Translations under genes and position numbers: made by a program
NCBI GenBank assembly: GCA_026397135.1
Contig: JAPLVL010000020.1
Coordinates: 17,679 to 59,025 of the forward strand
Origin: Candidatus Berkelbacteria bacterium
Lineage (GTDB): Bacteria; Patescibacteriota; UBA1384; XYA2-FULL-43-10; 1-14-0-10-43-13
Length of the DNA stretch: 41,347 bases
Direction of reading: 5' to 3'
Notes under the pieces: generated by a model
Database searches by the model: none
Told to the model about the DNA's origin: nothing
Seen by the model: the letters and a program-made list of their open reading frames with translations, nothing else
In this document: positions 1 to 41,347 of the stretch, piece by piece
Layout: each line of letters starts with the position of its first letter
Numbering within the stretch: the stretch's first letter is position 1

Positions 1-75
1 CTTCTTACTTCTTACTTCTTTCTTCTTTCTTCTTTCCTCTTTCTTCTATCCTACCGCCCCTTACTTCTTACTTCT
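1..75. repeat. Heptamer tandem repeat (TTACTTC/TTTCTTC) overlapping the rsmI 3' end
   Basis: cttcttacttcttacttctttcttctttcttc... and ttacttcttacttctt over the stop codon. Confidence 0.8.
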
Positions 76-849
76 TACTAATAAAGTTACCTCCCCTTTC
101 AATTGATGACTGGGAAGATCAGAAATTAGATCAGATACCGTACCGCCCCAATACTCTTCAAATATCTTCGTCATTTCTCGAGCAATGAAAACTTCTACAT
201 TGTCACCGAAATAGCCCTTAATTTCCCCCAGAGTCTTTTCTAAGCGCATTGCGGATTCGTAGATGATAATTGGGCAGTCCAAGGAAATTAATTGCTTAAA
301 TTTGGTCTGGCGGCCTTTTTTCTTGGGCATGAATCCGGCAAAATAAAATTCCTTCTCGATCATCCCACTCACGCTGGCCGCTGCCGCCACTGCACTCACC
401 CCCGGAATCGGAATCACCTTTATTCTTTCTTCTTCCTTCTTTATTCTTCCGATCAATTCCTGCCCAGGATCACTAATCCCAGGTGTTCCAGCATCCGTGA
501 CAAGTGCAATATCTTTTCCAGTCTGCAATTCTTCGATAATGTATTCTATCTTTGACAATTTAGAATGCTGAAAATACGAGACAACTGGCTTCTTTATGTC
601 AAAATGTTTCAACAAATTACCAGTTACTCTAGTGTCTTCGCAAGCAATCAAATCAACAGATTTCAGGGTTTCGATCGCGCGGAAAGTGATGTCGCCTAGA
701 TTCCCAATCGGAGTCGCCACGATAAACAAGGTCCCCATTTTGTTCTCATCCCCGCGCGCTTTGTTGCCATTTCCACCCTTTTTATTGCCATTCCCACTCT
801 CTTTGTTGTCATTCCCGCGAAAGCGGGAATCCATTCCAATATCTTTCAT
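61..849 (-). CDS. rsmI: 16S rRNA (cytidine1402-2'-O)-methyltransferase RsmI, with a possible repeat-derived N-terminal extension (alternative start 738)
   Basis: Motifs LFIVATPIGNLGDITFRA, IACEDTR, VTDAGTPGISDPG, IPIPGVSA, AREMTKIFEE, KGEVTL. Confidence 0.96.
   Translation of the reverse strand: MKDIGMDSRFRGNDNKESGNGNKKGGNGNKARGDENKMGTLFIVATPIGNLGDITFRAIETLKSVDLIACEDTRVTGNLLKHFDIKKPVVSYFQHSKLSKIEYIIEELQTGKDIALVTDAGTPGISDPGQELIGRIKKEEERIKVIPIPGVSAVAAAASVSGMIEKEFYFAGFMPKKKGRQTKFKQLISLDCPIIIYESAMRLEKTLGEIKGYFGDNVEVFIAREMTKIFEEYWGGTVSDLISDLPSHQLKGEVTLLVRSKK
808..833. repeat. Palindromic REP/dRS3/RPE-like element GTCATTCCCGCGAAAGCGGGAATCCA
   Basis: Stem ATTCCCGC-GAAA-GCGGGAAT; encodes MDSRFRGND in the rsmI frame. 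Confidence 0.85.
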
Positions 850-871
850 AATTATCCTATAACTATTCGCC

Positions 872-940
872 TTAATTCTGGATTCTTAATTCTGAATCCT
901 TAATTCTGAATTCTTACTTCTTACTTCTTGCTTCTTGCTA
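872..940. repeat. Heptamer tandem array (TAATTCT/GAATTCT/TTACTTC variants)
   Basis: About 9-10 degenerate 7-nt units upstream of rsmI. Confidence 0.85.
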
Positions 941-979
941 TTTACTTCCCACAACTAAATTTATCACAATTTTGCGATA

Positions 980-988
980 TTATCCACA
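980..988 (+). promoter_or_regulatory. Perfect DnaA box TTATCCACA
   Basis: Exact consensus match, 20 bp upstream of a -35 element. Confidence 0.55.
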
Positions 989-1007
989 GCGAGGAGCCAA
1001 AATATCA

Positions 1008-1036
1008 TTGACTACACTAACATATAGTTGTATAAT
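1008..1036 (+). promoter_or_regulatory. Sigma70-type promoter
   Basis: TTGACT-17 bp-TATAAT. Confidence 0.75.
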
Positions 1037-1069
1037 TATAAACAACACTCTGGTTCTGGAGGATTTGTA

Positions 1070-1399
1070 ATGAAAAGCGATGAGTCAGATGTAGCTGAGC
1101 TGATCCTACACTTCATGCCGCCACGGGGCGAAAAGGATCCCGACCCGGATTCTCGGATCACCTTTCTAGTCGAGATGACCATCTCGCAGAGTTCAAACGG
1201 AACGAAATTCATTCCGAAGATCGTCAATCCTCGTCCAGTCGGTCTGGAATGGATTGAATTCGATTTCCAGCCAAATATTTCCACCAATGGAATCATTTGG
1301 CTTCGCCACCATGGCGAATTACTGAGATTTCAGTTCGTCGCCCTGATTATGAGAAACAGGAAGAACAAAAAGCACACACATAGCCCGATCCCCCAATAG
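1070..1399 (+). CDS. Hypothetical protein (109 aa)
   Basis: GGAGG at 1058-1062 before ATG 1070; own promoter and terminator; the ORF-track start 1028 overlaps the -10 box. Confidence 0.7.
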   Translation: MKSDESDVAELILHFMPPRGEKDPDPDSRITFLVEMTISQSSNGTKFIPKIVNPRPVGLEWIEFDFQPNISTNGIIWLRHHGELLRFQFVALIMRNRKNKKHTHSPIPQ

Positions 1400-1418
1400 G
1401 GGCTCGGGCTAATTTTTT
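1381..1418 (+). terminator. Intrinsic terminator
   Basis: TAGCCCGA..CCCC/GGGG..TCGGGCTA stem followed by a T-run. Confidence 0.75.
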
Positions 1419-1484
1419 GTATTGTTTAGTAACCCTGAATAAATGAAAAACGAGGCTGCACGTCATGTGCAACCTCGCCTCGGT

Positions 1485-1640
1485 TTATTTCTTTTGAAAC
1501 TTTTTGACTGTCTGATCTATAGCCGACACTACCAGCTCCAAGCCGACCAAGACCAGTCCCGCTGTCGCCCATCCTGAACCGGCGGGGTGATTGGCATGCG
1601 CCCACAATATCAGAGCGATACCAAATAGTATTGTTTTCAT
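1485..1640 (-). CDS. Small membrane protein (51 aa, two hydrophobic segments), below the ORF-track cutoff
   Basis: MKTILFGIALILWAHANHPAGSGWATAGLVLVGLELVVSAIDQTVKKFQKK; GGAGG SD upstream; hairpin plus T-run at 1451-1477 downstream. Confidence 0.65.
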   Translation of the reverse strand: MKTILFGIALILWAHANHPAGSGWATAGLVLVGLELVVSAIDQTVKKFQKK

Positions 1641-1757
1641 CTTTCCCTCCCTAGGTTGGCGGACAAGTTTTCCGCATCAACCTCATAACCAAATTCAAAT
1701 TCATGTCTTCAACTTTTCGCTTTTAGCTTATAGCTAATTTGAATCTGCTTATGAGGT

Positions 1758-1780
1758 GGGAACGCCTCCGTGGCGTTCCC
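1758..1780. repeat. REP-like palindrome GGGAACGCCTCCGTGGCGTTCCC, copy 1
   Basis: 9-bp perfect stem; identical copy at 1970-1992. Confidence 0.85.
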
Positions 1781-1969
1781 TTGCTCCTTTGATCCTCTTG
1801 TCCCCCCACGTTTGGCTAATCCTCGCCGCACAAGGGTTGTTGGGCAGGCACCCTACCTTTCCATAGCTTCGCAGTCAAATTCCATTTCGACTGTTTGGGA
1901 TGTGCTACTCCTGCCCTCAATGAACTCTGCTTCTGAACTCATTTATATTTCTGAGCCCAGGAGTGAGTC

Positions 1970-1992
1970 GGGAACGCCTCCGTGGCGTTCCC
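1970..1992. repeat. REP-like palindrome GGGAACGCCTCCGTGGCGTTCCC, copy 2
   Basis: Identical 23-mer, direct repeat of 1758-1780. Confidence 0.85.
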
Positions 1993-2000
1993 GAGTGTGT

Positions 2001-2540
2001 TTAGTCGGCCGGTAATTTGAACGGTGCCACGACAATTCGTGGCTCGATGTAAACCGGCTTTACATCTTTTCCGTGCGGATCCTTCAGAAGGACCCATGTC
2101 CCCTCCGCTGAAGAGGGAGAGAAAAGTCCGTTCGGATCGGCTTGCGGTAGCACCACATAACCACTGTGATACTCCGCCTTTTGGGGGTTCGTAAATTGGG
2201 TGGCATATGGTATGCCATACCCAATCGATTCGCCCATGAAAGTCAATTTTCCTCCCAACGCCGTTTTCCCTTTCACAGGAGACGGGCTGAGATTCTCGAT
2301 GTAGGTGTAGGTTGCGAGACCGTCTTGGTCTCGCAACTCCAGGATGTCTTTTAAAAGCTTCCGTTCCCGAAAGTTTTTAATAGAAGGCATTCCTGTTTGG
2401 GCTGTTCCTTCAGCCAAAATTTTCTCTTGCGCTTCGCGCTGGGTTTCATCACTGGTTGGTTCGCAACCGGATGCACCCATCAGAAAGATGCACATTGCAC
2501 CCAATGCGGCGACAACGGCGATTTTTGCGTAGATGTTCAC
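2001..2540 (-). CDS. Hypothetical lipoprotein
   Basis: Signal peptide ending LMGASG-C (lipobox-like); SD AGGAG before GTG; C-terminal GYGIPYATQFTNP and LPQADPNGLFSP. Confidence 0.8.
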   Translation of the reverse strand: MNIYAKIAVVAALGAMCIFLMGASGCEPTSDETQREAQEKILAEGTAQTGMPSIKNFRERKLLKDILELRDQDGLATYTYIENLSPSPVKGKTALGGKLTFMGESIGYGIPYATQFTNPQKAEYHSGYVVLPQADPNGLFSPSSAEGTWVLLKDPHGKDVKPVYIEPRIVVAPFKLPAD

Positions 2541-2550
2541 TACTCTCTCC

Positions 2551-2898
2551 TTAGCGACCGAGCTCGCGGTCGCGTTTCAATCCTCGGATAAAGTCGCGTA
2601 AATCCGCGGGCATTTTATCTTCGGGGTAGTCGGCACTTCTGTGCAAGATGATCGATGCCAACGCTTCCTTGTGGGATTTGTCAGCTTGGATGTACTGATA
2701 CTGCATGTTCTGTAGCTCTTGTATCATCCCATGGTTATAGGATCTGGTCTGCTCGAAGGTTTCCCTTCGGACCTGCTCATACTTCGGCGCGAACGCCTTG
2801 TATAAGAAGAAATCATTCCCCTGGAGTATCCAGGCTAGCGCCAAAATCAGCGCTAGGATTCCAAGACAAGCGCCAATCGCCTGCATTGTTTCCTTCAT
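2551..2898 (-). CDS. Hypothetical membrane-anchored protein, co-transcribed with the lipoprotein
   Basis: N-terminal TM helix; GGGAG SD; 10-nt gap to the next gene. Confidence 0.8.
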   Translation of the reverse strand: MKETMQAIGACLGILALILALAWILQGNDFFLYKAFAPKYEQVRRETFEQTRSYNHGMIQELQNMQYQYIQADKSHKEALASIILHRSADYPEDKMPADLRDFIRGLKRDRELGR

Positions 2899-2964
2899 TT
2901 ACGTTTCTCCCTTGTCAATGTGCTCCGCCTTGTCCGTTAATTCCGTCCTCAGCGTGCAAGAGAC

Positions 2965-2993
2965 ATTATACAAAATAGTGATGATTTTGTCAA
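2965..2993 (-). promoter_or_regulatory. Perfect sigma70 promoter of the 2898-2001 operon
   Basis: TTGACA-17 bp-TATAAT on the minus strand. Confidence 0.8.
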
Positions 2994-3179
2994 TCATATT
3001 TGACACAAATTGCTGACTATTTTCTGCTTTGATTTAACTTTTGAAAAACGGGATTTTATGCTTATTATGCCTGCTAAAACCAATAATTTAGTGTGTAAAA
3101 ATAGTTAAAATGTTGTAATTATCAATATTTATTGACAATTATATTGAATTTTGATACACTTTTACCAAAAGGAGATCAA

Positions 3180-4001
3180 ATGTCTATTTCAAAAAAGGAC
3201 AGCCAAGCCAAATATAGTCAACTTTTGGTTGACCTAGGACTGACCGAAAAAGAGGCCAAAATTTATGAAACACTGCTCGACACAGGCCAGCAAGGCATCA
3301 AGAAATTACTAGAGTCCACCCCCTACAAACGCGGTGACCTATACAATATTCTCTATTCTTTGCGCGACAAAGGCATTATTGAACAAACACTCAGGAACCG
3401 GCGGATTGAATTCCGCGCTTTACACCCCCAAACTCTTATCAACTTTCTCAACCGCAAGAAGGAAAACATCAAAACAGCCGAGGTTTCACTGGAAGCTCAG
3501 ATGGCAAACTTGATAACTGATTATTCTCTCTTCGCTACCAAACCAACCGTCAGCTATTTTGAGGGGATCGAGGGTCTGGAAAAGATATATACTCTTCTCA
3601 ACACCTCCTGCAGGAAGGATATACTTCTCATACGATCTATTTACGATGACGATACCAAAGAAGAAATCGAATTGATTGGGAGTCAATTCAAGAAGCAAAT
3701 CAAACTCGGGATCAAGACAAAAGCTTTGACCCCCAAAGATGAGAATGCTCTAGAGACATATTGGCAAAACGACAAGAAATATTTGATCGAACGCCGGATT
3801 GTCGAGCGCTACAAATTTTCCCTACCTGCTCAAATCATGGTTTGGGGCAACTCTGTCGCCATTTGCTCAATGCGCAAAACCGGAGTATCCACTCTAATAG
3901 AGGACAAGGATATCGCCCAAACCTTCAAAATTATTTTTGAATACATCTGGGACAGTACCGAAAAATATCACGAGAAAAAATATGAGCGAACTGGCAAATA
4001 A
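3180..4001 (+). CDS. TrmB-family transcriptional regulator
   Basis: LGLTEKEAKIYETLL...LYNILYSLRDKGII HTH; KPTVSYFEGIEG; AGGAG SD before ATG 3180; TTGACA at 3132 is a -35 box. Confidence 0.88.
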   Translation: MSISKKDSQAKYSQLLVDLGLTEKEAKIYETLLDTGQQGIKKLLESTPYKRGDLYNILYSLRDKGIIEQTLRNRRIEFRALHPQTLINFLNRKKENIKTAEVSLEAQMANLITDYSLFATKPTVSYFEGIEGLEKIYTLLNTSCRKDILLIRSIYDDDTKEEIELIGSQFKKQIKLGIKTKALTPKDENALETYWQNDKKYLIERRIVERYKFSLPAQIMVWGNSVAICSMRKTGVSTLIEDKDIAQTFKIIFEYIWDSTEKYHEKKYERTGK

Positions 4002-4087
4002 TATTAGATAAAAATAGTCCAAACTTTAATTTGTAACTCCACAGAAGCGAATATTACGCAAAGAATGAGCCATTTTGAATATTTAGT

Positions 4088-5464
4088 CTATCCAAAGAAT
4101 GAATAAATCGTGGCTATGCCGGCGATAGTCATCAGAGCGACACAGAGCCAGCCCAGAATCTTCGAAAAAGCGCCACTTGTGTATTGCCCCATAACTTTCT
4201 TGTTACTCGAGAGAAGCACAATCACAATCAGAAGTAGTGGCGCAGCTAGACCGTTGGCAACAGCTGAATAGATCAGAGCTTTGATTGGGTCGAGACCAAT
4301 GAAGTTAAAACCCAATCCCAGTACAGTTGCGATAATAATTACACCGTAGAAAGCACTGGCCTGTTTCAGCTTGAAATTCAAACCCTCTTTCCAATTAAAT
4401 GCCTCCGACAAAGCATACGAAATCGAGCCGGCTAGCACCGGAATAGCGAGGAGGCCAATACCGATGACTCCCGCAGCAAATAGCAAATAAGCGTTGTCAC
4501 CTGCGATTGGCCGGAGTGCATTTGCCGCATCAGCAGCAGAACCAATATTTGTAATCCCAACTTTGTGCAAGACCGTAGCACAAACAGAAACAATGAAGAA
4601 CATCACCAGGTTGGAATAAAACATTCCCGACCAGACATCCGTCTTCATATGACCAATTTGTTCCGAAGTAATATTTTGCTGGCGCAGCTTCACGCTTGAA
4701 TCACCCTGCTCAATCCGATCCTCTACCTCCTGTGATGCCTGCCAGAAGAACAGGTAAGGAGAAATGGTAGTGCCAAGAATTCCACAAATCAAAATTATCT
4801 GATCTTTGTCAAGCGACAGTGACGGTATAACCAAACCTTTGAATGCAGCATGCCAATCCATCGCGACCGCCGGAATAAATGCCGTGAAAATGTAAGCAAG
4901 TAGTGCAAAGGAGAGGTATTTGAGATATTTCGAATAAACTCGATAACTAACAAAGATTTGTAGAGCCAAAGTGATGATAGTGAAAATAATCGCAAGTGAA
5001 GTAAAACTATGATTTGGCAAAAGTAGTTTTGCCGATGCAGCCATTGCGCCAAGATCAGCCCCGATGTTGAAAAGGTTCGCCCCAAGAAGGAGCAAGGTGG
5101 CAGCAATCAAAACCCATCTGGGAAAATATCGCTTGATATTAGAGCCAAGGCCACGACCTGTGACCAATCCTATTCTGGCGCACATTTCCTGTACTCCGGC
5201 CATCAATGGGAAGGTGAAGAGAGCAAGCCAATTGAGCTGAAAGCCATATTTTGCCCCCTGCTGAGAGTAGGTAGCAATACCAGAACAATCATCATCTGCT
5301 GCTCCCGTAGTAAGTCCCGGTCCCAAAAGATCCCAGTATTCCTTCGCCTTTTTGACTGGCTCGCCAGCATGAACAAACTCCCCGACCTCCTTGGTGGCTT
5401 CAATTGTCTTATCCAAGACAACGGCTGGAGACTCCACAATTTTCTCTACTACGTCTTTCGGCAT
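4088..5464 (-). CDS. NRAMP-family divalent metal transporter (MntH-like)
   Basis: LGPGLTTGAADDDCSGIATYSQ, QEMCARIGLVTGRGL, GTTISPYLFFWQ; many TM helices. Confidence 0.9.
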   Translation of the reverse strand: MPKDVVEKIVESPAVVLDKTIEATKEVGEFVHAGEPVKKAKEYWDLLGPGLTTGAADDDCSGIATYSQQGAKYGFQLNWLALFTFPLMAGVQEMCARIGLVTGRGLGSNIKRYFPRWVLIAATLLLLGANLFNIGADLGAMAASAKLLLPNHSFTSLAIIFTIITLALQIFVSYRVYSKYLKYLSFALLAYIFTAFIPAVAMDWHAAFKGLVIPSLSLDKDQIILICGILGTTISPYLFFWQASQEVEDRIEQGDSSVKLRQQNITSEQIGHMKTDVWSGMFYSNLVMFFIVSVCATVLHKVGITNIGSAADAANALRPIAGDNAYLLFAAGVIGIGLLAIPVLAGSISYALSEAFNWKEGLNFKLKQASAFYGVIIIATVLGLGFNFIGLDPIKALIYSAVANGLAAPLLLIVIVLLSSNKKVMGQYTSGAFSKILGWLCVALMTIAGIATIYSFFG

Positions 5465-5560
5465 ATTTCCCTCCCTAAGATTTGAATTAAGAATGACGAA
5501 TTATAAATAAGGGTTCTACCCCACCGGGCAGAGCACGGACCTTTGGGTGGCGCCTAATTT

Positions 5561-6487
5561 TTAATTCCTAATTCCTAATTCTTCTAACAGTCTTGACCAT
5601 TCATCCAAGCTCAACTCCTGTGCTCGAACACTTTCATTCAAACCGATTGATTTTATTATATCTGCTGCCAGATTTTTATCAATATGGAAACCAGCACTCA
5701 GATTATTTGCCAGAGTTTTGCGTTTACTAGCAAAACCAATGTGAACAAGATGAAAAAAAGCTTTTTCGTCAACCTTAATTCTTTCTTCTTCCTTCTTTAT
5801 TCTTATTCTCAGTATCGCCGAGTCAACTTCTGGAGCTGGGAAAAATGATTCCTTTGGCACAATATCAATTATCCCAGGATCGCCATAATACTGAATTGAG
5901 ATTGCGAGCACCGACATATCACCAGGCATTGAGCAAATTCGCTCTGCTACTTCCTTCTGTACCAACATTACTATCACGTCTGGCTTATTTTTTGACTCCA
6001 GGAATAGTCGCAATATCTTCGAAGTGATATAGTACGGGATATTTGCCACTACTTTATACTTCTGATTTCCAATCAGTTCTGGAATATTTACAGTCAGAAT
6101 ATCGGAATTAAGGACCGTAAGCGTGTCATTTCGACCCGCCTCGGCAGCAGGCAGGCCACTCGACTTGTCGAGGCTGGAGAAATCTTTTGAAAGATCTCTC
6201 GGCTCCGGTTGGTCGGTCGAGATAACAGAAGATAGAATACTAGCCAATTTCTCATCCTTCTCAATCGCAATCACCTTGCCAACGCGTGAAACTAATTCGG
6301 TCGTCAATGCTCCTAAGCCTGGTCCAACCTCAACCACGGTATCGTTAGGCCCTAATTCTGCAGACTGAATAATTTTTTCCAAAACATCTCTTGAAATCAA
6401 AAAATTCTGCCCCAAACTGTGCTTGGCCCAGAGATTATTTGCCTTCAAATATATAATCAATTGTGATTTATCGGTTAAGTCTACCAT
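5561..6487 (-). CDS. rsmA: 16S rRNA adenine dimethyltransferase RsmA/KsgA with an in-frame repeat insertion
   Basis: KHSLGQNFL, VEVGPGLGALT, VANIPYYITS, MVQKEVAERI, FFPAPEVDSA. Confidence 0.96.
   Translation of the reverse strand: MVDLTDKSQLIIYLKANNLWAKHSLGQNFLISRDVLEKIIQSAELGPNDTVVEVGPGLGALTTELVSRVGKVIAIEKDEKLASILSSVISTDQPEPRDLSKDFSSLDKSSGLPAAEAGRNDTLTVLNSDILTVNIPELIGNQKYKVVANIPYYITSKILRLFLESKNKPDVIVMLVQKEVAERICSMPGDMSVLAISIQYYGDPGIIDIVPKESFFPAPEVDSAILRIRIKKEEERIKVDEKAFFHLVHIGFASKRKTLANNLSAGFHIDKNLAADIIKSIGLNESVRAQELSLDEWSRLLEELGIRN
6125..6226. repeat. Composite palindromic element inserted in rsmA (102 bp)
   Basis: GTCATTTCGAC...GGAGAAATCT / AGATCTCTC...GTCGAGATAAC; encodes VISTDQPEPRDLSKDFSSLDKSSGLPAAEAGRND. 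Confidence 0.8.
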
Positions 6488-6595
6488 TTTTATATTTATA
6501 ATTTATTTCCAATACACCATTGTTTTGCATATTAAATCATTGACTACAAGACTTCTCCACCCTCAGGGGCGATATGATAAATCGAAAATTCAAAT

Positions 6596-7603
6596 TTACT
6601 TCCAAGTTCCTGGCCAGCGACCTGAGTATCCGTGAGTGACAGCCCAAGCAGTAACATAAATCTGGGCTTTTGGGTCTAGAACACTTGCGCCAGTATACCC
6701 AGCTTTCGCCGAGACCGTAGCCCACAGCCCATCAGTATATTGGAAAAGACCACTATATGGCCCATCAGGGTTCACCGAATCGGCATGACCATAACTCTCG
6801 ACTTTCATCAAATTACAAATGCGATCAGGATCTACTCCGTTTTTGATTGAAGCGTCCAGCACCCAATCATTGTACTTGCACCAACCGGTTATGACAGGTT
6901 TGGTCCCTATAATCAAGATCTGATCAACTGGCTGCTTCGTCACAGTCGTATCGATCAATTTGCGTGATACCTCGACTCCATCTTCTCGCCTGACCTCGTA
7001 TGTCAAAACCTTTTCGCCTTTTGCCCCAGCTTGGTCAATTCGCGTTTTGCCTTTGTCCAGAGTATTATCGTTCTTCTGAATGATCTTGAAATCAATCGAG
7101 AGTGTCTTCTTGGCCTGAGTTATGGCAACTCTGGTAATTTTAACAGACATTCCACTAGATAATTCCGTCGCCAGGGGAATATCGGTTTTATCATTTGGCA
7201 ACAACTCTATTTGCTGCTCGTCGAACAGATCAGAGACTGTCTTGGCCCAACTTCTAACCGGAATTTTCTTCTTGCCGTCATAAATCGTTATTTCTGGAGC
7301 TCGATATAGCGAAATTCTCGAACCGATACCCATCTTGATATCAGGAAATTCTTTGAATCTATCCTCGACAAACGGATTTGCTCCCAAATCCTGTGACACA
7401 TCAAAAGCCGTATTACCACCACTGACCCCTGTAATTTCATTTACTTCAGTACCAGAAGCATCAAAGGTAACTACAACATACGGCCGACTAATTTCTGTCG
7501 GTGAATTACTTGCCGAAACAGCTGGACTGCTCGTCGTAAGTACCGAAGCAAACCCAACCGGCAAGACAAGACTTGCTAGTATTAGTTTTAAATTCAATCT
7601 CAT
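6596..7603 (-). CDS. RpfB/YabE-like secreted protein: DUF348 ubiquitin-like + G5 domain + lysozyme-like/transglycosylase C-terminus
   Basis: Signal peptide; G5-like LDKGKTRIDQAGAKGEK...PVDQILIIGTK; VES...SGLFQY..W catalytic pattern; typical position upstream of rsmA. Confidence 0.85.
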   Translation of the reverse strand: MRLNLKLILASLVLPVGFASVLTTSSPAVSASNSPTEISRPYVVVTFDASGTEVNEITGVSGGNTAFDVSQDLGANPFVEDRFKEFPDIKMGIGSRISLYRAPEITIYDGKKKIPVRSWAKTVSDLFDEQQIELLPNDKTDIPLATELSSGMSVKITRVAITQAKKTLSIDFKIIQKNDNTLDKGKTRIDQAGAKGEKVLTYEVRREDGVEVSRKLIDTTVTKQPVDQILIIGTKPVITGWCKYNDWVLDASIKNGVDPDRICNLMKVESYGHADSVNPDGPYSGLFQYTDGLWATVSAKAGYTGASVLDPKAQIYVTAWAVTHGYSGRWPGTWK

Positions 7604-7669
7604 GGTATTGAGCAAACACTTGGATTGCTCAATACCATTTTACCGCCACCAATGGCAAAGTCAATGGAC

Positions 7670-7920
7670 AAAAAACAGGAGATAGGAATAGTCCTATCTC
7701 CTTGAAGTTAGTATTCTCGGTACAGACCAAGCGCTTTCTCGAGATTACTCGAAGAGTTGGGTCGGTATATCGGCTCTGGTTTTTGCGCAATCCGAGGAAA
7801 ACGCAACAGGAAGTTGAGAGTTCCAGCCAATCCATTTCGGAAAAGGGAGGAAACAGTAGAAAACGAAATAAATTCTCGCTTTTCATTCTTACCCATATTT
7901 CCCCCAGGAACACCGGATAA
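7670..7920 (-). ncRNA. Candidate ~250-nt structured small RNA
   Basis: TTGACA-16-TATAAT at 7953-7926; several hairpins; terminator AGGAGATAGGA/TCCTATCTCCT plus T-run at 7704-7670; no credible ORF. Confidence 0.55.
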
Positions 7921-8065
7921 GAATTATTATAGACCGCTCTCAACAATTGTCAAAAATGTGATAATCGGTATCCTCAAAATCAGGCTTCCAAGAAGAACTT
8001 AATACTTAATCCTGACTTCTAACTTCTGATTATTTGTTTCGTAATCCTAACCGAAGCTGCACAAT

Positions 8066-8132
8066 GTCATGCTGAACTTGTTTCAGCATCTGTCTATAAT
8101 ATACAAAGATCCCGAAACGAGTTCGGGATGAC
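8066..8132. repeat. Intergenic GTCAT...ATGAC double-hairpin palindromic element
   Basis: GTCATGCTGAACTTGTTTCAGCATCT...AGATCCCGAAACGAGTTCGGGATGAC. Confidence 0.85.
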
Positions 8133-8529
8133 AATATTAGATGAATTGTGTAACAGTGGCAACTTTATAACTTGATGAATTTGATAAACTTCTTATAAAC
8201 AAAATAGTCGCCTTCCAGTTCATGCATTCTATTAAAATAGGATGCAATCCATTTAACAGTTACCTAAAATATAGAATCAAACCTGTCATTGCAAAACCAA
8301 TAGGTTCGTAACAAGTCAATTCCGCTACAATCGTACTGCGACCAAGATCAGAAAATCAGAGTTTTGTGCTTTTGAATAGGATATAAAATTTGACCACCCC
8401 ATAAGCACTAGAGACATTTCAGACTGACGCATTGAAAGAATACTTCAGGTACCACCATCGCTAGGAAAGCAATTTCCAAATAATGCTATTAGATATATTG
8501 TACCAGTCAATGACTTTCTATCCAAACAG

Positions 8530-8582
8530 TTATCCCCAAGCAACAAATATAAAATGGAAAGTTTTCCACAGACTTATTCACA
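8530..8582 (+). promoter_or_regulatory. Cluster of three DnaA-box-like 9-mers
   Basis: TTATCCCCA 8530, TTTTCCACA 8562, TTATTCACA 8574, all in the same orientation. Confidence 0.5.
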
Positions 8583-8657
8583 GTTTTGAAACACAAAATA
8601 GGTTTCCGTCCTAAGCTTGAAACTTCTAAAATAAGTAACAAGCCAATAGATAGTCCA

Positions 8658-8915
8658 CAAAAAGAACCCAGTTATTGGCCGCCAATTGGCTAGCCGGGTA
8701 AATAATCGATGTGTCCCCTCCGGGTCTGAGTCAGAGTTCGGTTCAGAAAAAGGTAATCACTTACACTTCTATCCTTCAAGCTTATCGATGTATCTCGCGA
8801 CAAATCGATAGTTTTAATACTCTTGAAAAAAATTCATGCAAGCAAAATTCAAGATAACCAGGTTCTAAAATTGCTACCATCATAAGGCAGGTAACCCCTC
8901 CATAGATGCTATTGA
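8658..8915 (-). ncRNA. Candidate ~255-nt structured RNA
   Basis: Possible promoter TTTACA-18-TAAACT with extended TG; GCGA-capped hairpin; 3' stem plus T-run; no ORF. Confidence 0.35.
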
Positions 8916-9036
8916 CAATAGTTTATCAGGAAATCAGTTAATATGTAAACAAGTAAAGAGTTAGCTACAAAAAAAATAGTCCGCTTCTAGCATTCGCAAG
9001 AAACGGACAGTGAGTAAGATGTAAGCAGAAATAAAA

Positions 9037-9402
9037 TTAGTGGTTGCGGCCGCCGCTGAAGACACACCAGCAAACTAGGTCGCCCTCGCCATCGTTGAAG
9101 AGTGTGTGCCGAATGTTCACCGGCACAAGCACAATCATGCCCCGCTTAACATGGACGACCAGCTTATCTGGATCATCGTCTTCGCCCAGCTGCATACGGC
9201 CGACGCCGGCGAGGAACTGGTAGATTTCGTCTTTGTCGTCATGGACATGTCCATTGGTTCGTTGACCTGCATGCAATTCGGTCATCGAGACGGTCAGGTA
9301 CTCCATTTTCTCATCGGTCAGCCGATATTGATCGGTGTCCTTAACCGTTTCGCCGACACTGGGAAAATCTTCCAATTGAAACGTTTCGATTTTCTTCATC
9401 AT
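9037..9402 (-). CDS. Cupin-domain protein
   Basis: GHVHDDKDEIYQFLAGVG and VPVNIRH metal-binding motifs. Confidence 0.88.
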   Translation of the reverse strand: MMKKIETFQLEDFPSVGETVKDTDQYRLTDEKMEYLTVSMTELHAGQRTNGHVHDDKDEIYQFLAGVGRMQLGEDDDPDKLVVHVKRGMIVLVPVNIRHTLFNDGEGDLVCWCVFSGGRNH

Positions 9403-9464
9403 CTCGCGCCCCCTTGACGCTTGAGTGATATTTATCACCAACTCACCAGAATGTCAAATAATCG

Positions 9465-11594
9465 CTATATAATATCCAGTAAGTGTTCGGGGATATTTTC
9501 GATAAATCGAGATTTTGGATTGCATTGAAAGCGACCATAAATATTGCGCTCGCGAGCATATATTAAATACAATCTCTCCTTTGCACGAGTAATACCGACA
9601 TAAGCCAGCCGTCGCTCCTCTTCCATCTCACTTTGATCCATCAGAGCGCGGCTGTGCGGGAATAGACCTTCTTCGACACCAATGATAAATACAGTATTAA
9701 ATTCCAACCCCTTAGCGGAATGTAGAGTCATGAGCGTCACGACACCTTCATTGTCTGCAATCTGATCAGTATCCTGAACTAGTGCAACTTGCTGAAGAAA
9801 CAGCTCAAGCGGACTTTCGGAATTAGAGTTTTCTGCGTCGCCGGTTTCGGTTTCAATTTGTTCTGCTACAGTTACCAACTCCTGGATATTCTCCCACCTC
9901 GCCTCTCCCTCTGGAGTACCGTCAAGTAAATAATGCTTGAACCCTGTCCTTGTGGCAATTTCCAAAATAAGTTGATCAAGCGAATGAGTCGCAGAATAGT
10001 CTGAAAACCCTTTCAATAATTTGAAAAAAACAGTCACTTTGGGCGGAAAATTCTTACATAATTGCTCGATTATTTCATTGTCCAAACATCCCATTTTGTC
10101 ATCCTCGAGACCAGCGGTGTTCTTGAGAGTGGTGCCCGGGGATCCATGCGGTGTTTCCTGGATTCCCGCCTCCGCGGGAATGACAGAAGTAGTCGAAATG
10201 ACAGAGCGTAAAAATTCAACAATCTTCTGAATCGTTTTCTCGCCAATCCCGCGCACTGGCACTTGGATGCAACGCTCTAGTGCTTCAAAATCTTTGGGGT
10301 TGGCAATCACTCTCAAATAGGCAATCAGATCCTTGATCTCCTTGCGCTCATAGAAGCGCAAACCTCCGACAACCTTATATGGAATCTTGAACCGTAGAAA
10401 AGCTTCTTCAACTGCTCGGGATTGCGCATTTGTGCGGTACAATACTGCAAAATTCCCGTAGCACCTCTCACTTTCATCATTATGGACTTTTAGACTTTGA
10501 ACTAATGACCTTATCTCCATCGTTGTAAACTCAGCCTCATCTTTTTCATTTAGCGCTTCATATACAGTAATCAGTCTCCCTTCGGGATTCTCGGTCCAAA
10601 GTTTCTTGTCTGTTTTGTTTTCGTTGTATTTAATAACTTCATTTGCAGCCTCAAGCACTGTCTTGGTTGAACGATAATTTTGCTCGAGTTTGATTACGAC
10701 CGCATTCTTGTAATCCCGCTCAAAATTCAAAATATTTTTGAAATTTGCCCCTCTCCAGCTGTAAATCGACTGGTAATCATCGCCAACAACCATAATATTT
10801 TTGTTCTTCTCTGCCAATAATTTCGCCCAGAGATACTGCGCCTGGTTTGTATCCTGGTACTCGTCAACCAAAATGTATTTAAATGAATTTTGGTATTTTT
10901 CCAAAATCGAAGGATTTTTCTGAAAGAGAACAACACACTGCATTATCAAGTCGTCAAAATCCATTGCGTTCGCCTGTCGCAAATATCTCTCGTATTTTTC
11001 ATACACTTTGGCCGTGTTCGCCTCAAATGGGGAATTAACGTATTTTTTGTATTCAGTCGGTCCAATCAATTCGTTCTTGGCGCCAGATATGAAATAGGCG
11101 ATCGAGTTTGGATTGAAGTTCTTCGGATCAATGCTCAGTTCTTTCATAATCTTTTTGATTACCGAGAGAGAATCTTGCGAATCATAAATTGTAAAACTCC
11201 TAGTATATCCGACAAAATCCGCCTCACGGCGAAGTATCCTGACACAGATAGAATGAAAGGTTCCAAGCCATGGCAATTTTAATAGTCCAGTCCCAGAGAG
11301 GCCGCCTTCAGGCTTTCGACTTTCGGCCTGCCTTGCCGTCAGGCAGACTTTCGACTTTGAGCTTGCGAGCAAATGGCTGACTCGATCAGACATTTCTCGT
11401 GCTGCCTTATTTGTAAATGTCACTGCCAAAATCTGATACGGTGAAACATGTTTTTCTTCGATCAAATAGGCAATTCGATGCGTCAGGGCTTTGGTCTTGC
11501 CCGAACCGGCTCCAGCCAAAACCAAAACAGGCCCTTCTGTGGCCAGAACTGCCTTTTCCTGCTCTTTGTTTAGATTATCTAGTAATTTGTCCAT
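9465..11594 (-). CDS. pcrA: ATP-dependent DNA helicase UvrD/PcrA with repeat-derived insertions
   Basis: AGAGSGKT, VTFTNKAA, VDEYQDTN, VGDDYQSIYSWRGA, LEQNYRS, TLHSAKGLEF, EERRLAYVGITRA. Confidence 0.96.
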   Translation of the reverse strand: MDKLLDNLNKEQEKAVLATEGPVLVLAGAGSGKTKALTHRIAYLIEEKHVSPYQILAVTFTNKAAREMSDRVSHLLASSKSKVCLTARQAESRKPEGGLSGTGLLKLPWLGTFHSICVRILRREADFVGYTRSFTIYDSQDSLSVIKKIMKELSIDPKNFNPNSIAYFISGAKNELIGPTEYKKYVNSPFEANTAKVYEKYERYLRQANAMDFDDLIMQCVVLFQKNPSILEKYQNSFKYILVDEYQDTNQAQYLWAKLLAEKNKNIMVVGDDYQSIYSWRGANFKNILNFERDYKNAVVIKLEQNYRSTKTVLEAANEVIKYNENKTDKKLWTENPEGRLITVYEALNEKDEAEFTTMEIRSLVQSLKVHNDESERCYGNFAVLYRTNAQSRAVEEAFLRFKIPYKVVGGLRFYERKEIKDLIAYLRVIANPKDFEALERCIQVPVRGIGEKTIQKIVEFLRSVISTTSVIPAEAGIQETPHGSPGTTLKNTAGLEDDKMGCLDNEIIEQLCKNFPPKVTVFFKLLKGFSDYSATHSLDQLILEIATRTGFKHYLLDGTPEGEARWENIQELVTVAEQIETETGDAENSNSESPLELFLQQVALVQDTDQIADNEGVVTLMTLHSAKGLEFNTVFIIGVEEGLFPHSRALMDQSEMEEERRLAYVGITRAKERLYLIYARERNIYGRFQCNPKSRFIENIPEHLLDII
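10098..10202. repeat. Palindromic element inserted in frame in uvrD/pcrA (105 bp)
   Basis: GTCATCCTCG...GGGGATCCA / TGGATTCCCGCCTCCGCGGGAATGAC plus remnant GTCGAAATGAC; encodes VISTTSVIPAEAGIQETPHGSPG...LEDD. Confidence 0.85.
11311..11360. repeat. CTGCC..GGCAG hairpin flanked by ACTTTCG heptamers, inside uvrD/pcrA
   Basis: ggctttcgactttcgg-cctgccttgccgtcaggcag-actttcgactttga; encodes SKSKVCLTARQAESRK. Confidence 0.7.
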
Positions 11595-11627
11595 CTTTGT
11601 GAAATAAACTCCTTAGATTCAGTTCTA

Positions 11628-11692
11628 TTGACTAACTGACTTATTGATCTACTTACTCACTGACTCACTGACTTACTGACTTACTGATCAAC
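11628..11692. repeat. Short-period tandem repeat (ACTG/ACTC/ACTT units)
   Basis: ttgactaactgacttattgatctacttactcactgactcactgacttactgacttactga. Confidence 0.7.
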
Positions 11693-11802
11693 TAGTGAAT
11701 TTTAACATCATAATCTGGATATTGGAAGCAGCCAAAAGCATTGCCAAATCGGCAATTTTAGGTTATAGTCAGCAAATCCTACTCGCGAAGGGATTGTTTC
11801 AG

Positions 11803-12531
11803 ATGCAAAGACAATTATTGCCCGGAATAACGACGACTCCGGGATCAGACTGGCACTCAATGTTGGAAGTTGAACTTCCAGCTCTTGGCCTCACAGAGGT
11901 ATCTGTCTTCATGACGGGCCTGAAAAGCAGAGAGAAACGGAGCAGCTTTTACGATCAGTTCCTCCAAATTGGCAAGAAACAGAAGATTACCGTGCCCTTC
12001 GTCCATGCTGTCGCCGAAATGGAAAGCAGCGAATATTTGTTTTGGATGTATCATTTCAAAACAGAATATTTCGTTCTTCATTCGGAGTTACAGTACAAGC
12101 GCAATTCGGAATCAACAAACTTCCTCGAAGGTCAAATCCTAATCGAAAACTCGATTCCCTGGATCGATGACGAGGAAGCAGAGAGACATGCCGGATATTG
12201 CTTCGATTTTGCCCACGGCGCAACAGATCGCTTGACCAGACCACATGTCTATGCGCAAAGCGTCAAGCACGCGCTGACTGCGGCCAGCAAGGGGACGCTC
12301 TGCAACCACATTAGTGGTTTTAGTGGCGCGAACTATTTCATTCACAAGCCCACTGGGTTGATCAGGTACGATCTTCACCATCTCAGATCACTCCGCGACC
12401 TGGATTACCTGCAAGGGTTCGGCTCCGAACTCTTCGGAAAGTTTCTAGCACTCGAGGTTGAGGATAGTCTTACTCGACAGCTGGAAGCAATTGAGTACAT
12501 CAAGTATCTTCTGCCACACATTTTTCCATAG
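11803..12531 (+). CDS. Hypothetical protein, probable xylose-isomerase/AP-endonuclease-2-like TIM barrel
   Basis: Spaced metal-ligand pattern FVHA, VLHS, IENS, CFDFAH, NHISG, LEVED; followed by a perfect palindromic terminator at 12541-12566. Confidence 0.6.
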   Translation: MQRQLLPGITTTPGSDWHSMLEVELPALGLTEVSVFMTGLKSREKRSSFYDQFLQIGKKQKITVPFVHAVAEMESSEYLFWMYHFKTEYFVLHSELQYKRNSESTNFLEGQILIENSIPWIDDEEAERHAGYCFDFAHGATDRLTRPHVYAQSVKHALTAASKGTLCNHISGFSGANYFIHKPTGLIRYDLHHLRSLRDLDYLQGFGSELFGKFLALEVEDSLTRQLEAIEYIKYLLPHIFP

Positions 12532-12667
12532 ATCAGTCCCAAGCCGGTTTGAATTCAAACCGGCTTTAAATTTGTCAGCGTTCTTCCGGTTCTTGCAGCG
12601 GATTGCATTTCGTGTTTGCTTTTGTTAATCTGACCCAGAAGTTTACTTCGTACGAGGGGGAAGAAAC

Positions 12668-13447
12668 ATGCGATACCTTTTGCTTTTGCTGGCCATATTT
12701 TGGCTGATACCAATCCGAGCCAAAGATTTGGCGGTTACGAAACAGGAAGTCCAAATTGATCCCGGCAAATCCGCTGTTTACTGCGGCGAAGCCAACGGAC
12801 GCTTGATTTGGATCAAGGAGAAAGTTGCAACTCAAAGATCTGCGATTTCACCAAGGCTCACCTACGAAGAGGGTGGACTTATCTTCGGTCAAATCAATCC
12901 GGAAGGCAACAACCCTCTGCTTACTCAGATCGGCTACGCTTTTTCCGACATCGACCCGATGATCGATGGCAAGGAAATTTGTCTCTTCTACAAGAAAAAG
13001 CAAGCTCAATCTGGATCGTCCTTTTACGCCGCCAGAATCTACCACTGGCAAGCCAGCGAGAAAATCTACAAGTATTACTGGACTTATTGCAGCAAGACCG
13101 CCCTAGCGAACAATAATTACCGCAATGCCATCTTGGCTGAAATCCGAAATGCTGATCATAATTTCATCCGAGAGTCTCTGAAAATCGCCGATTTTATTGC
13201 TGCGATTCGTCTGGGTCACTGGAGCGACGTTCGAAACAAGCTCAACACGCAAAATGGCATGACGATTGATCGAATGAAGAATATAGACGACTCAATCACC
13301 TATTTACCGCCACCCCGTGACTGGGAACGCCACTCCGTGTCTGAAGACAGTCGGAAATTTATTTTCATTTCTGCCTTTGACGGCAAGACATGGTATCTCG
13401 TCATCAAAAACGACAAGATTACCGTCTATCAAGCCGGTCGCCAATAA
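12668..13447 (+). CDS. Hypothetical secreted protein (paralog of 13553-14302)
   Basis: Signal peptide; SD GAGGGGG; shared GKEIC.F and W...EK.Y..YW.Y motifs. Confidence 0.8.
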   Translation: MRYLLLLLAIFWLIPIRAKDLAVTKQEVQIDPGKSAVYCGEANGRLIWIKEKVATQRSAISPRLTYEEGGLIFGQINPEGNNPLLTQIGYAFSDIDPMIDGKEICLFYKKKQAQSGSSFYAARIYHWQASEKIYKYYWTYCSKTALANNNYRNAILAEIRNADHNFIRESLKIADFIAAIRLGHWSDVRNKLNTQNGMTIDRMKNIDDSITYLPPPRDWERHSVSEDSRKFIFISAFDGKTWYLVIKNDKITVYQAGRQ

Positions 13448-13552
13448 TCCCCCGCCCCGACACAATCGGGGCAACTTTTTTGTCAATTTGCATTTTCAAA
13501 AATGCTATGATAGGTTGACTTTACGATTCTGAAAACGGGGAGGGCACGCTCA

Positions 13553-14302
13553 ATGCGCTGGTTTATCGGATGTCTCCTGCTTTTCTTCGCAAGCGTTTGC
13601 TTCGGAAAGCCGACAGTCAAAATCTCGACTTCCGACATAAACGGAGACGGTGAAATCGAATCGATTTCCGAAATCACCGACACCGCCACAATGGGACTCG
13701 AGGTCAGCAAAGGTGGGAAGAACCTCTTTGCTCGTTACTATCTTCCAGTCGAAAATTCCGGCTTCAAGATAGAAGACCTTGATCTGAACTTTGGTGGTAA
13801 GGAAATCTGCGCTTTCCTACCATCCTGGAAACAAGATACGACAGTATCAGCTGGCCAGCTCAAATACCAAGTCGAGGTTAGCCGCTGGAATCAAAAAGAA
13901 AAACGCTACACTCTCTATTGGGTGTACGAGACACACAAACCGTACAAAGTCGGCGATTTCGACAATATTCTGGTCCAGATGAATGCCGACATCAACCGTT
14001 TTTACGACTCGATGATTCCGGTCTGGAAATTTCGCCAGCTTATAGCAGACAACAAGTGGGATGGTGTCGAGAAGCAAATCGGCAAAACAGCCGGCTTCGA
14101 CACAACCATCGCCAAAATTATGCTGAACCGCGCCGCGTTCGTCTGCATGCCCGATAGCAAAGACTGGCGGATGTTTTCCTCTGATAGCTCACCCGAAGTC
14201 ATCTTCTACAGTTTTGAAACCTCCGGCGAGACCTACACTGTCGCTGTCATTCCGGACAAAGACGGCACGAAATTCGCCTTCAAGATCGGCGGCCCCAATT
14301 AA
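13553..14302 (+). CDS. Hypothetical secreted protein with a DINGDG (FG-GAP/Ca-binding-like) motif
   Basis: Signal peptide; SD GGAGG; terminator at 14310-14342. Confidence 0.8.
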   Translation: MRWFIGCLLLFFASVCFGKPTVKISTSDINGDGEIESISEITDTATMGLEVSKGGKNLFARYYLPVENSGFKIEDLDLNFGGKEICAFLPSWKQDTTVSAGQLKYQVEVSRWNQKEKRYTLYWVYETHKPYKVGDFDNILVQMNADINRFYDSMIPVWKFRQLIADNKWDGVEKQIGKTAGFDTTIAKIMLNRAAFVCMPDSKDWRMFSSDSSPEVIFYSFETSGETYTVAVIPDKDGTKFAFKIGGPN

Positions 14303-14390
14303 ACATTCCCCCGCTCTGATATTCAATCAGGGCGGTCTTTTTGTATAAAAAATATGGTGCCCGACAAATGCCGAACACCAAGAATAAATA

Positions 14391-15422
14391 TCAATTTGAT
14401 GCAATCTTTGCATCACCAGAACCGGAAATTTTTTTCACTACATCGATTTTGATATCCCCTAACACCGACAAGACGATACCATCTCGAAGATCTCTTTCGT
14501 AAATAGGATAATCAAATGCGCTAATTTCAATGAGATTATCCCCATTCACTCCAGCAATGATTCTGCGTTCAAATTCTGCACTGCCACGCTTTGAAATCTC
14601 TCGCTTGATCACATCTTTGGCGTATTGATTGACCGCAATTTCCAATGGATTCTGATTTAATCTGCCTTGATCATTAGCAAGAAATGTAGGCCAGTTGCTG
14701 TCAAATCCATCAACTTTGACCGTGCATAAGTACTTAATCAAGAAGTCGACCCCATCCTTGGTTCTGACCCGGATTTTGTCGGCAACACTGGGATAGGTAT
14801 TGTAAATCTCGATCCTATGTTTCCAAGGAAGCAATTTAACCTCGTTTCTGACCTCATACTTTCGATCAAGAATTAGCTTCTGAAACACACTGAAAGGTGG
14901 ATTGAGTGTACAAATACAAGAGTTGACAATACAACAATAAATTCCGATTCCCGTGACCCAGAACATCGTGTGGCCATATCGCCTCTCGATCGCAAACGCC
15001 CACCAGATATCGAGCAAGATGAAGGCCAGCAATCCAAACATCGTATCGAGGGCAATATCAGACATATCTGCAGTACCCCACACAACATTGCCATAGATGA
15101 GAAGTCCTGTCCCCAAAACCAATATTCCGAGAGCCAAAAACCAGAAAAAACGTTTCTCGATCCCCTCTGGTTCCGCCGTCAGAAATCTCTTGAACCTTGC
15201 TCGAACTTTTCGCCAATCAATTTTTTCTCGGGATTTTGATTGGACTTTGATCGGGACTTGCATGTTTGCAAGAACTCCGAGAAGTTCCTCTAGCTCGAGC
15301 AGATTCCTTTCCCAAGTATGAATCTTCCGTGTCAAAAAGAACAAATGCAAACGTTTTTGCGCCGATTTTGGCGAAAAAACGTTCGCAAGACGAGTAAACA
15401 TTTTCTTAGCAGAAGAATACAT
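14391..15422 (-). CDS. Membrane protein with 3 TM helices and a possible degenerate SPFH/Band-7-like C-terminal domain
   Basis: Hydrophobic helices; RVRTKDGVDFLIKYLCTVKV resembles the SPFH beta hairpin; GGAGG SD before ATG 15422. Confidence 0.6.
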   Translation of the reverse strand: MYSSAKKMFTRLANVFSPKSAQKRLHLFFLTRKIHTWERNLLELEELLGVLANMQVPIKVQSKSREKIDWRKVRARFKRFLTAEPEGIEKRFFWFLALGILVLGTGLLIYGNVVWGTADMSDIALDTMFGLLAFILLDIWWAFAIERRYGHTMFWVTGIGIYCCIVNSCICTLNPPFSVFQKLILDRKYEVRNEVKLLPWKHRIEIYNTYPSVADKIRVRTKDGVDFLIKYLCTVKVDGFDSNWPTFLANDQGRLNQNPLEIAVNQYAKDVIKREISKRGSAEFERRIIAGVNGDNLIEISAFDYPIYERDLRDGIVLSVLGDIKIDVVKKISGSGDAKIASN

Positions 15423-15498
15423 TGATCCCCTCCTCCTCATACTTCCAAGACCATATGTATCACATATTTCGCAAATTTTAAATATTGGGAATTAAAAT

Positions 15499-16135
15499 CA
15501 AAAAATCCCATTCAATTTCTTGTTTGGGATTTTTTGGGTTGGGCAAAAACGATTTGAAGGACTATTCGAGCAATATGTTTTTTAATATATGACTCGGCCT
15601 TACCGTTTGTGCCCTCTTTAAGAGGTTTTGATTATTTGTCCGCCTTGAGATATACATCCCGAAGAAGACGAATCGCTGCCTCTTACTGTCCACTTTGTTA
15701 TAGTGGTTATTTGGAATATCTTTGGTTTTAGGCTATTCGAGTGTTGTTTGTTTTAATTCAAACTCGGCTAAACCGAAATTTATTCTCTGAAACTTTTCTT
15801 CATTTTCCTTAATAAATTTGCATTTAGTTTAAAGATAAATTGATAGGTTTCTTTTGTTTTTATTCTTGTCCTTTGGCAAGAATGAGATGGGGAGGAATTT
15901 AATTGCCGATTCACATTTAGTGACTTTGCAATATTGTATAATCACATATTTTATAGATTATTATTTCCTCCTAAGAAAAGTGGGGAGCTTTTCTAATTCC
16001 ATCTCGCTCTTGCCAAGACGTTAAAAAACGTCTACCGAAGGGTGACGTATTAACTCGTTTCCCTCCGAGGTGCTTGCTGCAAAAACTATTATTTGTCCTG
16101 CAGCTGTTAAATTGTTAAATTACTTTTTTAATGAT
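15499..16135 (-). ncRNA. Candidate large (~630 nt) structured non-coding RNA
   Basis: TTGACA-17-TACAAT at 16170-16142; 18-bp long-range helix 15999-16016/15873-15890; duplicated internal motifs; terminal hairpin 15499-15536; no ORF of 60 aa or more. Confidence 0.65.
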
Positions 16136-16141
16136 TAAATC

Positions 16142-16207
16142 ATTGTACCAATTACAACACTTCTTGTCAATAGAGTTGTACCCCCACTTGACACTCTGTG
16201 TTGTAAT
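16142..16207 (-). promoter_or_regulatory. Sigma70 promoter overlapped by a 20-bp imperfect inverted repeat
   Basis: ATTACAACACTTCTTGTCAA (16151-16170) vs TTGACACTCTGTGTTGTAAT (16188-16207), 16/20 complementary. Confidence 0.65.
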
Positions 16208-16270
16208 AATTGTCTCCAGGATTGTATATTTTGTATAAAAAAAGGTGGCCATCCATGGCCGCCTAGGCTG

Positions 16271-16708
16271 TTACGCCGCTTCTTCGATCCCTTCGAAATT
16301 ACCACCTCGGCTCTCACCGAAAGTTTTGCGGTACATCCGCCGGTATGTTGTCCGCGCCATTTCCAGCCACTCCTCAGATTTGTTGATGTCTACCTCGTCC
16401 ATCTCGATTGCTTCGTAAGCATAGTAACAAGCCATAGCCCAATCGGGAATATCAGAGAGATCTTCCCTTGTCCCAAGCTTGGCTCGAAGCTCAGTCACAA
16501 ATTCGAGGAACGTACCCATAAGTATTGGCGGACCCTGTCCACCTCGTAACCCTCCATCCGCTGCCCGAATTCTGACGAAGGCAGCAGAGAGGCAATCAAA
16601 CGGCGTCTCACCCTGGAAAATTTCCTCTTCGATACCGATAATTGCCATCACAGACTGAACGCTCAAAAGAGCATCCCTGATTCCCGAGAAACACTTTGCC
16701 CAGTTCAT
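16271..16708 (-). CDS. Hypothetical protein (acidic, helical)
   Basis: AAGGGGG SD before ATG; downstream hairpin plus T-run at 16237-16264. Confidence 0.7.
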   Translation of the reverse strand: MNWAKCFSGIRDALLSVQSVMAIIGIEEEIFQGETPFDCLSAAFVRIRAADGGLRGGQGPPILMGTFLEFVTELRAKLGTREDLSDIPDWAMACYYAYEAIEMDEVDINKSEEWLEMARTTYRRMYRKTFGESRGGNFEGIEEAA

Positions 16709-16884
16709 AAGCTGGCCCCCTTTGTCTCGTGCACAATCTTTCGATTGTTGCTAGCCCGAAAATATCACAAAAGCAAAATTTTTGCAACAAAAAACAAGCG
16801 ATCAGGATCAAGAATTAAGAATTAAGCCAATAGTATTGTCGAATCCTGACTACTGTCTGCTAACTTCAATATCCTGAATTCTGT

Positions 16885-17316
16885 CTACTCTTCCTTATCG
16901 TACTGACCAAATGAATTTCTATTTTCGTACTGACCCTTTTTCGGCATTAGTTTGACTGAGATTTTAAACTTTCTAGCAATTCCACTCGCGTCCGGAATCT
17001 CATCAGTATTGTTTTCTTGATAATATTGTGTCAACTCGGCAGAGAGAATATCACGAAGTGTTGTAATCTCGTCAGTATTCGATTTGATGTTGGCCAAAAC
17101 TTCTTGATTTGGTCCCTTACCCAAGATTTCGTCCTTGATTTGTTTTCTTTTCTGAGTTGCGCCTTTGACCTCCTCAGTTGCCTGAAGATAAGTCTCCTCA
17201 TTTTCAAGTTCACCCTTCAGCATCTCCTTCGAGATTCTAACTTCCTCACTCAGCTTCTCCATCTGGTCAATTCTTTTTTGAATTGTTGGCAAATCCATCT
17301 CTCTCCTTTTCTCCAA
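16885..17316 (-). CDS. Conserved-looking coiled-coil hypothetical protein (start probably ATG 17298)
   Basis: Heptad-rich charged sequence; AGGAG SD before MDLPT; co-oriented with rlmN. Confidence 0.75.
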   Translation of the reverse strand: MEKRREMDLPTIQKRIDQMEKLSEEVRISKEMLKGELENEETYLQATEEVKGATQKRKQIKDEILGKGPNQEVLANIKSNTDEITTLRDILSAELTQYYQENNTDEIPDASGIARKFKISVKLMPKKGQYENRNSFGQYDKEE

Positions 17317-17336
17317 TAAACTATATTGCTTAATAC

Positions 17337-18350
17337 TTAATTCTTACTGCCTAATTCTTGCCTTCCTGCCAGCTGCCCGCATGCGCCGGCTATTTCCTCG
17401 CCGAGACTTACACGCAAGGTGACAGGGATGCGATTCTCCAGCAAGACAGTCTTGAATCTCTCAATCTGGTTCCGACTACTGGCCCGAAATCCCGATCCTG
17501 GAATTTCGTTGAAAGATATCAAATTGACCAAGGCAAGCCTGCCTTTCAGAAGCTCAGCTAATTTGTAGGCATGATCTATACTATCATTCTCACCCTTTAA
17601 CATCAAATATTCATAGGTCACCTTCTTGTTCGTCTTGGACACAAATTGATCCAGGACATGCATCAACTCCGAGAGAGGATTAACCTTTGCAATCGGCATT
17701 AATTTTTCTCTCAATTTCTGGTCTGCCGCGTGCAGACTGATCGCCAATGTTGTGCCGGTATCAGACTCAATGAATTGCAAAAGCGGTTTAATGGGGCCGC
17801 AGGTCGAAACGGTAATATGACGACGACCCAGATTGAAGTAATCAGGATTGTTTAATTCACCAATCGCAAATAAAACATTTTGTAGATTAAACAACGGTTC
17901 GCCCATGCCCATGAAAACAACATTCGTCAGCTTTCCGCCTTTGGCTTTTAACTTCCGACTTACAAATAAAACCTGTGAAACAATTTCCCAGGCAGTCAAA
18001 TTGCGTTTGAATCCAATCTGACCAGTAGCGCAAAAAACGCAGCCGGAAGCACAGCCGACCTGAGATGAAACGCAGACAGTATTGCGACCATCGCGAAATT
18101 GCAACAGGACAGTTTCAATAACACAGCCGTCAACCAATACTAGCGCCCACTTGGTCGAACCGTCTTTGGAGACCTGTTCTGATTTGGTTGTGAAGGGTAC
18201 AAGATTGGTCTCTTTCTCAATCATTCCCCTCTCGTATTTGGAAAAAGTGGTCAAGTCCTCCGCCCTTTCGACCAGGTTCACAAAAATGGCAGTCCTAAGC
18301 TGCTTTTGGCGAAGTGATGTCAAATTTTTCAAATATTCATAAAAATCCAC
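17337..18350 (-). CDS. rlmN: 23S rRNA m2A2503 radical SAM methyltransferase RlmN
   Basis: TVCVSSQVGCASGCVFCATG, NVVFMGMGEP, LAISLHA, IAGACGQL. Confidence 0.95.
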   Translation of the reverse strand: MDFYEYLKNLTSLRQKQLRTAIFVNLVERAEDLTTFSKYERGMIEKETNLVPFTTKSEQVSKDGSTKWALVLVDGCVIETVLLQFRDGRNTVCVSSQVGCASGCVFCATGQIGFKRNLTAWEIVSQVLFVSRKLKAKGGKLTNVVFMGMGEPLFNLQNVLFAIGELNNPDYFNLGRRHITVSTCGPIKPLLQFIESDTGTTLAISLHAADQKLREKLMPIAKVNPLSELMHVLDQFVSKTNKKVTYEYLMLKGENDSIDHAYKLAELLKGRLALVNLISFNEIPGSGFRASSRNQIERFKTVLLENRIPVTLRVSLGEEIAGACGQLAGRQELGSKN

Positions 18351-18354
18351 AAAC

Positions 18355-18420
18355 GTTTACCCTTACTCCTTACTCCTTACTTCTTACTTCTTACTTCTGA
18401 ATCCTTGCTGCTTAATCTTG
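18355..18420. repeat. Heptamer tandem array between dnaB and rlmN
   Basis: ttacccttactccttactccttacttcttacttcttacttctgaatcc. Confidence 0.85.
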
Positions 18421-19818
18421 ATCCGTTCTCTGTTTTTCCAAATCATTGAATCTCATTTGACTTGGGTTGAAGAAAAGCTCAACATTAGCAGTTGGACCAT
18501 TTCTATGCTTGCGAAGTAACACTTCCGTAATTCCTTTGCGATCAGTTTCAGCATTGTAATACTCGTCACGATAGAGAAACATCACAATATCAGCGTCCTG
18601 CTCAATAGAGCCAGATTCACGAAGGTCAGAGAGCTGTGGCCGTTTGTCGTCTCGATGTTCAACCGCACGAGAAAGCTGTGACAGTGCAATCACTGGAACA
18701 TTTAGTTCACGCGCCAGACCCTTCAAACCCCGTGAAATTTCCGAAATTTCCTGAACACGATTTCCGTCGCTACTTCGGGAGTGACCAGACATGAGCTGGA
18801 GATAGTCAATAATAATTAAACCAAGTCCGTGCTCCATTTGCAAACGACGAGCTTTGGCACGGATCTCCATCACATTTGCACTCGGAGTGTCATCGATGAA
18901 AATTGGCGCTTCAGAGAGTACACCCATAGCGTAGCCAATCTTGGGAAAATCATCATCGGAAAGATTTCCAGTTCGCAATTTCCAGGAGTCAACTGCCGCC
19001 TGCGACGCAAGCAAACGGTCAACCAACTGATCTTTGCTCATCTCCAGAGAGAAAACCGCCACAGGAACTTTGTTATCGATAGCCGCATTCTCAGCCAAAT
19101 TCAAAGCGAAGGAGGTTTTACCCATTGCAGGACGAGCAGCCAGAATTATAAGATCAGAGGGATTGAAACCGGCAGTAATTTTGTCCAAGTCACGGAAGCC
19201 AGAGCTGACGCCACGAATTGCCCCTTTGTCTTTGTCCTTGTGAATCTTGTCGATACGGTCGAAAGCATCAGTCAAGATATCCTTGATCGGAATAAATTTG
19301 TTTTTTTGTGAGCTCTGCGAAACAGAAAAAAGCCGTTGCTCCGCCTTGTCCAATGTCTCCGCTACATTTCCTTCTTCGTCGTAGCCAAACTCAGTAATAT
19401 CAGCTCCGGCAGATACGAGACGACGCAATAGCGCTTTTTCCCGAACTATTTGCGAGTAATAGACGATATTGGCCGCTGATGGCGTCGAGTTGACAATGTC
19501 AGCCAGATAACTGGAGCCACCAACTTCCTCGATCTGGTTCGCACTCTCCAAAACCTCAGACAGGGTCACAATATCGATAGGCATCCGCTTCTCGAAAAGC
19601 ATTGCCATAGCATTATAAATCAAGCCGTTGCGATTGTCGTAGAAATCGTCAGCCTGAATAATGTCTGCCATTTTGATAATAGCGTCCTTGTCGATCAAAA
19701 TAGCGCCGAGAATACTTCTCTCAGCCTCAACATTTTGTGGCGGCATTCGCAAAGTCGAGGTCGCAGACCCGCCCTCATGTTTCTTCTCAAATTGTGATTT
19801 TTTTTCTTGACGAGGCAT
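18412..19818 (-). CDS. dnaB: Replicative DNA helicase DnaB (no intein)
   Basis: PPQNVEAE, AARPAMGKT, FSLEMS, IIDYLQLM, LSQLSRAVE, SDLRESGSIEQDAD, KHRNGP. Confidence 0.98.
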   Translation of the reverse strand: MPRQEKKSQFEKKHEGGSATSTLRMPPQNVEAERSILGAILIDKDAIIKMADIIQADDFYDNRNGLIYNAMAMLFEKRMPIDIVTLSEVLESANQIEEVGGSSYLADIVNSTPSAANIVYYSQIVREKALLRRLVSAGADITEFGYDEEGNVAETLDKAEQRLFSVSQSSQKNKFIPIKDILTDAFDRIDKIHKDKDKGAIRGVSSGFRDLDKITAGFNPSDLIILAARPAMGKTSFALNLAENAAIDNKVPVAVFSLEMSKDQLVDRLLASQAAVDSWKLRTGNLSDDDFPKIGYAMGVLSEAPIFIDDTPSANVMEIRAKARRLQMEHGLGLIIIDYLQLMSGHSRSSDGNRVQEISEISRGLKGLARELNVPVIALSQLSRAVEHRDDKRPQLSDLRESGSIEQDADIVMFLYRDEYYNAETDRKGITEVLLRKHRNGPTANVELFFNPSQMRFNDLEKQRTDQD

Positions 19819-19824
19819 TTATAC

Positions 19825-19975
19825 AGGATTAAGAATTAAGGATTAAGGATTAAGAATTAAGAAGTAAGGATTCAGAATCAAGAATTAAGAAGCAAGAAGT
19901 AAGCAGTAAGTATTATGGATTAGGCGTCCAATTTGAACCTGAATTCTGATTTCTGAATACTGAATCCCGAATTCT
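19825..19975. repeat. Two heptamer arrays in inverted orientation between dnaX and dnaB
   Basis: About 13 x AG(A/G)A(T/G)TA-type units, then about 6 x TGAATTC-type units. Confidence 0.85.
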
Positions 19976-20083
19976 AAACTTCAAAGACTTCGCCAACCGC
20001 CTTTTCCAGTTCTGTCGGATCAACTTCTTTGCCTTTTGGCTTCTCGTTCGCGATAATGCAAATGACTCGATGAGGACTACCCA

Positions 20084-21445
20084 TCAAATTGCCAACAGTT
20101 TTCTCCAGGATATCAAGATTTTTCTTCTCTGAAATTTAACCGGCACAGGTACAGATTCAATACACTCTTGGGCTAACGAATCTTCGGAGACTTGAACTGG
20201 TTCGTCCATGACGGGAACAGCCGCCTCCTTTTTCGTGGTTTCCGGGATCGGACTTTCGAGAACAGCCGCCGCTGATCTGCTGACAGATTTAGAAACGACA
20301 ACCTGGCCGGAGTTTGCTTGCACGTTCACCGGCTGCGGCTTGACACTCTCGCCTGCCGTCGCTTCGATCAGTGCAATCTCTATTGGCAAGACCGGATAAG
20401 CTACATCCTTCAGCATTTTTCCCGACTGCACGAAAATATCAATCATCCGCAAAATCGTGTCTCGATCGGCCTTTTGGCTAAGAGCTTTGATCTCAGCACG
20501 ATCATCCTTGGGCAAATCTTCACTGCTCTTGCCAGTAACCTCGGCAATCAAAATCTGTCGCAATGTTTCGATAACCCGACGATTGAATTCACTCATGTCA
20601 AAGCCTTTGTCAAAAAGTTCGTGGGCGATTTTTAATCCCTCCTCCGGAAAGTTATCAAAAATCGCCCCCACAAACTTAATTACTGACAATGTTTCGGCAA
20701 TTCCCAGAATTTCTCTCGTAATATCAGAAGTCACCTTGTCGCCTTTTTGGGATGAAACTTGTTCGAGCAAAGAGAGTGCATCTCTGTGCCCACCGGCAGC
20801 CGATAACGCAATCAGCTCGAGTGAAGCATCATCAATTTCAATTTTCTCAGCTACTGCCACTCTCTTCAGGTTTTCAATCAAATCAGCCTTGTCTGCGCGG
20901 CGAAAATCATAACGCTGAGCCCGTGACAGGATAGTGGCCGGAATTTTGTGTGATTCTGTCGTAGCCAAGATAAAAACAACATGCAGAGGCGGCTCCTCCA
21001 GTGTTTTGAGTAGTGCATTGAAAGCACTCTTCGATAGCATATGAACTTCATCAATGATATAAACCTTTTTCGACATTCTGGTCGGCTGAAGTTTGGCTTT
21101 TTCGATCAAATCTCTGACATCATCAACTCCAGTATGCGAGGCCGCATCGATTTCAATTACATCAATCGCCCGCCCCTCGTTTATGGCAATACAATTCTCA
21201 CACTCGTTACAAGGTTCACCACTGTATTCAGTCTTGTTTTTCCTGGCTTCAACAGTCTTCTCGCAATTGATTGCCTTGGCCAAAAGACGAGCAGTCGAAG
21301 TCTTGCCGATCCCACGCGGCCCAGTCAGCAGATACGCATGAACTAGACGGTCGGCTTTGATGCTGTTCAACAAAGTTAGAACAACATGTTTCTGCCCAAC
21401 CATCTCGCCAAATGTCTTTGCCCTGTATTTTTGATAAAACGCCAT
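20084..21445 (-). CDS. dnaX: DNA polymerase III subunit gamma/tau; probable C-terminal tail in another frame (19974-20135)
   Basis: YQKYRAKTF, TGPRGIGKTS, Zn motif C..PCNECENC, EIDAASH, IIDEVHMLS, ALLKTLEEPP; SRA where SRC is usual. Confidence 0.95.
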   Translation of the reverse strand: MAFYQKYRAKTFGEMVGQKHVVLTLLNSIKADRLVHAYLLTGPRGIGKTSTARLLAKAINCEKTVEARKNKTEYSGEPCNECENCIAINEGRAIDVIEIDAASHTGVDDVRDLIEKAKLQPTRMSKKVYIIDEVHMLSKSAFNALLKTLEEPPLHVVFILATTESHKIPATILSRAQRYDFRRADKADLIENLKRVAVAEKIEIDDASLELIALSAAGGHRDALSLLEQVSSQKGDKVTSDITREILGIAETLSVIKFVGAIFDNFPEEGLKIAHELFDKGFDMSEFNRRVIETLRQILIAEVTGKSSEDLPKDDRAEIKALSQKADRDTILRMIDIFVQSGKMLKDVAYPVLPIEIALIEATAGESVKPQPVNVQANSGQVVVSKSVSRSAAAVLESPIPETTKKEAAVPVMDEPVQVSEDSLAQECIESVPVPVKFQRRKILISWRKLLAI

Positions 21446-21772
21446 AACACCAGAATTAAGAATAAAGAAGTAAGAAGCAAGCAAATGTTCGTCTGATACT
21501 TACTGCTTGCTCATTATAAGTTGATTTCAAGGGAGAAAAAATGCCTTGCGAGAAGTATCAAATTTATCAAGTCCCACACTGATAACTAAAAACTAATTAC
21601 CAAAAACCGTCCTGTTATCCCCAGCCAATCCCCAGAGTTGTGAACAAGCAGACCCAGCGAAATAGCTTGATTCTTAATCCTTAATTCTAAGCACTAGTGA
21701 TTTATTTCCGCTTTTTTCGGATCTTTATTGCCTTTTTCCGGCACTAAATATATAATAAAATAAAAGGAGAAA

Positions 21773-23929
21773 ATGAATCGCGAAGAACTTGCAAAGGCAA
21801 TCGCCAAAAAGGCAAAAATCGGCACCAAGACAGCTGACCGTATTATCGGCGCTTTTGGCGAAGCAATCACCGAAGCTCTGAAAAAGAAAGACCGCGTCAT
21901 TTACTCAAACTTTGGAGCCTTCTATACAGTTCACTATCCATCCAAAGTAATTTTGCACCCCACCCTTGGCGAGAAAAAGAAAATGATTATGCCGCCAACC
22001 GATGTCGTCAAATGGATGCCATCAGGAAACATCAAAGAGCTAGTAAGCGGTACTGCCAAACTTGAGCACATTACCAGTTTTGGCTCAGCCAAACGTCTCT
22101 ACGAAAGCCAGGATCCCGAGACCAGAATCGCAAAATCACACGAAGTAGACGATCAACCCACTTTGAAAAAGTCAGCTCCAGAAGACGAGACTTATGATAT
22201 TCCGATCAAGGTTAAGTCCCCAAATTCCGTTCAGAACCATCAAAGTGTCTTTGGCGACGCAGAAGAAGTAAATCCGGATGAGGAAGTCGCTATTCCGATT
22301 CACCTGATGAGGAAGAAACCCTCCGATATTATTCCTATCCCTGATCTCGATGAAGAGCCTGATCACAATTCAGAAGACAACATTTCAGATGAAGAAGGCG
22401 ATCTCGTCGCTGTCTCCAAATCTACGCCTGCCTTTATTGATTTACAGAATTATATTATTCCACACCAAATCTTGGCCCTAATGCCTGAACTCTTCGCCAG
22501 ACATTTCAAGATTGTACCGATCGGCGGAGACGAACATGAACTAATCGTTGCAATGACAGACCCTGACGACAAGGAGACAATCGAGCTGGTCCGTCGTCTC
22601 ACAGGCAAGAAGATATCAGTTCACCTGACAGACGAAGTTGGCCTGCAATCCATCTATGAGCAATACCAAAGCCTCAACAATCGTGAACAGACAGTCTGGG
22701 AGCATGCCTTTGACAACGAAATGATCTCGAACAAGACAAGCAAAACCGCCCCGATAATCCGAATCGCCGCATCTCTCGTCAAAAACGCCATCCGCGATCA
22801 TGCAACCGAAATTCACGTCGAGCCGCAAGGTAGCGAGATTCAAATTAGATTTCGAATCGAAGGAATACTGAAGAAGAACTCTGCATTCCCCAAAGAGATA
22901 GGCTTGACCTTAGTCAAAGTACTGAAAGATCTCTCCGGACTCAAGGGCAACGCCGAAGGACTTCCCCAAGACGGACAACTTCGTTTCCGTCTTGGCAACG
23001 AGGAATTCGATTTTCTAACCCATTCGATTCCGACGGCAGAGGGCGAGAAATTGTATCTCAAGATGATCAGCAAACTCCCGAAGCTTTACTCTCTTGAGGA
23101 CCTCGGGCTAGAAGAGGCTGATTATCAACTCATCCAACAAAATTTACGCAAAACTACCGGCCTAGTGTTAATAATCGGCTCAAAAAATTCAGGCAAGACA
23201 AGCACGGTTTACTCCTTTTTGCGAAGTCTCTTGGCCAATGTCATCAACATCTCGACAATCGAAGACCCGATCGAGGCTAAAATTCCTGGAATCAACCAAA
23301 GTCAAGTCAATACTTCTATCGGTTTTGATTTGCGCTTAGGCCTCGACACAATAATTAAGCAGTCCCCCGACGTTTTGTATATCAGTAGCCTCACCGACAA
23401 GAAAATTGCAGAGCAGGCTCTTCTAGTCTCCCAAGACTGCCTAGTCATAACTACTTTGGAAGCTGCCACCGTACCCGAAGCACTAACCAAAATGATAAAT
23501 TGGGGAATCGATCCTCTACTTTTGGAAAGTTGCCTAAACCTAATCACTCTCGAACATCTAGTGCGCCGAAACTGTGAAAGCTGCAAGAAAGAAATGACCC
23601 CGAGCGATCTCGAGGTCAAATCAATTCGCGATGAAGTTGCCAAAATGTCCTCCCGAGACCAATCCTTTATTCACAAGATGAGACTCCATTTTTTCAAAAG
23701 CGAAGGCTGCTCCGAATGTGGAAAATCCGGATACCGCGGACGCTTTGCCGCCTTTGAGATAATCGAGCCTACTCATGAGTTTATCGAAATGGCCCTAAAC
23801 CATAAATCACCGGGACTTTTCTGCGATTATTATCGTACGCACAACCTCAAATCCTTGCGACAAGATGCACTACTCAAAGCTCTCACAGGCTATACTTCAC
23901 TTGCAGAAGTCTGGAAGATACCTGAATAG
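21773..23929 (+). CDS. Fusion of an N-terminal HU/IHF-like domain with a PilB/GspE-family secretion ATPase (degenerate Walker B and His box)
   Basis: aa 1-91 HU pattern (MNREELAKAIAKKA...NFGAF...P...VVKWMPSGNIKELV); AMTDPDD N-domain; TEIHVEP, LPQDG, GSKNSGKT, TIEDPIE, CESC/CSEC, SGYRGR. Confidence 0.88.
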   Translation: MNREELAKAIAKKAKIGTKTADRIIGAFGEAITEALKKKDRVIYSNFGAFYTVHYPSKVILHPTLGEKKKMIMPPTDVVKWMPSGNIKELVSGTAKLEHITSFGSAKRLYESQDPETRIAKSHEVDDQPTLKKSAPEDETYDIPIKVKSPNSVQNHQSVFGDAEEVNPDEEVAIPIHLMRKKPSDIIPIPDLDEEPDHNSEDNISDEEGDLVAVSKSTPAFIDLQNYIIPHQILALMPELFARHFKIVPIGGDEHELIVAMTDPDDKETIELVRRLTGKKISVHLTDEVGLQSIYEQYQSLNNREQTVWEHAFDNEMISNKTSKTAPIIRIAASLVKNAIRDHATEIHVEPQGSEIQIRFRIEGILKKNSAFPKEIGLTLVKVLKDLSGLKGNAEGLPQDGQLRFRLGNEEFDFLTHSIPTAEGEKLYLKMISKLPKLYSLEDLGLEEADYQLIQQNLRKTTGLVLIIGSKNSGKTSTVYSFLRSLLANVINISTIEDPIEAKIPGINQSQVNTSIGFDLRLGLDTIIKQSPDVLYISSLTDKKIAEQALLVSQDCLVITTLEAATVPEALTKMINWGIDPLLLESCLNLITLEHLVRRNCESCKKEMTPSDLEVKSIRDEVAKMSSRDQSFIHKMRLHFFKSEGCSECGKSGYRGRFAAFEIIEPTHEFIEMALNHKSPGLFCDYYRTHNLKSLRQDALLKALTGYTSLAEVWKIPE

Positions 23930-23960
23930 CAAAAAGCTCCGATTTTCGGAGCTTTTTGCT
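23929..23960. terminator. Bidirectional terminator between convergent genes
   Basis: GCAAAAAGCTCCGA-TTT-TCGGAGCTTTTTGC. Confidence 0.85.
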
Positions 23961-23972
23961 TATACTTTTGAA

Positions 23973-24371
23973 CTATTTCTTCACATGACTCAAGCTTAGA
24001 GATTTTTCGATCGCCTCGATCAGATTTACTGGAACAATTTCGCTTTTGACCAAATATTGATCTTGGTCACTCATCAAACTCTTCAGCTTATTGATTTCCT
24101 GAACGAGCGCTGTCAAGAGAATAATAGGGATACCTGATATTTCCTTGTCGCTATTCTCACGAACACGCTTCATGACATCGATTCCATTCATCTTGGGCAT
24201 CATAATATCCAAGATTATGATATCCGGTTTTTCTTTTTCTGCTTTTTCCAGTGCCTCTTCTCCGTCAAATGCATTTACAATCGAATAACCTTCAGCCCCA
24301 AGACGCTCTGCATACATTTCATGCAAGGTTATATCGTCGTCAACAACAAGCACCTTGGCCGATTTTGCCAT
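23973..24371 (-). CDS. Single-domain response regulator (CheY-like receiver)
   Basis: VLVVDDD, ILDIMMPKMNG, LLTA, LVK; AGGAGG SD before ATG 24371. Confidence 0.92.
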   Translation of the reverse strand: MAKSAKVLVVDDDITLHEMYAERLGAEGYSIVNAFDGEEALEKAEKEKPDIIILDIMMPKMNGIDVMKRVRENSDKEISGIPIILLTALVQEINKLKSLMSDQDQYLVKSEIVPVNLIEAIEKSLSLSHVKK

Positions 24372-24490
24372 ATTCCTCCTCAATTTAAAATACTCGTAGT
24401 TCAAGCTTCAGCTTGTTGGTTCTATTCGCATCTTGTCGCAAAGGATACAAACTAAAGTTTGAACTCCGCTCTTGGGTGAAATCTTAATTG

Positions 24491-25522
24491 TTATTGTCCG
24501 GCATTGTAAATCACGAATTTATAAAGATCATACATTGTCCCACTCTTGCGGTCAATTTTTGCCTGCATCGTCCGAAGTGTGCCACCAAAATAGCCTGTCG
24601 AATTGATAGTGGTAAAAGGCCCCGGCACAACAGTTTGATTTGTCATATCACAAGCAGTATTCTGACATTTTGTTGAAATCAGCCCGAACTGGACATCATA
24701 ATAAATAGGCGTAATCTTTAGCGTTATTTCACTCCCAAGTGGAACTCCTAGAGGATACAGTCCAGTCAGAATCTGAGTCAAGGAAAAACTCCGGTTTGCA
24801 ATGCTTGCGTCGACAGTGCTGAAATTATCAGGATTTCCATCAGAATTGAAAACTACATTCTTCCGAGAAGACATCCCGCTCGAATCGATAGCTTCGACAA
24901 TGACTCTGGCATTGGCAGTTAAGTCAGCTGAATCAATCGCGGAATCATATTTGAAAAATGCACTTAAATCATTTGACACATTCACGAAAGTTGACGGCAA
25001 TCTCACCGTCAGAGTTTGGTCATGATCAATCTTGAGTATAGGTTTGTTCACGCCATAACTAGTGTCGAGGATATCTCCGATCAATAAATTCTCATCGCTA
25101 TTAATATCTTGCCCGTAAAACGGGGATTCGTCGATTCCATTGCCGAGATAACCCATCCGGAGATCGTAATATTGTTTCGAAGGATCACTAATCGTGCTTG
25201 TATTCTTGTTTATACCTTTAAAATCAATTATCGAGCTGCCGGTTATTTCAATTTCGCCCGCAAGATCGGCTCGAAAAACGGAGGAGTTGTCCTTCAGTTT
25301 CCAAGTATCGAAGGGCACCGACGAAAAATCGGAATATCGATAGCGCAAAAGCCCTTCCTCGATCCCAGATTCAGCCGCATAGTATGAGCCGACACCATTT
25401 TCATAGACCGAAGCGTTATTCGCCTCCAGAATTAAAATACGGCCAAAAGAAAAAGCGATCGTGCCGATTGCCGTCACCAACAAAATTGCGATAATTATTG
25501 CGGAGCCTCGCTCTCTCTTCAA
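24491..25522 (-). CDS. PilX-like type IV minor pilin
   Basis: Class III signal KRERG/SAIIIAILL..., SYYAAESGIEEGL, C-terminal INSTGYFGGTLR. Confidence 0.82.
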   Translation of the reverse strand: MKRERGSAIIIAILLVTAIGTIAFSFGRILILEANNASVYENGVGSYYAAESGIEEGLLRYRYSDFSSVPFDTWKLKDNSSVFRADLAGEIEITGSSIIDFKGINKNTSTISDPSKQYYDLRMGYLGNGIDESPFYGQDINSDENLLIGDILDTSYGVNKPILKIDHDQTLTVRLPSTFVNVSNDLSAFFKYDSAIDSADLTANARVIVEAIDSSGMSSRKNVVFNSDGNPDNFSTVDASIANRSFSLTQILTGLYPLGVPLGSEITLKITPIYYDVQFGLISTKCQNTACDMTNQTVVPGPFTTINSTGYFGGTLRTMQAKIDRKSGTMYDLYKFVIYNAGQ

Positions 25523-25644
25523 AAACCCTCCACTTCAGAAATGAACTTATGACAATATTATAATGCATTTTTATCTTTTGCAAAACCCCTTGATAATTGC
25601 TAATCTCCAGCTTTTTTGCTATTATAGGCACTGGTTCTATGTTT

Positions 25645-25721
25645 GCCGCGTTCGTCTAGTGGTCCAGGACATCGCCCTCTCACGGCGGAGATCATGGGTT
25701 CGACTCCCATACGCGGTACCA
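25645..25721 (+). tRNA. tRNA-Glu (anticodon CTC)
   Basis: Cloverleaf GCCGCGT/ACGCGGT, anticodon arm TCGCC-CTCTCAC-GGCGG, GGTTCGACTCC, encoded CCA. Confidence 0.97.
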
Positions 25722-25751
25722 AGAAACTTGCATGCAAGTTTCTTTTTTTTG

Positions 25752-25780
25752 TTGACAAATATTTAAATAATGCTTATAAT
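25752..25780 (+). promoter_or_regulatory. Perfect sigma70 promoter
   Basis: TTGACA-17 bp-TATAAT; AGGAGGTG SD at 25801. Confidence 0.85.
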
Positions 25781-25812
25781 AAGCTGTCCGTCTATGGAAA
25801 AGGAGGTGAAAA

Positions 25813-26364
25813 GTGAACTGGCTTCTGTATTTGGTCGGCAAAGAACTAGGTAAATTAGCCGACTGGTCAATTAAACATAGCAAGCAAGAACTGTCACTCG
25901 AAGAACCTAATAACACTACCCCGTTTTTTGCGCTAACCTGGACGAAGGACAGCAACAAGGAAAAAGCAAAAGCCCATATTGACGCGTATTATACTGCGCG
26001 AAGTATTGGAAATGCAAAACAGGAGACTCTCCACAAGATGGAAGTCTTCAGAATTTCATTCGAAGATTATTGCCACAGTGTCAATCTGGAATGCACGAGC
26101 TTATCCCTTCGACCATTCGGCTGGTGTGACACAGGTGTATACCAGGTAGATAATCGGCTAATCACAATGAACCCGCTTGTCGAAAGTAATGTTTGTCTAC
26201 CAAACGATGCACTGTGTGCCGTGCAAAAGATTCTCAACTCAAAGTATCGTGACTCGGTTGTCATCAAAATCCTACGGTCAAATCATGACGAGATCGGATT
26301 AATTGCAGAATTTTTGGGCACAAACTACCACATTTGGGGTTGGCCGATACAGTCAACCCAATAA
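25813..26364 (+). CDS. Hypothetical protein
   Basis: Perfect promoter, strong SD, terminator at 26399-26436. Confidence 0.75.
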   Translation: MNWLLYLVGKELGKLADWSIKHSKQELSLEEPNNTTPFFALTWTKDSNKEKAKAHIDAYYTARSIGNAKQETLHKMEVFRISFEDYCHSVNLECTSLSLRPFGWCDTGVYQVDNRLITMNPLVESNVCLPNDALCAVQKILNSKYRDSVVIKILRSNHDEIGLIAEFLGTNYHIWGWPIQSTQ

Positions 26365-26434
26365 AAGCCTATGAACAAAAACTGTAATCACTGCCCACAC
26401 CTCCCAGCTCATAAATTGAGACGGGAGGTATTTT

Positions 26435-26953
26435 TTATTTTATAATCATTTCCACGATCTTCATTCCGAAAATATCAGCGGATGGTACACCGTCTGCCGT
26501 GACAATATTGCCATCGACAGTCACGCCTTCTTTCGTGTACACAATTCCACGAGAAATTAGTTCCTCTTTGGCCCCCGGCCAAATCGTCGCCTTCTTGCCG
26601 TCCAAGATACCTGAGCGTGCCAGGACAGCAACAGCCCAGCAAATCGCTGCCACAATTTTACCAGCTTTGAAAAAATCACGAGCGAGCGAAAGGGCCGATT
26701 CTTCCACCAAAATTTGTGGTGTTCCTGGACCGCCAACGAAAACAACCGCCTGATAATCCTCAGCATTGATCTGTGATAACTCGAAATCAACTTCGACACT
26801 TTGCCCGGACGCTCCATAGCACTCCCCAATCGTTGTCGAAGCGATCGTAACTCCAATCCCTTCGTCATCAAAAGCTTGTTTCGTCTGAAACAACTCCTCC
26901 TCACGAAAATTACTCGGCGCAATCACCATCAATACATTACTTTCCGATCCCAT
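26435..26953 (-). CDS. DJ-1/PfpI family protein
   Basis: IAPSNFREEE, VVFVGGPG, AAIC nucleophile, VTVDGNIVTADG; GGAGG SD before MGSES. Confidence 0.92.
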   Translation of the reverse strand: MGSESNVLMVIAPSNFREEELFQTKQAFDDEGIGVTIASTTIGECYGASGQSVEVDFELSQINAEDYQAVVFVGGPGTPQILVEESALSLARDFFKAGKIVAAICWAVAVLARSGILDGKKATIWPGAKEELISRGIVYTKEGVTVDGNIVTADGVPSADIFGMKIVEMIIK

Positions 26954-26994
26954 AATTCCTCCAGCCAAGAATGGATAACTAATTTTACTAATCA

Positions 26995-27375
26995 CTAATA
27001 ATAATTTGGTATTCTTTTAATCTTAACACCATCTCTCGTGAAACGTACTATCAGGCCAAGCTTCAGCTGAGAAGTTTTTAAATATTCAAAGAGCTGATAA
27101 CAAGAATTTTTATATTCTCTGTCCCCGACCTTAACTTCAATAACAATTTTATCATCAACCAAAAAATCAAAAAACCTCTTGGCCAAAGTTTTTCCTTCAT
27201 TTTTTATCGGATAATAAACTTCCCGCTTGAACAAGTTGGTTTCTCTTTTTAAAAGTTCTTCAAAAGCATCAGCGTAAATTTTTTCACGATGCCCATAACC
27301 AATTTTGTTGTCTATCTCATATGCTAGTCCAACAAGCCTGTAGGACAGATCTTTGTAAAGTAATTCTCTATGCAT
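26995..27375 (-). CDS. GxxExxY family protein (PD-(D/E)XK nuclease-like)
   Basis: IGYGHREKIY, FDFLVDDKIVIEVK, QLFEYLK..KLGLIVRF. Confidence 0.9.
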   Translation of the reverse strand: MHRELLYKDLSYRLVGLAYEIDNKIGYGHREKIYADAFEELLKRETNLFKREVYYPIKNEGKTLAKRFFDFLVDDKIVIEVKVGDREYKNSCYQLFEYLKTSQLKLGLIVRFTRDGVKIKRIPNYY

Positions 27376-27388
27376 TTATTATTCGTGA

Positions 27389-28753
27389 TTAGTTTAATTT
27401 GCGATCCATTTCTGGAACAACGCGGAGGCGTTGTTCTATCATTTCCCAGCTCTCTTCACCCTTAAACAAACCGTACTTTTGCCAGACTTTTTCTCGCTCA
27501 CGATATTTATCGTCGTAAATGGCGTAGGATTTGCAATATTTCTCCGGAGTCAAGTTGAACATCAGTGCGTTTGCTCCGGCAAGCAAACCGAGATGGCGAC
27601 CCTCCAGATCAAGTGTTTCAAGCGCAGTTGTAACCGGTATTTTAATCTCCGGCATCAAAAACCGGGCAATCGCAATATATTTCAAAGTCAATTCCAAAAG
27701 AGTTTCTCTCGTCATTCCCGACCCGATCGGGAATCCATCAGAAATATTGGATCCCCAGGTCATGGCTTCGCCTGCCCGAGGATGACAAGATAGCGGAGTA
27801 TTCTTTGCTAATAAAAAGGGCCCGGCCGAGAGCATCGGTGCCTTCAAACTTTTCATAAAAATCAGATCATCAGCAATACCTCCAATCGTTTGGCCAGGTA
27901 GTCCGAATAGGCTACCTGTCGCCACATAGTAGCCCGTTTTAATTAATTCCTGAATTAGCCTTTTTCGATCATCAAATTTATGACCTGGCCGCATCTTGGC
28001 ATACAATTTTTGGTTGGATATCTCAAAGCGAATTAGTGCACCAGTCGCTCCAGATTCATACGCTTCTTTGTAAAAATCAACACTTCTCTCACCAACCGAC
28101 AGAAATATGAAAACTCTCATTTTCTTTTTGATCTCTCTTACCAGCTGGATCAATTCTGAATCAGAATAATTCTCATCTTCTCCGCTTTGCAAAACGAGAA
28201 GTTTATAACCTTCGTTTTCGACAGCATTCCCGGCGACTTCGACGATCTCCTCAACGCCAAGCCGGTATCGATCAATCCCCTGGTTGTCCTTCCTAATCCC
28301 GCAATAGAGGCAATTGTTCTTGCAGTAATTTGAGAATTCAATAATTCCATGAATACAAACAAAATCTTTGATCCGCTCCTTGCGCAGAGTGTTCGCCTCG
28401 GCATAGAGAGTTTCGAGATTATTCTTGCCTTTCAGACTAAATAAATAAATTATCTCGTCCTTGGTTAAATTTGAATCACCACTTCTGACTTTGTAGATAA
28501 TTTTCTTGAATTTGAGAGAGAGGCGACTGACATCGACTGGGTTATATTTGTCTTCCAACAATGAAATAATTTCCTTGGCGTCTTCCTCCGATATGGCCTT
28601 CACTGCCCTGTTTGTGGCGTAAAGTATCCAATCCCCGGGTTTCACATCAAAAACAAGCGAGAGGTCAATCTGTGCCCTCTCGCGATGAGATATGACAGTT
28701 GCCACACCCTTACTATCTATACTTTCGATTTTTCCAGGAATTGTTAAACACAT
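27389..28753 (-). CDS. Fusion of a HypC/HupF-like domain with a HydE/BioB-like radical SAM enzyme
   Basis: MCLTIPGKI...VKPGDWIL...ISEEDAKE (HypC pattern); GIIEFSNYCKNNCLYCGIR, VLQSGED, GLPGQT, GPF...TPL, PVTTALETL, AGAN..M.NLTP...YAIY (HydE pattern). Confidence 0.88.
   Translation of the reverse strand: MCLTIPGKIESIDSKGVATVISHRERAQIDLSLVFDVKPGDWILYATNRAVKAISEEDAKEIISLLEDKYNPVDVSRLSLKFKKIIYKVRSGDSNLTKDEIIYLFSLKGKNNLETLYAEANTLRKERIKDFVCIHGIIEFSNYCKNNCLYCGIRKDNQGIDRYRLGVEEIVEVAGNAVENEGYKLLVLQSGEDENYSDSELIQLVREIKKKMRVFIFLSVGERSVDFYKEAYESGATGALIRFEISNQKLYAKMRPGHKFDDRKRLIQELIKTGYYVATGSLFGLPGQTIGGIADDLIFMKSLKAPMLSAGPFLLAKNTPLSCHPRAGEAMTWGSNISDGFPIGSGMTRETLLELTLKYIAIARFLMPEIKIPVTTALETLDLEGRHLGLLAGANALMFNLTPEKYCKSYAIYDDKYREREKVWQKYGLFKGEESWEMIEQRLRVVPEMDRKLN
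27711..27786. repeat. GTCAT...ATGAC palindromic element inserted in frame in the HydE-like domain
   Basis: GTCATTCCCGACCCGATCGGGAATCCA...TGGATCCCCAGG...CCCGAGGATGAC; encodes CHPRAGEAMTWGSNISDGFPIGSGMT. Confidence 0.85.
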
Positions 28754-28797
28754 ACACAAAAGTTAAATGTTAAAAGTTAAATGTTAAAAATTAAAGA

Positions 28798-29379
28798 CTA
28801 GAGGTCAGGAGCAAAATTATAAATTGATTTATTTTTGAGATAATTCTCAAACTCGCCAATATTATGCACACCACCATTCAAAACAGCTTCATAGATCACA
28901 GTACTAGAGAAACGCCAGCCCTTGGCTTTCTTGTAATCTTTCAATGTCAAAATAAGGATTCGAGTTGCTTCATCAATTTTCATAAGCTGACTTGTAAACT
29001 TTTTGCCACTAGCTGAGTCTTCCACAATAAACCAGAGATCAATTTTCCAATTCCGGTCAACGCTCTGGAGACCAAGATAATAACCTCTCGGAAAATCTGG
29101 AAAGCGAACATCAGGATAATCTACAAAATTGTCCAGCTTAAACGAACGAAAATAATTCTGTTCGATTAGCTTCCCCATTATTTCGAATATATCCGACTTC
29201 TTCAGATCTTTAACAAAAATATGGATGTCAATATCTTTGGCCACCATCAGATCGTAACTATAGCTGCCAGTAATTTCGACTCTGCCATATTGCCGGAGCA
29301 ATTCCAAAAGTGCTGAATCGTCCAGCATCTTCTCCGCTTCTCTCTTCAGTTCTCCGCTTTGTTCAATAAATTTGTGCAT
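28798..29379 (-). CDS. Pol-beta superfamily nucleotidyltransferase-like protein
   Basis: ITGSYSYDLMVAKDIDI (GS...DxD) and third Asp in WKIDLWF. Confidence 0.7.
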   Translation of the reverse strand: MHKFIEQSGELKREAEKMLDDSALLELLRQYGRVEITGSYSYDLMVAKDIDIHIFVKDLKKSDIFEIMGKLIEQNYFRSFKLDNFVDYPDVRFPDFPRGYYLGLQSVDRNWKIDLWFIVEDSASGKKFTSQLMKIDEATRILILTLKDYKKAKGWRFSSTVIYEAVLNGGVHNIGEFENYLKNKSIYNFAPDL

Positions 29380-29465
29380 AGAAAACGATTAATTATAAAA
29401 TCAAACCAATTGTACCCTGATTTAACTTATGAAAAAAGCCCAACTCAAAAGTTTGGCTTTTTTCT

Positions 29466-29539
29466 TGGTTCCGAGACTAGGATTCGAACCTAGGTAAGCA
29501 GATCCAGAATCTGCTGTCCTGCCACTAGACGATCTCGGA
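29466..29539 (-). tRNA. tRNA-Gln (anticodon CTG)
   Basis: TCCGAGA/TCTCGGA acceptor, GCAGA-TTCTGGA-TCTGC anticodon arm, GGTTCGAATCC, encoded CCA. Confidence 0.97.
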
Positions 29540-29609
29540 ATAACCTTTTGAGAGTATAGCATTTCCGATTCAATTTCTCAAGAATCGATATTACCCAATA
29601 CTCCACATC

Positions 29610-29724
29610 TTGACAAAGTGACCTTGATTTGATATATTGTGTACACAATAGTTAATGCAAATTAACTTTCATACAAATTTCAAGTCCCGGCCACAGTACT
29701 ACTAGTCTACGGGCTTATTTTTTC
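29610..29724 (+). promoter_or_regulatory. Promoter plus putative attenuator leader (uORF and terminator-like hairpin) of the HelD-like gene
   Basis: TTGACA-17-TATATT; uORF 29655-29705; AAGTCCCG...CGGGCTT followed by a T-run. Confidence 0.5.
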
Positions 29725-29756
29725 TGTGTATATGAAATTAAATACAAAGGAAGGAA

Positions 29757-31574
29757 ATGGACAAAGACAAGATCTTGAGAGAGTCAAGGCAGCACGTTGT
29801 CTCGACTTGTCGGGTATTAGAGGAAAAACAGCAAGAGACCAAAACCAAGCTGGAGAATTACAAAAGCAAGTTCAAAAGGAGCTCAGAGGAAGACAAGATT
29901 GTCGAGAGTAGCGTTATTAAATTTGAGATGAAGAAGGTCGATGAGCTGGAATATCTCAAAGGCTCTCCCTACTTCGTACGCTGCGAGGTAAAGCTTGAAG
30001 ATGAGCCGAAAGTTTCAAGCCTCTACTTCGGCAAATTCGGTTCTGATACTGAATCAATCTACTCCTGGGTTGTACCAGCAGCCGTGATACGATTTGACGC
30101 GCCAGGTGAAGTCCTCTATGAATGCCCAGATGGCTCGATTGCCCACGGCATGCTATTGCGCAAAGATCAATTTATGATCACCGATGGCGAAATTAAATTT
30201 CTCTCAAGCGAAAACCTCGACGAAAAGAGAGAACTCATTTATCAAGAATATTTTTCCTCTCGCAAATCCGGATTTGTCCTGCCGGAAATCGTAGCAGAAA
30301 TGGAGAAGAGCCAGGATGCCGTCATCCGTGCTCACCACATCGGACCATTTCTAATCTCTGGTCCGGCTGGCAGCGGCAAAACCACACTGGCACTCCATCG
30401 CGTCGCTTATTTGCTTCAGTCTCCCGACCTATCTGAGACATACACAAGCGACAAAATTATCGTCTTCGTTCAGGATACTGGCACGAAGGCTTACTTCTCC
30501 GAACTATTACCTCAGCTTGGCATTGATGATGTTACCATCACTACTTTTTCCGATTGGGCAATGCAAATTTTGGGTATCGATCTGAACTTCACCGAACATT
30601 TTGGCAGTACCGAGGAAATTCATGATCTCTACGAATCGGCCAAGATCAGTGCCTTGCGCCAAAACAGAAATCACTCCTTCAAAAATCAGAATGTCTTCGC
30701 ATACCTTGGTGAAATTTACAAAAGCTTTTTTACAACTGACCAGAACCACTTGTTCGACTTGCAGAGAGAAAATAACAATCTAGATCGCATCGATTTGACC
30801 CTGCTTCTACTCGGAAAAATGGCAACTGATCAGAATTTGCAAATTATCAAAGATTATTATATTGAGCAAAAGAATGGTCAGTACAAGAAGAGAACAGGCC
30901 CCGTTCCAGTCAAATATTCACTAGCAATCGTCGACGAATTTCAAAATTATCTGCCAGAACAATTACAGATCTTCAATACTTGCATGGATAGCAAATTGAA
31001 ATCAATTATTTATGTTGGTGACCTAGCACAACAAGTTCGGCTTGGTACGATCCGCCAATTTTCCGACATCAATACTTCTCTACTACCCGAACGCCAAGTC
31101 GTCTTACAAAAAGTTTACCGCAATACAGCAAATATTTTGAAATATATCCAGTCGCTTGGCTACAATGTTTCGATTCCAGACAAGATCGCCTCTGGTTCTG
31201 AAGTTGTTGAAATTGCCAAGATAAATTCAGAAACAGAAATTGACATAATCAAAAATGCTTTGGAAAAAGCCGATTACTCATCTGTCGGAATCTTGGCCAA
31301 AGACGAAAACTACCTGACCAATTTTCAGGCCGATTTTGAAAACAATAAGAAAATTCATCTCCTTTCCTTCAGCGAGGCGCAGGGCGTTGAGTTTGATATT
31401 GTCTTTATGGTCGGAATCAGAAAAGATCAGTTTGAAATAAACCAGGATCTCCCGCCAGAGCTTCGAGGCGAGAAACGCAAAATTAACAGGGATCTTCTCT
31501 ATGTTGCTCTCTCTAGAGCAATCAAAGAACTCTTCGTCTTGGGTCAGGACAAATTGTCAGATATTTTGAAATAA
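29757..31574 (+). CDS. HelD-like SF1 helicase / RNA polymerase recycling ATPase
   Basis: SPYF.R, Q..VIR, GPAGSGKTTLALHRVAYLL, YFSELLPQLG, IVDEFQ, VGDLAQ, AQGVEFD, LYVALSRA. Confidence 0.82.
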   Translation: MDKDKILRESRQHVVSTCRVLEEKQQETKTKLENYKSKFKRSSEEDKIVESSVIKFEMKKVDELEYLKGSPYFVRCEVKLEDEPKVSSLYFGKFGSDTESIYSWVVPAAVIRFDAPGEVLYECPDGSIAHGMLLRKDQFMITDGEIKFLSSENLDEKRELIYQEYFSSRKSGFVLPEIVAEMEKSQDAVIRAHHIGPFLISGPAGSGKTTLALHRVAYLLQSPDLSETYTSDKIIVFVQDTGTKAYFSELLPQLGIDDVTITTFSDWAMQILGIDLNFTEHFGSTEEIHDLYESAKISALRQNRNHSFKNQNVFAYLGEIYKSFFTTDQNHLFDLQRENNNLDRIDLTLLLLGKMATDQNLQIIKDYYIEQKNGQYKKRTGPVPVKYSLAIVDEFQNYLPEQLQIFNTCMDSKLKSIIYVGDLAQQVRLGTIRQFSDINTSLLPERQVVLQKVYRNTANILKYIQSLGYNVSIPDKIASGSEVVEIAKINSETEIDIIKNALEKADYSSVGILAKDENYLTNFQADFENNKKIHLLSFSEAQGVEFDIVFMVGIRKDQFEINQDLPPELRGEKRKINRDLLYVALSRAIKELFVLGQDKLSDILK

Positions 31575-31577
31575 TCC

Positions 31578-34079
31578 TTAGTTTTTCAATTCAGCAGTCG
31601 CACTCGGACCCAGCGGTTTCATCACGGCTTGGCCTTGTTGCAGAATATTTTCGATATCCTTTTTGTACAATTCACGATATGCCGAATCATTTACGATTCG
31701 ATCAGGACTCCAGTAAGTTTTGCCCTTGATGAAGAGAAAACCGTCACGATGTGCCATCCAGCCTTCACGAACTTCGCCAGTATTCGAAGGAGAATAATCA
31801 GGTTTCGAATCAGCACTCGGCAGGATCCACTTCCACTCCTTGCTGTGACTCAAATCACGCAAGAAATTTTTGTTGTCGAGATAATCATGCAATCGCTGCA
31901 GTTTATCAGACTGGCCCTTCTCCAACATCGAAACGATGTGGTCCCTGAATCCTTGCATCTCAGGCTGATTATTGTTCTCGAAATTATAATCATGACCAAT
32001 CTCAGAAGCATGCACCGCAACAGGTGTTTCGGGAACATGAGCCGCGTCAGCAGAGGTATGTTCAGCGACATTCCCGTGATCAGTTTGATGTGGAGCTTCA
32101 AGCCAACCCTCGCGAACCATCGTGCCACTATCCTTGTCCGTCTGAACGAAATCTTTGTTCCCTTCGTAGGTATGTGCGTCACCCAAACCTTCACGCTCAA
32201 GTAGTGGGTTAGTGTCACCGACTCTTCCACCACTCTTAGTTTCGTATGTGGTGCCGCCTGGTTTTGGCTCCTCTGGTGTTGCCTTCATCTCTCTTGGCAG
32301 CTCATCTGGACGAGTGTCGTGAGATGAAATAATATGACCCATTTCTTGGTGGTCAGTGACCTGTGGTGTAGAAATATCAGCGTTTGCTTCAGGAGTGACA
32401 CGATCAGCGAAAGGAATTCTCTCAAGCAGTGATTCAGTTGGTGTCAAATGAGTTCCGTCCGGCAAAACCCCCTGCTCAGGACTATCCATTTTGATATCTC
32501 GCGACATATTATCAGCGTATTCAGGTAATGTTGAAGGCGCAGCAGGACTCTGGTCCGGCTCTATCACATGAAGGTCAGTATTGCTAACATCCAGTGGAGT
32601 CGTTGCATTGTCTGAGCTTAAATCCAGCGGACGCTCATTGTCATTTCCCGGAACAAAATCATGTGATTCAGATGTGTCAGTTGGCACAGCTTCGGAAGTA
32701 GTATGGTCCGGCTTCACCGTCACAGGTATCACTCGTGATTCATCTACCGGTTTTGCTGCTGATACTTCGGGATGTTCTGGCTCTTTTGCTACTACATGCT
32801 TTTCTGTGTGGGCGTGTGATGGATTCTCATGATGAGCAGTATGCTCAATATAAGTTCGGCTAGCCGTGTGATGTTCGGTCGGAGCTGCTGGATGATGAGC
32901 ATGGCTAGCTTCAGAAGTTGATGCTATATGTTCAACATGTGAAGGGCTTGGCGAACCTTGTATTTCATTTGTCGGCTCACTGCCCGTAATTCCAGGCACA
33001 ATTTGCCTGCCAGGTTCCGCGACATGACCAGACGAAATATGAGGAGCCTCGGAATGATGGCCCGGTTCGACAACGGTGCTTGAGCCAGTCAGATAGTCAT
33101 GCGCTTCAGCTCTTCCGGCGAAGAGCAGTGCCGAAGCTCCAACAGCCACAGTAGATCCGAAGGCAACCGAACGCTGTTTTTCTCTCTTGGCATCATATTT
33201 GGCCAAAATGTACAGCTCTGCTACTTTGTTTGGTGCAATTTTACCCTGTTCCACTCTCCTCATCAGTTCATCTTGCATCGTTTTGACTAAATCAGAATGT
33301 TCATAGCCTTCTCGTGCATACATCCGTCTCGTGCCGAGGACACCCAGGCCAAGAGCGGCGGCCGCTCCAACTACAGGCATCGTGATTCCCAAACCAAGAG
33401 TAGCTAGAGGAACACACACTTTCAAATATTTCGGCATGCTGGCAAAGGCTTCACGCGCTTTTTCCAGATTTCGGCTAAACCAATTTCCTGCCTCTTTTTC
33501 TGTAATCTTGGCAATCGTTTCTTTGTCCTTGTCTGCCAGGACTTCGCTGATAGCCAAACCTCTGGCAGTCGCGATCTCTGTCAGCCGAACAATGCTGGAG
33601 ACAAGTTCTTTTTCATCAACACCAGCAAGGGCAGATGCATCAATTTTTCCGTCAGAACCTGAGATTTTGTCCAGGACTGATTTTTCGGTCTTCAGTGCAT
33701 ATTGAGCTTCTCCTGCACTTCCTCCACCAATCGCGCCGAGTCCAGTTCGCAACACCTGAGAGGCAACGCCAACGCCAGGAGCGACCGCAGCTACCATCGA
33801 AGCGCCAACACCAGTTACCAATCTTGCCGTATTATTTCTCTTGAACTTGGCAAACCAGCCTCTCCATCCGGTGAGATTTCGCTCGGCTCTGATATTGGCT
33901 ATCTCCATATTCGTATCTAGATATTTTTGACATTCGCTCCGTCTCGTTTCCAGCGCTTCAGCCGAAACTTCCGGACTTTCTAGTTCACCCGTAAAATCTG
34001 GCTCCGCCGATGGAGTCAAAATTTCGCCTGCACTTCCCCCCTCCAAGGACGGATCTGGAGATGTTTCATGTTCTGCCAT
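31578..34079 (-). CDS. Large membrane-associated hypothetical protein with a His/Pro/Thr-rich disordered region
   Basis: 833-aa ORF; GGAGG SD; Gly/Ala-rich hydrophobic segments in the N-terminal 330 aa. Confidence 0.85.
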   Translation of the reverse strand: MAEHETSPDPSLEGGSAGEILTPSAEPDFTGELESPEVSAEALETRRSECQKYLDTNMEIANIRAERNLTGWRGWFAKFKRNNTARLVTGVGASMVAAVAPGVGVASQVLRTGLGAIGGGSAGEAQYALKTEKSVLDKISGSDGKIDASALAGVDEKELVSSIVRLTEIATARGLAISEVLADKDKETIAKITEKEAGNWFSRNLEKAREAFASMPKYLKVCVPLATLGLGITMPVVGAAAALGLGVLGTRRMYAREGYEHSDLVKTMQDELMRRVEQGKIAPNKVAELYILAKYDAKREKQRSVAFGSTVAVGASALLFAGRAEAHDYLTGSSTVVEPGHHSEAPHISSGHVAEPGRQIVPGITGSEPTNEIQGSPSPSHVEHIASTSEASHAHHPAAPTEHHTASRTYIEHTAHHENPSHAHTEKHVVAKEPEHPEVSAAKPVDESRVIPVTVKPDHTTSEAVPTDTSESHDFVPGNDNERPLDLSSDNATTPLDVSNTDLHVIEPDQSPAAPSTLPEYADNMSRDIKMDSPEQGVLPDGTHLTPTESLLERIPFADRVTPEANADISTPQVTDHQEMGHIISSHDTRPDELPREMKATPEEPKPGGTTYETKSGGRVGDTNPLLEREGLGDAHTYEGNKDFVQTDKDSGTMVREGWLEAPHQTDHGNVAEHTSADAAHVPETPVAVHASEIGHDYNFENNNQPEMQGFRDHIVSMLEKGQSDKLQRLHDYLDNKNFLRDLSHSKEWKWILPSADSKPDYSPSNTGEVREGWMAHRDGFLFIKGKTYWSPDRIVNDSAYRELYKKDIENILQQGQAVMKPLGPSATAELKN

Positions 34080-34087
34080 CTGTCCTC

Positions 34088-34390
34088 CTATTTCGAGAAT
34101 TTAATAATCAGTTCTTCGCGCAGTTTTCTTGATTCGTTTTCAAAAATTTCAGGATATTCAGGGAAATTCTTGTCCAGATAGGCTTGCATCTCATCTGCTG
34201 GTTGACCGTCGTTTATGACTGCTTCCAGTTCCTCGCGCTGGCTCTCTGTCGCTTTGTCAGTAATTTCAGCAATCACTCTAGTCTGAATCAAATCAAGCAT
34301 CTGTAGAAACAGAGCTGCCTTTTGTTCGTCCGTCAAATCCTTCATCCCGATCGCACTAAACAATTCTTCGCTCACGCTTTTTTCAGTCAT
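34088..34390 (-). CDS. Small acidic protein, DUF5663-like
   Basis: Pattern IGMKDLTDEQKAALF...IQTRV...YLDKNFPEY..IF; GGAGG SD. Confidence 0.65.
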   Translation of the reverse strand: MTEKSVSEELFSAIGMKDLTDEQKAALFLQMLDLIQTRVIAEITDKATESQREELEAVINDGQPADEMQAYLDKNFPEYPEIFENESRKLREELIIKFSK

Positions 34391-34413
34391 ATCTCCTCCA
34401 AAAATTATAGTCT

Positions 34414-34439
34414 GTCATCTCGGATAACTCCGAGATCCA
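34414..34439. repeat. Single-arm GTCAT palindromic element
   Basis: GTCATCTCGGA-TAAC-TCCGAGATCCA. Confidence 0.7.
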
Positions 34440-34460
34440 AACGCTGTTTTATTTAAATTC

Positions 34461-34895
34461 TCAATTTGACTCTTCGGCCATCATCGCAGCCATTATCCCG
34501 TCAGCCAGGAAGAATTCCTCCGCATCCGCTCTCTTGCCAAAGGATGAATATCGTAGCAAAAGCTTTTTGAAATAATTTTCTTCTTCTGGCGAAATAATCA
34601 GAATCTCAATCTTTGCCCTCTTCCTGCTTTCCGATTGCAATTCCTTAAGCTGATCATCTGATAATTCTCGAAAAATACCAGTCGCAAATGCCTCGACGGA
34701 ATAATTGAAATAATTTGCATTGACCCTCTCAAGCAACCGAATCAAACCTTCTTCGTCATTGAAATTAAGCCCGCGATTGGGAGAATAATTCTTCTTGAAT
34801 TGAAATTCCTTCTCCAGCACTAATTCACTTTGATCGTCTTCATATTTGTGAACACGCACAACTGAAGATCCTATTTCGACAATCACTTTCTTCAT
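34461..34895 (-). CDS. Truncated Ppx/GppA (ASKHA)-like protein
   Basis: VIVEIGSSVVRV, AFATGIFRE, IEILIISPEEE match the first Ppx/GppA domain; only 144 aa. Confidence 0.6.
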   Translation of the reverse strand: MKKVIVEIGSSVVRVHKYEDDQSELVLEKEFQFKKNYSPNRGLNFNDEEGLIRLLERVNANYFNYSVEAFATGIFRELSDDQLKELQSESRKRAKIEILIISPEEENYFKKLLLRYSSFGKRADAEEFFLADGIMAAMMAEESN

Positions 34896-36023
34896 CTATC
34901 CCACCAATATTAAATAAATTTCTTCAATTTTCTTTACGATATTTTTCCAGCTATATGCCTTGGCCTTGGCCAATCCCCGCCTCTTGAGCGAAGCCGCAAA
35001 AGCAGGATGCTCAATAAGTTCGATCACCGCCTTGGCAATTTCTTCTGGGGCTCCACTGGAAACAAGAATTCCTTCTTGTCGATTTTCAATTATATCAGGA
35101 ATCCCCCCGACATTGGAAGCAACGACAGGAACGCCAGCTGCTAGGGCTTCGAGAGCGGCGATTCCAAATGTTTCGGACTTGGATGACAATACAAACACGT
35201 CCCACTTGCGCAAATATTCGACGACATCAGATTTACGACCGAGAAAAGCGACATTTCGACTAATCTTCAATCTTAAGGCAAGTTCTTTTAATTCCTGTTT
35301 CAGATTGCCCTCACCAACAATTTCAAGTCGAGCCAGAGGATATCGTTTCACAATTGTTGCAAAGGCTGTGATCAGATCAGATTGCGACTTCTCCTTATTC
35401 AGAGAACCGACAGTCCCGATTACCGGCGTCAGATTAGTAGTTTTGATCTTTTTTGTCTTGCTTTGGAATTTCGCCAAATCAATTCCATTTGGCACCACGA
35501 CGACGCGATCTTCGGGAAGCAAACTTGTTTGAACCAGAAATGATTTGACTGAGCTGGAGACAGCCAGCACCAAATTATTTCGTTTGTAGCAAAACGACAT
35601 TAGCTTTTTTTGCACAAAATTATTAAACCAGGATTTCAACCGATAATCATAGTTGTAAATATGCTCGGTGTACAATTTGATTGCCAAATTCGGTGCGGAA
35701 ATAGCCACAAATAAATTTGCCCTCGGACCATGACTGTGGATAATCATCGGACCGAAGGGATCGCCCGATGCCTCAATTTGTTCGAGAATTTTCTTCAGAG
35801 AAAAAATTGAGACGAGATCGAACTTTGACTTCATCGGTATATTAAAAACCTGAAGACCAGAGATTTTCTTGGCCTCCTTCGAGAGATATCCCGATGGACA
35901 AATTAGAGAGATTTCAAATTTTGTGAAGTCAAGATTTTGGAGCAAACCCAAAATATGACTTGACCCGCCTCCAACTGCAGCATCAGCCGTCACTTGCACT
36001 AATTTTATTTTCTTTTGGTGCAT
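34896..36023 (-). CDS. Glycosyltransferase family 4 (GT-B)
   Basis: GGG N-terminal loop; DVFVLSSKSETFGIAALEALAAGVPVVASNVGG (EX7E). Confidence 0.93.
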   Translation of the reverse strand: MHQKKIKLVQVTADAAVGGGSSHILGLLQNLDFTKFEISLICPSGYLSKEAKKISGLQVFNIPMKSKFDLVSIFSLKKILEQIEASGDPFGPMIIHSHGPRANLFVAISAPNLAIKLYTEHIYNYDYRLKSWFNNFVQKKLMSFCYKRNNLVLAVSSSVKSFLVQTSLLPEDRVVVVPNGIDLAKFQSKTKKIKTTNLTPVIGTVGSLNKEKSQSDLITAFATIVKRYPLARLEIVGEGNLKQELKELALRLKISRNVAFLGRKSDVVEYLRKWDVFVLSSKSETFGIAALEALAAGVPVVASNVGGIPDIIENRQEGILVSSGAPEEIAKAVIELIEHPAFAASLKRRGLAKAKAYSWKNIVKKIEEIYLILVG

Positions 36024-36087
36024 TATTGTTATTTTAGCAAGAAATTAAAACAATGACAAAAAATAAAAAAGTTGATAAACTTGTAGT

Positions 36088-36837
36088 ATGAGCAAAATAA
36101 AAAATTCTCTTCTGAGTTTGAATAATCTTCGTAAAGCTTTTGGTAATTCCCTCGTTTTCGAGGCGGTCAAATCAGACTTGAAGTTGGAAATTATTCACAA
36201 GTTCGAAGCCAAAAACATTCTCATCCTCTCCCCTCACCCCGACGATGATGTCTTTGGCTGTGGCGGAACTATCGCACTCGCCAAAGAGTCAGGAGCCAAG
36301 ATCACCACCCTTTATCTGACCAATGGTCACAATTATCAGAGAGTCGAGGAGGCCAAGAAAGCGGCATTCAAGATCGGAGTTGACGATGTCTTCTTCTGGA
36401 AATTTGCAAATGGCAAACTCGAGGCAAATGATGAGACGATCGATATGCTGGACGATATTGTAAGAACTACCAAGCCAGACATCATTTTCACACCCAATTT
36501 TAGTGATCCTCACCACGATCACACAGAGACAACTAGGCTCTTGGCCCAATATCTGGCCGACGACGAAATGGCAAAATTTATAGATTGTTCAGTCTGGCAA
36601 TACGAAATTTGGCAACCAGTATATGCCAACCGTCTTGTCGTCATAGATCAAAAGATTGACTTAAAAAAGGAAGCGATTTTACTCCACAAGTCACAGCTCA
36701 AGGATCGACACTATCTAGAAGCTACTCTCGGACTCAATCAATATCGCGCCGGTATGTACGACGCCGACACATTTGCCGAAGGATTCTTCGCCGCAAACAA
36801 AAAACTATTTTTGAAGCAATCTCAAATATTTATTTGA
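36088..36837 (+). CDS. PIG-L/LmbE family deacetylase
   Basis: SPHPDDDVFGCGG, R..EA, DPHHDH, HKSQ, AEGF. Confidence 0.92.
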   Translation: MSKIKNSLLSLNNLRKAFGNSLVFEAVKSDLKLEIIHKFEAKNILILSPHPDDDVFGCGGTIALAKESGAKITTLYLTNGHNYQRVEEAKKAAFKIGVDDVFFWKFANGKLEANDETIDMLDDIVRTTKPDIIFTPNFSDPHHDHTETTRLLAQYLADDEMAKFIDCSVWQYEIWQPVYANRLVVIDQKIDLKKEAILLHKSQLKDRHYLEATLGLNQYRAGMYDADTFAEGFFAANKKLFLKQSQIFI

Positions 36838-36840
36838 TAC

Positions 36841-36867
36841 AAAACACCACTTTACAGGTGGTGTTTT
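36841..36867. terminator. Bidirectional terminator
   Basis: AAAACACCAC-TTTACAG-GTGGTGTTTT between convergent genes. Confidence 0.8.
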
Positions 36868-36887
36868 GGTAGGACTCAATAAATATT

Positions 36888-38291
36888 TTAGTTCAGTTTG
36901 CTAATAGCCTTTTTAACGCGCTTGAGAGACTCATCCTTGCCCAAGGCAACAGCGAGTTCGACGGGCGAGGGCGATTTTTCTGCTCCAGAGAGTGCGACCC
37001 TGACAGGCCAGAAGACATCACCATTTGTCAGTGAGTTTTCGATTACGACATATTCGAGCGCTTTCTGGACATTAAATGTACTCCACTCTTCCTCGGACTC
37101 AAATTTATCTGCAACTGCTCGTAAGGCTAAGAGAGTGCTTTTCTTTTCCGATCGTTTGAAGACGAGCATAGTAGCGGGATAATCAGGTTCCTTTCGCAAT
37201 TCCAAAATATAATCAGCCGCCCCTTTCAAGGTACTAAATCCACCCCGGCCAATCAGATCTAACTCATCGTCGGAAATATCCTTAAGAATATTTTTGATCT
37301 GGCTTCTGACTTCCGACTTCTGATTCCTGACCAACTCAGTAATGTAGTGAGTGTTGATGCTATTCAATTTTTGAATATCGAAGATCGCCGGCGCCTTGTT
37401 TAAATTCTCAATCTTAAATTCTTGTTCCAATTCGGCCAGAGAAAATATTTCTCGATCCGTCTTTGGATTCCAACCCAAAAGAGCGACAAAATTAATCAAT
37501 GCTTCTGGCAAATAACCTTCGCTGCGAAATTGCTCGACAGAAGTTGCGCCATGTCGTTTTGAGAGTTTACTTCTGTCAGGTGCCAAGATCATCGAAAAAT
37601 GACCAAATTGAGGCAATTCCCAGCCAAAAGCCTGATATAGGATGATGTGTTTTGGTGTTGACGATAGCCATTCTTCGGCTCGTAAAACTGAATTGATGCC
37701 CATCTCATGGTCATCGACGACCGATGCCAAATGATAGGTCGGGAAACCATCGGATTTCAATAAAACCTGGTCATCGAGCAAGGACAGATCAAATTCAATG
37801 TCTCCGCGCACAATGTCATGGACGACAATCTTACCGGTCTTGGGCATTTTCAGGCGGACAACGTATTCGCCCTCTTTGACATCATCAATATTTATCCTCG
37901 CTTCACGACAATGACCGGCATATCTTGGAGGTACACCCGCTTTTTCCATCTCTGCCCGATCAGCATCCAGTTTTTCTTTGGAACAAACGCAAATATACGC
38001 CTGCCCCTTTTCTACTAATTCTAGAGCGAACTTTTTGTACATTTCTAATCGTTTTGACTGGAAAACTATCTCGCCTTTATTATCAGGAATTAAGTTTAGC
38101 CAATTCATCGCTTCAATCAAGCGCTGATCTGAACCCTCGACATAGCGAGTACGGTCAGTATCTTCAATCCGCAAGAAAAACTTGCCACCAGTACTACGCG
38201 CTGCCAAATAGGCAAAAAGCGCAGTCCTAGCACTGCCAATATGCAATTCTCCGGTCGGACTCGGAGCAAAACGAGTAATAATTGATTTCAT
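36888..38291 (-). CDS. gltX: Glutamate--tRNA ligase
   Basis: RFAPSPTGELHIG, LRIEDTD, PTYHLASVVDD, KLSKRHG, LLGW. Confidence 0.97.
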   Translation of the reverse strand: MKSIITRFAPSPTGELHIGSARTALFAYLAARSTGGKFFLRIEDTDRTRYVEGSDQRLIEAMNWLNLIPDNKGEIVFQSKRLEMYKKFALELVEKGQAYICVCSKEKLDADRAEMEKAGVPPRYAGHCREARINIDDVKEGEYVVRLKMPKTGKIVVHDIVRGDIEFDLSLLDDQVLLKSDGFPTYHLASVVDDHEMGINSVLRAEEWLSSTPKHIILYQAFGWELPQFGHFSMILAPDRSKLSKRHGATSVEQFRSEGYLPEALINFVALLGWNPKTDREIFSLAELEQEFKIENLNKAPAIFDIQKLNSINTHYITELVRNQKSEVRSQIKNILKDISDDELDLIGRGGFSTLKGAADYILELRKEPDYPATMLVFKRSEKKSTLLALRAVADKFESEEEWSTFNVQKALEYVVIENSLTNGDVFWPVRVALSGAEKSPSPVELAVALGKDESLKRVKKAISKLN

Positions 38292-38370
38292 AAATTAAAA
38301 CTAACACAAATAGATGAGAAAATAAATATTAAATTCGCCCTCACTCCGTTTGGAGTGAGGGCGATACGAT

Positions 38371-38784
38371 TTATTTCTTGGCCAGGTATTGGTCTGCGTC
38401 GGGCTTAATGTCTTTCTTGTTGAAATAGACAAGATCCAGAAGCATTGATTCCTTGTCAAATTCAAAAATATCAATGCAACCGCCTTCGGTGCGGGCTATT
38501 ATTACTAACCCCAACCCTTGTACGGCTTCTTTACGACTGAATATAACTCCACTTATGATTGTGAAATATTCAATCTGCAGCGTCTTCGCCTTGTCTGGCA
38601 GGAAGATGTGCCCGAATACCGGACCGGTTGCCAACCGATACAGCTGACAGAGATCCATGCATGTCACCACAGCAGATGCCGTGCCACTGGCGAAGGCATG
38701 ACCGGAATGGACTGAATTGCTGAGTCCACAGACCAGCTCAACATCAGTCCGAGGCAAAGTGATCGGGATCCGATAAACTGCCAT
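38371..38784 (-). CDS. Hypothetical protein
   Basis: TTGACA-17-TAAAAT (38845-38817), AGGAGG SD, perfect hairpin at 38335-38364. Confidence 0.72.
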   Translation of the reverse strand: MAVYRIPITLPRTDVELVCGLSNSVHSGHAFASGTASAVVTCMDLCQLYRLATGPVFGHIFLPDKAKTLQIEYFTIISGVIFSRKEAVQGLGLVIIARTEGGCIDIFEFDKESMLLDLVYFNKKDIKPDADQYLAKK

Positions 38785-38917
38785 ATTGTCCTCCTTTGGC
38801 AGAGTATTCTATCTGTATTTTAGCATTTTTTACTATTTTTGTCAACGCAGCTCAACTCTTTCAGACTTCTTTGAACTATTTAGGACTGTGCCCTTTTCGC
38901 TTTTAGCATATATTTAA

Positions 38918-39280
38918 CTATCCCTCGACCGCATTCTCAATATGTTCGATCCTTGGGACATGCTGTGAATAATCGACACCAATTACATCAATTCTGATTG
39001 CTCTGCCTGAATATTTTTGCTCAATCGCCCTGGCCAGCAATCTCAATTTGTTTTGCTTGGCAAATCGAACCAAATCTTGAGCCAGGCCAAATCCGCTGCC
39101 TTTCACAGTTTTGACCTCTACTATCACGACAACCTTCTGTTTCTCGGCCAAAATATCAATCTCGCCAAACGGAAAAGATAAATTCCGTCCCAAAATCTTA
39201 TAGCCTTTTTGAAGCAGGTAGCTAGTTGCGTAATCTTCACCAGCATTGCCAGTGACCTTGTTATCTTTTTTGTTATACAT
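38918..39280 (-). CDS. yraN: YraN family (UPF0102) putative endonuclease
   Basis: GNAGEDYA.YL, GEIDILA, VEVKT, RIDVI, HIENA. Confidence 0.9.
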   Translation of the reverse strand: MYNKKDNKVTGNAGEDYATSYLLQKGYKILGRNLSFPFGEIDILAEKQKVVVIVEVKTVKGSGFGLAQDLVRFAKQNKLRLLARAIEQKYSGRAIRIDVIGVDYSQHVPRIEHIENAVEG

Positions 39281-39357
39281 AATAAATTTATAATTTGTTT
39301 TGATCTAGTATTATTATGCGTTATTTGATAACATGCGTCAAAGAGGAGGACACCACA

Positions 39358-39777
39358 ATGCCCGAGATGGATTTTGAGATTTGGCTTATTGACGATACCG
39401 ACTTTATCCTCTCGCTACTTGAGAGGAATATCAAATACAATTTCCCGAGTTGCAGCACACTGACCTTTGAAACTGCTGCAGCTGCTCTCGAAAAATTGCA
39501 CGAGCGGGCGAGAAATGGCCAGAAACGACCTGATTACATAGTTATCGACGGTCAACTCTCCAAAGACGACCAGGAATTAGCAAGAGGAGAAAATGTCGTA
39601 GTCCGAATACGGGCTGACAATGACAATTCGTCAATATTCCTGATTGCCTTCAGCTCCAACCCAAACTCGTGCTTCGCCATGTTGAAAGCTGGCGCCAATT
39701 TACAAGTACACAAGCCCTGTTACGATCAAATCTTTGTCGCAATCGAACGCCAAACAACCAGCGGGAACTCAACATGA
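39358..39777 (+). CDS. Divergent single-domain response regulator receiver
   Basis: WLIDD, IVIDGQL, IAFSS, GA...HKP; GGAGG SD before ATG 39358. Confidence 0.78.
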   Translation: MPEMDFEIWLIDDTDFILSLLERNIKYNFPSCSTLTFETAAAALEKLHERARNGQKRPDYIVIDGQLSKDDQELARGENVVVRIRADNDNSSIFLIAFSSNPNSCFAMLKAGANLQVHKPCYDQIFVAIERQTTSGNST

Positions 39778-39894
39778 GTTCCCGCAATTTTTAGCTACAA
39801 AAAAATGCCCATAAACTTTCGTCTGGACATTTTTTCGTGCTTACCGTCCGTAACTTTATACGAAGGACGGAACTCTATATAAAGCTTGGTAACT

Positions 39895-40407
39895 TTATTC
39901 TTTTTCTTCTTTTTCGACTACTCTGTCCCCCGCAACAGCTTCAACTTTGGCGGCCAATTCAGCCTCCTCAGCAGCTTTGGCGGCGGCATGAGCTTCGGCC
40001 TCGGCAGCTTTTTCTGATTCGATCTTGGCCAATTCTTCCTCAGCACCCTTCTCTTCCCAAATCTTGTTATCACGATTCAGTTCCTTGAGACGAGCATTCT
40101 TACCGGAAAGTTCGCGCATATAATACAGTTTGCTGCGACGAATCTTCGACTGTTTGATTCTCTCAACCTTCACAATGCGTGGACTGTGGAGAGGGAAAAC
40201 GCGTTCTACTCCGATGCCAAATGATTCTTTTCTGACTGTGAATGTACCATCGAGAGTCGAACCATGTTTTGTTGCGATGACAAGGCCCTCAAAAGCCTGA
40301 ATACGCTCCTTGGCACCTTCCTTGACAATAATTGAAACTTTGACAGTGTCCCCTGTCCGAATATCGGGAACATTCTTCTTCAGATATTTTTTTAGTACTT
40401 TTTCCAT
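39895..40407 (-). CDS. rplS: 50S ribosomal protein L19 with an Ala/Glu-rich C-terminal extension
   Basis: GDTVKV, RIQAFEGLVI, GVERVFPLHSP, RRSKLYYMR. Confidence 0.97.
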   Translation of the reverse strand: MEKVLKKYLKKNVPDIRTGDTVKVSIIVKEGAKERIQAFEGLVIATKHGSTLDGTFTVRKESFGIGVERVFPLHSPRIVKVERIKQSKIRRSKLYYMRELSGKNARLKELNRDNKIWEEKGAEEELAKIESEKAAEAEAHAAAKAAEEAELAAKVEAVAGDRVVEKEEKE

Positions 40408-40745
40408 TATTTACCTGCCTTTTTTACCTCGAGCACAGTCGAGGAGTCAGCCTCGGTTGTCTCAACCTTAGACGAATCAACATGAACAAAAGTTCTTTTG
40501 TCCTTGTTGCCGTTGAAAGCAATAACGCGCTTCTCTTGAAATCTAACGATACCGTCGATCAATGAATAAATCGTAAAATCGTCACCCATACCGACATTTT
40601 TGCCTGGGTGAAATCTGGTACCATGTTGGCGAATGATAATTCCACCAGCAGTAACAGCCTGAGCGCCAAAAACTTTGACTCCAAGACGCTTGGAGACTGA
40701 GTCTCGGCCAAGCCTAGTACTACCGGCAGCCTTCTTATGTGCCAT
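40407..40745 (-). CDS. rpmA: 50S ribosomal protein L27
   Basis: [33 protein letters not shown]. Confidence 0.97.
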
Positions 40746-40841
40746 TGTGAACTCCTCTTTTAATTAAACAAAACCATATCGGACATCAATTTCGTCTTAT
40801 TTGTCCCGAGCGAGAGCCGAGGGACCTTCTGAACGAAGTGA

Positions 40842-41345
40842 TTAATATTCCGCGATGGTTAGCAGGGCGATTTCTCGCTTCACTACTTGATAGTCCCGAC
40901 CATATATTAGCGGTGACTGAGGGATAGTATAACCAATTTTTTTGATTTCGTCAACACACTCACGATAAAGAGAAAAACGCTTGCCATCGGCGGTTTCAAT
41001 CAGAGGGAAAACAATCGCAAGTGAGCAAGTTGGCAAGTGAGCAAGTTGCAAGTTCCGAAAGAAATTAAGATACAATTCCTTGATTTTAACGTATTCGCCC
41101 TGAGCCGCTTTGAGACTGGGTTTGAATTTCTTCGGCTCTCCCAGGTACGGCTCGGTTACAACAATTGTTGATTGTTGGCAGTTGGCAGAAAGTAATAATT
41201 TTTTGAAATCGATAGAGGTTGCATCAGCCTGAAAAATATTTATCACTGAATTCTGACTCCTAAATCCTGTATTCTGGCTTAGCCAATCAACATTTTCTTG
41301 ACTGTCTTTGACTGCTCTTTCCGAATTATCACTGGCAAAGACATC
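40842..41345 (-). CDS. C-terminal part of a class I SAM-dependent (TRM11/RNA) methyltransferase; runs off the window edge
   Basis: Frame is open to the window end: DVFASDNSERAV...QADAT...VVTEPYLG...YGRDYQVVKREI. Confidence 0.7.
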   Translation of the reverse strand, partial: DVFASDNSERAVKDSQENVDWLSQNTGFRSQNSVINIFQADATSIDFKKLLLSANCQQSTIVVTEPYLGEPKKFKPSLKAAQGEYVKIKELYLNFFRNLQLAHLPTCSLAIVFPLIETADGKRFSLYRECVDEIKKIGYTIPQSPLIYGRDYQVVKREIALLTIAEY

Positions 41346-41347
41346 AA

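Follow-up and report, generated by a model that had tools for sequence, protein, structure and literature searches.

The window considered in this study, a stretch of 41,347 nucleotides from contig JAPLVL010000020.1 of a Candidatus Berkelbacteria bacterium (assembly GCA_026397135.1), carries on its minus strand a promoter, a transcript of about 636 nt which would start near 16135, and a terminator. Taken together, these elements almost certainly constitute a genuine gene whose product is a structured non-coding RNA (ncRNA) of a new family. The features of the gene are collected in the table, in the direction of transcription.

The near-consensus promoter TTGACA-17-TACAAT put forward in a preliminary description of the sequence is borne out by 11/12 consensus matches and by the TG which precedes the -10 element. 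It is nearly letter-identical across the aligned relatives, and a TTGACA...TAnnAT site lies upstream of the core domain in 44/47 among the loci listed. The same description had placed a 12-bp hairpin with a U-tract at the end of the transcript. This hairpin is found in the minimum free energy (MFE) fold, and the aligned relatives feature a hairpin and a U-run at the same terminal place; family f4 and the distant families carry the U-run directly 3' of the H3 helix itself. A simple terminator scan returned no entry for the 15500-15535 hairpin. Coding capacity, which a large orphan structured ncRNA lacks, is absent. The earlier claim of no usable ORF holds, with none of at least 60 aa on either strand of 15499-16135, the longest measuring 56, 44, 43, 40 and 38 aa, and 0/6 small ORFs tested matching Pfam at E<=1.

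Folded as a single sequence, 642 nt of the region reach -173.3 kcal/mol, compared with -111.6 +/- 7.3 in dinucleotide shuffles (n=20), and the resulting z-score of -8.46 is far better than shuffles. All the hairpins named in the preliminary description appear in this fold, as does its 18-bp helix joining 15999-16016 with 15873-15890, which corresponds to P1 of the 5' domain; GGACAAATAAT was correctly said to occur exactly twice (expected 0.04). One of the named hairpins, CCUCUUAAAGAGG, is local to the MFE fold only: it is unconserved and is replaced by the long-range helix H1, in which its CCUCUUA pairs, with covariation, with GUAAGAGG 55 nt upstream. The GCUGCA/UGCAGC hairpin is present in the MFE fold, but of the 14 aligned sequences only this genome carries it, and the hairpin (16076..16104) is an insertion missing from the other 13. 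The wobble which had been read as favouring the minus strand agrees with G-U pairs retained in many sequences, including U-G in 14/14 sequences at one H2 pair and G-U in 10/16 at one P1 pair.

Table. Elements of the RNA gene, with positions in the window, strand and basis or characteristics
Feature	Positions	Strand	Basis or characteristics
Whole RNA gene (promoter, transcript, terminator)	15499..16170	-	Sequence, full-length nhmmer matches elsewhere, fold z
Sigma-70-type promoter	16142..16170	-	11/12 consensus matches
-35 element TTGACA	16165-16170	-	17-nt spacer follows
TG-extended -10 element TGGTACAAT	16142-16150	-	
Hairpin GCUGCAGG...UUGCAGC	16076..16104	-	MFE; 11-mer repeat, holds one GGACAAAUAAU copy
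Leader hairpin CCUCGGAGGG...CCCUUCGG	16035..16070	-	MFE
Shine-Dalgarno-like GGAGGG box	16061-16066	-	Within leader hairpin
Hairpin AGACGUU-UUUU-AACGUCU	16016..16033	-	MFE; trailing U-run missing here
5' domain, three-way junction	15873..16016	-	MFE and relatives' folds
P1	15999-16016 with 15873-15890	-	
P2 hairpin, C-rich loop	15974-15994	-	Stem varies by genome
P3	15963-15971 with 15891-15898	-	Encloses P3a and optional P3b
P3a, loop UAUAAAAUAUGU	15939-15960	-	
P3b, optional	15902-15932	-	
Degenerate tandem copy of 3' core	15707..15800	-	Secondary R1 match, 28 bits, E 7.8e-4
Module copy 1	15729-15770	-	UAG-C-CGAGU...ACUCG-AAUA-G-C-CUA
Core 3' domain	15534..15689	-	RNAalifold, covariation over 41 RNAs, model matches
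H1	15679-15686 with 15619-15625	-	GUAAGAGG with CCUCUUA
3-bp helix GAU/AUC in core 3' domain		-	Across relatives, GAY with RUC
H2, long hairpin	15639-15668	-	
H3	15606-15614 with 15541-15549	-	GGGCA.AAG with CUU.UGCCC; encloses module copy 2
Module copy 2	15557-15601	-	AAUA bulge, AUUAAAA loop
Intrinsic terminator	15500..15535	-	MFE; 12-bp hairpin AAAAAAUCCCAA...UUGAAUGGGAUUUUUU and U-run

Search for known RNA families

The whole window was scanned against all 4227 families of Rfam 15. At gathering score the scan returned just two tRNAs, both elsewhere in the window, and a permissive E-value scan of the region gave 11 matches, all with E >= 0.86 and below gathering score. This non-match covers OLE, ROOL, GOLLD, raiA, HEARO, the T-box and riboswitches, and it agrees with the earlier remark that tmRNA, RNase P and SRP hallmarks are lacking in the region. 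The family, which is absent from Rfam 15, is a new RNA family. The literature searched contained no paper tying Patescibacteria, Saccharibacteria or the candidate phyla radiation (CPR) to a large structured ncRNA.

It is extremely improbable that the gene encodes a very divergent tmRNA, SRP RNA, RNase P RNA or 6S RNA, even though searches of this genome for tmRNA, SRP RNA and 6S RNA found none, which speaks for the idea. RNase P RNA can be set aside, as this genome has its own copy on another contig (C13:3332-3672, 150.7 bits). The region has no tmRNA match by RF00023/ARAGORN-type criteria. Neither tmRNA nor SmpB was found anywhere in this genome, and their absence is best read as an assembly gap because relatives carry both: a separate tmRNA lies above cut-off at other loci in 35/44 genomes of the order, which also carry the RNA studied here, and SmpB is present in 142/151 sampled genomes of the class. 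SRP RNA was rejected in the same way, with no match to RF00169 or RF01854 in the region or the genome. There is, moreover, no SRP54-type GTPase for such an RNA to serve, since SRP_SPB and SRP54 domains were not found in this genome and tblastn and a motif scan were negative too. 6S RNA is a rod of ~180-200 nt with a large central bubble and paired 5' and 3' ends; the region has no RF00013 match, and its fold consists of multiple separate domains instead of such a rod.

Conserved structure and leader of the RNA

Collinear matches were recovered by blastn and nhmmer in 13/13 loci fetched from other genomes, which answers the homologue check suggested in the preliminary description: the RNA is present in CPR-type genomes. 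The relatives measure 473 to 879 nt from the -35 box to the terminator, with indels of many sizes, and they share two conserved domains, a start region with UUUAAU and an A-rich middle part that varies. Among the relatives, the A-rich linkers show little conservation.

The 3' core is the more widespread of these domains. RNAalifold, applied to a plain MAFFT alignment of 9 sequences, predicted 43 pairs, and compensatory changes were seen at 18. Across 41 RNAs aligned to the covariance model, 91.2% of cells pair, compared with 64.6% when shuffled and at most 49.1% with slid partners, and compensatory changes on both sides are seen in 43/43 pairs, figures which are favoured because the alignments were fitted to the model; a second evaluation of this kind gave comparable values. 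Helix H1 reads AUGAGGG/CCCUCAU or GUGAGAG/CUCUCAC in relatives. The hairpin module enclosed by H3 has the consensus G-C-A-G, C, CGRRN...NYYCG, AWUA bulge, G, U, CUGC, with a CG-flanked bulge and an A-rich apical region of the AUAAUUAAAAUA type.

Upstream of the core, a second and weaker model match was found, and the duplication therefore spans most of the core. The tandem copy is supported by direct repeats (D2, D3) between 15562-15605 and 15733-15775, at a spacing of 170-171. The duplicated hairpin module of the preliminary description is accordingly a pair of true direct repeats, and the tandem duplication that contains them covers the greater part of the 3' domain rather than the hairpin by itself. 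Comparable secondary matches to the same model occur in at least 4 other RNAs of family f1 (L055, L004, L050, L049). A long-range pairing of the 5' UUUAAU with the module loop AAUUAAA was also considered; judged by eye, the changes are mismatched across genomes, and it was rejected.

The 5' domain forms a three-way junction whose shape was reached independently by the folds of 16/16 relatives, and the P3a loop reads UAAAAUA. In a MAFFT alignment unfitted to structure, 87.0% of its cells pair, compared with 80.8% when shuffled and at most 51.9% when slid; compensatory changes occur in 16/34 pairs, 7 of them in P1. An HMM for this domain matched 18/20 loci of f1, 5/5 of f2 and 1/1 of f3. Family f4 possesses a simpler helix only, UUGGCAAGG with CCUUGCCAA, whose sequence is of the same type, and the distant families have RNAs of ~290 to 560 nt, from promoter to terminator, which share the core and the leader box only. 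The RNA has grown in a modular manner, with a class-wide 3' core, a 5' junction domain added in the order, and the core duplicated in part of the family.

Covariation, which had been proposed as a check, is thus strong in both the 3' core and the 5' domain, and the conserved, covariation-backed secondary structure expected of a large orphan structured ncRNA is present. The reading of the locus as an unannotated large ncRNA is supported by the Rfam negatives, the homologues and this covariation. The opposite view, namely that there is no RNA gene and that the region is what is left of a mobile element, a decayed protein gene or a chance structure in an A/T-rich spacer, can draw on the A-rich, poorly conserved linkers. 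It is refuted by the covariation and conservation, and practically no weight is left to it: compensatory changes affect 43/43 and 16/34 pairs in the two domains, the RNA sits as a single copy at a syntenic place, and its relatives vary from 473 to 879 nt through indels of many sizes. ORF lengths, the Pfam search and the lack of a conserved ORF gave no sign of a decayed protein gene.

The leader preceding these domains contains a GGAGGG box, which is shared with relatives. GGAGGG or GRGGGG is found in 17/21 leaders of f1-f3, and a GGAGG-like box lies at most 120 nt from the start in 19/21 RNAs of f4 and the distant families. In 8/8 f4 RNAs the box occupies the loop of UUCGC-GGAGGG-GCGAA, fixed at +30, and GCUCCUC...GAGGAG-U7 comes after it, again in 8/8. 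The 8 f4 RNAs share no conserved ORF downstream of the GGAGG box; 0 to 53 codons follow it, and a start codon is absent in 3/8. At the place equivalent to 16016..16033, relatives have a GC-rich, terminator-like hairpin with a run of U6-8. Among f1-f3, letters resembling CCUCC occur in the loop or 5' strand of the leader hairpins, and 14/21 leaders combine the box with a U5+ run near the leader end, a count in which this genome figures by virtue of the U-run in its hairpin loop only.

Single-sequence folds of the leaders switch between a state in which the box lies in its own small hairpin and the terminator is formed, and a second state in which the box is paired to CCUCC and no terminator is present. 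Mutually exclusive terminator and antiterminator pairings are predicted in the leaders of relatives; in this genome they are degenerate. The leader hairpin here is without a U-run, and the attenuator idea is for this reason inapplicable in its simple form to this genome. In the relatives, pairing of GGAGGG with the CCUCC of the terminator-like hairpin would prevent early termination, and the leader may set the amount of full-length RNA made. The arrangement resembles attenuation leaders in that a terminator-like hairpin is preceded by a box able to pair with the 5' strand of that hairpin, and it differs in that the body of the same non-coding RNA, not an ORF, lies downstream and would be the part controlled. 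It would be an unusual sort of leader device because the product under control would be a non-coding RNA, and a ribosome-binding-site mimic placed before a terminator would constitute a regulatory device which can be tested.

The same box invites the idea of a base-pairing or ribosome-directed regulator: the exposed GGAGGG would mimic a Shine-Dalgarno sequence and the C-rich P2 loop an anti-Shine-Dalgarno sequence, with 16S rRNA or mRNA ribosome-binding sites as their targets. The recurrence of the box in 17/21 and 19/21 RNAs, its fixed loop position at +30 in 8/8 f4 RNAs, the CCC or CCCC of the P2 loop in 15/16 sequences (by eye) and the use of GGAGG-type ribosome-binding sites by this genome, as in a 349-aa gene, all fit with it. 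By analogy, a C-rich hairpin loop able to pair with G-rich ribosome-binding sites recalls the RsaE/RoxS-type RNAs, which are ~100 nt long and, as far as is known, act solely by base pairing. In the RNA studied here, in contrast, the C-rich loop is a small part of a multi-domain molecule in which the complementary GGAGGG box is present too. Internal pairing of GGAGGG with the CCUCC-like boxes is moreover possible, and the best-conserved part, the A/U-rich module hairpin, is given no role, so that a regulator of this kind is considered unlikely.

Distribution, genomic neighbourhood and transcription

Three covariance models of the 3' domain were used to survey genomes: R1 (seed of 9 sequences), R2 (36) and R3 (41, distant ones included). 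R1 matched 22/23 genomes of the family, the single miss being 71% complete, and 41/44 genomes of the order, with 33/33 of those of high quality; the order genomes with the RNA always have one strong copy each. The class and phylum figures rest on samples, and the model E-values are rough. With these bounds, R1, R2 and R3 matched 37/151, 45/151 and 67/151 genomes of the class, respectively, and R3 reached 59/114 of the high-quality ones. In the phylum sample R3 matched 6/151 genomes, all 6 belonging to the same class, which has 7 members in that sample. None of the 144 genomes of other classes matched, a result which also serves as a specificity control for R3. Six f34 genomes hold a second copy at another place; in one case this copy is on the other strand, flanked by genes for RNase J and FtsK. 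As far as the models see, the RNA family is confined to one class of Patescibacteria (CPR). The group appears in public records as Patescibacteria group, (uncultured) Candidatus Saccharibacteria and Candidatus Berkelbacteria bacterium.

A scan of genome contigs with the module pattern matched 10 loci, the pattern being too strict to map the family. Two of these, in Methylotenera records, are probably due to chance.

Within the class, R3 found the RNA in 0/19 genomes of family f28 and 0/11 of family f13, and gave no match even at E<=1 on five genomes of f28, f13 and f7. The dnaB and pcrA ORFs of f28 and f7 directly adjoin each other, and the RNA is therefore absent from that place; together with the 0/19 and 0/11 counts, this absence means that the RNA is not universally needed in the class. 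Family f25 has a 660-nt ORF-free gap between dnaB and pcrA, with a 23.8-bit match when filters are off.

The neighbourhood was surveyed at 33 loci for genes up to about 4 kb from the RNA. Upstream, DnaB was found at 19/33 loci and DnaX at 16/33; downstream, PcrA/UvrD at 16/33 and a G5-domain protein at 10/33. The usual site of the RNA gene is between dnaX-dnaB and pcrA, and the order dnaX, dnaB, RNA, pcrA is also seen in distant families. This setting brings forward another explanation, that of a cis-acting leader or attenuator of pcrA, namely a long 5' UTR whose terminators would control the ancestrally downstream helicase gene. Within the fetched flank, pcrA/uvrD lies downstream on the same strand at 16/33 loci, and pcrA is directly next in 6/8 f4 loci and likewise in the distant L067, L068 and L069. 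In f4 and the distant RNAs, the H3 hairpin and its U-run come just before pcrA, and the leader of the RNA itself has a terminator-like hairpin. This explanation is nevertheless distinctly unlikely. The next gene in this window encodes an unrelated 349-aa protein with its own GGAGG-type ribosome-binding site, the downstream neighbour varies in gene family and is on the opposite strand at 6/33 loci, the second copies of f34 stand at unrelated places, and the terminal terminator is conserved everywhere, while pcrA of f28 and f7 follows dnaB with no such RNA. A cis-regulatory leader of any one gene family was rejected on the same grounds of differing downstream genes, varying strand and second copies at unrelated loci.

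No partner protein was recognised among the neighbours by Pfam, NCBIfam or Atlas. The family f1 neighbours, which are the gene at 16885-17316 and its upstream neighbour, received no assignment from these three resources and are conserved in f1, not beyond.

Transcription of the RNA is weakly hinted at by a lake metatranscriptome from one study, in which 3/4 runs gave 5 contig pieces identical to parts of 15598-15862; 4/5 of these pieces continue into unlike sequence, and none spans the flanks or the ends of the RNA. DNA can occur in RNA libraries, which qualifies these pieces, and they reveal neither the ends nor the strand nor the level of a transcript. Two freshwater DNA runs contain the stretch, one of them possibly being its source.

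Proposed function and comparison with other large RNAs

On balance, the evidence favours a stand-alone ncRNA gene of a new family whose product acts in trans, probably by binding protein, with a leader that may tune read-through. The RNA would act as a ribonucleoprotein scaffold, the conserved module hairpin being a putative protein-binding site of which the duplication supplies a second one. The scaffold role taken by itself is put forward tentatively, as a serious possibility. A repeated hairpin module which could bind several protein copies is analogous to the CsrB/RsmZ sponges, which differ in having many GGA loops instead of one or two copies of an A/U-rich module. The preliminary description had also suggested a protein-titrating RNA with repeated binding sites, which is possible. 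The second module copy is restricted to part of one family, an observation which bears on that suggestion.

In a further proposal, the RNA would tie its own synthesis to the condition of the translation machinery. The terminator with its CCUCC and the GGAGGG displayed in a hairpin loop would together be an attenuator sensed by free 30S subunits or some other factor able to bind CCUCC/GGAGG, and the full-length body would be a class-specific ribonucleoprotein or RNA-only assembly serving a basic function in a phylum which, in the samples, is without a signal recognition particle. We regard this combination as decidedly improbable.

Returning to the favoured reading of a trans-acting RNA gene, parallels are found among the large orphan RNAs. 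To our knowledge, large and intricately folded bacterial RNAs of which the function is unknown are few, comprising OLE, ROOL, GOLLD, raiA and HEARO. The preliminary description had assigned the RNA to the size class of OLE, ROOL and GOLLD, which stands as regards size and kind and fails as regards family membership. ROOL and GOLLD are often linked to phages or plasmids, with variable copy number. The RNA studied here shares with them the condition of a large orphan structured bacterial RNA and differs in that it has no Rfam match and is chromosomal, syntenic and single-copy.

OLE (ornate, large, extremophilic) RNA is described as having many covarying helices and highly conserved unpaired nucleotides and as working as a ribonucleoprotein (PMC9723947, PMC10898510). 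OLE, which belongs to Firmicutes and has its own transcription unit, as the present RNA probably does, resembles it in its ~600 nt, its covarying helices, its conserved unpaired nucleotides and its restriction to a lineage. It differs in that there is no match in sequence or structure, in the phylum, and in that no partner genes were recognised for the RNA studied here, which is also far more variable in size (~290 to 880 nt). The raiA motif RNA is presented in PMC10861870 and PMC11706538 as a widespread, strongly transcribed orphan structured ncRNA. It is similar to the present RNA in this orphan, structured character and in possessing a promoter and a terminator of its own; the differences lie in the lack of an Rfam match, in the phyla, in the fold, and in the larger size of the RNA studied here.

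Homo-oligomers formed by ROOL, GOLLD and OLE, as reported in PMC12286853, lend some interest to the idea of an RNA-only machine, either a ribozyme or an ornate RNA which assembles with itself as in the multimers of those three families. The large size, the multi-helix junctions, the modular growth and the invariant unpaired nucleotides (GGGCAUAAG, CGAUUAGUC and A-rich loops) are consistent with such a machine. It is very unlikely, given that the RNA has no similarity to the ROOL, GOLLD or OLE families and that its class-wide core measures merely ~150 nt. The resemblance to OLE, ROOL, GOLLD and raiA is in kind, not in sequence or fold.

Large orphan RNAs of this sort have repeatedly led to new biology, and the basic cell biology of the candidate phyla radiation is poorly known. 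The RNA looks like a housekeeping part and not a mobile oddity, since it is single-copy, present in 41/44 genomes of the order and recognisable in 67/151 of the class. The steps of its growth can be followed, beginning with an RNA of ~290 nt and leading through the added junction domain to the internal duplication, and its clean absence in two families, where dnaB abuts pcrA, provides a natural contrast for finding its partners or its function. Because an entire group of very small, uncultured bacteria has retained it, the RNA probably does a basic job in their cells.

Genes and proteins around the RNA

The surroundings of the RNA in the window include a 143-aa coiled-coil-like protein gene and a radical SAM protein gene, with a pair of open reading frames on the opposite strand (see table). 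In family f1, to which the source genome belongs, 8 of 14 loci have the 143-aa protein gene or its counterpart directly beside the RNA, and the gene for a second hypothetical protein of about 170 aa is usually its upstream neighbour. The two proteins form similarity clusters 4 and 5, each represented in eight of the 33 loci compared, and neither returned a result in searches of Pfam, NCBIfam and Atlas. The radical SAM gene occupies the same interval between dnaB and the RNA in three further f1 loci (cluster 10, four loci in total). The 259-aa and 249-aa products have no Pfam family and share one similarity cluster, and are therefore tandem paralogues.

Protein-coding features of the window near the RNA
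Feature	Position	Strand	Remark
143-aa coiled-coil-like protein	16885-17316	-	without family assignment
Radical SAM protein	17337-18350	-	between dnaB and the RNA
259-aa ORF	12668-13447	+	adjacent to the 249-aa ORF, same cluster
249-aa ORF	13553-14302	+	adjacent to the 259-aa ORF, same cluster

Separately, DnaB measures approximately 875-880 aa at loci of two distant genomes (L044:1087-3714 and L048:820-3462), compared with 468 aa in the window, and this enlargement likely corresponds to an intein or another insertion.

Signal recognition particle, tmRNA and SmpB

No match to the signal recognition particle (SRP) RNA (RF00169) was obtained in the 151 sampled class genomes, among which the SRP54 GTPase domain had a single full match, an Ffh-like protein encoded on a 3.5 kb contig with 50% G+C which may be foreign DNA. 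The same domain was found in none of the 151 phylum-sample genomes at E<=1e-20. In the source genome, the SRP_SPB search, tblastn with this Ffh-like protein and a motif scan for the SRP GTPase were all negative for SRP components, whereas SecY is present. Literature searches on an apparent lack of SRP in these bacteria gave no result; the observation may already be known elsewhere, or it may reflect a limit of the tools. Neither tmRNA nor SmpB was found in the source assembly, which is 98% complete, while its relatives do possess both; this gap is probably due to one unassembled locus.

Metatranscriptome matches and additional copies of the RNA

Metatranscriptome contigs showed identity to parts of window positions 15598-15862 over 30-153 nt. 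Four of the five matching pieces continue into unlike sequence; the contigs may derive from related strains whose variable regions differ, or they may be chimeras that arose when A-rich sequence was assembled. In each of six genomes of family f34 (G100, G109, G122, G127, G137 and G145), the core of the RNA, its 3' domain, was detected a second time at a separate locus, and the RNA therefore has paralogues in one family.

Follow-up and report, generated by a model that had tools for sequence, protein, structure and literature searches.

The window, which is the whole 41,347-nt stretch of DNA analysed, contains a gene that fuses an HU/IHF-type domain to a PilB/GspE-type ATPase body (Table 1). 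Re-translation gave a single uninterrupted frame of 718 aa with 0 stops, dnaX was found divergently upstream, and a response-regulator receiver gene was found downstream on the opposite strand, all as described in the first-pass annotation. The dnaX cluster was present in 37/41 loci; the remaining 4 loci stop at the fusion gene. The receiver belongs to a cluster (C4) of 26 members with 52-72% identity to the window copy. The 343-aa neighbour had been described as a PilX-like pilin. Its orthologs give this name some ground, since 7/18 of them match PilX_N weakly (best E 2.8e-4), but the window's own copy had no Pfam match at E<=1. In family f4, the PilX-like gene still adjoins a truncated HU gene.

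Table 1. Features of the fusion gene and its neighbours, in window coordinates.
Feature	Position	Strand	Remarks
dnaB helicase	18412..19818	-	adjoins dnaX, conserved
dnaX (clamp-loader tau/gamma)	20084..21484	-	conserved divergent neighbour
Divergent intergenic region dnaX/fusion, 288 bp	21485..21772	.	adjacency conserved across the order
HU-MshEN-PilB fusion ORF	21773..23929	+	718 aa, stop-free; degenerate ortholog of the order-wide HU-PilB
HU/IHF-fold domain, aa 1-91	21773..22045	+	PF00216 57.2 bits; net charge +8; P63 retained but arm arginines substituted
Acidic Pro-containing linker, aa 92-220	22046..22432	+	predicted disordered, pLDDT <50 at aa 99-107 and 113-216
MshEN / GspE-N1-type domain, aa 221-300	22433..22672	+	PF05157 46.9 bits; pLDDT about 88
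PilB N2 domain, aa 323-450	22739..23122	+	Pfam match, predicted structure, fold match
PilB C-terminal ATPase domain, aa 451-718	23123..23926	+	pLDDT 81-95 per 10-residue block (well folded, predicted)
Walker A, aa 469-477	23177..23203	+	GxxxxGKT kept, interior non-consensus
Asp box (IEDPIE), aa 493-501	23249..23275	+	intact
Walker B remnant, aa 527-544	23351..23404	+	Glu and Arg of canonical GEIRD gone
His-box remnant, aa 554-565	23432..23467	+	both His gone
Tetracysteine span, C601/C604/C646/C649	23573..23719	+	invariant in the family
Single-domain response-regulator receiver	23973..24404	-	conserved convergent neighbour
343-aa protein, N-terminal hydrophobic segment	24491..25522	-	conserved neighbour; PilX-like by weak ortholog profile matches

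Profile searches agreed with the earlier reading of an HU domain, a linker and a PilB/GspE body, and all the matches exceeded the Pfam cut-offs. PF00216 (Bac_DNA_binding) matched aa 1-91 (57.2 bits vs a cut-off of 22.4, E 2e-15), covering positions 1-89 of the 90 in the profile; PF00437 (T2SSE) matched aa 323-713 (224.5 bits vs 24.9, E 2.2e-66). The first-pass annotation had implied that the usual N-terminal domain of PilB was absent. This domain was found: PF05157 (MshEN) matched aa 221-300 (46.9 bits vs 23.1, E 2.8e-12), and the top fold match of the N1 region is 4pht, in which the N1 domain of GspE is bound to GspL. The N1, N2 and C-terminal ATPase domains have the same order as in Geobacter PilB (5tsh/5zfr), Thermus PilF (5oiu) and Vibrio GspE (4pht/4ksr). 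Foldseek searches with the predicted body gave E 1e-41 to GspE, PilF and PilB, and the TM-score on the target reached 0.75 against the Geobacter PilB structures. The window protein scored below the NCBIfam equivalog cut-offs, both for PilB (TIGR02538, 300 bits vs 675.65) and for GspE (TIGR02533, 291.3 bits vs 630.25). Unlike PilB and GspE, the fusion has an additional HU domain at its N-terminus, joined to the body by a disordered tether of ~120 aa.

The HU domain resembles the HU/IHF proteins in its full-length profile match, basic charge and predicted fold. The best PDB sequence matches of a profile built from 40 fusion-type HU domains are IHF/HU chains (E 5e-13 to 1e-10). The AlphaFold2 model has a two-helix body followed by a β-ribbon arm, as in HU/IHF (helices 3-14 and 18-37, strands 48-83, and a last helix 85-92; pLDDT about 70-80). 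The arm-tip proline, previously noted as retained, is P63, which is invariant in the alignment of the fusion-type HU domains (40/40). The reported loss of the arm arginines also held: the profile-to-IHF alignment sets v-i-k-h-P against r-p-g-r-N-P, and K58 is the sole basic residue left at the arm-arginine positions. In characterised HU/IHF proteins, three arm arginines make DNA contacts. Since these are replaced, classical HU-type DNA bending by the fused domain is not assured. The fused HU has an invariant arm pattern of its own (Y55, K58, I60, P63, K80, W81, P83), which is absent from the free HUs. The net charge of the domain ranges from +3 to +13 across the family. HU and IHF are standalone proteins of about 90 aa, whereas the domain here is fused to a 600-aa ATPase body, and its score of about 57 bits compares with 100-112 bits for the free HUs of relatives. 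Co-folding of the HU domain as a homodimer (2 copies, 40-row alignment) scored 0.39, with a mark of 0.42 and controls at 0.00. The linker, described earlier as acidic and proline-rich, is predicted to be disordered (pLDDT about 30 at aa 99-216); this part has a net charge of -17, vs +8 for the HU domain. It contains three copies of a conserved short motif, acidic-x-IPI-[KH/P], near aa 143, 174 and 187.

The ATPase motifs were compared with those of 21 canonical orthologs and 9 unfused PilB/GspE proteins. Walker A, the Asp box and the tetracysteine motif, all shared with PilB, PilF and GspE, had been read as intact, and the alignment agrees; C601, C604, C646 and C649 occur in 28/28 family members. 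The alignment with canonical copies also bears out the reported loss of the catalytic Glu of Walker B and of the His box. The Walker B segment reads ISSLTD in the window vs the canonical IGEIRD, and GEIRD is present in 21/29 full-length orthologs and in 9/9 unfused PilB/GspE proteins. The His box reads QDCLVITTLEAA vs the canonical TGHxVLSTLHTN. The window copy differs from PilB and GspE in lacking the Walker B Glu and Arg and both His-box His residues. Given the loss of the catalytic Glu and of the His box, a non-hydrolysing pseudo-ATPase is the sensible reading of the window protein, judged from its motifs. The pseudo-ATPase reading of the first-pass annotation is supported for this copy, but not for the fusion in general, as 21/29 orthologs are canonical.

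The fusion architecture is real and conserved across the order. A chimeric assembly had been considered as a possible source of the fusion; it is ruled out by independent orthologous assemblies. The same three domains occur together in 28 database proteins, and PF00216 was found in a non-standalone frame in 41/41 genomes of the order searched. Logan contigs were not counted for this conclusion: one contig of 4993 nt from run X1, which is possibly the source sample, spans 21694-24500 with 0 differences, and runs X2 and X3 contain only short pieces of the locus. Among the runs found to carry the locus, no RNA dataset was listed. The HU-bearing frame is 234-944 aa in 32 genomes (shorter at contig breaks) and 254-314 aa in the 9 genomes of f4. 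When the fusion-type HU profile was searched against 401 phylum-sampled genomes, 7 gave a match at E<=1e-18, all in the window's order, and the other 394 gave 0 at this threshold. Among GTDB species representatives, 37 loci of the fusion type were found. The fusion genes are named in the databases as ordinary PilB, GspE or TadA ATPases; these current names mask both the HU domain and the putatively dead copies.

The 29 full-length orthologs comprise 21 copies with canonical motifs and 8 degenerate copies, the window copy included. All 8 degenerate copies have kept an open frame of 641-755 aa. Motif erosion varies by lineage, and Walker A is lost as well in G007, G008 and G020. In a DnaX+DnaB tree, at least three changes from canonical to non-canonical were counted, plus the f4 truncation. 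The gene in G022 is split by a 20-nt indel; G016 retains HU and MshEN only; the truncated form of f4 forms one clade (8 genomes in the tree, 9 in the search) and retains HU with a C-terminal N2 remnant. The N2 match of f4 is moderate (hhalign vs PilB N2, probability 70.5%, E 3.9e-5) and emerged solely from a comparison restricted to the C-terminal part, as whole-protein profiles gave HU only. Separate encoding of the two parts in relatives had been named as a finding that would speak against the fusion. The split gene of G022 and the reduced genes of G016 and f4 are in line with it in part, but HU is always the part that was kept.

Gene order around the fusion differs between the two groups of copies. 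In loci of the ancestral type, dnaB and dnaX point away from HU-pilB, which is followed on its own strand by pilC, pilM, pilN, pilO and an 87-aa frame, and then by the receiver and the PilX-like gene on the opposite strand; the identities of the operon genes were confirmed by Pfam in locus L013. The pilC gene is present in 19/20 canonical loci having downstream sequence and absent in all 10 non-canonical loci, of which 8 are degenerate, one is split and one is truncated. The pilMNO-like genes occur in 1/10 non-canonical loci, L025 only. Between the fusion gene and the receiver of the window, no pilC and no pilMNO were found. The intact ATPase heading an HU-pilB-pilC-pilM-pilN-pilO operon, a position that agrees with its identity as a PilB, is the ancestral form, and the window copy is derived. 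The fusion is not an intrinsically dead ATPase, since 21/29 orthologs are canonical and head the pilB-pilC-pilMNO operon.

The first-pass annotation had raised the question of a canonical pilB elsewhere in the genome (G000), and a 554-aa copy is present. Also present are PilT, two PilC genes and a third PilB, which is split at contig ends. The PilM profile gave full-length matches (80-129 bits) in 21 genomes, all with a canonical HU-PilB, and found no full-length PilM in the degenerate and f4 genomes; the best match in the window's genome was 25.9 bits, to a frame of FtsA size. Free HU was found in 37/41 genomes of the order, at about 100-112 bits vs 29-74 for the fused or truncated form. It sits in relatives in a block of RNase Y, YmdB, HU, two DUF881 genes, an AI-2E transporter, SmpB and RsmH. 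The PF00216 search of the window's genome returned the fused copy only, and none of the genes of the free-HU block, SmpB and YmdB included, was found in this assembly. Because the rest of the block is missing together with HU, the absence of free HU is most likely due to an unassembled region, and the idea that the fused HU is the sole HU of this genome was dropped.

The domains of the fusion are constrained to different degrees. In a comparison drawn from related, non-independent genomes, the median pairwise identity of HU was 58.4% for canonical pairs vs 61.5% for degenerate pairs; the values were 73.4% vs 33.2% for N2 and 67.3% vs 28.7% for the C-terminal domain. The N1, N2 and C-terminal domains are the most diverged parts among the degenerate copies, at 29-38% identity. 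Nei-Gojobori synonymous sites were saturated in all window pairs and most others (pS 0.7-0.97), which precluded a true dN/dS for the window's own branch; pN and pS are given instead, and G018/G022, from the genus nearest the window, is the sole pair in which pS of the HU domain escaped saturation. In this pair the HU domain is 99% identical (pN 0.005, pS 0.56) and the ATPase body is 77% identical (pN 0.123, pS 0.77). In the nearest genus, purifying selection acts on both parts. Of the two outcomes contrasted in the first-pass annotation, free decay and conserved degeneration, the latter is supported.

With modest confidence, we favour the reading that the window protein is a retained HU-domain protein, a putative DNA binder, on a non-hydrolysing PilB scaffold. 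In this reading, HU-PilB is a paralog of PilB, the extension ATPase of type IV pili, that is confined to the order and has the HU domain placed N-terminally on a long acidic disordered tether. Ancestrally, and in most relatives today, it would be a catalytically intact motor in its own operon, divergent from dnaX-dnaB. In the window lineage, the pilus platform genes have been deleted, and the motor has then lost the Walker B Glu and the His box. HU has stayed as conserved as in the active orthologs, with the whole frame kept under purifying selection. The PilB-fold scaffold probably oligomerises still, and nucleotide binding through the P-loop and the Asp box may persist. The basic HU domain would carry the retained job, that is, DNA binding, as a multivalent organiser of the nucleoid or the locus, or as a local regulator. 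With its body under clear purifying selection and both Walker A and the Asp box preserved, the window protein may also have a nucleotide-dependent or motor-associated role.

A further-reaching proposal, which we put forward as speculative and rather unlikely, is that HU-PilB is a built-in cytoplasmic DNA handle on the motor of a DNA-uptake pilus in Patescibacteria, that HU was later exapted after pilus loss, and that the window copy is an ATP-binding, non-hydrolysing hexameric DNA organiser. Tethered to the hexamer, the HU domains would capture or arrange DNA at the base of the pilus. The DNA role would be valuable in itself, so that at least three pilus-discarding lineages and two truncated forms kept HU. 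What is retained would then act, beside dnaX-dnaB, as a multivalent protein of a new type, associated with the nucleoid or with replication.

Two known systems offer partial parallels. ComGA of Bacillus subtilis is a PilB-family DNA-uptake ATPase that has been implicated in handling incoming DNA and in growth/replication arrest in competent cells. It is an active ATPase with no DNA-binding domain of its own; its resemblance to HU-PilB is functional only and serves as a lead. In Synechocystis PCC 6803, Hfq is reported to dock at the pilus base by contacting the C-terminus of PilB1, and both piliation and natural transformation are affected (PMC4390875). In both cases a nucleic-acid-binding protein, putative here, is physically attached to an extension ATPase of type IV pili. 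They differ in that Hfq is an RNA chaperone bound non-covalently to an active motor, whereas HU is a covalent N-terminal fusion and the window motor is degenerate. No description of an HU-PilB fusion was found in the literature, with subscription journals and supplementary files (including the protein-family tables of PMC6744442) outside the scope. The architecture is also not mentioned in a 2017 survey of HU-superfamily clades (PMC5499826), where a term search turned up none of the words PilB, pilus, secretion, ATPase, GspE and candidate phyla.

Other explanations of the window protein were weighed against the favoured one. The first-pass annotation had proposed a tether of DNA to the pilus motor; this fits the ancestral form better, as the window copy is without its cognate pilC and pilMNO and without full-length PilM. 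A dead ATPase might nevertheless still work within a pilus or competence apparatus, where it would serve the PilB, PilT and PilC systems that remain as a subunit without catalysis or as a regulator, with HU bringing in DNA or the nucleoid. The canonical 554-aa PilB, PilT, the third PilB and the two PilC genes do remain in the genome, the N1, N2 and C-terminal domains are predicted to be well folded and show purifying selection in the genus closest to the window, and the continued linkage of the receiver and the PilX-like gene hints at an ongoing tie to pilus biology. CPR bacteria are also thought to rely on pilus-linked DNA uptake, according to PMC6744442, and the docking of Hfq on PilB1 (PMC4390875) provides a precedent. 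However, the gene's own pilC and pilMNO are missing exactly where the motifs decayed, and the domains presumed to make the contacts (N1, N2 and C-terminal) are the ones that diverged most among the degenerate copies. Other lineages have shed the ATPase domain and kept HU, which is hard to fit with a role in a hexameric motor. This role is considered unlikely.

The HU fold could also serve in dimerisation or in binding a partner, rather than in binding DNA, and so cross-link PilB subunits or regulate them. It would then be retained for contacts between proteins, and its partner might be the free HU, the acidic linker or the receiver. Replacement of the HU/IHF arm arginines, the distinct invariant arm pattern, the normal free HU also kept in 37/41 genomes and the conserved acidic-IPI linker motif, a possible docking site, are all consistent with such a module. 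We regard it as quite improbable: the HU domain is strongly basic throughout the family, keeps the arm-tip proline in 40/40 copies and matches the HU/IHF profile over its full length, and published HU folds whose arms are altered are reportedly still regarded as binders of nucleic acid (PMC5499826). Least probable, and in our judgement very unlikely, is a functionless relic in slow decay, in which HU seems conserved only because it is short and was conserved from the start. Uneven erosion between lineages (with Walker A lost in G007, G008 and G020), one copy split by a 20-nt indel, the truncation of others and the deletion of the operon partners are what such decay might leave. But the frame of 641-755 aa is open in 8/8 degenerate copies, and nonsynonymous differences between G018 and G022 are far fewer than synonymous ones in every part, with 99% identity in HU against differences at 56% of its synonymous sites. 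The HU domain is also no less conserved in degenerate than in active copies (61.5% vs 58.4%), and the truncated form of f4 is itself conserved as one clade (8 genomes in the tree, 9 in the search).

Patescibacteria have tiny genomes and are mostly unable to make nucleotides, and we know of no account of DNA handling on the cytoplasmic side of their type IV pili. These pili are believed to provide the DNA and the contacts that they live off (PMC6744442). The fusion of HU to the motor of the order's only PilMNO-type pilus system would provide a direct and testable link between motor and DNA. The graded series of forms in the order (active motor, dead motor, split gene, HU with N1, and HU with an N2 remnant) is a natural experiment on which part is indispensable. 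The family would also be a clean example of a motor ATPase that turns into a pseudo-enzyme once its machine is lost.

Pfam analysis showed that the fusion gene of the window encodes three domains in a single frame, each exceeding its curated cut-off. The union of HU and PilB/GspE parts called by the first-pass annotation is thus borne out, although its domain list had overlooked MshEN. The best NCBIfam ranks were PilB (300 bits vs a cut-off of 676) and GspE (291 vs 630); with scores so far under the cut-offs, the body is PilB-like but far from equivalog. The AlphaFold2 model, built on an alignment of 28 family members, has a mean pLDDT of 74.3. An HU fold is predicted (about 70-80), the N1, N2 (N-terminal part of the PilB body) and C-terminal domains are confident (85-95), and the linker (aa 99-216) is predicted to be disordered. 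In a Foldseek search, the predicted fold matched GspE, Thermus PilF and Geobacter PilB (E about 1e-41; TM-score on target up to 0.75).

Coordinates of the fusion gene, its parts, its neighbours and other pilus genes in the window's own genome (G000)
Feature	Location	Strand	Remarks
HU-MshEN-PilB fusion ORF, 718 aa	window 21773-23929	+	single uninterrupted ORF
Bac_DNA_binding (HU/IHF)	aa 1-91 of fusion ORF		Pfam, 57.2 bits, E 2e-15
Acidic-[IV]-P-I-[KR] linker motif	window 22190-22345 (aa about 140-191)		three copies
MshEN (GspE/PilB N1-type domain)	aa 221-300 of fusion ORF		Pfam, 46.9 bits
T2SSE	aa 323-713 of fusion ORF		Pfam, 224.5 bits, E 2.2e-66
PilX-like neighbour, 343 aa	window 24491-25522	-	conserved; only 7 of 18 orthologs match PilX_N, weakly
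456-aa ORF	window 27389-28759	-	N-terminal HupF/HypC-family domain (E 1.2e-13) and radical SAM domain (E 4.8e-18)
Canonical PilB, 554 aa	contig C35		all motifs intact
PilT and PilC	contig C34
Second PilC	contig C47
Third PilB-type ATPase	C47:35394-35771 and C34:8221-8736		interrupted by two contig ends

Two alignments of the window protein were made, one with 28 fused relatives plus nine unfused PilB/GspE proteins and one with 30 orthologs from genomes. Its Walker A pattern, Asp box and all four cysteines are retained. The Walker B columns read SSLTD vs canonical GEIRD, and the His-box columns QDCLVITTLEAA vs TGHxVLSTLHTN; the motif calls made earlier were correct. By fold and profile the body belongs to the PilB/GspE family, but it departs from that family in its catalytic motifs and operon. 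Profile, predicted fold and the arm proline (P63, invariant in 40/40 fusion-type domains) place the N-terminus in the HU family, but the arginines that flank this proline in IHF/HU are replaced. The HU domain is basic (net charge +8) and the linker acidic (-17). The otherwise unconserved linker carries a short motif, a stretch of acidic residues and then [IV]-P-I-[KR], which may be a docking site. It was listed in most members of family f1 when the linkers of loci L013-L042 were compared, and P144 and I145 are nearly invariant across 28 family members.

The initial observation is confirmed: the fusion is genuine and conserved and, across the genomes searched, specific to one lineage. A search of a 5.8-billion-protein collection found 28 proteins (30-48% identity) in which the three Pfam domains occur together, some of them named Berkelbacteria or Patescibacteria group by source. 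PF00216 occurs in a non-standalone frame in all 41 genomes considered (the 40 nearest and G000): in long frames of up to 944 aa in the 32 genomes of families f1-f3, and in frames of 254-314 aa in the nine of f4. An ordinary free HU (about 100-112 bits) is also present in 37 of the 41. Among 401 phylum-sampled genomes, the fusion-type HU profile (E<=1e-18) matched seven, all from the window's order; the remaining 394 gave no hit. When GTDB species representatives were scanned with a pattern, 37 loci came up, titled Candidatus Berkelbacteria (6), Patescibacteria group (8), plain 'bacterium' (5) and, by automatic labels, uncultured Candidatus Saccharibacteria (18).

Clustering of the ORFs of 41 loci, one of which was checked against Pfam, revealed a common order: dnaB< dnaX< [HU-pilB]> pilC> pilM> pilN> pilO> 87-aa ORF> receiver< PilX-like<. 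The dnaX cluster lies upstream of the fusion gene in 37 loci; the remaining four stop at the fusion gene. Walker A, Asp box, Walker B and His box are all canonical in 21 of the 29 orthologs whose ATPase region could be aligned, and in canonical genomes the fused copy is the top T2SSE match genome-wide (430-461 bits). Full-length PilM (80-129 bits) was found in 21 genomes, every one with a canonical HU-PilB, and it adjoins the fusion gene wherever contigs permit a view. HU-PilB is therefore the motor that drives the sole PilMNO-type pilus system of these organisms. The ancestral state thus appears to be an active motor heading a pilus operon. The first-pass interpretation stands in part: the motor encoded in the window is probably dead, with GEIRD and the His box lost, but inactivity is not intrinsic to the fusion.

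Eight orthologs are degenerate (window, G002, G007, G008, G009, G014, G018 and G020). In each of them the His box is gone and Walker B is wholly or partly lost, and Walker A is additionally lost in G007, G008 and G020. In the window and at six of the seven other degenerate loci, pilC, pilMNO and the 87-aa ORF are absent and the receiver gene directly follows the fusion gene; at the G014 locus pilC alone is lost. This locus (L025, G014:C5) is an intermediate, with Walker B and His box degenerate and genes clustering with pilM/N/O kept. A full-length match to PilM_2 is lacking in the G014 genome, where the best hit (E 1.9e-6) is on an FtsA-size frame. A 20-nt indel in G022, in the genus nearest the window, splits the fusion gene (L032, G022:C71, 1043-3083) into overlapping frames of 376 aa (HU-linker-MshEN) and 350 aa (N2-CTD). 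Both are still conserved relative to G018; the split may be genuine or, on this 4.5-kb contig, a misassembly. G016 encodes a 480-aa HU+MshEN protein without a T2SSE match. In all nine f4 genomes (L043-L051), a protein of about 255 aa (e.g. L047:3371-4147) takes the place of HU-PilB beside dnaX. It consists of HU and a C-terminal part that hhalign aligns to N2 of PilB (probability 70.5%, E 3.9e-5). At these loci the PilX-like gene is inverted and lies directly downstream of the short HU gene, and the receiver is lost. A DnaX+DnaB tree served as species proxy (37 rows; L018, L026, L030 and L045 lack dnaX/dnaB and hence are absent). It places the f4 form in one clade (100% support), groups the window with G018/G022, and implies at least three canonical to non-canonical events, f4 excluded from the count. 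The window copy is a derived, degenerate state.

Median pairwise identities, which are descriptive since the genomes are related and the samples not independent, differ by domain between canonical and degenerate pairs: HU 58.4% vs 61.5%, MshEN 55.0% vs 37.5%, N2 73.4% vs 33.2%, and C-terminal domain 67.3% vs 28.7%. The linker stays at about 20% in both. Saturation of synonymous sites in almost every pair precludes a proper dN/dS for the window's branch; pN and pS of other pairs are given instead. In G018 vs G022, the closest degenerate pair, HU is 99% identical (pN 0.005, pS 0.56), and the ATPase part (350 codons) 77% (pN 0.123, pS 0.77); pN is 0.16 for the linker and 0.18 for MshEN. In the canonical pair G001/G019, the HU and ATPase domains evolve at similar low rates (pN 0.074, 0.049, 0.063). 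By these values the HU domain of the dead copies is under very strong selection, and their body is under weaker but continuing selection.

The G000 assembly consists of 67 contigs totalling 1.14 Mb and is estimated to be 98% complete. The canonical pilB whose presence elsewhere the first-pass annotation had left to be checked was found. Contigs C47 and C34 probably abut at the third PilB; in relatives, the matching paralog has about 810-860 aa and adjoins pilT. A PF00216 search found no free HU in the assembly. This absence is not trusted, because the relatives' whole free-HU block (RNase Y, YmdB, HU, two DUF881 genes, AI-2E transporter, SmpB, RsmH; loci L090-L095) has no counterpart there, and neither SmpB nor YmdB was matched. 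At least 9 kb thus seem to have escaped assembly, in spite of the completeness estimate. Near the fusion gene, the 343-aa neighbour has a near-invariant N-terminus (alignment A5: basic residue, G, [SA], A, hydrophobic helix, YYAAESG[IL]E) and a conserved C-terminal GYYGG...IDRQSG..YD motif. The HupF/HypC and radical SAM pairing is unusual and occurs near the fusion gene in five loci (cluster C12).

Pilus extension by the window copy is very unlikely, because the platform, the catalytic Glu and the His box are missing. Since HU is what stays conserved in this copy, it is proposed that HU binds DNA while the PilB-fold part acts as its scaffold, and we lean modestly towards this reading. Oligomerisation and nucleotide binding may persist in the scaffold. 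The copy might instead still serve within the remaining pilus or competence machines; G000 does encode PilB, PilT and PilC elsewhere, and this role is unlikely for a copy stripped of its operon partners. Binding of protein rather than DNA by the HU module is distinctly improbable: the replaced arm arginines speak for it, the retained arm proline and the basic charge against it. There is little probability of decay without function. The body has diverged in degenerate copies, but pN well under pS in G018/G022 argues that they are not free-running pseudogenes. The window gene is best described, from these comparisons, as an HU-tagged PilB paralog that appears to be conserved here in a catalytically dead form.

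No description of the HU-PilB architecture was found in the literature searched, and it goes unmentioned in a 2017 survey of the HU superfamily. The closest functional precedent found is the docking of Hfq on PilB1 in Synechocystis (PMC4390875). ComGA of B. subtilis is a further lead for comparison. The ancestral form would be a normal PilB hexamer from which six basic HU domains extend, each on a long acidic tether; a putative DNA-binding surface would then lie on the cytoplasmic side of the pilus machine. These organisms are believed to rely on DNA uptake (PMC6744442). Repeatedly in this family, the motor was discarded in the course of evolution and the HU part retained. The main interest lies at the family level, in an order-wide covalent tie of a pilus motor to a putative DNA-binding domain.

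Follow-up and report, generated by a model that had tools for sequence, protein, structure and literature searches.

What purpose is served by joining HypC, a chaperone of [NiFe]-hydrogenase maturation, to a radical SAM enzyme that resembles HydE of the [FeFe] pathway, and which hydrogenase, if any, would such a protein serve? The question is raised by one gene in a 41,347-nucleotide stretch of a Candidatus Berkelbacteria genome; this whole stretch is referred to below as the window, and its relevant features are collected in Table 1. In the canonical route to the Fe(CN)2CO unit, cyanide is derived from carbamoyl phosphate via HypF and HypE, and the unit is assembled on the HypC-HypD complex. 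We examined the structure of the fusion gene, the family to which it belongs, and the hydrogenase and maturase genes found in the genomes that carry it.

Gene, domains and active site

Translation of the fusion gene gives a single, stop-free open frame with the N-terminus MCLTIPGKI. The mechanical ORF start is a TTG at 28759, two codons upstream of the ATG; the ATG was taken as the start because it agrees with the N-termini of homologues. A promoter scan directly upstream of the gene found no convincing site (11 matches vs. a shuffle mean of 7.6). Given that the source assembly consists of 67 contigs, and that the HypC part appears frameshifted in one relative (G290), assembly or gene calling might be suspected of having joined hypC to a neighboring hydE-like gene. 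The probability of such an artefact is negligible in our estimation: the frame is uninterrupted; of the 120 homologue clusters listed, which come from many sources, 114 have the same architecture (PF01455+PF04055), as do 80 loci from separate genomes; and a second assembly of the probable source run, a Logan contig, covers the entire stretch, including the gene, with 0 differences, although this contig does not count as independent evidence. In a second sample, no DNA contig piece bridged positions 28498-28625. Given its recurrence among the listed clusters, the fusion is real, and neither a chance joining nor a chimera.

Table 1. Features of the fusion gene and its neighbors (positions refer to the window; Tm, Thermotoga maritima).
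Feature	Position	Strand	Remarks
HypC-HydE-like fusion, whole gene	27389..28753	-	454 aa + stop; stop codon 27389-27391
HypC domain, residues 1-66	28556..28753	-	MCLTIP N-terminus, Cys2, GDW motif, Ala46 at the HypC-histidine position
HydE-like radical SAM barrel, residues 97-421	27491..28465	-	TmHydE match, Foldseek, TIGR03956
C133-I-H135	28349..28357	-	replaces TmHydE H52 and R54; invariant in the fusion family
C144-x3-C148-x2-C151	28301..28324	-	[4Fe-4S] cluster ligands; equivalent to TmHydE C63/C67/C70
Variable insert, residues 323-346	27716..27787	-	absent from TmHydE; pLDDT < 50
GxxExxY / PD-(D/E)XK protein	26995..27375	-	TIGR04256 83.6 bits; between fusion and DJ-1
DJ-1/PfpI	26435..26995	-	Pfam 126 bits; downstream of fusion, same strand

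The N-terminal domain passes both curated HypC cut-offs: Pfam HupF_HypC (PF01455) matches residues 1-66 with 51.4 bits (cut-off 28.5) over profile positions 1-65 of 65, and NCBIfam hypC_hupF (TIGR00074) scores 51.2 bits (cut-off 48). Among solved structures, HypC of T. kodakarensis (PDB 2z1c) matches this domain with 32.6 bits. The domain is predicted to be a small, OB-like beta-barrel with a C-terminal helix (AF2 model, strands 5-12, 17-21, 26-30, 42-46, and 49-54, helix 56-66; block pLDDT 81-92). Cys2 directly follows the initiator methionine and is invariant in all 22 aligned fusion proteins. The histidine that follows the G-x-W-V-L motif of HypC, which we take to be His51 of E. coli HypC, is replaced: the fusion reads GDWILYATN, with Ala46 at the position where the free HypC of the same genome has His (...GDWILMHDG). 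The motif could be found in 58 of 67 fused sequences, none of which has His at this position; in 14 of the 58, a His stands one residue earlier. Loss of the histidine is an observation that counts against the role proposed for the fusion below.

The remainder of the protein is HydE-like. Pfam Radical_SAM covers residues 138-295 (66.3 bits), and the NCBIfam profile rSAM_HydE (TIGR03956) matches in two stretches with a marginal 257.4 bits (cut-off 254.6). By sequence, no solved structure scores higher than HydE of T. maritima (212 bits, from residues 97-324 and 354-421), and a Foldseek comparison of the predicted model with the same protein (3cix) gave an E-value of 3.3e-26, a TM-score of 0.82 on the target, and 38% identity. 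Scores for related enzymes are all far under their NCBIfam cut-offs (PylB 147 bits vs. 348.2, BioB 68.3 vs. 225, HmdB 59.2 vs. 320.9), as is that of the HydG profile (48 bits). Both the HMM and the PDB matches split at the insert at residues 323-346; we rejected this insert as a gained functional element because near relatives already differ in its length and do not conserve it. A docking prediction of HypC (residues 1-72) against the barrel (residues 91-445) gave a score of 0.02 against a mark of 0.32, which counts neither for nor against an interaction.

The two sites of the barrel differ in how far they follow HydE. Residues of the upper site are kept (TmHydE M224, M291, K309, and T269 correspond to M307, M398, K416, and T376) and are invariant in all 22 aligned fusion proteins; the equivalents of V105 and L157 are also conserved. 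In two HydE studies, M224, M291, and K309 are described as handling Fe(I)(CO)2(CN) species and are tied to the radical relay and to Fe(I) handling (PMC10114646, PMC11826987). At the lower S3 site, R54 is replaced by His135, T134 by Phe217, and R155 by Gly238, and H52 by Cys133. The S3 site of HydE is lined by arginine and threonine, and it is there that two units are parked and dimerized.

To place these replacements among relatives, we aligned 150 HydE-like proteins, each 300 aa or longer, and kept 148 of the rows for trees. The R/T/R combination at TmHydE positions 54/134/155 is present in 96 of the 150. Cys and His at positions 52 and 54 occur together in 31 of the 148 tree rows, nearly all of them with Phe at 134 and Gly or Ala at 155, and 24 of these 31 have a recognized HypC N-terminus. 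All 31 fall inside one 32-row clade with support values of 99 (FastTree) and 98 (IQ-TREE SH-aLRT). As far as the alignment and trees go, the fused proteins form a single clade inside the HydE family, set apart from ordinary HydE by the remodeled lower site of their radical SAM domain.

Most of what a preliminary description had read from the gene agrees with these results. It had recognized HypC and a HydE-like radical SAM enzyme in one ORF, and both domains exceed HMM cut-offs; it had assigned the first ~66 aa to HypC, with Cys2 kept and the LVHxG histidine lost to ILYAT, and had named the HypC profile and an OB-fold as the features to look for there, both of which were found (the fold as an AF2 prediction). 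The CxxxCxxC and C-terminal YxxY motifs that it saw in the barrel are present as C144/C148/C151 and Y410/Y413. Of the Pfam families it named, HupF_HypC and Radical_SAM score over their cut-offs and BATS does not (18.2 bits vs. 22.2). The phylogeny that it outlined, run here on HydE-like proteins, returned the fusions as one clade, and the survey across relatives that it suggested recovered the fusion widely: a genome scan found 83 relatives, of which 80 loci in several phyla were kept, including Patescibacteria, Brocadiaceae, Thermodesulfobacteriota, and Methylomirabilis, among others.

Homologues are currently named “biotin synthase” or “HydE” in source databases. The preliminary description had allowed that the fusion might already be a characterized family; in the literature searched (main texts outside subscription journals), no description was found of a HypC-radical SAM fusion or of HydG serving [NiFe] hydrogenases, and passages in PMC9431212 and PMC9431491 had no bearing on such a fusion. 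Within that scope, the family is probably undescribed.

Hydrogenases and maturases that accompany the fusion

Profile searches of the window agree with the preliminary description that it holds no hydrogenase, hyd, or hyp gene besides the fusion. Two of the three neighbors named there, GxxExxY and DJ-1/PfpI, were also recovered; the third, a nucleotidyltransferase, was not, as the ORF at 28798-29379 has no Pfam or NCBIfam match. The fusion sits in a block of conserved housekeeping synteny (GltX, a glycosyltransferase, DJ-1/PfpI, a response regulator, and PilB). DJ-1/PfpI is a conserved neighbor of the fusion in its near clade, following it directly in 5 of the 15 near-clade loci examined and separated from it by a single ORF in one more; the GxxExxY insertion between the two genes is probably unrelated to the fusion. 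A second radical SAM gene in the window (17337-18350) was considered as a HydG substitute and rejected, being RlmN (331 bits).

Among the genes that the preliminary description had singled out for a search of the whole genome, a [NiFe] hydrogenase was found, while hydA/hydF/hydG and hypDEF were not. Another contig (C45) of the source genome, which is 98.4% complete by marker genes, carries an operon for a group-3b-type [NiFe] hydrogenase with small, FAD/NAD, and FeS subunits, together with a second, free HypC. The large subunit has the four active-site cysteines, in a RICGICPVIH motif and a C-terminal DPCITCATH. Neither HypD (PF01924), HypE, and HypF nor HydA, HydF, and HydG were found in the genome. 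In a relative, G163, hydG sits at the edge of a contig. Likewise, tblastn with queries from family loci gave no match to HypA, HypB, or a maturation protease at E-values up to 0.01, a weak negative for HypA, which is short. The protease may be unneeded, since the large subunit terminates at the histidine of DPCxxCxxH. The uncharacterized ORFs around the hydrogenase and free HypC (8306-13177 of locus L005) gave no Hyp-family match with either Pfam or NCBIfam, and none of them recurred in the 80 family loci. This group-3b-type hydrogenase is the likely client of the fusion in the source genome. Fusion gene and hydrogenase lie on different contigs, and this lack of linkage counts against the proposed role.

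To survey co-occurrence more broadly, the 80 loci were narrowed to 50 fusion-bearing genomes that offered long contigs and a broad taxonomic range, a choice made after their flanks had been seen. Most are metagenome bins, so that absence means “not found,” and related genomes are not independent. All 50 encode a [NiFe] large subunit, whereas none yielded HypD, HypF, or a HydF over cut-off; an [FeFe] hydrogenase is present in 6 of the 50. HydG was found in 34 and not in the other 16. It is often close at hand: at 46 of the 80 loci, the fusion is closely followed by another radical SAM ORF, and all five such ORFs tested are HydG (534-574 bits vs. a cut-off of 312). Two proteins are triple fusions of HypC, the HydE-like barrel, and HydG (P0123 and P0128). 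The [NiFe] large subunit itself lies within the fetched flanks at 38 of the 80 loci. In the near clade of the window's fusion, HydG is less common (5 of 17 genomes; the other 12 are among the 16 in which it was not found). [FeFe]-hydrogenase-like genes occur in 6 of these 17 genomes, which counts against the role proposed below.

A similar association is seen in a sample of 301 genomes from the phylum. The fused form occurs in nine genomes from six families; all nine belong to the 64 genomes that encode a [NiFe] large subunit, none belongs to the 17 with HypD, and in three of the nine no HypC other than the fused domain was found. Five of the six HydG-bearing genomes carry the fusion. Within the phylum, the argument that the fusion replaces HypDEF is weak, as HypD is frequently absent even without the fusion: 40 of the 64 [NiFe]-bearing genomes lack HypD, fusion, and HydG alike. 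A contrasting genome from the same class (G029) encodes HydG and an [FeFe] hydrogenase in a locus that also holds a GTPase-like ORF and an unfused radical SAM match; no HypC and no [NiFe] large subunit were found in this genome. The fusion travels with [NiFe] rather than [FeFe] hydrogenases.

A candidate route to the [NiFe] iron center, and its alternatives

The reading we favor, and consider fairly likely on the strength of comparative genomics and residue conservation, is that the fusion is a member of a widespread, uncharacterized family combining HypC with a diverged HydE paralogue, which would mature [NiFe] hydrogenases without HypD, HypE, or HypF. The fusion would then probably be part of a hitherto undescribed pathway that assembles the iron-carbonyl-cyanide center of these enzymes. 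The suggestion in the preliminary description of a hybrid or repurposed metallocofactor-assembly enzyme gains support from the HMM cut-offs passed, the conservation across phyla, and the contents of the 50 genomes.

In the proposed mechanism, the barrel would bind SAM and, in the upper pocket whose residues are seen to be conserved, an Fe-carbonyl-cyanide unit held by a cysteine or thiolate; in most lineages, the neighboring HydG would supply this unit from tyrosine. The barrel would process this unit by HydE-like 5'-deoxyadenosyl radical chemistry. The product may stay mononuclear because the S3 site is rebuilt: the R54, T134, and R155 positions hold His, Phe, and Gly/Ala, and Cys133 is a newly gained invariant residue. 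The tethered HypC domain would take up the product on its Cys2 and might then hand it to the hydrogenase large subunit, directly or via free HypC. HydG, a tyrosine lyase, produces both CO and CN; its known product has two CO and one CN, and the [NiFe] site needs one CO and two CN; because these counts differ, an extra chemical step would be needed. The HydG-fed model is also incomplete for the source genome and for the 12 of 17 near-clade genomes in which HydG was not found. For HydG-less lineages, among them the source genome and four genomes in which HypC and the fusion occur near the hydrogenase genes, a less probable extension, to which we give little weight, is that the fusion alone may load the [NiFe] iron, through salvage of ready-made Fe-carbonyl-cyanide-cysteine or of free CO/CN from the host cells that these very small bacteria live on, or through its own, non-tyrosine ligand synthesis. 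If true, loading by the fusion alone would be a new supply route for an organometallic cofactor, and host salvage would be the first cofactor-precursor parasitism of such a kind.

Several other functions have to be weighed against this reading. Were the protein an ordinary HydE in [FeFe] H-cluster assembly, with HypC as an incidental add-on, one could point to the score just over the TIGR03956 cut-off, to TmHydE as the top solved structure, to the NCBI pipeline's “HydE” label on some homologues, and to the [FeFe]-hydrogenase domain in 6 of the 17 near-clade genomes. We regard this as very unlikely, since HydA, HydF, and HydG were not found in the source genome, 44 of the 50 fusion genomes lack an [FeFe] hydrogenase and all 50 lack HydF, the R54/T134/R155 set present in 96 of the 150 HydE-like proteins is His/Phe/Gly here, and the fused proteins stand in a separate clade.

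That the gene is the leftover of a once complete module in the source genome, idle or drifted to another thiol or iron-sulfur task, seems unlikely, though clearly less so than an ordinary HydE. It would fit the missing HydG in this assembly and in most of the near clade, the position of the gene in a housekeeping block outside the hydrogenase operon, and the failure to find HypA, HypB, or protease homologues with the queries used. Against decay, the ORF is intact, HydG-less members, the window's fusion among them, keep all family-invariant residues, namely Cys2, C133, H135, CX3CX2C, M307, M398, and K416, and every fusion genome searched (9/9 and 50/50) has a [NiFe] large subunit; moreover, HypC and the fusion occur beside the hydrogenase operon in four HydG-less genomes, directly in three (L038, L041, and L042) and further off in one (L040). 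HypD is the [4Fe-4S] partner of HypC, and a slightly smaller chance goes to the barrel serving the tethered HypC as an iron-sulfur scaffold in the manner of HypD, keeping hold of the iron while CO and CN come from elsewhere, with no HydE-type chemistry on a HydG product. The absence of HypD alongside the fusion (0/9 and 0/50), the invariant Cys133/His135 pair, which could ligate a metal, and the dispensability of HydG in 16 of 50 genomes would all suit a scaffold; strict conservation of the SAM-cluster cysteines and of the K309, M224, and M291 equivalents would not, and neither would the fact that adjacency or fusion to HydG is the commonest arrangement.

How the CO ligand of [NiFe] hydrogenases is made without oxygen is a long-standing question. 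HypX, according to the abstract of PMC6802093, accounts for the aerobic case only. The family that we favor as a [NiFe] maturase is a concrete candidate for a second route to the CO and CN ligands, in which HydG is paired with a HypC-wired HydE paralogue in anaerobes of several phyla whose genomes hold [NiFe] hydrogenases and neither HypD nor HypF. Hydrogenase potential would then be read differently from genomes, since the fusion now hides behind the labels given above. The window's own genome, which has kept fusion and hydrogenase and in which HydG was not found, poses the harder puzzle.

Relation to known maturation systems

With the HypC/HybG/HupF chaperones, the fusion shares the MC(L)xIP N-terminus with Cys after Met, the predicted beta-barrel and helix, and scores over both curated cut-offs. 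Unlike them, it is joined to an enzyme, has Ala for the histidine of their ...LVH.G motif, and comes from a genome in which their usual partner HypD was not found. HydE (TmHydE, PDB 3CIW/3CIX/7O1O; TIGR03956) has the same fold, CX3CX2C motif, and upper-site residues; the fusion differs by its N-terminal HypC, rebuilt S3 site, and own clade, and it travels with [NiFe] hydrogenases instead of HydF and HydA partners. HmdB/HcgA of [Fe]-hydrogenase cofactor synthesis, PylB, and BioB have the radical SAM subclass and barrel fold in common with the fusion, which scores far under their cut-offs.

At the level of pathways, the end product and the client, the [NiFe] large subunit, would presumably be the same as in the canonical HypCDEF route, but HypD and HypF are found in none of the 50 fusion genomes, and HydG is the usual companion instead. 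Compared with the HydG-HydE-HydF pathway, the fusion genomes are without the HydF scaffold and have HypC at the point where one would look for a carrier, 44 of 50 are without an [FeFe] hydrogenase, and the source genome is without HydG. Common to both systems is a HydG encoded next to a HydE-type enzyme, or even fused to it.

Domain composition and spread of the fusion family

The fusion protein combines a HypC domain with a HydE-like radical SAM barrel. With Pfam models, a complete HupF/HypC domain covers residues 1–66 (51.4 bits vs. a cut-off of 28.5) and Radical_SAM covers residues 138–295 (66.3 bits), with a BATS match below threshold. Both the HydE equivalog model (257.4 bits, cut-off 254.6) and the HypC model (51.2 bits, cut-off 48) of NCBIfam recognize the protein, and those for PylB, BioB, HmdB, ThiH, and HydG all score far under their cut-offs. 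Among solved-structure sequences, HydE from Thermotoga maritima (TmHydE, PDB 3cix) aligns with the barrel at residues 97–324 and 354–421 (212 bits), and HypC from T. kodakarensis with the N-terminus (32.6 bits). An AlphaFold2 model based on 22 homologues (mean pLDDT 78.7, pTM 0.80) predicts a small five-stranded barrel and a helix followed by an alpha/beta barrel; its sole long low-confidence stretch is an insert at residues 323–346. Foldseek places HydE structures at the top (E 3e-26, TM 0.82 on target), then PylB, BioB, and HydG. Taken together, these matches bear out the preliminary description, which had called the gene a HypC domain fused to a HydE-like radical SAM enzyme; the Cys2, CX3CX2C, and YxxY features it named are all present. 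The conserved HypC histidine is missing, as it had also reported: Ala46 holds the position occupied by His in the free HypC of the same genome.

Selected features of the window
Feature	Position	Strand	Remarks
HypC-HydE-like fusion gene	27389-28753	-	one open frame, 454 codons, start MCLTIPGKI
DJ-1/PfpI gene	26435-26995	-	after the fusion on the same strand, GxxExxY/PD-(D/E)XK gene between
Type II/IV secretion ATPase (T2SSE, MshEN)	21773-23929	+	N-terminal HU/IHF-type DNA-binding domain
833-aa ORF	31578-34079	-	no family match

Judging by its sequence relatives, the fusion is a family and no accident. PF01455 and PF04055 occur together in 114 of the 120 best listed homologue clusters, and listed homologues, where named at the source, are called “biotin synthase” or “HydE.” A scan with one genome per species returned 83 relatives and 80 loci, which span several Patescibacteria classes, Brocadiaceae/Kuenenia, Planctomycetota, Thermodesulfobacteriota, Syntrophales, Methylomirabilis, and others. 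Residues invariant in a 22-member alignment are Cys2, the GDW motif, C133, H135, and the three cluster cysteines, as well as M307, T376, R386, M398, and K416.

Several other features of the window were observed. In the spacer upstream of the fusion (28754–28797), a unit of about 14 bases, AACATTTAACTTTT, occurs twice in tandem; part of this repeat is covered by a 37-base contig from an unrelated run at very high depth (384), and given that match it may be a common repeat. The HU/IHF-secretion ATPase fusion recurs in six loci of relatives. The 833-aa ORF has locally raised G+C (0.49 vs. ~0.43) and a long low-complexity middle rich in His/Pro/Glu/Thr/Ser.

Residues and phylogeny of the HydE-like barrel

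Fusion residues were put into TmHydE numbering via the PDB alignment, and residue roles follow a structural review (PMC10114646) and a QM/MM study (PMC11826987). Four TmHydE residues linked there to handling of the Fe(I)(CO)2(CN) species and to the radical relay are kept in the fusion: M224 (M307), M291 (M398), K309 (K416), and T269 (T376). At the S3 site, the lower product site of HydE, the polar residues described as contacting the cyanides are changed (R54 to His135, T134 to Phe217, and R155 to Gly238), and H52 is replaced by Cys133.

With the barrel alone as query, a search of 1.84 billion representative proteins gave 2918 matches at E ≤0.001, the best 150 of which were listed. The alignment comprised 150 proteins with lengths of ≥300 aa, namely 140 of these best 150 (the 10 left out are each <300 aa), the window protein, and nine from the homologue list; R/T/R occupies the TmHydE 54/134/155 positions in 96 of them. 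Trees were built from the 148 rows with at least 250 filled barrel columns. Cys and His are found at the H52 and R54 positions in 31 rows, nearly all of which have Phe and Gly/Ala at T134/R155; 24 of the 31 have a recognizable HypC N-terminus, and several of the other seven are short. All 31 belong to a single clade of 32 rows (support 99 in FastTree and 98 by IQ-TREE SH-aLRT); both trees are unrooted and use 308 columns, among them the four signature columns. Read from these alignments and trees, the barrel is a HydE paralogue whose lower site is rebuilt.

Hydrogenase and maturation genes in fusion genomes

The window's assembly (1.14 Mb, 67 contigs) is 98.4% complete by marker genes. Another of its contigs carries a four-gene hydrogenase operon (FeS, FAD/NAD, small, and 416-aa large subunits) set among glycolysis genes, with the free 75-aa HypC 1.7 kb downstream. 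RICGICPVIH occurs close to the N-terminus of the large subunit, which ends in DPCITCATH; it thus has the full set of four active-site cysteines and no C-terminal extension. The top models for relatives of these subunits are of sulfhydrogenase (group 3b type), with scores under cut-offs. Family searches of the whole genome yielded no HypD, HypE, or [FeFe] hydrogenase, no HypF beyond a stray 26-bit match, no HydF beyond GTPases scoring at most 63 bits, and, apart from a match to the fusion itself, no HydG. The fusion was also the only tblastn match to five HydG proteins from family loci, and HypA, HypB, and protease queries had none. In the operon region (locus L005, 3321–10083), the glycolysis neighbours are aldolase, PGK, GAPDH, and TPI; a GIY-YIG endonuclease-like ORF (6163–6420) separates the small- and large-subunit genes, and the stretch from the large subunit to the free HypC contains several unknown ORFs.

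Among the 80 family loci, 38 have a large-subunit homologue inside the fetched flanks, and in 46 the fusion is closely followed downstream by another radical SAM ORF. All five downstream ORFs tested are HydG (534–574 bits vs. a cut-off of 312), and 33 of 34 HydG-like ORFs have the C-terminal CX2CX20-24C motif. Triple fusions (HypC-HydE-like-HydG) are represented by two proteins, 881 and 906 aa long. HypB (5), HypA (5), and maturation protease (4) also recur.

Genomes with hydrogenase and maturation genes, among fusion genomes and in the phylum sample
Gene	Fusion genomes (n = 50)	Phylum sample (n = 301)
Fused form		9 (6 families)
[NiFe] large subunit	50	64
HypC		59
HypD	0	17
HypF	0	
HydF over cut-off	0	
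[FeFe] hydrogenase	6 (all near clade)	
HydG	34	6

The 50 whole genomes, which are the sources of 50 of the 80 loci, comprise 17 from the near clade (the closest fusion relatives of the window protein), 14 other Patescibacteria, and 19 from outside Patescibacteria; they were selected, once their flanks had been seen, to give long contigs and a wide taxonomic spread. The last 19, which are larger, all have a [NiFe] hydrogenase and contain no HypD or HypF, and are a stronger argument for the fusion replacing HypDEF than the phylum sample. The large subunit adjoining a fusion-HydG pair in one relative (G320:C49:63924-65381) contains a single in-frame TGA and resembles the long [NiFeSe] type over its full length, so the association extends beyond group 3b; this subunit presumably belongs to a selenocysteine enzyme that the fusion-HydG module serves. 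Four near-clade Patescibacteria (G304, G308, G316, and G317) have [FeFe]-hydrogenase-like genes of 581–599 aa but neither HydF nor HydG, a further case of a hydrogenase lacking its known maturases.

Within the phylum sample, which includes the window's own genome, all nine fusion genomes encode a [NiFe] large subunit and none encodes HypD. Five of the six HydG genomes contain the fusion; the sixth (G029) has no [NiFe] enzyme, and its [FeFe] hydrogenase and HydG share a locus with a GTPase-like ORF and a radical SAM match that is not fused. In three of the nine fusion genomes no HypC other than the fused domain was found, and in four the fusion lies ≤5 kb from the large subunit. As 40 of the 64 [NiFe]-bearing genomes have neither HypD, fusion, nor HydG, missing HypDEF alone is no pointer to the fusion inside the phylum.

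Most of those 40 have a free HypC nearby. Proteins of 221–230 aa adjoin HypC or hydrogenase in some Patescibacteria (L108 1347-2021, L109 3332-4024, L110 1034-1699, L081 10781-11455). HypC-like matches to their C-terminal part are weak, with a G-D/N-x-V-x-V/I-H motif and the N-terminal Cys absent; between those of genomes G112 and G081 there is a faint relationship (E 3e-5), and the 217-aa ORF beside the window genome's HypC is unrelated. They are possibly a further maturation factor.

Proposed role of the fusion

In the reading best supported by the observed domain identities, clade, residue pattern, and gene company, the family would be part of a HypD/E/F-independent supply of the Fe(CN)2CO unit to [NiFe] hydrogenases. 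The barrel would act, HydE-like, on an Fe-carbonyl-cyanide-thiolate unit, and the rebuilt S3 site would keep the product mononuclear; Cys2 of the tethered HypC would then receive it, and the product would end in the [NiFe] large subunit. Among the points against this role, the HypC domain has lost its histidine, the window's genome has no HydG, and the ligand counts of HydG-fed maturation do not match, as HydG supplies two CO and one CN and the [NiFe] site needs one CO and two CN; the 40 [NiFe]-bearing genomes of the phylum sample that have none of HypD, fusion, and HydG also count against it.

An assembly gap is a possible cause of the missing HydG, and in one relative (G163) HydG sits at a contig edge. 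Near-clade proteins (56–76% identity to the window protein, N-terminus MCLTIPGKI) are never encoded beside HydG, and only 5 of the 17 genomes have it anywhere. In one near-clade group the gene order matches that of the window (GltX, glycosyltransferase, fusion, DJ-1/PfpI, a 340–380-aa unknown, response regulator, PilB-HU); in a second, HypC and the fusion sit immediately beside the hydrogenase operon, and the genomes of this group lack HydG too. The HydG-less state is thus repeated across groups and is more than a gap in one assembly. HydG-less members keep every invariant residue, which argues for a working protein. This HydG-less form, unlinked to hydrogenase, is the window's specific contribution. 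DJ-1/PfpI directly adjoins the fusion in 5 of 15 near-clade loci, with one intervening ORF in a sixth; the two genes may be functionally tied, or the arrangement may be no more than synteny shared by relatives.

In the full-text literature, with most subscription journals outside the search, we found no description of a HypC-radical SAM fusion, as a characterized family or otherwise, or of HydG acting for [NiFe] hydrogenases. The proposed maturation route is undescribed in the literature searched; its domains, HypC, HydE, and HydG, are known and here recombined.
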